A stretch of 23,705 bases of DNA from Ignavibacteriales bacterium (GCA_037441705.1 JBBIRR010000054.1:1-23705), one strand, 5' to 3'. Positions 1 through 23,705 are shown, counted from the stretch's first letter. Notes: generated from the sequence alone by a model not told the origin. Numbers and translations are program-made.

Positions 1-2
1 GT

Positions 3-440
3 TCTTCCACCGTCTGGGTTCAGGCGGCAGCAAACGAGATCGGCAACATTCTCATCGGCTATCTGGATTATCGAGAGTCGGACCGAACGCTTGCCGTCGG
101 TACGCATGCACGCGGCGTGTTCACGACGCAGATTCCGAGCGGTCCGACGGACGTAGGAGAGCCGGCTGCACAGCCTGAGACATTTGTGTTAGAACAAAAC
201 TTCCCGAACCCGTTCAATCCCATAACCACGATTGGGTTCAAGCTTCCGGTTTCAGGTCATGTTACACTCAACGTGTTCGATGTAACGGGTCGAGAGGTCG
301 CGAGGTTGGTGGATGAAGTGAAGCAGCCGGGCGAATACCGTGTGCGGTTTGAGGCCGAGAATCTTGCAAGCGGAATGTATTTGTATCGCTTGACTGCCGG
401 AGAGTTTTCTCACACGCGCAAGATGGTACTCGTTCGTTAG
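3..440 (+). CDS. 5'-truncated secreted protein with T9SS type A C-terminal sorting domain (probable beta-propeller body)
   Basis: Frame is open from position 3 (SSTVWVQAAANEIGNILIGYLDYRESDRTLAVGTHARGVF...), so the listed start at 117 is internal. GTHARGVF resembles the last blade of BNR/sortilin-like propellers. LEQNFPNPFNP...LASGMYLYRL...RKMVLVR is a typical T9SS CTD. Confidence 0.85.
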   Translation, partial: SSTVWVQAAANEIGNILIGYLDYRESDRTLAVGTHARGVFTTQIPSGPTDVGEPAAQPETFVLEQNFPNPFNPITTIGFKLPVSGHVTLNVFDVTGREVARLVDEVKQPGEYRVRFEAENLASGMYLYRLTAGEFSHTRKMVLVR

Positions 441-448
441 CTGAGCCC

Positions 449-2080
449 TTGATGCGCTTTCTTTTTCCTGTCCTGTTCCTGCGGCTGATGCTGGAGCTGT
501 CCGTTGCCCAGATCAGCCGCAATGTTTCACTCTTTGGTAGGCTTGCTCCCAATCCGTTCCGCTACTCGGGAAGCTGGAGTTACGTTGCGCCTGACGGAAC
601 CGAGTACGGCGTGCTTGGCGGCTACACGGGTACACATGTCATTGCCATCACCGACTCGACCTCGTTGCAAGAAGTGGGGTTCGTTGCAGGTCCGCAATCC
701 AACTGGCGCGAGGTTACCGTTGTCGGACACCATGCGTACGTGGTGACGGAAGGTTCGGGCGCTGGTCAAGGTATGCAGGTGATTGATCTCTCGCCGCTGC
801 CGGACTCGGTTCATCTCGTGACGACGTACACCGTCACGTTCACGCGAGGGCACATCATCGGGCGGGATGTGTACAGCGACTCAGCGTGCGTGTACGTCAG
901 CGGCACATCAACAACAGGGGGCGTGCACATTCTCGATGTGTCCAACCCTCGCGTGCCGGTGGAGGTGGGACTGTATGATCCTCCATATTACATTCACGAT
1001 GCTCACGTGCGCGGCAACCGACTCTACGCGGCAGCCGGCGGATTGCGAACGATGGACGTCGTAGATATCTCCAACAAGCGCGCTCCGGTTCTGCTGACGC
1101 GCATTCAGTACGCGGGGGCGTACACGCATAGCTCCTGGACGACGGACGATCATCGGTTTCTTTTCGTGGCGGATGAGCAGGATGGACAACCCGGACGCAT
1201 TTTCAACATCGAAAACCTCAGCGCTGTTCATGAGGTAGCACAGTACTCGGCCAACCGCCAGAGTCTCGTACACAATCCCTACATCCGCGGACGTTACGCC
1301 TTCATCTCCCACAACACCGAAGGACTGCGTGTTGTTGATATTGCCGATCCTTCACTGCCGGTGGAGGTTGGGTATTACGACACTTGGACAGGTCCCAGCG
1401 GTGGATTCAACGGATTGTGGTCTGCATGTCCGTTTCTCCCATCCGGAAAGATTATTGGGGGAGATAGAGTCGGTGGCCTGTATGTTTGGCGCTTCAACGA
1501 TGCTCGCGCGGTCCGAGTCTATGGTTTGGTGAAGGACACGATGAGCAACATTGTGCCGTTTGCGCAGATTGCAATCGTCCAAACCGGCCGAACAGCGATT
1601 GCGGACTCCGCGGGAAGATTCAAGATCGGCGAGGAGCGTCCGGCGGGGTCTGAACCTATTACGTTCACGCTCCGCGCCACGGCGCCGGGCTTCCTTCCCG
1701 AAAGTACGAATGTGCAGTTTACCGTTCGCGATTCGGCTGTGCTGAATCTGATCCTTCGCTCTGCGTCCACCGGAGCGCCCGAAAGCGCAGCCGGGTCATC
1801 GGGGTTCAGACTTCATCAGAATACTCCCAATCCGTTCAACCCCACGACGACAATCCGGTACTCGCTTTCTTCTGATGACGTGAGCGGAATGAAGTCGCCT
1901 GTCACCCTGAAGGTGTTCGACGTGTTGGGCAGAGAAGTCGCAACGCTGGTTGCCGCGCCGATGGAAGCCGGGACGCATGCCGTAGAATTCAACGCCGCCG
2001 GTCTCGCAAGCAGCGTGTATGTCTATCGCTTGAGCGTGAACGGTCGTTCCGAAACCCGCACCATGGTGATGCTTCGATGA
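449..2080 (+). CDS. Choice-of-anchor B / LVIVD-repeat protein with carboxypeptidase-regulatory-like domain and T9SS CTD
   Basis: Hydrophobic N-terminal signal; repeated motifs GMQVIDLS, GVHILDVSNP, GLRVVDIADP; His motifs YIHDAHV, YTHSSW, VHNPY; VYGLVKD...ADSAGRF domain; C-terminal QNTPNPFNP...TMVMLR. Exact start (TTG 449 or ATG 452) uncertain. Confidence 0.85.
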   Translation: MMRFLFPVLFLRLMLELSVAQISRNVSLFGRLAPNPFRYSGSWSYVAPDGTEYGVLGGYTGTHVIAITDSTSLQEVGFVAGPQSNWREVTVVGHHAYVVTEGSGAGQGMQVIDLSPLPDSVHLVTTYTVTFTRGHIIGRDVYSDSACVYVSGTSTTGGVHILDVSNPRVPVEVGLYDPPYYIHDAHVRGNRLYAAAGGLRTMDVVDISNKRAPVLLTRIQYAGAYTHSSWTTDDHRFLFVADEQDGQPGRIFNIENLSAVHEVAQYSANRQSLVHNPYIRGRYAFISHNTEGLRVVDIADPSLPVEVGYYDTWTGPSGGFNGLWSACPFLPSGKIIGGDRVGGLYVWRFNDARAVRVYGLVKDTMSNIVPFAQIAIVQTGRTAIADSAGRFKIGEERPAGSEPITFTLRATAPGFLPESTNVQFTVRDSAVLNLILRSASTGAPESAAGSSGFRLHQNTPNPFNPTTTIRYSLSSDDVSGMKSPVTLKVFDVLGREVATLVAAPMEAGTHAVEFNAAGLASSVYVYRLSVNGRSETRTMVMLR

Positions 2081-2180
2081 AGAGTTTCAGTCTGCGACTT
2101 GTGTTTCGTCGGGCATCGCCGTACCTTCGGGTACACAGCACACGGCGATTCATGGTTCGCATCTCATTCTCATCAAGCTG

Positions 2181-3062
2181 ATGTCGGCACATTCGATTAG
2201 ACTTCTCCTGCACAATGCGATTGATTACGCGGGCTTGTTTCCGCCCGCCGCGCTGGACATGGCAGAGGCGGTAGCCAACTACGCGCAGTACAGGAACGAT
2301 CCGAACGCCTGGGCGCTGGGGCGCTTCATTGTTCCTGTTGCTCGCCTGCGCGAGTTTGAAGACGAAGCCATGAAACTCGTCGGCGACGGGTCGTGGAAAC
2401 TCAGTGCACTTGGCGGGCCGAACATCTCTCTGGAGCAACGAATCATCGCGGAATTCAACGTCAAGCATGGCGGACGGTTCATGATTGACACACTTGAGGT
2501 GAAGGCAGCGACAGCCAGTGAGATTCACTCGTTGCTCTCGCTCGCTGTGGCCCCGTTGCATGTATTCGTCGAGATTCCCATCGTCGAGGACCCGCTCCCG
2601 CTTCTTGCGATCCTGCGCGGAACAAAGTATCGCGCCAAGGTACGCACCGGAGGCGTTACGCCGGACGCGTTTCCTGAGAGCGATCATCTTGCTCGGTTTC
2701 TTCTTGCGTGTGTTCAGGTGGGCGTTTCCTGCAAGGCAACGGCGGGGCTGCATCATCCTCTTCGGGCCATCTACCGTCTCACGTACAAGCCCGATAGTGT
2801 AAAGGGAAAAATGTACGGCTACCTCAACCTCCTGCTTGCCGCTGCATGTGCGTGGCAGGGATTGGCGCGCGACGAGATCAGACACGTGTTGGAAGAAGAA
2901 GCGATCGAAGCGTTTGAGTTTCTGGACACGGGAGTGACGTGGCGAACGCATCACATTTCCAATGATGTGCTGCGCGAAACACGCGAGCATTTCCTTCTTT
3001 CCTTCGGCTCGTGCTCGTTTCGCGAGCCTGTCGATGAGTTACACCAGCTTCACCTGTTATAG
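2181..3062 (+). CDS. Conserved hypothetical protein (DYAGLFPPA / KVRTGG / KATAGLHHP motifs), co-oriented with fahA
   Basis: 293-aa ORF with enzyme-like motifs; ends 14 bp before the fahA ORF. Confidence 0.8.
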   Translation: MSAHSIRLLLHNAIDYAGLFPPAALDMAEAVANYAQYRNDPNAWALGRFIVPVARLREFEDEAMKLVGDGSWKLSALGGPNISLEQRIIAEFNVKHGGRFMIDTLEVKAATASEIHSLLSLAVAPLHVFVEIPIVEDPLPLLAILRGTKYRAKVRTGGVTPDAFPESDHLARFLLACVQVGVSCKATAGLHHPLRAIYRLTYKPDSVKGKMYGYLNLLLAAACAWQGLARDEIRHVLEEEAIEAFEFLDTGVTWRTHHISNDVLRETREHFLLSFGSCSFREPVDELHQLHLL

Positions 3063-3076
3063 AACCCGGCATTCGT

Positions 3077-4384
3077 ATGATGAACGAAACCCACGACCCG
3101 AAACGTACGTCCTGGGTCGAGTCTGCCAACCGGCCCGACAGTGATTTTCCCATCCAGAATCTTCCGTTCGGTGTTTTCAGGAAAAAAGCATCCGGATTGC
3201 GACACGTCGGCGTTGCCATCGGCGACATGATTGTGGATGTGACGGCTGCGCGCAACGAAGGACTCTTTTCGGGTATTGCGGAAGAGGCAGCGGAGGCATG
3301 CTCGGCCGAAACGCTCAATCGCTTCCTCGCATTGGGCAGGGGCCACTGGTCGGCATTGCGACACCGGCTGAGTGTGTTGCTCTCGGAGACAACAGAACGA
3401 AGCCGCGTTGAGCGATGCCTTGTCGGCGTGAATGAAGTGGAGATGCAGATGCCTGTGGACGTGGGCGATTACTCAGATTTCTACGCGTCCATTCATCACG
3501 CCACAAATGTCGGCAGCATGTTTCGGCCCGACAATCCTCTCCTTCCGAACTACAAGTATGTGCCGATTGGATATCATGGCCGCGCGTCGTCTATCGTCGT
3601 CAGCGGAACCGCAATTCGGCGTCCCGTTGGACAAACCAAGGGGGATGCCGACCCCGCGCCGATCTTCGGTCCCACCAAACAACTCGATTATGAAGTCGAG
3701 GTAGGATTTTTCGTCGGTCCCGGCAACGCATTGGGCAAAGCGATCCCCCTTGCGAAGGCGGAAGACCACATCTTCGGCTTGTGTATCGTCAATGATTGGT
3801 CGGCGCGGGACATTCAACGCTGGGAGTATCAACCGCTGGGACCGTTTCTCTCGAAGAGCTTTGCGACGAGTATCTCGCCGTGGGTTGTTACACTCGAAGC
3901 GTTGGAGCCGTATCGCTGCCCGGCGTTTGCGCGTCCGCCCGGGGACCCGCCGCCGCTTCCGTATCTCGATGCAGCCGCGAACGTCATGCGCGGCGGACTC
4001 GACCTGACGTTGGAGGTGTGGCTCTCTTCCGAGCGCATGCGGAAGGAAGGCATGCCGCGCGTGCTGGTGAGCCGCGGCAGTTTTCGTGAGATGTACTGGA
4101 CGCTTGCGCAGATGCTCACGCATCATGCAAGCAACGGCTGTAATCTGCGTCCCGGCGATTTGCTCGCCAGCGGCACCGTGAGCGGGCCCACGAAAGAATC
4201 ACGCGGGTGCCTCCTCGAACGCACGTGGCGCGGCACGGAACCGCTGCATCTGCCAACAGGCGAGACGAGAACATTTCTGGAAGATGGCGATGAAGTGACG
4301 ATCCGCGCTTACTGCGAGACGCGAGACCGATCGGCGCGTATCGGTTTCGGTGAATGCACTGGCCTCGTGCTGCCCCCGTTGTGA
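3077..4384 (+). CDS. fahA: Fumarylacetoacetase
   Basis: SDFPIQNLPFGVF, GDYSDFYASIHHATNVG, YHGRASS, LDYEVE, NDWSARDIQRWEYQPLGPFLSKSF, GDLLASGTVSG, IGFGEC motifs. Confidence 0.97.
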   Translation: MMNETHDPKRTSWVESANRPDSDFPIQNLPFGVFRKKASGLRHVGVAIGDMIVDVTAARNEGLFSGIAEEAAEACSAETLNRFLALGRGHWSALRHRLSVLLSETTERSRVERCLVGVNEVEMQMPVDVGDYSDFYASIHHATNVGSMFRPDNPLLPNYKYVPIGYHGRASSIVVSGTAIRRPVGQTKGDADPAPIFGPTKQLDYEVEVGFFVGPGNALGKAIPLAKAEDHIFGLCIVNDWSARDIQRWEYQPLGPFLSKSFATSISPWVVTLEALEPYRCPAFARPPGDPPPLPYLDAAANVMRGGLDLTLEVWLSSERMRKEGMPRVLVSRGSFREMYWTLAQMLTHHASNGCNLRPGDLLASGTVSGPTKESRGCLLERTWRGTEPLHLPTGETRTFLEDGDEVTIRAYCETRDRSARIGFGECTGLVLPPL

Positions 4385-5886
4385 CGACTCACGTTCGTGT
4401 TCGCAATTCCATTACAATCTCGTTCTGCGCGCTCGCCCTGCGCTGTCCGAAGATAGAGAGGTTGAAGCGGAGCGTGCGACTTCCGTATGCCGTCACGGAT
4501 CAATGCGACGCACGACCGAATGAATTGCTTCACAGTTTCAGACGAAAACCAGCCCTCGTTGCGGACGGCGCGACGCAGGCGCCAGAGTTCCTTTCCTACT
4601 CGATGCTGGAGGGATTCCCAGAGAACCACCGCGTCGCGCAGGCGATGGGTGCTCAGGAACCACTTCCTTCGTGCAGCATACAACGTCAGTGTCCAGTTCG
4701 GTTCGTCGTGTGCTGCGAGTGCATATTTATAGTGTTCTACGCCGCGCATGAAATCGAACACCCGCCGTCCCTCTTCGATTGCCTGACGGATGTTGTAGCA
4801 ACACATGACGATGCCGGGACTCAAAGAGCGGGCACAATGTCTGCCGCTCATCCCCAATAAGTAGAGTGCGTGGGTTGCCCCATAGACGAACGCGTACGTG
4901 CCGGCGACGCGCTGACCGGCAAGGCGTAAGAATCCCAACCGAACATACCCGCGCCGAAAGAGTTCGCCGATCACCTCACGATGGAATGCCAGTGTTGCGC
5001 TCTCGGCGAACACGCCCGGCTCGCCTCGATCGCTCCAGCCTTGTTGATGCAGTGCCACGAAGTCCTCGAAGGCGTGCCCAAGCTCGCGTTCATCCGTGAT
5101 GGTTTCGAACTCGGCTTGAAAGCGCTCGCGCAGCTTGCGCTCACGCCGCCGGCACTCGTGCCGCTCCTTCTTTGAGAGGCGGTGTACATACTGCTCGCGC
5201 AGCTTGCGCTCACGCCGCCGGCACTCGTGCCGCTCCTTCTTTGAGAGGCGGCGTACATACTCCTCCCAACTTTGCGGTAAAATGATGGAGGGGCATTGCT
5301 CGTTGACCTCTGCTGTGCCGTTCAGACCGACTCGATGCGCTGCCTCGAGCAGCATCGTGAGCGAAGCCGATCGGTGCGGGATGTCCTCGAGCAGAGCAAA
5401 ATCCCACTGTCGGCGAATCACGACAAGATGCCGGGCGAGTTGCGCATACACTTCGTCCTTCTCCGCACCGTGTCGGATGATGACATCGAGGTAGTCGGAA
5501 TGTCGGCGACCGAGGAACCGCAGGCACGTCAGCGGCACGAAGCCGAACAGCCGCACGCGCTCGATGTAAAAGGGAGCAATCGCCACAACGTTGCCGTCGC
5601 GTGCGATGACCACGATATGCAAGCGTGTCTCCTTCGCTCGGGCATGGTGTCTCCACCACGTACGCAGCCAAACGAAGTCTTGAAAAACCGTGCAGGCCGA
5701 GTGCTGCACAAGCTCGTTCCAGCTCTCTTCTAATTGATCGAAATCCGCCTCGCGCGTGATGACGCGGAGACTCCAGTCCGCCTCATCGAACGCTTGCTGC
5801 GTTGGAAGAGAGGTGCGGAGATGTCCTATTGCTCCTTCGATGAAGTGTGCTTCGTGCATGATGAGCGGCGCGTCAATCAAGTTCAT
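4309..5886 (-). CDS. GNAT family N-acetyltransferase, CelD/BcsL (Acetyltransf_6) type
   Basis: WNELV...VFQDFVWLRTWW, SDYLD, SPGIV, FDFMRGVEHYK motifs. ATG at 5886 (MNLIDAP) preferred over the ORF-track start at 6030. The 3' end overlaps fahA convergently by 76 bp. Confidence 0.88.
   Translation of the reverse strand: MNLIDAPLIMHEAHFIEGAIGHLRTSLPTQQAFDEADWSLRVITREADFDQLEESWNELVQHSACTVFQDFVWLRTWWRHHARAKETRLHIVVIARDGNVVAIAPFYIERVRLFGFVPLTCLRFLGRRHSDYLDVIIRHGAEKDEVYAQLARHLVVIRRQWDFALLEDIPHRSASLTMLLEAAHRVGLNGTAEVNEQCPSIILPQSWEEYVRRLSKKERHECRRRERKLREQYVHRLSKKERHECRRRERKLRERFQAEFETITDERELGHAFEDFVALHQQGWSDRGEPGVFAESATLAFHREVIGELFRRGYVRLGFLRLAGQRVAGTYAFVYGATHALYLLGMSGRHCARSLSPGIVMCCYNIRQAIEEGRRVFDFMRGVEHYKYALAAHDEPNWTLTLYAARRKWFLSTHRLRDAVVLWESLQHRVGKELWRLRRAVRNEGWFSSETVKQFIRSCVALIRDGIRKSHAPLQPLYLRTAQGERAERDCNGIANTNVSRHNGGSTRPVHSPKPIRADRSRVSQ
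5124..5261. repeat. 69-bp in-frame tandem duplication within the GNAT gene
   Basis: 5124-5192 and 5193-5261 are identical except one base (ggtgtaca vs ggcgtaca); gives YV[R/H]RLSKKERHECRRRERKLRE twice. Confidence 0.97.
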
Positions 5887-6143
5887 AGTTGCTTCTTCTA
5901 TGCCAGCACGCACCTCTGCCCATTCGTGCCGGACAAGTTCGATGATGAGAAAGCAGAATATCAGGTTGGGAACTTTGGTAGGGAGATTTGTAGATTTTGC
6001 ACGCCGGTGGGCGAAGAGCGCATGAGGCACGTTGGTTGGAATCGCACTATTTCGTTATATTTGCTGGCGCTGAAGTACACTCCTGCATCGACGCGATTGC
6101 TGCAGCGATTTGATTCGTTGAGAGAACGTCCCAACACAACCTC

Positions 6144-7817
6144 ATGAGCGAGAACAAGATTATTTTTTCGATGGTCGGTGTCGGTAAGGTGGTCAAGCCC
6201 AACCGACAGATTCTGAAGGACATTTACCTGTCGTTCTTCTACGGTGCGAAGATCGGCGTGCTGGGACCGAACGGCGCGGGCAAGAGTACGCTGCTGAAGC
6301 TCATCGCAGGAGCTGACACAGATTATCTTGGCACCATCACGGCTCAGAAAGGAATCACCTTCGGCTATCTCCCGCAGGAACCCGAGCTCGATCCCACGAA
6401 GACGGTGAGAGAAATTGTCGAAGAGGGTGTTGCCGACACAGTGAAGCTCTTGAAGGAGTATGAGCAGGTGAGCGCCCGGTTTTCCGAACCCGATGCCGAT
6501 TACGACGCGCTGTTAGAGAAGCAAGCGAGTCTTCAAGAGAAGATTGATCATCGGAACGCGTGGGATCTTGACAGCAAACTGGAGCAAGCAATGGATGCAC
6601 TCCGCTGCCCGCCCGGCGACACGCCCGTGCGCGTTCTGTCGGGAGGCGAGCGCCGCCGTGTGGCACTCTGCCGCTTGTTGCTGCAGGAACCTGACGTGCT
6701 GCTGTTGGACGAACCGACCAACCATCTCGATGCAGAGACCGTTGCGTGGTTGGAACAGCATCTCGCCCAGTACAGAGGCACCGTCCTCGCCGTCACGCAC
6801 GATCGCTACTTCCTCGACAACGTTGCAGGATGGATTCTGGAGTTGGATCGGGGCGAAGGCATTCCGTTCGAGGGGAACTATTCGGCGTGGCTCGAACAGA
6901 AGCGTCAGCGTCTTGCAATCGAGGAGAAGCAGGAATCGAAACGGCAGAAGGCGCTGGCAGAGGAGTTGGAATGGGTTCGCATGAATCCCAAGGGCCGGCA
7001 TGCCAAGAGCAAGGCGCGCATCGCCGCCTACGAAAAGATGCTCGCGGAACAACGGGAGCGGCGCGACGAGGAGTTGGAGATCTACATCCCTCCGGGTCCC
7101 CGCCTCGGCAATGTGGTGATCGAAGCGGAAAACCTGACGAAGGCGTATGGCGACAGGCTCCTGTTCGAAGACATGAACTTCTCACTGCCTCCCGGCGGGA
7201 TCATCGGCATCATCGGTCCGAACGGTGCAGGCAAGACGACGCTGTTCAAGATGATCGTCGGTCAGGAGCGTCCCGATGCGGGCACGATCCGCATCGGCGA
7301 GACGGTGAAGTTAGGCTACGTGGATCAGAATCGGCCGCTGGATCCGAACAAGACAATCTGGGAAGAGATTTCCGGCGGCGAGGACATCATCATGCTCGGC
7401 AATCGTGAAGTGAACTCGCGAGCGTACGTCGCGCGCTTCAATTTTACCGGCACGGATCAACAGAAGAAGGTGGGCGTGCTTTCCGGGGGAGAGCGCAACC
7501 GCGTGCATCTGGCAAAAGTCCTGCGCGAAGGCGCCAACGTGTTGCTGTTAGACGAGCCGACGAACGATCTCGATGTCAACACGCTGCGCGCCTTAGAGGA
7601 GGCGTTGATGAACTTTGCCGGCTGTGCTGTTGTCATCTCGCACGACCGCTGGTTTCTCGATCGCGTTGCGACGCACATCCTGGCGTTCGAAGGGGATAGC
7701 AAGGTGGTGTGGTTCGACGGCAATTACTCCGAGTATCATGCCGACATGCTAAAACGCTACGGCATCGAAGCGGAGCGCCCGCATCGCATCAGATACAAGA
7801 AGCTCACGAGGTCATAA
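6144..7817 (+). CDS. ettA: Energy-dependent translational throttle ABC-F ATPase
   Basis: ILKDIYLSFFYGAKIGVLGPNGAGKST; two ABC domains (LSGGE, LLLDEPTN); linker ELEWVRMNPKGRHAKSKAR; C-terminus PHRIRYKKL. Confidence 0.97.
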   Translation: MSENKIIFSMVGVGKVVKPNRQILKDIYLSFFYGAKIGVLGPNGAGKSTLLKLIAGADTDYLGTITAQKGITFGYLPQEPELDPTKTVREIVEEGVADTVKLLKEYEQVSARFSEPDADYDALLEKQASLQEKIDHRNAWDLDSKLEQAMDALRCPPGDTPVRVLSGGERRRVALCRLLLQEPDVLLLDEPTNHLDAETVAWLEQHLAQYRGTVLAVTHDRYFLDNVAGWILELDRGEGIPFEGNYSAWLEQKRQRLAIEEKQESKRQKALAEELEWVRMNPKGRHAKSKARIAAYEKMLAEQRERRDEELEIYIPPGPRLGNVVIEAENLTKAYGDRLLFEDMNFSLPPGGIIGIIGPNGAGKTTLFKMIVGQERPDAGTIRIGETVKLGYVDQNRPLDPNKTIWEEISGGEDIIMLGNREVNSRAYVARFNFTGTDQQKKVGVLSGGERNRVHLAKVLREGANVLLLDEPTNDLDVNTLRALEEALMNFAGCAVVISHDRWFLDRVATHILAFEGDSKVVWFDGNYSEYHADMLKRYGIEAERPHRIRYKKLTRS

Positions 7818-7823
7818 CGAATT

Positions 7824-8195
7824 ATGGCAAAGATAACTTTCGGTTGTGGCATTGCGCTGATTCTGGTCGGCGTGATCGGTTATGCAGCGGCCGGCGCTCC
7901 GTTAATTCCCGCGGCTATCGGTTTTCTGTTCTTGAGCTTTGCCATCATGGCAAGGAATGAACAATTACGCAAGCACGCTATGCACGCGGCGGCGGTCGTC
8001 GGGCTCTTGGGATTGTTCGGCTCGATGGGTGGCATCTGGGAGGTTTTCAAGGCGATGGGAGACGGAGCGGTTGACAATCCGGAAGCAGCAATTGCGCGTG
8101 CACTCACGGCGCTCATCTGCCTGACGTTTGTTCTTCTGGCCGTCAAATCGTTTGCCGCAGCCCGGCTACTCAAGAAAGACGAGCAGGCACGTTAA
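7824..8195 (+). CDS. Small integral membrane protein (about 4 TM segments), hypothetical
   Basis: Four hydrophobic stretches, LIPA and RKHAMHAA motifs; starts 6 bp after the ettA stop. Confidence 0.8.
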   Translation: MAKITFGCGIALILVGVIGYAAAGAPLIPAAIGFLFLSFAIMARNEQLRKHAMHAAAVVGLLGLFGSMGGIWEVFKAMGDGAVDNPEAAIARALTALICLTFVLLAVKSFAAARLLKKDEQAR

Positions 8196-8309
8196 TCGCT
8201 CGGCTTACTTCCAAGGGTGGAGATTCATCGCCGAGCGTGTCAACGCGCAACGGCGTTCATCGGCGCAATGCCGCTGTTCTTTCTTATCACACTTGACGGA
8301 GGCCACTCC

Positions 8310-9674
8310 ATGACGACTCGCCGCGAATTCCTTCAGCAAACCGCCGTTCTTTCGGCCGGCGTCCTGTTATCCGACCCACTCCGCTCGCAGCCGAAGCGCA
8401 AGAAGCCTCGTGTTGTCGTCCTCGGCGCGGGACTGTCGGGGCTTGCCGGTGCATACGAGCTGAGCAAACACGGAAGCGAAGTAGTTGTGCTCGAAGCCCG
8501 CAACAGAATCGGCGGCAGAGTCCTCTCCCACGAAATTGATCCCGACAAGAAACTCACCATCGAACTCGGCGCGGAATGGGTCGGCAACTCCCACGAACGG
8601 ATCATTGCGCTGTGCAAAGAGTTCAATCTCGACCTCTTCAACAATCAATTCGATACACATCTCATCTACAAAAATGAATACGCTGCAAGCGGGAAGTGGG
8701 GATACTCGGACGAATGGCAGGCGACGTTTGAAAAACTCCTCGCCGATTTCGGCAAGATGTCCGAAGCGCAGAAGCGGGCGCTCGACAAAACGGATTGGTG
8801 GCGCTACCTCATCAACCACGGCATCAGCGAGCGCGACGTAGATTTGCGTGAGCTGGCGGACAGTACCGACTTCGGCGAAAGCATTCGGCATGTGTCCGGC
8901 TATTCGGCTATAACCGAATATGCCGAGTCCAGTCCCAAGAACGAAATGGATATGAAGATTCGCGGCGGCAACAGCAGACTGCCGCATGCCCTTGCGGATC
9001 GGATCGGGCGTGAGAGAATCAAGCTGCAGCACAAGGTCGTTGCTGTGAGGCAGGAGCAGACCTCTATCACCGTTACATGCGAGAACGGTTCGACGTTCGA
9101 ATGTGATTTTGTTCTGTGCACGATTCCAACATTTGCAATCGGCAAGATTCGCTGGCTGCCCGGGCTGTCGAAAGACAGGGTGATGGCACTGAATGCCCTG
9201 CAGTATTGCCGCATCAACAAACATGCGGTGTTGTTCCGCGAGCGTTTCTGGCAGGAAGAAGCGTTCGATCTCCTCACCGACTCGAACGCCCATTACTTCT
9301 ATCATGCGACCAAGAACCAGGCAGCGCCGCAGGGCGTTCTGATCTCCTATTCCATCGGCGACAAGGCCGATGTGATTGCGCGACAGAACAACGAGTATCG
9401 CAAGCGCATCGTCGTGGACGCGCTGCAGCCGGGCTTCGGCGATGTGTCCGATAAAATCGTCCGACAGGTGAACTACTACTGGGGCAACGATCCGCATTCG
9501 ATGGGGGCGTACGCGATCTACGCAAAAGATCAATGGTTCACGCTGCGACCGATTCTTGCCAAACCGCACGGACGAGTCTTCTTCGCCGGCGAGCATCTCG
9601 CGGACTGGCAGGGATTCATGGAAGGGGCCGTGGTGAGCGGCGAAGAGGCTGCGCGAGCCATACTCGGTGTTTGA
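8310..9674 (+). CDS. Tat-exported flavin-dependent amine / L-amino-acid oxidase family protein
   Basis: GGAGG at 8298-8302 precedes ATG 8310; MTTRREFLQ twin-arginine signal; VVVLGAGLSGL...LEARNRIGGR FAD-binding motif, ELGAEW, FFAGEH...GFMEGAVVSG. Confidence 0.92.
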   Translation: MTTRREFLQQTAVLSAGVLLSDPLRSQPKRKKPRVVVLGAGLSGLAGAYELSKHGSEVVVLEARNRIGGRVLSHEIDPDKKLTIELGAEWVGNSHERIIALCKEFNLDLFNNQFDTHLIYKNEYAASGKWGYSDEWQATFEKLLADFGKMSEAQKRALDKTDWWRYLINHGISERDVDLRELADSTDFGESIRHVSGYSAITEYAESSPKNEMDMKIRGGNSRLPHALADRIGRERIKLQHKVVAVRQEQTSITVTCENGSTFECDFVLCTIPTFAIGKIRWLPGLSKDRVMALNALQYCRINKHAVLFRERFWQEEAFDLLTDSNAHYFYHATKNQAAPQGVLISYSIGDKADVIARQNNEYRKRIVVDALQPGFGDVSDKIVRQVNYYWGNDPHSMGAYAIYAKDQWFTLRPILAKPHGRVFFAGEHLADWQGFMEGAVVSGEEAARAILGV

Positions 9675-9686
9675 ACGCGCGGCGTG

Positions 9687-9715
9687 TTGACTCTCTCCAC
9701 CATCCGCCATATATT
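9687..9715 (+). promoter_or_regulatory. Sigma70-type promoter of the thiamine operon
   Basis: TTGACT (9687-9692), 17 bp spacer, TATATT (9710-9715); ends 10 bp before the riboswitch P1 stem. Confidence 0.7.
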
Positions 9716-9725
9716 ACAAGCGAAA

Positions 9726-9812
9726 CCGTTAGGGGTGTCCCGACAAAAACACAGCGGGACTGAGATCACACCCTAGGAACCTGATCTGGATCATACCAGC
9801 GTAGGGAAACGG
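9726..9812 (+). ncRNA. TPP riboswitch (THI element)
   Basis: P1 ccgtt/aacgg; AGGGGTG...CTGAGA...ACCC..GAACCTGATCTGGATCATACCAGCGTAGGGAA consensus; lies upstream of an operon containing thiamine pyrophosphokinase. Confidence 0.97.
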
Positions 9813-9920
9813 GACGAGTCGTTGCGCACGCGTTCTCTCCTCTGTGAGCCGTTTTCCTCTCTGGGTGATGCCGGATGAGGGAAACGGCTCAAGTGTTTCA
9901 AAGCATAAGGAGGAGAAGTC

Positions 9921-12344
9921 ATGAAGCAAGTGCTTGCAGTGATCCTCTTGATTCTCGTTCCAGTTGCCGACGCGCTGAGTCAGGCAAGCAGCGGCATCAG
10001 AGGGCATGTGACCGATGCGGCCACAGGCAAGCCGATCGCCGGCGCGAACGTGATCGTCGAGCGAACCGGTCTCGGTGCATCAACCAATGCCGAAGGCGAG
10101 TATGTGATTACGGGACTGAAGGACACGACCTACATTGTCCGGGCTTCGCATGTCGGCTATGCGACGCAGCGCTTTCGGGCGGTTCTTGCAAAGGAGGGAC
10201 TCGTGCAAGTGGATTTCGCGCTGCGTCTTTCGGAAATTCTCGGTCAGCCCATTGTTGTGACCGCGACGCGGGGTCGAGAGCGCGAAACACCGGCAACATT
10301 CTCGACGCTCGAGCGAGAACAGATTCGTGAACGCTACACAACGCAGGACATTCCCGTGCTGCTCTCGGAGCTTCCTTCCATCACGTACTATTCCGAAGCG
10401 GGCAACAACATTGGCTACACGTACTTGAACATCCGCGGGTTCGATGCGCGGCGGATTGCGGTGATGGTCAACGGTATTCCGCAAAACGATCCCGAAGATC
10501 ACAACGTGTACTGGCTGGACATGCCCGACCTTGCGGCGAGTGTGGAGGATATTCAAGTGCAGCGCGGGGCAGGCAGCGCCTTCTACGGGCCGCCGGCCAT
10601 CGGAGGGTCGGTCAATCTGGTGACGAGCAACTTCGGCCGCGAACGCGCCTTTCGCTTTGCAGCAGGCGTCGGCAGCTACAACACCCGACGCTATGCGGCC
10701 TCGTTCAGCTCCGGCCTGATCGAAAACCAATATGCCGTGCACGCACGGCTCGCGAAAATTCTCAGCGACGGATATCGCGAGCGTTCATGGGTGGACTTCA
10801 ACAGCTACTTCCTCGGCCTCATCCGCTACGATGAGGACATGACGACGCAGGTGAACTTCTACGGCGGCCCCGTGGCCGACCATCTTGCCTACTACGGCAT
10901 CCCGAAAGCGGACGTGAAGGATCGAACGAAACGTCGTGCGAACCCGATCATGCGCGACGAGGAGATCGAAAACTTTTCTCAACCCCACTACGAACTCTTC
11001 CACGAGTGGCGGTTAAGCCCGACGCTGACGCTCAATAACACACTCTTCCTCGTGTTCGGAGAAGGGTTCTTCGACTACGACGGCTCCTGGGCGCCCTTCT
11101 CGTACTATCGCCTGACGCCGGCAAATGGATTTCCGGTCGTCGGCGATCCCGACACGCTCTACTTGCGCAACGCATTGATCCGCGCATGGGTGGGAAACAA
11201 ACAGTGGGGGTGGCTGCCGCGCCTGACGCTTAAGCACGATAACGGCGAGCTTGTTGCCGGAGCCGAACTGCGCATTCATCGGTCCGAGCACTGGGGCAAA
11301 ATCCGCCGCGCTGACGAGCTGCCCATCGCCGTCCCCGAAAACTATCGCTACTACGAGTATCGTGGCGCGAAGGACATCCTCTCGCTCTACGCTCAGGAGC
11401 TGTACCGCCTGCGTCCCGATCTTACGGCGATGGCAAGTCTGCAGTACGTGTACAACCGATATCGGCTGTATGACGAGAAATATGTTGGAACGGACTTTTC
11501 TGTTCCGTACCATTTCATTAACCCGCGTGTAGGGCTGAATTACAACATTGATGACCACTGGAACGCGTACGTGAGCGCGGCCTATACCTCACGCGAGCCG
11601 CGACTGAAGAACCTGTACGATGCGGCTGAGGCGAGCACGCCGGCCTCGTGGGGTGCGGTGCTGCCGCAGTTTGCCGTTGATGCAAACGGGCGCTTCGATT
11701 ACAGCAAGCCGCTCGTCAAGCCCGAATCGTTGTTCGGCATCGAACTGGGCGGCGGTTTCTCCGACGACAGGCTGCGCGCTGTTGCCAATCTCTTCTGGAT
11801 GGAATTCTCGAACGAGATTGTCAAGAGCGGACAGGTGGATCGCTTCGGCCAGCCCATCACCGGGAATGCGGACAGAACGCGTCACATGGGCATCGAGCTG
11901 AGTGTGCGGGCACGTCCGGTCGAATGGCTTGAGGTGACGGGCAACGCAACGTTCAGCCGCAACCGTTTCGTCCGTCACACGGATTACTCGACCGGTTCGC
12001 CGGTGTCGCTGAACGATAATCCCATTGCCGGCTTCCCCGATGTGTTGGGTAACCTTCGAGTGACGTACCGGGCGAACAATTTTGCCGCGTCGCTCAGCGG
12101 CCGCTACGTCGGCAAGCAGTACACGGACAACTTCCGCAACGAGGCGAACACGGTTGATCCGTATTTCGTGAGTGATTTTCTGATCATGTACACTCTCGAC
12201 AATCTCGTCGATAATATCGGCGTCGAATTGAAGCTCGCGGTGAACAATCTTTTTGATCATCTCTATGCAACCTACGGGGAGGGAAAGGATTTCTTTGTCG
12301 GTGCGGAGCGAAACGCCTTTTTCAATCTTACACTTAATCTCTAA
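9921..12344 (+). CDS. TonB-dependent receptor, probable thiamine outer-membrane transporter
   Basis: AAGGAGG RBS; signal peptide; N-terminal carboxypeptidase-regulatory-like domain; plug motifs IRGFD..RIAVMVNGIPQNDPED..VYW and IQVQRGAGS...GGSVNL; beta-barrel end FFNLTLNL. Substrate inferred from the TPP riboswitch. Confidence 0.93.
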   Translation: MKQVLAVILLILVPVADALSQASSGIRGHVTDAATGKPIAGANVIVERTGLGASTNAEGEYVITGLKDTTYIVRASHVGYATQRFRAVLAKEGLVQVDFALRLSEILGQPIVVTATRGRERETPATFSTLEREQIRERYTTQDIPVLLSELPSITYYSEAGNNIGYTYLNIRGFDARRIAVMVNGIPQNDPEDHNVYWLDMPDLAASVEDIQVQRGAGSAFYGPPAIGGSVNLVTSNFGRERAFRFAAGVGSYNTRRYAASFSSGLIENQYAVHARLAKILSDGYRERSWVDFNSYFLGLIRYDEDMTTQVNFYGGPVADHLAYYGIPKADVKDRTKRRANPIMRDEEIENFSQPHYELFHEWRLSPTLTLNNTLFLVFGEGFFDYDGSWAPFSYYRLTPANGFPVVGDPDTLYLRNALIRAWVGNKQWGWLPRLTLKHDNGELVAGAELRIHRSEHWGKIRRADELPIAVPENYRYYEYRGAKDILSLYAQELYRLRPDLTAMASLQYVYNRYRLYDEKYVGTDFSVPYHFINPRVGLNYNIDDHWNAYVSAAYTSREPRLKNLYDAAEASTPASWGAVLPQFAVDANGRFDYSKPLVKPESLFGIELGGGFSDDRLRAVANLFWMEFSNEIVKSGQVDRFGQPITGNADRTRHMGIELSVRARPVEWLEVTGNATFSRNRFVRHTDYSTGSPVSLNDNPIAGFPDVLGNLRVTYRANNFAASLSGRYVGKQYTDNFRNEANTVDPYFVSDFLIMYTLDNLVDNIGVELKLAVNNLFDHLYATYGEGKDFFVGAERNAFFNLTLNL

Positions 12345-12350
12345 TGCCCG

Positions 12351-13082
12351 GTGCCAACGAAGCGGAATGCTGAGAACCAGGTGAAGAAACGTCGCCGCGC
12401 GTATCAACAGTCGGGGAGAGAACGCATTGATGCGTTGGTCATCTGCAACGGCGAGCCTCCCGCGAGAACACTCGTGCGTAAACTTGCCGCGCGATCGGGG
12501 ATCGTCGTCGCTGCCGATGGGGGAGCGAACATCGCGCGGCAATGCGGCACGCGGCTCGATCTGATCGTTGGGGATCTCGATTCCATCAGCCCGGCGGTCA
12601 GGAAGTTCTACTCGTCTGCTCGAAACGAACGGCCGGAATTGATTCATGTGCAGCGCCAGGACAATACCGATCTTGAGAAGACGCTCGACGTACTACAGGA
12701 AAGAGGCGTCAGGAGGGTGACTCTTGTCGCGGCAACGGGCAAGAGAATCGACCATACGCTCGGCAATCTCTCCGTTCTCTGGAACTACACGCATGCGATG
12801 GACCTCCTGCTCGTTGGCGACGGGTGGACAGCCGTGCCCGTGGGAACGAAGAAGCGTGTGCGTGCAAAGGCAGGCACCATTGTAAGCCTCATTCCGTTCG
12901 GCGCCTGCTCCGGCATCACGCTGAGGGGCTTGCAGTACCCGCTGCTTGACGCATCAATGCGTGTCGGCGAAATTGGTCTCAGCAACGTTGTCGTGAAGTC
13001 GCCTTGTACCGTTCGCGTGAACGACGGCAACTTGCTGATGATCATTCAGGCAAACCTTTTCACCATCTCGATCGAGCAGTGA
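12351..13082 (+). CDS. thiN: Thiamine pyrophosphokinase
   Basis: VAADGGAN, IVGDLDSI, QDNTDLEK, GKRIDHTLGN, GLQYPL, GLSN motifs. Start uncertain (GTG 12351 or 12381). Confidence 0.93.
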   Translation: MPTKRNAENQVKKRRRAYQQSGRERIDALVICNGEPPARTLVRKLAARSGIVVAADGGANIARQCGTRLDLIVGDLDSISPAVRKFYSSARNERPELIHVQRQDNTDLEKTLDVLQERGVRRVTLVAATGKRIDHTLGNLSVLWNYTHAMDLLLVGDGWTAVPVGTKKRVRAKAGTIVSLIPFGACSGITLRGLQYPLLDASMRVGEIGLSNVVVKSPCTVRVNDGNLLMIIQANLFTISIEQ

Positions 13083-14476
13083 TGGTGACGTTCGCGCCCG
13101 CTGATCTTGTTCTCATCGCAGGCTACTTTCTTGCCGTTCTCCTCATCGGATTTCTTTCATCTGCAAAGAGCGAAGCAGCGGACTATCTTCTCGCCGGCCG
13201 TTCGCTGACTCTTCCGCTGTTCGTGATGACGTTAGTCTCCACCTGGTACGGAGGAATCCTCGGGGTGGGGGAGTTTTCCTATCTCTACGGCATCTCCAAC
13301 TGGGTTGTGCAGGGCGTGCCGTACTACATCTTTGCCGTTGTGTTTGCATTCCTGTTGGCGAAGAAGATTCGTGCGTCGAATCTCATGACCATCCCCGACA
13401 AGCTCCACGCTGCGTATGATCTGAAAACTGCCGTGCTCGGTTCGTTCCTCACATTCATTCTCATGACGCCGGCGCCGTACGTGTTGATGCTTGCCGTGCT
13501 GTTGCAGGTGGTGACGGGCTGGAGTTTGCTTGCATGCCTTCTTTTGGGAACGGCGGCCACAACGGTCTATCTCTTCTTCGGCGGCTTCCGCTCGGATGTG
13601 AACACGGACGTGTTTGAGTTCATCCTGATGTTCCTGGGTTTCAGCGTCATTCTTCCGTTCGCGTATGAAAAGTTTGGAGGGTTGGAGTTCATTCGGCAGA
13701 ATGTGCCGCCGCTGCATCTGACGTGGAACGGCGGCAACTCGATCCAGTTCGTATTGGTGTGGTTTTTCATCGCGCTGTGGACGCTCGTTGATCCGGCCTT
13801 TCACCAACGATGCTACGCGGCAAAGTCGGGTGAGGTTGCACAGAAGGGAATTCTTCTCTCGATTATCTTCTGGTTCGTCTTCGATGCGATGACGGCTACG
13901 GCGGGACTGTATGCCCGCGCGGCGCTGCCAAATCTCTCTCAGCCGGTGATGGCCTTCCCCATGCTCGCCGAGGTAACTCTTCCGCCGATTGCGAAAGGGT
14001 TGTTCTACATCGGCATGCTGGCAACCATCATGTCCACGCTGAACACGCTCGCGTTTGTTTCGGCAACCACGCTCGGCAGGGACATTGTCTGGCGTGTGCA
14101 GCAGGCGCGGGACGAGTCGTCTGTAAGTCGGTACACGCAATGGGGCCTTGCCATTACTGCCGTGTTCTCGATCGCGATAGCGCTCGCGATTCCCTCGGTC
14201 ATCAAGCAGTGGTACACGATCGGCACGGTGGTGATTCCCGGTTTGCTGGTGCCGTTAGTGACGAGCTACTTCGAGCGCTGGAAGGTGAGTGCACGCTACG
14301 CCTTTGCAGCGATGCTCTTCGGCTGGCTGACGTCATTAGCGTGGCTCGTCGCGGGCTGGACGCAGCGCATCGGAAGCTCGGAGTTCTATCCGCTCGGCAT
14401 CGAGCCGATGTACCCGGGACTTGCCGTCTCGCTGATGGTTTGGGGATGGGGGTGGAAAGAAGGAAGAAGACTGTAG
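13082..14476 (+). CDS. Sodium:solute symporter family protein, probable thiamine/precursor permease
   Basis: ATG 13082 overlaps the thiN stop (TGATG); YLLAGRSL, STWYGG, GGFRSDVNTD, DPAFHQRCYAAKS, LATIMST motifs; many TM helices. Confidence 0.92.
   Translation: MVTFAPADLVLIAGYFLAVLLIGFLSSAKSEAADYLLAGRSLTLPLFVMTLVSTWYGGILGVGEFSYLYGISNWVVQGVPYYIFAVVFAFLLAKKIRASNLMTIPDKLHAAYDLKTAVLGSFLTFILMTPAPYVLMLAVLLQVVTGWSLLACLLLGTAATTVYLFFGGFRSDVNTDVFEFILMFLGFSVILPFAYEKFGGLEFIRQNVPPLHLTWNGGNSIQFVLVWFFIALWTLVDPAFHQRCYAAKSGEVAQKGILLSIIFWFVFDAMTATAGLYARAALPNLSQPVMAFPMLAEVTLPPIAKGLFYIGMLATIMSTLNTLAFVSATTLGRDIVWRVQQARDESSVSRYTQWGLAITAVFSIAIALAIPSVIKQWYTIGTVVIPGLLVPLVTSYFERWKVSARYAFAAMLFGWLTSLAWLVAGWTQRIGSSEFYPLGIEPMYPGLAVSLMVWGWGWKEGRRL
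14384..14474 (+). repeat. 91-bp direct repeat, copy 1 (3' end of the symporter gene)
   Basis: ttctatccgctcggcatcgag...gaaggaagaagactgt; matches 15160-15250 with 2 mismatches. Confidence 0.97.
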
Positions 14477-14483
14477 GTCCTCT

Positions 14484-14750
14484 CTATGGAAAGAATCTGT
14501 AAATATCCTTTCGATGCCTAACTCGTTCAAGCACAACCGTGTCACCTTCAACTTTGATCCCGACGCGGTAGTCGCCGAATCGTATTTTGTAATAGCCCTT
14601 GTACCCCTTCATCCTCTCAATCTTTCCGCTTTCTTCCAATGCATTGAACTTCGGAATCTCCTCGAAAGCAAATGCCTCAATGGCGAGTCGGATGGACGAG
14701 GGAACATCTGCAAGCTCCCGGAGAAACCGTTTTTGGTAATAGACTTTCAC
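14484..14750 (-). CDS. Type II toxin, RelE/ParE family
   Basis: 88 aa; MKVYYQKRFLREL...KGYKGYYKIRFGDYRVG...RVRHRKDIYRFFP is typical RelE/StbE; 4-bp overlap with the upstream gene. Confidence 0.93.
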   Translation of the reverse strand: MKVYYQKRFLRELADVPSSIRLAIEAFAFEEIPKFNALEESGKIERMKGYKGYYKIRFGDYRVGIKVEGDTVVLERVRHRKDIYRFFP

Positions 14751-14950
14751 TCACTCTTCTTCAGACCTGAGTAGAGCGATTGTGCTTCATGGATAGTGAG
14801 CGGCGTCTCATCCTCAACTTCACGGATCAGTTGAACAAGGCCATAGTTCTCAATAACTTCCTCGATTTTCTCGTACGTCTCTATATCCAACTGAACTGCA
14901 ATGCGCCGGTTCTCCTCATCAACAATGTACTTCGGGTGGAGAAAGTCCAT
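14747..14950 (-). CDS. Cognate antitoxin (small acidic protein)
   Basis: GGAGG RBS then ATG at 14950 (MDFLHPKYIVDEENRRIAVQLDIETYEKIEEVIENYGL); acidic, 67 aa, directly upstream of and overlapping the toxin. Confidence 0.85.
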   Translation of the reverse strand: MDFLHPKYIVDEENRRIAVQLDIETYEKIEEVIENYGLVQLIREVEDETPLTIHEAQSLYSGLKKSE

Positions 14951-14973
14951 CCAAGCCTCCAGTGTTTTGATGA

Positions 14974-15002
14974 AGTTTACAGATTTTGTGAGCAACTGTC
15001 AA
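14974..15002 (-). promoter_or_regulatory. Sigma70-type promoter of the TA operon
   Basis: Minus strand TTGACA (15002-14997), 17 bp spacer, TAAACT (14979-14974), 23 bp upstream of the antitoxin ATG. Confidence 0.75.
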
Positions 15003-15159
15003 TCTGGTTCTCTTCGTCCTCGCGTTCCCATTGGTATTCAGGCTACGAATTCTTCCTGCTGAAGTTGAGCAAAACTGTTAGCAAGAATCAGCACCGTCAT
15101 GTCAACTTGCTTGCATCAGGAGATTATCGTTTGCCGATACGGAGGCTCCAGAGAGCGAC

Positions 15160-15250
15160 TTCTATCCGCTCGGCATCGAGCCGATGTACCCGGGGCTTGC
15201 CGTCTCGCTGATGATTTGGGGATGGGGGTGGAAAGAAGGAAGAAGACTGT
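15160..15250 (+). repeat. 91-bp direct repeat, copy 2 (displaced duplicate of the symporter 3' end)
   Basis: Matches 14384-14474 with 2 mismatches (cccggggc vs cccgggac; atgattt vs atggttt). Confidence 0.97.
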
Positions 15251-15483
15251 CAACGTAAGCTGCCGGCGTGAGCCTGTCGAACGCATGTTTGGATTGAACA
15301 GAAATCATACCCGGGAGACTTCGCGTCCTCCTTTGACGTCATGTGCGAAGCGCTACAGGATCACTACGGCCTGACCAGAGGACATGCGGCCACACATCGC
15401 GAAGTACGACGGCTATCGCAGCATCGCTGTCACTCAATCAGAAACGGAACTATGCAAAACTCCAAACTTGTCCGTGACTTTGA

Positions 15484-15594
15484 GCAAGCAGGTTTGCGGC
15501 TAGGCGTTCGAGCGGGATTTAGCACTACAGCAAATTTAGCAATTACTTTCATACGGAGCATGTCAGCCCGCCTGACGCCAAACTGCTGTTACCT
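15484..15594 (-). mobile_element. attC site 1, degenerate (R' core lost)
   Basis: Minus strand AGGTAAC-agcagtttggcgtcaggcggg ... cccgctcgaacgcctagccgcaaac, starting 7 bp after the agmatine deiminase stop. The arms pair but no terminal GTTRRRY follows. Confidence 0.65.
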
Positions 15595-15601
15595 GCGGTT
15601 T

Positions 15602-16358
15602 TTATTTGTCGATTTTTATGTTCCACGTTATGCAGTTTAGTATCCCTCCGTCATAAGCTATTTCGTTACTATCAATGGTTTTGATGCTTTGTCCTGCAAA
15701 AATTCTTTCAAGTTGTCTTACTGCTAAACTGTCCTCTTTGATTCCAAAGGTCGGAACGATCACTGTGTTTTCCATTTGCAAATAATTGATATAGGCACCA
15801 TTTGCGTGGTCAATTCTTTTTTATGTTTGTAATCGTTAACAACAACCGTATTTTCGTCTATAAATCGAACCATTCCGTCCGAATGACCTGTGAAGTCGCC
15901 AGGTTGTTCGGGAACAAAATAGATTTTGTCAACCTGCAAAAGGTTCGTGAAGTTCTTTAATTAAATTCTTGCGTTCATAGGCAGGGTTGTCCTTGAAAAA
16001 CACGGTCAGTCATAATCACTTTATTTGTCCAACGTGTTACGTTGCCACCGTCAAGAATGATCTTCGTTTTAGAAGTGCTTATGCCAATTTTGTTACAGAT
16101 TGTGTCAACGTCCGAAATGGTCTTCAAGAGTTTCTTGGTCTGTAAGTATGATGGATTGTAAACGAACTGAACAAATCTGTTCAAGTCAGTTTGAATAGGC
16201 ATATAATCAGCTGCCCAAACGTCCTTGGTGTTTGGAAGTAATGCAAATTCAATATTGCACTCTTTCAATACCTTTTCAAACCGTTTGTAAAAGTCGGGAT
16301 ACTTAGTTGGTAGAGTGTCTGCTAAATATAGGAAGTTGGTTTGGCTGTCTGTTATCAT
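15602..16358 (-). pseudogene. Agmatine/peptidylarginine deiminase family pseudogene
   Basis: DVWAADYMP and ILDGGNV in the listed ORF. After +1 frameshifts near 15998 and 15942 it continues as VFKDNPAYERK, then QVDKIYFVPEQPGDFTGHSDGMVRF. After a further break near 15812 it reads NGAYINYLQMENTVIVPTFG...DGGILNCITWNIKIDK* (TAA 15604-15602). Visibly AT-rich. Confidence 0.9.
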
Positions 16359-16600
16359 TGAGGCAATTTGCTCGTATAGTAATTGATTCTATGAGCTTTT
16401 TTCATTCGTGGATATCTCGGAGAGGGTCAGCCTTACAAAGCAATTCCGTTTGATATACTGCTGAAGTTGTTTTCCAAAACCGATTTCGTTTTGCTCTGTC
16501 GATGAAGTCTCACGTTACGTGAAACAGCATTGGAAATCCCCCTGCTATGAGAATTGTGAACTCAGTCCTTTCGGTTGACTGCTACGTCCGTTATAGGTCT

Positions 16601-16660
16601 GGCTAACGGCTTGCGTCAGCCGCCGAGCGAAGCGAGGTCGGCTGCACGCTTTTGTTAGGC
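16601..16660 (-). mobile_element. attC site 2 (60 bp)
   Basis: Minus strand R'' GCCTAAC ... gtgcagccgacctcgcttcgctcggcggctgac ... R' GTTAGCC. Confidence 0.9.
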
Positions 16661-16672
16661 ATTGGGCCATAG

Positions 16673-17389
16673 TTAGTTAGAAGCAAAGCGCTGCTTCAAG
16701 CCCTTAAAAAGCCGCCCGTAAGTTGCAATTGCGTCACTCTGCCTACCTGCTTTGATCTCTTGCACAGCTTGCTCGACCTGAAGGAAGATTTCTTCAAAAA
16801 TGCGGTCAGAGTCGGGCTGTTGTTCGATATTCTGAACAATGACCGGCGCAAAACGATAGTATTCTTGGACAAGCTGGCGTCCGTTTGGAAGCATAGACAC
16901 GTACTCATCGCGAAAACGCCGGAGAATGACAAGTTGCTCGCAGTGGTCGGGCAGTCCTCTAGCGCGAGCGCATGCTGTGGTGATGAAACACCAAGATGAT
17001 GAGGAACCGGAGTCCTTTTCTGGTTCCTTTCCGCGAAAGCCAGTCCCTTCGTGTTCAGTGTAATCTCCAAAGAAGCCTTCCCTTTTGCGCGACTCCCCCG
17101 TCTTCTTACCGGACGAATCCGTGTGTTCGACGTATTTTCCAAAAAAGCCCTCTCTCTCCCGAGACTCGCCAGTTTTCCTGCCTGACGTGTCAGTATGCTC
17201 CGTGTACGCACCAAAGAACCCTTCTCGGTCACGAGATTCACCGATCTTGTTGCCGTGAGCGTCATAATGCTCTACGTACTTTCCGAAGAACCCTTCTCTT
17301 TCACGCGACTCGCCGATCTTGTTGCCTTGATCGTCGTAGTGCTCGGTGTACTTCCCAAAGAATCCCTCGCGTTCGTATGACTTCGGCAT
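16673..17389 (-). CDS. 24-aa tandem-repeat protein with C-terminal CFI-box-CTERM domain (cassette gene)
   Basis: AGGAGG RBS; 4.5 copies of REGFFGxYxEHxDxxGxKxGESRx; Ser linker; CFITTAC...LRRFRDEY...GRQLVQEYYRFAP. Confidence 0.88.
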   Translation of the reverse strand: MPKSYEREGFFGKYTEHYDDQGNKIGESREREGFFGKYVEHYDAHGNKIGESRDREGFFGAYTEHTDTSGRKTGESREREGFFGKYVEHTDSSGKKTGESRKREGFFGDYTEHEGTGFRGKEPEKDSGSSSSWCFITTACARARGLPDHCEQLVILRRFRDEYVSMLPNGRQLVQEYYRFAPVIVQNIEQQPDSDRIFEEIFLQVEQAVQEIKAGRQSDAIATYGRLFKGLKQRFASN

Positions 17390-17410
17390 GACTACCTCCT
17401 TCGGCTATAT

Positions 17411-17468
17411 GCCTAACGACCAAGCTCAGCGGCGGGCGAAGCCCGTCCGCTGGAGTGCCTTGTTGGGC
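17411..17468 (-). mobile_element. attC site 3 (58 bp)
   Basis: Minus strand GCCCAAC-aaggc-ACTCCAGC-ggacgggcttcgcccgcc-GCTGAGC-ttggtc-GTTAGGC: R''/L''/L'/R' layout with one extra base in L''. Confidence 0.93.
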
Positions 17469-17487
17469 CTTTCTCACAAGACGATGA

Positions 17488-18252
17488 TTACAAGAACATC
17501 CCGCCTGAAGCCTCGATTCGCTGCGCATTTACCCATCGTCCCTCCTCTGAGCACAAGAAGGCTACGAGTCCACCGATGTCATCAGGCAACCCGACGCGAC
17601 CCAAGGCGGTTTGTGATGCAATAAACCCCTTCAACTGCGGGTTATGCTCGAATGCACCACGCGTGAAGTCAGTTTCAATCGCACCGGGCGCAATGACATT
17701 TGCCGCTATTCTTCTTGGGCCAAGTTCCTTGGCGAGATATTTTACGAACACTTCGATGGCGCCCTTCATCGAGGCGTAGGCCGCATATCCCGGGATTGCG
17801 AAGCGAGTCAGCCCGGTTGAAACGCAAATGATTCTGCCGCCGTCTGCAACTTGAGGCAGGAGCGTTTGCGTCAAGAAATAGACCCCTTTGAAATGGACGT
17901 TGAGCAAGTCGTCGAATTGCTTCTCGGTCGTTTGCCCAAACGGCGAATGAACATCAATGCCAGCATTGTTGATCAAGAAGTCGAAGTCCTTGCGATACCA
18001 CGTGCCCCTCAATCGGGTTTCGAGTTCAGATGCGAAAGACGGAAATGAGGAAATGACTGAAGCATTCAATTGCAAATGAGCCGATCGTCGACCAAGCGCT
18101 TCAATCTCGGCACAGACGGCTGCCGCTTCATCCTTTCCCTCCCGATAGGTAACTACTACATCCGCTCCATTGCGCGCAAGCTGCAAGGCCATATTCCGTC
18201 CCAGTCCGCGGCTACCGCCAGTTATCAGAGCGATCTTGTTGCCAATGTTCAT
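17488..18252 (-). CDS. Short-chain dehydrogenase/reductase (SDR) family oxidoreductase (cassette gene)
   Basis: GAAGGAG RBS, ATG 18252 (MNIGNK); TGGSRGLG, LINNAG, YASMK, APGAIETD, QRIEASGG motifs. Confidence 0.95.
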   Translation of the reverse strand: MNIGNKIALITGGSRGLGRNMALQLARNGADVVVTYREGKDEAAAVCAEIEALGRRSAHLQLNASVISSFPSFASELETRLRGTWYRKDFDFLINNAGIDVHSPFGQTTEKQFDDLLNVHFKGVYFLTQTLLPQVADGGRIICVSTGLTRFAIPGYAAYASMKGAIEVFVKYLAKELGPRRIAANVIAPGAIETDFTRGAFEHNPQLKGFIASQTALGRVGLPDDIGGLVAFLCSEEGRWVNAQRIEASGGMFL

Positions 18253-18282
18253 ACACACTCCTTCGTTAGAAATGCTGCTGAA

Positions 18283-18420
18283 GCCCAACGACAGAACTGA
18301 GCGACAGCCGCCCCGCCGTGATAACGCCCGTGACGCTCGACAACCAGAGCGCATCGCCGAAGCCCGCGACTCTCGAACGGCAAAGCGGGGCGGCTGTTCG
18401 CTCCAGTGATCTTGTTGGGC
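18283..18420 (-). mobile_element. attC site 4 (138 bp)
   Basis: R'' GCCCAAC ... cactggagcgaacagccgcccc ... ggggcggctgtcgctcagt ... R' GTTGGGC; 10 mismatches to site 5 by manual count. Confidence 0.92.
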
Positions 18421-18427
18421 CATTCGT

Positions 18428-19252
18428 TCATACTGGTGTTCCAGCAATCCATGCCTCGTTCACCGCTCTGATAAGGGCATCACGGTTGCGCGCATCCTCA
18501 ACGATGCTGATCATGAAGGCTCTGGACCCCGCATGGTTGAGGGACGCGCCGATATGCACGCAAACAGACTGGTCCACGACCAAGAATCGGTCGTGAAAGT
18601 CCGAAGATGTCCGCAACTCGATCCGCACCTCCGGATGTTGTGCGACAAACGTCTGGGCTTCTGCTTTGAGCCCGCTTGGATTGTTTCGGCAGAGCAAGCG
18701 GATAGTCATCGGACGGAGGCCAGACGACTCCAGAATACCGAACAGGGCACGATCACAATAGGGGTCAACAACCAGTAAATCCTTCTCTGCCTTGTCGATG
18801 ACCTTACGAACTGCAACAAACGCATCCCATTGCGAATCGCGAGGGAAGAACATCTCCCTGATCTGTGGGTCGAGTGTAACCAGTCGGTCCTCTTGAAAGC
18901 CCCAGCCGATCTTGGCGAGCGCAGCCAGCAGGGCTTCTCGTGATTGCTGTCTGATGGCCATGAACCGTCCCAGGGCAGCACTCGCAGCCGCCAACCGCCC
19001 TGCCGCAGACAACGCATCGTATGCTGCCAGAACTCGGGGACGCAAAGCTCGGATCCTGGTGCTGTGAGAGAAGTCTGCGCTGCTCGAAAGAGCAAGATCG
19101 AACGCGAGGCCATCACTGGTGAATGTCTCAATGAACAAATCGGCGCTGTTTGCCTCTGAGGCGAAGCTGACGAGAACCCGAAACGGGTCGAACTCACTGG
19201 AAATGTGCTTGTCCATCGCCACCATGCCCGGAGCATCACTCCCCGATCTCAT
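18428..19252 (-). CDS. Hypothetical protein with C-terminal phospholipase D-like (nuclease-type) domain, HDR variant
   Basis: LLVVDPY ... FHDRFLVVD...HIGASLNHAG matches the H-x-K/R-x4-D-x6-G-x-S-x-N pattern; helical N-terminal half unrecognised; ATGA overlap with the upstream gene. Confidence 0.78.
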   Translation of the reverse strand: MRSGSDAPGMVAMDKHISSEFDPFRVLVSFASEANSADLFIETFTSDGLAFDLALSSSADFSHSTRIRALRPRVLAAYDALSAAGRLAAASAALGRFMAIRQQSREALLAALAKIGWGFQEDRLVTLDPQIREMFFPRDSQWDAFVAVRKVIDKAEKDLLVVDPYCDRALFGILESSGLRPMTIRLLCRNNPSGLKAEAQTFVAQHPEVRIELRTSSDFHDRFLVVDQSVCVHIGASLNHAGSRAFMISIVEDARNRDALIRAVNEAWIAGTPV

Positions 19253-20118
19253 TCTGCTCCCTTCAAGAAGAACGCCTTGCCGGGAATCCGTGACCAGTCC
19301 CTCGAAAACCGTGGCTTTAACGGTTTCAGTTCCTTCAAGCTTTTCAGCGGACGCAACTGCTTTAAGCTCTTGAGTGGTGCTGTGTCGACCGGAGTGCGAA
19401 AATTCTCGGCCAATGCGGCTACAACACGCCCATCGTGGTCATAAACAACGCCTGATTGAAACCATCCAAGGTGCTTCCCGTTGAATCCGTAAATGTCCTC
19501 GTCATCCAAATACGCTGATGGCTTGCCTGACCAAAGGTAAATGGTCATGTCTTGGTCTGGTGCAATGTAGGCGACTGCGCTGCCAGTGGAATCGTAAAGG
19601 TCGATGTCGCTATCGCGTGCTGCAACCTTAGATGCGCCACGAGTCCCGGTGACCAGCTTTGCCTCGGCTGTACCGCGCTCCCCCACCAGCTTAAACGGAT
19701 ACTGCGGGTTGCCGCTCTCAACAACCACGACATTGTCTGTTGGCAACCAGAGCATCGTATTGATCTTGTCGAGTGGAGAAATCTGCCAAAGCGAGCCGTC
19801 CTCCAACTGAATGAAGGCTCCACCGTCGGCTTTACTCTTGACCCAGTGCTTCTGTCCAGTGGCAGCGTAAGCCGCGGCCTTCGGGACAGTCGTGGACTCA
19901 GCGGAAGCCTTCGTAGCGACGGTGATGGCAAAGCCCGTGAGCCATTGCTCAAGCGCCGCCTTCTCCTTTGGTGAGAGCTTGGATACCCCTGTCCTCTGCT
20001 GCTCTGCCTTGGTCATGATCGTGTCGAGCGAAAGACCTTGCGGCGGTGTATCGGCTGCGAGAGCAGCCGATCCTGAGACAGCCACTAAAACGATCAGTTG
20101 TCGCAGGAGTGTGTTCAT
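19249..20118 (-). CDS. Secreted multidomain hypothetical protein with C-terminal 4-fold beta-flower-like domain
   Basis: ATG 20118, signal peptide ending SAALA-A; helical segment GVSKLSPKEKAALEQWL; IQLEDGSLWQI beta domain; LYDSTGSAVAYI / IYLWSGKPSAYL / IYGFNGKHLGWF / VYDHDGRVVA repeats; PLK-rich tail. Confidence 0.78.
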   Translation of the reverse strand: MNTLLRQLIVLVAVSGSAALAADTPPQGLSLDTIMTKAEQQRTGVSKLSPKEKAALEQWLTGFAITVATKASAESTTVPKAAAYAATGQKHWVKSKADGGAFIQLEDGSLWQISPLDKINTMLWLPTDNVVVVESGNPQYPFKLVGERGTAEAKLVTGTRGASKVAARDSDIDLYDSTGSAVAYIAPDQDMTIYLWSGKPSAYLDDEDIYGFNGKHLGWFQSGVVYDHDGRVVAALAENFRTPVDTAPLKSLKQLRPLKSLKELKPLKPRFSRDWSRIPGKAFFLKGAE

Positions 20119-20139
20119 AGCGAGACTCGCTTTGCTGTC

Positions 20140-20277
20140 GCCCAACGACAGAACTGAGCGACAGCCGCCCCGCCGTGATAACGCCCGTGACTCCCGACAA
20201 CCAGAGCGCGCCGCCGAAGCCCGCGACTCTCAAACTGCGAAGCGGGGCGGCTGTTCGCTCCAGTGATTTTGTTAGCC
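20140..20277 (-). mobile_element. attC site 5 (138 bp)
   Basis: R'' GGCTAAC contains the mrr TAA stop; R' GTTGGGC; near copy of site 4. Confidence 0.92.
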
Positions 20278-21189
20278 CAGTTCTTCACTGAAGTAATCGT
20301 TGTCAATCCGCTTCACCTCGTATGTGGCGGTCGTGGAGACCCCGATGCCAAAATCAATCATCAGATTCCACAACTGCTCGCCGTCGATCAGGACGATCTT
20401 GCTGTCGATGCGTGATGCATACTCAACCGCCTCTTTCGAGAAGTCGGAGGTGGTGATGAAAATACCCTTGCGGGCGCGGACGCCCTGCAATGCACCGGCG
20501 AACTTCTGAATCTCCGGCCTGCTCACCGTCTGCTCCCACTTCTTCGCTTGGATATAAATCGTGTCGAGTCCAAGCCGATCCTCCTTGATGATGCCATCAA
20601 TGCCCTCATCGCCGCTCTTGCCTATGGCCTGCCCCGCATCCTTGCGCGTGCCGCCATAGCCCATCCGGACAAGTAACTCGACCACCAGTCTCTCGAAAAA
20701 TGCTGGCGATGCCGACTTCAGCTTGGCGAGTATCTCACGGCCCAAACTCTCGCGCAGAGCCTCGAATGACTGCTCCATCATCTCTTCGGGGGTCTGATCG
20801 GCGTCAGAAGTAACAAGCTCTCCGTTTCCCTCTAGCTTGTCTCGCTTCCGGTCTCGCGCTTCCAAATAACCGGGCTGCCTTCGGAGAAGGCGCAAATCAA
20901 TGCGCTCGTGCGTCGTCTTCAGAAGCTCCAGCCCTCGTGCCGTGATCTTGAACACACCTCTGCCAGTTGGCTCGATGAGACCGGCCATGCGCAAGTGTGT
21001 CTTCGCCCAGGCAACACGGTTCGTAAACACTTCCTGGCGTCCACTCGGCAAGAGCCGCTTCCGCTCCTCATCGGTCAGCTCGAAATGGTCGCCGAGTCGA
21101 TCAAGGGTTTCGCGAACCGAATGCTCCTTGCTGTCGCTGATGACGTCCATCAGTGGCCGCATGACCGACTGGAAATCAGGTATGGGCAT
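20272..21189 (-). CDS. mrr: Mrr restriction system protein (type IV, modification-dependent; cassette gene)
   Basis: Mrr_N (IPDFQSVMRPL...NRVAWAKTHL) plus catalytic domain FERLVVELL..MGY, GDEGIDG, IYIQAKKW, GIFITTSDF, IVLIDG. Confidence 0.95.
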   Translation of the reverse strand: MPIPDFQSVMRPLMDVISDSKEHSVRETLDRLGDHFELTDEERKRLLPSGRQEVFTNRVAWAKTHLRMAGLIEPTGRGVFKITARGLELLKTTHERIDLRLLRRQPGYLEARDRKRDKLEGNGELVTSDADQTPEEMMEQSFEALRESLGREILAKLKSASPAFFERLVVELLVRMGYGGTRKDAGQAIGKSGDEGIDGIIKEDRLGLDTIYIQAKKWEQTVSRPEIQKFAGALQGVRARKGIFITTSDFSKEAVEYASRIDSKIVLIDGEQLWNLMIDFGIGVSTTATYEVKRIDNDYFSEELG

Positions 21190-21715
21190 GTGCGTTCAGG
21201 GCTAACGCTAAGGTCAGCGACGGGAGCCAGCCGCCGATGACGTTCGATTTGTCTCTGAGCGAATCGGCTGGCTCCCGTTCGCTGGACCGTCTGGTTCGGA
21301 GTTCACTTTCGTAAACCTCAAAATCCTCCTCCCCTATCCTCCTCCCCTCGGGCAACGACTCCAACTCGAGCTCTAACCGCAGATCACGCCTCAGCTCGTC
21401 GAGAAGCTCATCGAACGACAAGCCTCCTCCGGCTGCAGCTTTGCCAACCACATCGCTGGCCAGAGCAACCTGCTTGCTCGTGCCGAAAAGCTGGATGTCG
21501 CTGATTGCGCACTCAATCTTCTTGAACGCCTCCGGCATCTCACTGGGCGGTCGGTTGCTGGAATACTCTATCTGCCGATACGCCTCGATCAGAAACTGAA
21601 GCCGAATCTCGCGTTTCTTGGCGTCCCTGTCCTGGCGCTTCAGATCGCGCGCTGACAAGTAATACACGGCAATGGCCGCGATGGCGCCAATGAATGCTGC
21701 AACAACCTCGGTCAT
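21176..21715 (-). CDS. Hypothetical protein with a single N-terminal TM helix; C-terminus frameshifted through attC 6
   Basis: ATG 21715 preceded by GGAG inside the attC 7 core; VVAAFIGAIAAIAVYYL TM segment; FLIEAYR and DIQLFGT motifs; the last ~40 codons are translated attC and flank. Confidence 0.8.
   Translation of the reverse strand: MTEVVAAFIGAIAAIAVYYLSARDLKRQDRDAKKREIRLQFLIEAYRQIEYSSNRPPSEMPEAFKKIECAISDIQLFGTSKQVALASDVVGKAAAGGGLSFDELLDELRRDLRLELELESLPEGRRIGEEDFEVYESELRTRRSSEREPADSLRDKSNVIGGWLPSLTLALALNAHAHT
21200..21300 (-). mobile_element. attC site 6 (101 bp)
   Basis: R'' TCCGAAC ... ggtccagcgaacgggagccagccg ... cggctggctcccgtcgctgacc ... R' GTTAGCC. Confidence 0.88.
21323..21348. 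repeat. 13-bp perfect tandem duplication (atcctcctcccct x2)
   Basis: 21323-21335 equals 21336-21348; length is not a multiple of 3. Confidence 0.95.
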
Positions 21716-21725
21716 GCGCAATTAC

Positions 21726-21818
21726 TCCGAACGACTAAGCTCACCGACGCCGGACCTATGACTTTCGATTGTCAACCGAGACGCGATCCCGGCGTTCGGT
21801 GCAGCCGGTTTGTTCGGC
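21726..21818 (-). mobile_element. attC site 7 (93 bp)
   Basis: R'' GCCGAAC ... ctgcaccgaacgccggg ... tccggcgtcggtgagc ... R' GTTCGGA. Confidence 0.88.
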
Positions 21819-21822
21819 ATGG

Positions 21823-22224
21823 TCATTGTGTCTTCAATCGCGGTGTCAAACTCACCATCATGCTGCCAACGGAAATGGCGCATTCCTGACCGGGTCGTGC
21901 GGTGAGCTGCGACTGGCCCAAACGCTGAACCTTCCCGCCGCCGGTCTTCGTCTCGACAACCAACTCCATCTGGAGATTACCGTCGGGTAAAACGGTCGGT
22001 GTGATAACGCAGTCCTTCCCTTCGTCAAGGCTGACACGCTTCTGTGTGGATGCTGTCAACTCGACCTGACCCAAATCTACTGTCGGCATGTCCGCAGGGA
22101 GGGATGACACCTGCCGCACGTTGGTCGCCTGTCCGGTCGGCTCGCTCGGACTCTTCGAGCAACTGACCCCGATCATTGTGACCAGAACCGCGGCGCTTGT
22201 GGTGATGATGTGTGGTGTTTTCAT
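21823..22224 (-). CDS. Hypothetical lipoprotein (cassette gene)
   Basis: MK + hydrophobic stretch + IGVS-C lipobox-like site, Ser/Pro linker, beta-rich domain with two Cys; fills the space between attC 8 and attC 7. Confidence 0.75.
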   Translation of the reverse strand: MKTPHIITTSAAVLVTMIGVSCSKSPSEPTGQATNVRQVSSLPADMPTVDLGQVELTASTQKRVSLDEGKDCVITPTVLPDGNLQMELVVETKTGGGKVQRLGQSQLTARPGQECAISVGSMMVSLTPRLKTQ

Positions 22225-22242
22225 AGTATGTGGTGTGTAGAT

Positions 22243-22304
22243 GCCGAACGCTCCGGTTCAGCGGCGGCGCGCAGCGGGCCGTCCGCTGCAACCGGTTGTT
22301 GGGC
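22243..22304 (-). mobile_element. attC site 8 (62 bp)
   Basis: R'' GCCCAAC-aaccggttgcagcggacggcccgctgcgcgccgccgctgaaccggagc-GTTCGGC R'. Confidence 0.92.
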
Positions 22305-22325
22305 GGCCCCCCTTGCGGATGACCA

Positions 22326-23705
22326 TCACGTCGACGCCCGCGATAGTGGGACCCATGCGTGGGTTTCCGGATCGAACCGCTCAAGCCTGGAAGCTGACGC
22401 GATTTCCAGGAACCGACGCGCAATCGCGATTGCCGGCGCCTTCTTCGGTTCCTCGAAGCCGGGCGGGAGTCGTGGCGGGACCAAACAGCTCGGGCACCCG
22501 TGTCTGCACGGGCACCTTTCTGCGATGCCGATCGCCGTCTCGATCACCGTCGGCCACACCTCAAGGGCCTTTTCCGCGACCCCGATGCCGCCCGGCACGG
22601 TCTCGTAAAGGTGGACCGTTGCTGGGGGCCTGAGACTCGTCAGCGTGCCCAGGTCGTGCCTGTCGCACGGCACGACGAATGGCGCGCCGATTCGCAGGAG
22701 TTGCTCGAGACCGAACAGATCTCGTACGTCCGAATGATTTCCAAGGATCGACGCATCCGCCAGCTCGAGCCAGAAGCCTCTCACGTTCGACGGGCGCGCG
22801 AGCTGGGTTCGCTGTTCGTCGACAACCTCCCCTGAGCGCGTGTCAATCAGCCGGAAGCCCCCGAAGTTCTCGAAGACAGTTAGTCTGCCGTAGCAGGCGG
22901 CAAGGTTCTCCGCATACCGGATGCCGGAAAGGATCTCGGCGCCCTGTGTGACCGTCCAGAAGATGCCCTCAGTGCGAAGATGCGGCTCGGCGTCCTCCAA
23001 TTGCACCTCGCCTGCGGCGTGCGCGGTCACACGGTACGGCTTCCCGAAGTGGTTGTAGATCGCGCCGACGTACGCTTCCCGGAAAAGATGAACGTCGGAG
23101 ATGTCCCCGACCTCCTTGCCCTTGTACATCAGGCGATATGTCGTGCCAGAGCCGCCGCGGATGCTCAGCCTCTGGTAGCTCGGTCCGTGACTCTTGACAG
23201 GCTCTTTCCCGTCCATCGCTTTGCGGGCGAAGTCGAAGAACGGGCTTCCCAAGTGCTCGGCGAGTTCGGGCGTGAACTCGGCGCCGCACTCGTGCACCAG
23301 GTACGGTACGTGCCTGGCCATCAGTTCCTCGTTGTCGACGCCGATCAGGATCTCGTCGAGTGGCTTGTCCAGGAACGCGTCGATATTGCTCGCAAAGAAC
23401 CGGTCGAAGGGGTTGTTGAACGCGTAGAAGAGGACATAGGCCTTCTTGTCCCAACTGCGCCCGACGCGGCCGATCCGCTGCCAGGCCGAGAGGACGCTGT
23501 CGGGAAACCCGGCGAGGATGCACACGTCGAGCCGACCGATGTCCACCCCGATCTCCAAGGCGTTGGTGCTGAAGACGGCCTTGTAGCGGCCAGCGCGGAG
23601 TCCGTCCTCGATCTCCCGGCGCAGCTCCGCCTCGTACCCGCTTCGATAGGGCGCGATCGTATCAGGGTCGATCCCGTGCTCGCCTGCGTCGCGTTTGGCT
23701 CGGAT
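22326..23705 (-). CDS. 5'-truncated DEAD/DEAH-box helicase with C-terminal DUF1998 (MrfA/Hrq1/DrmB-like) zinc-binding domain
   Basis: Frame is open to the window edge: PYRSGYEAELRREIE...STNALEIGVDIG, QRIGRVGR, EAYVGAIY, CDRHD, LYETVPGGIG, CPCRHGCPSC. Confidence 0.93.
   Translation of the reverse strand: MRAKRDAGEHGIDPDTIAPYRSGYEAELRREIEDGLRAGRYKAVFSTNALEIGVDIGRLDVCILAGFPDSVLSAWQRIGRVGRSWDKKAYVLFYAFNNPFDRFFASNIDAFLDKPLDEILIGVDNEELMARHVPYLVHECGAEFTPELAEHLGSPFFDFARKAMDGKEPVKSHGPSYQRLSIRGGSGTTYRLMYKGKEVGDISDVHLFREAYVGAIYNHFGKPYRVTAHAAGEVQLEDAEPHLRTEGIFWTVTQGAEILSGIRYAENLAACYGRLTVFENFGGFRLIDTRSGEVVDEQRTQLARPSNVRGFWLELADASILGNHSDVRDLFGLEQLLRIGAPFVVPCDRHDLGTLTSLRPPATVHLYETVPGGIGVAEKALEVWPTVIETAIGIAERCPCRHGCPSCLVPPRLPPGFEEPKKAPAIAIARRFLEIASASRLERFDPETHAWVPLSRAST

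Follow-up and report, generated by a model that had tools for sequence, protein, structure and literature searches.

The DNA between positions 16599 and 23705 of the analysed window, a whole contig of 23,705 nt from an Ignavibacteriales bacterium, very probably represents the end of a chromosomal integron cassette array that lies away from the attI site; it comprises six complete cassettes and the end of a seventh, all on the minus strand, and the contig ends inside the array. A cassette array assembled by an integron integrase (IntI) had been proposed in the initial annotation, and this proposal is supported by the folds of the sites, by the IntI encoded in the genome and by a gene order that is absent in relatives. 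The array adds a well-formed example to a type of system that was already known in the Ignavibacteria-like group, and integrons of Ignavibacteriae and Chlorobi are already in print (PMC9024848). The suggested Bacteroidota- or Ignavibacteria-like host agrees with the ABC-F protein encoded in the flank, which shares 82% and 80% identity with its orthologues in Ignavibacteriota and Bacteroidota MAGs, respectively, whereas the additional designation of the host as T9SS-bearing corresponds to a weak match to a T9SS sorting domain in the window.

Seven attC sites were located on the minus strand between positions 16599 and 22307 (Table 1), and the reading frames of all seven cassettes are encoded on the same strand with leaders of about 16 to 36 nt. 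Downstream of attC6 the sequence consists of non-cassette DNA, and a search from there towards position 14400 with a covariance model built from the attC sites of the array (R1) found no further site. A RelB/ParE pair is encoded nearby, outside the attC-bounded array.

Table 1. Features of the cassette array, listed from the contig end to the last site (chain, matches between the upstream R' and the cassette's own R'' at six variable positions; z, z-score of the bottom-strand fold; R1, score with the covariance model)
Feature	Position	Strand	Content or cores	G of R' GTT	Scores
Helicase gene, 3' part, 459 codons	22326..23705	-	DEAD/DEAH-type with MrfA Zn-binding domain; cut by contig end
attC0	22241..22307	-	R'' GCCCAAC, R' GTTCGGC	22249	-26.8 kcal/mol; z -3.93; R1 55.9 bits
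Cassette 1, 517 bp	21732..22248	-	ORF 21823-22224, 133 aa		chain 6/6
attC1	21724..21820	-	R'' ATGCCGAAC, R' GTTCGGAGT	21732	z -2.78; R1 86.7 bits
Cassette 2, 526 bp	21206..21731	-	ORF 21176-21721, N-terminal hydrophobic helix		chain 6/6
attC2	21199..21302	-	R'' ACTCCGAAC, R' GTTAGCCC	21206	z -4.61; R1 63.5 bits
Cassette 3, 1060 bp	20146..21205	-	Mrr-type type IV restriction endonuclease gene 20272-21189		chain 5/6
attC3, 140 nt, long variable terminal structure	20139..20278	-	R'' GGGCTAAC, R' GTTGGGC	20146	z -3.62; R1 81.5 bits
Cassette 4, 1857 bp	18289..20145	-	two overlapping genes		chain 5/6
Cassette 4, first gene	19249-20118	-	secreted beta-flower protein		Pfam Bflower 3.8e-31
Cassette 4, second gene	18428-19252	-	PLD-like protein		weak Pfam PLDc_2 match
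attC4, 140 nt	18282..18421	-	R'' GCCCAAC, R' GTTGGGC	18289	z -6.31; R1 84.4 bits
Cassette 5, 872 bp	17417..18288	-	short-chain dehydrogenase/reductase gene 17488-18252		Pfam adh_short_C2 1e-47; chain 5/6
attC5	17409..17469	-	R'' GCCCAAC, R' GTTAGGCAT	17417	z -2.83; R1 56.1 bits
Cassette 6, 810 bp	16607..17416	-	repeat protein with CFI-box-CTERM domain 16673-17389		NCBIfam NF041770 7.7e-15; chain 6/6
attC6, last site of the array	16599..16662	-	R'' ATGCCTAAC, R' GTTAGCC	16607	z -2.36; R1 54.4 bits, filters off

The helicase gene belongs to the cassette that ends in attC0, and its product matches the Pfam domains Helicase_C (2.7e-11) and MZB (1.2e-16) and, in part, TIGR03817 and the PADLOC models of the DruE, DrmA and BrxH helicases. 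The protein deduced from cassette 1 carries a putative lipoprotein-like signal sequence and gave no match in Pfam, NCBIfam or PADLOC. The reading frame of cassette 2 has no stop codon ahead of attC2 and reads through this site; the cassette also contains an exact tandem duplication of 13 nt (21323-21348), one copy of which is missing in a contig of the metagenome run X1. The TAA stop codon of the mrr gene lies inside R'', and the deduced protein was detected by Pfam Mrr_N (7.3e-31) and Mrr_cat (2.3e-36) and over its full length by PADLOC mREase_IV (279.7 bits), while cassette 4 yielded a PADLOC match to PDC-S05 (7.3e-24).

All cores listed in the initial annotation are present at their places, and the cassette boundaries given there are exactly those that follow from the located G|TT points. 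When the six variable bases adjoining GTT or AAC were compared between the upstream R' and the cassette's own R'', 33 of 36 positions matched, whereas R'' and R' of one site, as arranged in the array, match at just 21 of 36 positions in the same six sites. Among the 720 possible assignments of cores, the observed one alone reaches 33 and the next best 31, which is indirect evidence for the proposed crossover at G|TT with regeneration of a self-complementary attC. In cassette 1, for instance, the start GTTCGGCAT complements the R'' core ATGCCGAAC at all six variable positions. The chain of cores had been called perfect; this holds over 9 nt in three cassettes, the other three being perfect over the 7-8 nt that had been quoted. 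The chain property relates each cassette only to itself and is no test of cassette order. Only two of the seven sites conform to the strict consensus RYYYAAC...GTTRRRY, since GTTCGGC and GTTCGGA depart from GTTRRRY at position 4 and two GTTAGCC cores at position 6.

According to the proposed mechanism, each cassette would have been inserted by IntI, which would bind the folded bottom strand of attC, corresponding here to the plus strand of the window, and, with attI or a further attC as partner, exchange a single strand at 5'-AA|C-3', the G|TT of the coding strand; the junction would then be resolved by replication. Since the cut would fall after the G, at least the last six bases of every R' core would belong to the next cassette, and this would be why the first bases of a cassette complement its own inverse core.

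The window contains no intI gene in the search performed. The search of the genome suggested in the initial annotation, however, revealed an intact intI without internal stops on a contig other than that of the array (G000:C73:47-1132, minus strand). With TIGR02249 (cut-off 265; model positions 1-314) the deduced protein reaches 486.6 bits, the remaining tyrosine recombinases of the genome attaining at most 130 bits, and it aligns with VchIntIA (2a3v) with an E-value of 4.4e-89 in one continuous, ungapped-looking alignment of residues 48-359. The IntI-specific insertion region (...ALERKYPNA...) is inside this alignment, whereas Xer structures align in two pieces around residues 224-303. The closest relatives of the gene occur in Kapabacteria (86%), Ignavibacteriota, Chlorobiaceae, Planctomycetota, Nitrospira and Deltaproteobacteria, and an intI above the TIGR02249 cut-off is present in 12 of 40 sampled relatives. 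The IntI of this genome probably made the array at 16599-23705, which in turn probably joins one of the two attI/intI platforms of the genome, and recombination of the array may still occur.

The genome holds two truncated intI copies besides the intact one. On a third contig, C68 (minus strand), the intI promoter, a palindromic box and the putative Pc and attI are kept and nearly the whole intI gene is deleted: the palindromic box is followed by the promoter-like sequence TTGACA-17-TGTTAT and by ...ATTA|GTTAGGC, with 9 nt of contig left beyond attI. As far as GTTAGGC, this stretch can be aligned with the sequence that follows the intI stop codon in relatives, from which it then departs. A promoter would be placed between the intI stop codon and attI, and the stretch from box to GTTAGGC may act as Pc and attI, because conservation stops at GTTAGGC and the equivalent promoter in locus L016 matches the consensus at 11 of 12 positions. 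No 15-mer overlap joins any of the contig ends of the array, C73 and C68 that were compared, and a contig of run X1 reaches 778 nt past the end of the window.

These data leave considerable, if tentative, room for the view that the array is a fossil or orphan, attached either to the intI-deleted platform on C68 or to none (CALIN), and that its cassettes move, if at all, solely by the action of the C73 IntI in trans. The retention of promoter, box and putative Pc and attI on C68, the end of this contig shortly after attI as though an array came next, a second intI 5' fragment at C73:6906-7282 and the lack of intI within the window are in favour of this view. On the other hand, C73 (minus strand) breaks off within the same conserved box, the first one, 46 nt past the stop codon of the intact intI, and an array could therefore equally follow the intact gene; moreover, contig breaks at this place are common, since 20 of 79 related loci likewise stop less than 400 nt beyond the intI gene. 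On these data, the two platforms are equally compatible with the array.

Mobility of the array is indicated by comparisons with relatives and with metagenome contigs. When the 7.1-kb array was sought in 40 relatives, the matches obtained were at most 413 nt long, whereas the adjacent flank of 8.4 kb was matched in all 40, and conservation of the gene order without the sites, which would have spoken against an integron, was thus not observed. In a metagenome of another study, record 17 of run X3 spans positions 18286-20149 (79 differences). Both ends of this match fall within 3-4 nt of the junctions predicted for cassette 4 (18289-20145), and the record continues past them with unlike sequence, 207 letters at one end and 24 at the other. 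Cassette 4 accordingly recurs elsewhere as a unit that is bounded at the predicted points and has different neighbours. Sites of the attC0 type with unlike flanks are present in contigs of runs X2, X3 and X7, and attC2-type sites, likewise with unlike flanks, are abundant in run X7. Four joints in metagenome contigs skip 85, 90, 1896 and 1947 nt, none of them at a cassette boundary, so that these contigs show no excision of the array's cassettes.

In X1, the probable source run, the contigs are interrupted at every attC, and the cassette order therefore rests on the MAG assembler. It is nevertheless improbable that the array was partly mis-joined at repeated attC sites and that some cassettes derive from another strain or organism of the sample. 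Apart from the breaks in these Logan contigs, such an error would account for the alternative flanks in X1 at attC0 and attC2 (loose ends 21204, 22247 and 22303-22304) and for the varying depths of the X1 pieces (7 to 37), and the 94% identity of attC3 and attC4 over 134 nt is likewise in its favour; however, the X1 contigs overlap end to end over 16400-22276 in window order, X1 record 1 links attC6 to the flank, and every cassette is contained with its start and its own R'' within a single X1 contig.

The folding of the sites had been named as a decisive check, and R- and L-box hairpins with extrahelical bases do form on the bottom strand. The seven sites are 61-140 nt in length with invariant AAC and GTT, and their bottom-strand DNA folds have z-scores of -2.36 to -6.31; R and L stems were predicted in every fold, the R box not being the chosen pairing in the MFE folds of attC2 and attC3. 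The consensus fold (RNAalifold) includes 17 pairs, nine of which vary in a compensatory manner across the seven sites, and an unpaired spacer of 5-6 nt per arm. The R''-L'' arm of all seven sites carries two extrahelical bases (columns 20 and 27) with a 6-bp stem between them, the distal one being A on the top strand and T on the bottom strand in each site; once other genomes were added, 90 of 93 sites have this bottom-strand T. In its extrahelical bases, distal T, 6-bp stem, spacer and length, this structure matches the geometry described in PMC5027507 (extrahelical bases near L'', conserved distal T, 6-bp stem, UCS of 5-6 nt, 57-141 bp), whereas in five of the seven sites C occupies the first extrahelical position of the bottom strand, which according to the same source is usually G in classical sites. 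The bottom strand is not consistently stabler than the top strand: it is favoured by more than 0.5 kcal/mol in three of the seven sites, and the top strand by 3 kcal/mol in one.

A search of 79 intI loci of other genomes with R1 resulted in 98 matches (E <= 0.1), and 94 of them are located downstream of intI and on its strand, the DNA searched amounting to 324,524 nt downstream and 593,318 nt upstream. Among the 46 loci whose downstream DNA extended over 1,500 nt or more, 33 contain a match. The covariance-model check proposed in the initial annotation thus yielded sites at the expected place. In an alignment of 93 sites that was fitted to the model, which favours the result, 95.1% of the cells pair versus 72.8% in shuffles, and 11 of 12 L-box pairs change on both sides, with slid controls pairing at 17-41%. 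It is very unlikely that an Xer-like recombinase without the IntI-specific domain runs an otherwise integron-like array, since the sites show the classical attC geometry and match sites that lie downstream of genuine IntI genes in 36 loci, and since the best recombinase of the genome is a full IntI with the insertion. A reading of the palindromes as REP-type elements, or as transcription terminators that separate ordinary genes, with core matches due to chance, can practically be dismissed: the hairpins are G+C-rich and placed after stop codons, and a crude genome-wide energy scan detected many similarly stable ones elsewhere, but only one of 720 permutations reproduces the chain, the two unpaired bases are placed asymmetrically on one arm in all seven sites, further copies of the array's attC sites were absent from the 3.8-Mb genome searched save one truncated at a contig end, the gene order is not conserved among relatives, and one cassette recurs elsewhere with different neighbours.

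As a cassette array of an integron, the region resembles the superintegron of Vibrio cholerae in its integrase, by the alignment with VchIntIA, and shares R and L boxes, extrahelical bases, unpaired spacer and variable terminal structure with this element and with sedentary chromosomal integrons. It differs from the V. cholerae superintegron in the opposite orientation of intI, in the position of the RelB/ParE pair outside the array and in its heterogeneous attC sites (61-140 nt, with one near-identical pair), whereas the VCR is one uniform repeat family. The defence-type cassette genes, encoding Mrr and the candidate defence protein PDC-S05, are a further likeness to sedentary chromosomal integrons, and defence genes have reportedly been found in integrons by Darracq, Kieffer and Getz in papers of 2025 that PMC12614218 cites.

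A CALIN, as defined for IntegronFinder, is a cluster of attC sites lacking an integron integrase nearby. With seven attC sites and no intI inside, the window alone resembles such an element and, since the integrase is located on another contig, is formally an attC cluster without integrase. Unlike in a CALIN, however, the array is cut by the end of its contig, and an intI and a putative attI platform of the genome are found at contig ends; the CALIN status may therefore be an assembly artefact. CALIN elements are mentioned in PMC9024848.

The 'inverted integrase' group of chromosomal integrons is named in PMC3575428, and its layout is described in PMC3607928. The array differs from this group in that intI, attI and array are distributed over three contigs and that two truncated intI copies exist in the genome. 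The group is of the Treponema denticola type, with intI relatives in Chlorobium phaeobacteroides, Kuenenia, Blastopirellula and Synechococcus. In their layout, the related loci, with their 94 of 98 site matches downstream of intI on its strand, are of the same kind. The complete integrons of Ignavibacteriae, Chlorobi and Salinibacter ruber that emerged from IntegronFinder surveys belong to the same host group, to which the present array adds another, uncultured lineage.

The minus-strand array that extends from position 16599 to the end of the contig had been interpreted as an integron cassette array in the initial annotation. This identification proved correct, and the cores, the geometry of the attC sites and the integrase gene of the genome assign the array to the classical type. 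The seven attC sites were found by means of their cores and numbered attC0 to attC6 from the contig end towards the last site, with cassettes 1 to 6 each ending in the attC site of the same number and a partial seventh cassette ending in attC0. The G|TT positions of these sites give exactly the cassette borders that had been predicted.

Coordinates of attC sites, cassettes and accompanying features (positions in the window unless another contig or locus is named; fold values refer to bottom strands)
Feature	Position	Strand	Length	Details
attC0	22307-22241	-		R' G at 22249; z -3.93; 0/200 shuffles fold as well
attC1	21820-21724	-		R' G at 21732; z -2.78; 3/200 shuffles as good
attC2	21302-21199	-		R' G at 21206; z -4.61; 0/200 shuffles as good
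attC3	20278-20139	-		R' G at 20146; z -3.62; 0/200 shuffles as good
attC4	18421-18282	-		R' G at 18289; z -6.31; 0/200 shuffles as good
attC5	17469-17409	-		R' G at 17417; z -2.83; 1/200 shuffles as good
attC6	16662-16599	-		R' G at 16607; z -2.36; 4/200 shuffles as good
Helicase cassette	to window end	-		C-terminal half of helicase with MrfA Zn-binding domain, cut by contig end
Cassette 1		-	517 bp	own inverse core matched at 6/6 variable positions; 133-aa protein, lipoprotein-like signal
Cassette 2		-	526 bp	own inverse core matched at 6/6; protein with one N-terminal hydrophobic helix; ORF continues through attC2
Cassette 3		-	1060 bp	own inverse core matched at 5/6; Mrr type IV restriction enzyme; PADLOC mREase_IV, 279.7 bits
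Cassette 4	18289-20145	-	1857 bp	own inverse core matched at 5/6; beta-flower protein overlapping PLD-like protein; PADLOC candidate PDC-S05, 7.3e-24
Cassette 5		-	872 bp	own inverse core matched at 5/6; short-chain dehydrogenase
Cassette 6		-	810 bp	own inverse core matched at 6/6; repeat protein with CFI-box-CTERM domain
Flank genes	within 1-14476			TonB-dependent receptor, ABC-F ATPase, amine oxidase, thiamin pyrophosphokinase, sodium:solute symporter
Flank protein	within 1-14476			weak match to T9SS sorting domain
Direct repeats	14381-14474 / 15157-15250		94 nt each	97% identical
RelB/ParE pair	14484-14950			toxin-antitoxin genes between the direct repeats
Low-GC stretch	15500-16600			39% G+C
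intI, intact	C73:47-1132	-		full-length integrase gene
intI 5' fragment	C73:6906-7282			71% identical to C73:781-1168
Truncated attC	C73:8300-8323			L'-R' arm, core GTTAGCC
intI remnant	C68:1-420			promoter and 5' end
Tandem intI pair	L017:10001-16702			genes 3.8 kb apart
Symporter gene and C68-like segment	L111 (G007:C53):5366-12230			same-genus genome

The chain of cores was scored at the six variable bases beside GTT/AAC by comparing the start of each cassette with its own inverse core. The cassettes matched at 33 of 36 positions, and among the 720 possible assignments of upstream cores to inverse cores the real one alone reached this value, with a runner-up of 31. The chain had been described as perfect; it is uniquely best, with one deviating position in each of three cassettes. 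Within single sites as arranged in the array, the two cores agreed at 21 of 36 positions only. Since the chain is internal to each cassette, it is independent of the assembled cassette order. Moreover, each cassette including its start and R'' is contained in a single contig of the metagenome run X1, an independent assembly of what is probably the source sample according to the presence of 97% of the sampled words.

The bottom strands of the sites, corresponding to the plus strand of the window, were folded as single-stranded DNA and compared with 200 shuffles per site. The z values ranged from -2.36 to -6.31 in all seven cases, in agreement with the earlier proposal that the sites represent attC hairpins with R and L boxes and extrahelical bases. 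The consensus fold deduced from the alignment of the seven sites comprises 17 pairs, nine of which keep their pairing through two-sided changes, and consists of an R box, an L stem and unpaired spacer columns of 5-6 nt per arm. Two unpaired bases occur exclusively in the R''-L'' arm, with exactly six pairs lying between them. In all seven sites the distal one is an A on the top strand and a T on the bottom strand, and the proximal one is on the bottom strand a C in five sites and a G in two. Nivina et al. 2016 (PMC5027507) characterise attC sites by extrahelical bases near L'', the first 'usually a G' and the distal T conserved, with a 6-bp stem required between the two, a spacer of five to six bases and a length of 57-141 bp. 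The window sites share this geometry; the sole departures concern which base occupies the first extrahelical position and the cores that lie off the strict consensus. The strict form RYYYAAC/GTTRRRY is present in two of the seven sites, and four cores depart from the consensus. Used as a detector, the expression RYYYAAC-N-GTTRRRY recovered two of seven sites along with a chance match at 1834-1930 and was rejected as too strict. The predicted stability of bottom and top strands revealed no consistent difference across the seven sites. An Rfam scan of positions 14000-23705 (E <= 1) returned no attC family, and its sole match, to a CRISPR repeat, was discarded as sub-threshold (24 bits versus a gathering score of 39).

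A search of the genome for an intI gene with the characteristic insertion had been suggested as a check, and it yielded a full-length gene on contig C73. This gene is the only one of the genome that exceeds the TIGR02249 cut-off (486.6 bits versus 265), which was reached in none of 14 control genomes. The deduced protein matches the Vibrio cholerae integrase structure 2a3v in one stretch (residues 48-359, E 4.4e-89), including the insertion; Xer structures match it in two pieces, skipping residues ~224-303 that represent the IntI-specific insertion. The DNA following the intI stop codon is conserved in related loci and contains a palindromic box, a promoter-like sequence TTGACA-17-TATTAT (consensus score of 11/12 in the related locus L016) and a second box ending with ...ATA|GTTAGGC, beyond which the loci diverge at the start of their first cassettes. 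Contig C73 breaks off within the first box, 46 nt after the intI stop codon. On contig C68, the intI promoter and initial codons are retained and almost all of the gene is deleted; the two boxes, the promoter-like sequence and GTTAGGC follow, and the contig ends 9 nt later.

The intI promoter and 5' end are present in three copies in the genome, namely the intact gene, a fragment on C73 preceding a Cache-domain gene and the remnant on C68. The other end of C73 contains the truncated arm of an attC site, followed by two small membrane-protein ORFs without attC and by the intI fragment. This truncated site points to another array, located upstream of the contig with the integrase. A comparison of shared 15-mers at the ends of C68, C73 and the window contig detected no overlap joining them, so that a linkage of the array to either platform, on C68 or C73, is putative. 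A tblastx comparison of C73 and the window contig with the four best intI loci found nothing in common except intI and the short stretch after it. In a genome of the same genus that lacks intI (locus L111), the symporter gene is followed by 4.3 kb and then by a C68-like segment, which stops where the integron platform begins in the genome under study and is succeeded by DNA resembling contig C11. The platform therefore sits where synteny breaks off, and in the genome under study the orientation of the C68 segment may be reversed relative to L111.

A covariance model had likewise been proposed as a check. The model R1, built from the seven window sites, was used to search 79 loci around relatives of the integrase in public genomes (E <= 0.1) and detected 98 matches in these loci. 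The integrase strand carries 97 of them, and 94 are located on that strand and downstream of intI, the DNA covered amounting to 324,524 nt downstream versus 593,318 nt upstream; the four exceptions are L079:4519, L083:1820, L083:3999 and L063:649. The DNA covered downstream of intI reached 1,500 nt or more in 46 loci, and 33 of these have a match. An alignment of the seven window sites with 86 sites from elsewhere showed pairing in 95.1% of cells versus 72.8% in shuffles, a result favoured by the fitting of the alignment to R1. Of the 12 L-box pairs, 11 underwent double changes, and pairing fell to 17-41% when the partner was shifted by 1-3 columns. The outer R-box pairs were often broken (20/90 and 27/92 cells), which would be expected were the outermost bases of R' derived from the next cassette. 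The first extrahelical base of the bottom strand is a C in 58 and a G in 27 of the 93 sites and the distal T is present in 90, counts that are biased by the origin of R1 from the window's own sites. Classical attC sites usually carry a G at the first extrahelical position. R1 is thus able to identify, in many phyla, attC sites that belong to the 'intI towards attI' clade. A rather doubtful further reading is that sites of this clade use C in place of G as first flipped-out base, which, if true, would imply a different pocket contact in its IntI proteins.

The initial annotation had named conservation in relatives of the same gene order without these sites as an observation speaking against an integron. 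A DNA search with the array (7,107 nt) in 40 relatives, 11 of them from the same genus, revealed matches in nine genomes and none longer than 413 nt. Two of the matches fall within mrr, and the others comprise 46-80 nt at attC0, attC1 or attC5. The flank (8,401 nt) was matched in all 40 relatives, the aligned stretches extending to 5.9 kb at 69% identity. An intI gene above the cut-off is present in 12 of the 40 relatives and in six of the 11 same-genus genomes.

Additionally, parts of the array recur in public metagenome assemblies. A contig of 2,098 nt from run X3, belonging to a different study, covers positions 18286-20149 with 79 differences and continues with 207 and 24 unlike letters past the two ends. 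The predicted two-gene cassette 4 spans 18289-20145, the extra 3-4 nt per end being conserved core bases. Pieces of this cassette are also present in run X7 of a third study. The recurrence of cassette 4 with different neighbours provides field evidence of discrete mobile units. Many contigs of X2, X3 and X7 contain attC0-type (22247-22304) or attC2-type (21200-21299) sites flanked on either side by dissimilar DNA; array parts without cover in these runs are no evidence of absence. Four contig joints with skips of 85, 90, 1896 and 1947 nt were rejected as products of excision, as none lies at a cassette junction; they resemble attC sites of one family that differ in their loops.

With respect to cassette content, defence-type genes were assigned by PADLOC to at least two cassettes. 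This fits the idea, put forward in recent years, that integrons serve as stores of anti-phage systems. According to PMC12614218, which cites recent reports on the subject, integron cassettes can contain defence genes. The ORF of cassette 2 contains an exact 13-nt tandem duplication (21323-21348) that is present as a single copy in the X1 contig; with either copy number, the stop codon is located only within or past attC2.

The genome comprises 3.83 Mb in 92 contigs with 56% G+C, and the window represents one entire contig of 23,705 bp. Its positions 1-14476 carry ordinary chromosomal genes, and every gene between 16599 and the contig end is on the minus strand, with structured repeats in between. 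The ABC-F protein of the flank shares 82% identity with its orthologue in an Ignavibacteriota-titled MAG and 80% with that in a Bacteroidota-titled one, and at most 44% with the best matches from Chlorobium, from an Ignavibacteria MAG and from the Kapabacteria MAG whose intI is closest. The direct repeats around the RelB/ParE genes represent a duplicated 3' end of the symporter gene, and the toxin-antitoxin pair lies 1.6 kb past the last attC site with no attC adjoining. The low-GC stretch immediately after the last attC contains a broken gene of a Porphyromonas-type peptidylarginine/agmatine deiminase, and R1 detected no attC site there.

The search of the own genome with R1 found no site outside the window among 150 scored of 737 first-look candidates. 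A genome-wide hairpin scan provided 21,225 candidate AAC...GTT pairs, the energy ranking of which was swamped by G+C-rich hairpins; regular expressions for arm motifs were unspecific. A strict architecture filter kept nine hairpins, three window sites and six isolated ones on six other contigs, and recovers three of seven known sites, so that it cannot exclude further ones.

A related MAG (locus L017) contains a tandem pair of intI genes, each followed by the conserved stretch of boxes, putative promoter and putative attI, with R1 matches between and after both genes. The platform pieces described here would fit such a tandem layout. We tentatively consider, as a rather doubtful reading, that the genome harbours two tandem integron platforms and that the window cassettes belong to an actively exchanged, community-wide pool. 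One platform without integrase would then keep promoter and attI, the intact IntI would serve both arrays in trans, and both platforms would be located at a hot spot of chromosomal rearrangement. Subsurface and sediment communities from different studies appear to share this pool, which would partly consist of anti-phage genes, namely Mrr, the PLD-like/beta-flower pair and the DUF1998-type helicase.

We classify the array of the window as classical and as belonging to the 'intI towards attI' clade of integrons. PMC3607928 describes for Treponema an intI gene transcribed towards attI that clusters with those of Chlorobium, Kuenenia, Blastopirellula and Synechococcus, and the related intI loci studied here have the same layout; an 'inverted integrase group' is named in PMC3575428. 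According to the account of IntegronFinder 2.0 in PMC9024848, complete integrons were already found in Chlorobi and Ignavibacteriae, with one of Salinibacter added. The array is therefore a further example of a known system and alters nothing in the known integron mechanism. Slightly beyond the textbook are the integrase-less platform in a genome that also has an intact intI, the recurrence of a cassette in several studies and the C found as first flipped-out base. Among chromosomal integrons from outside the Proteobacteria, the array provides a cleanly resolved case, and its host lineage is uncultured and Ignavibacteria-like.
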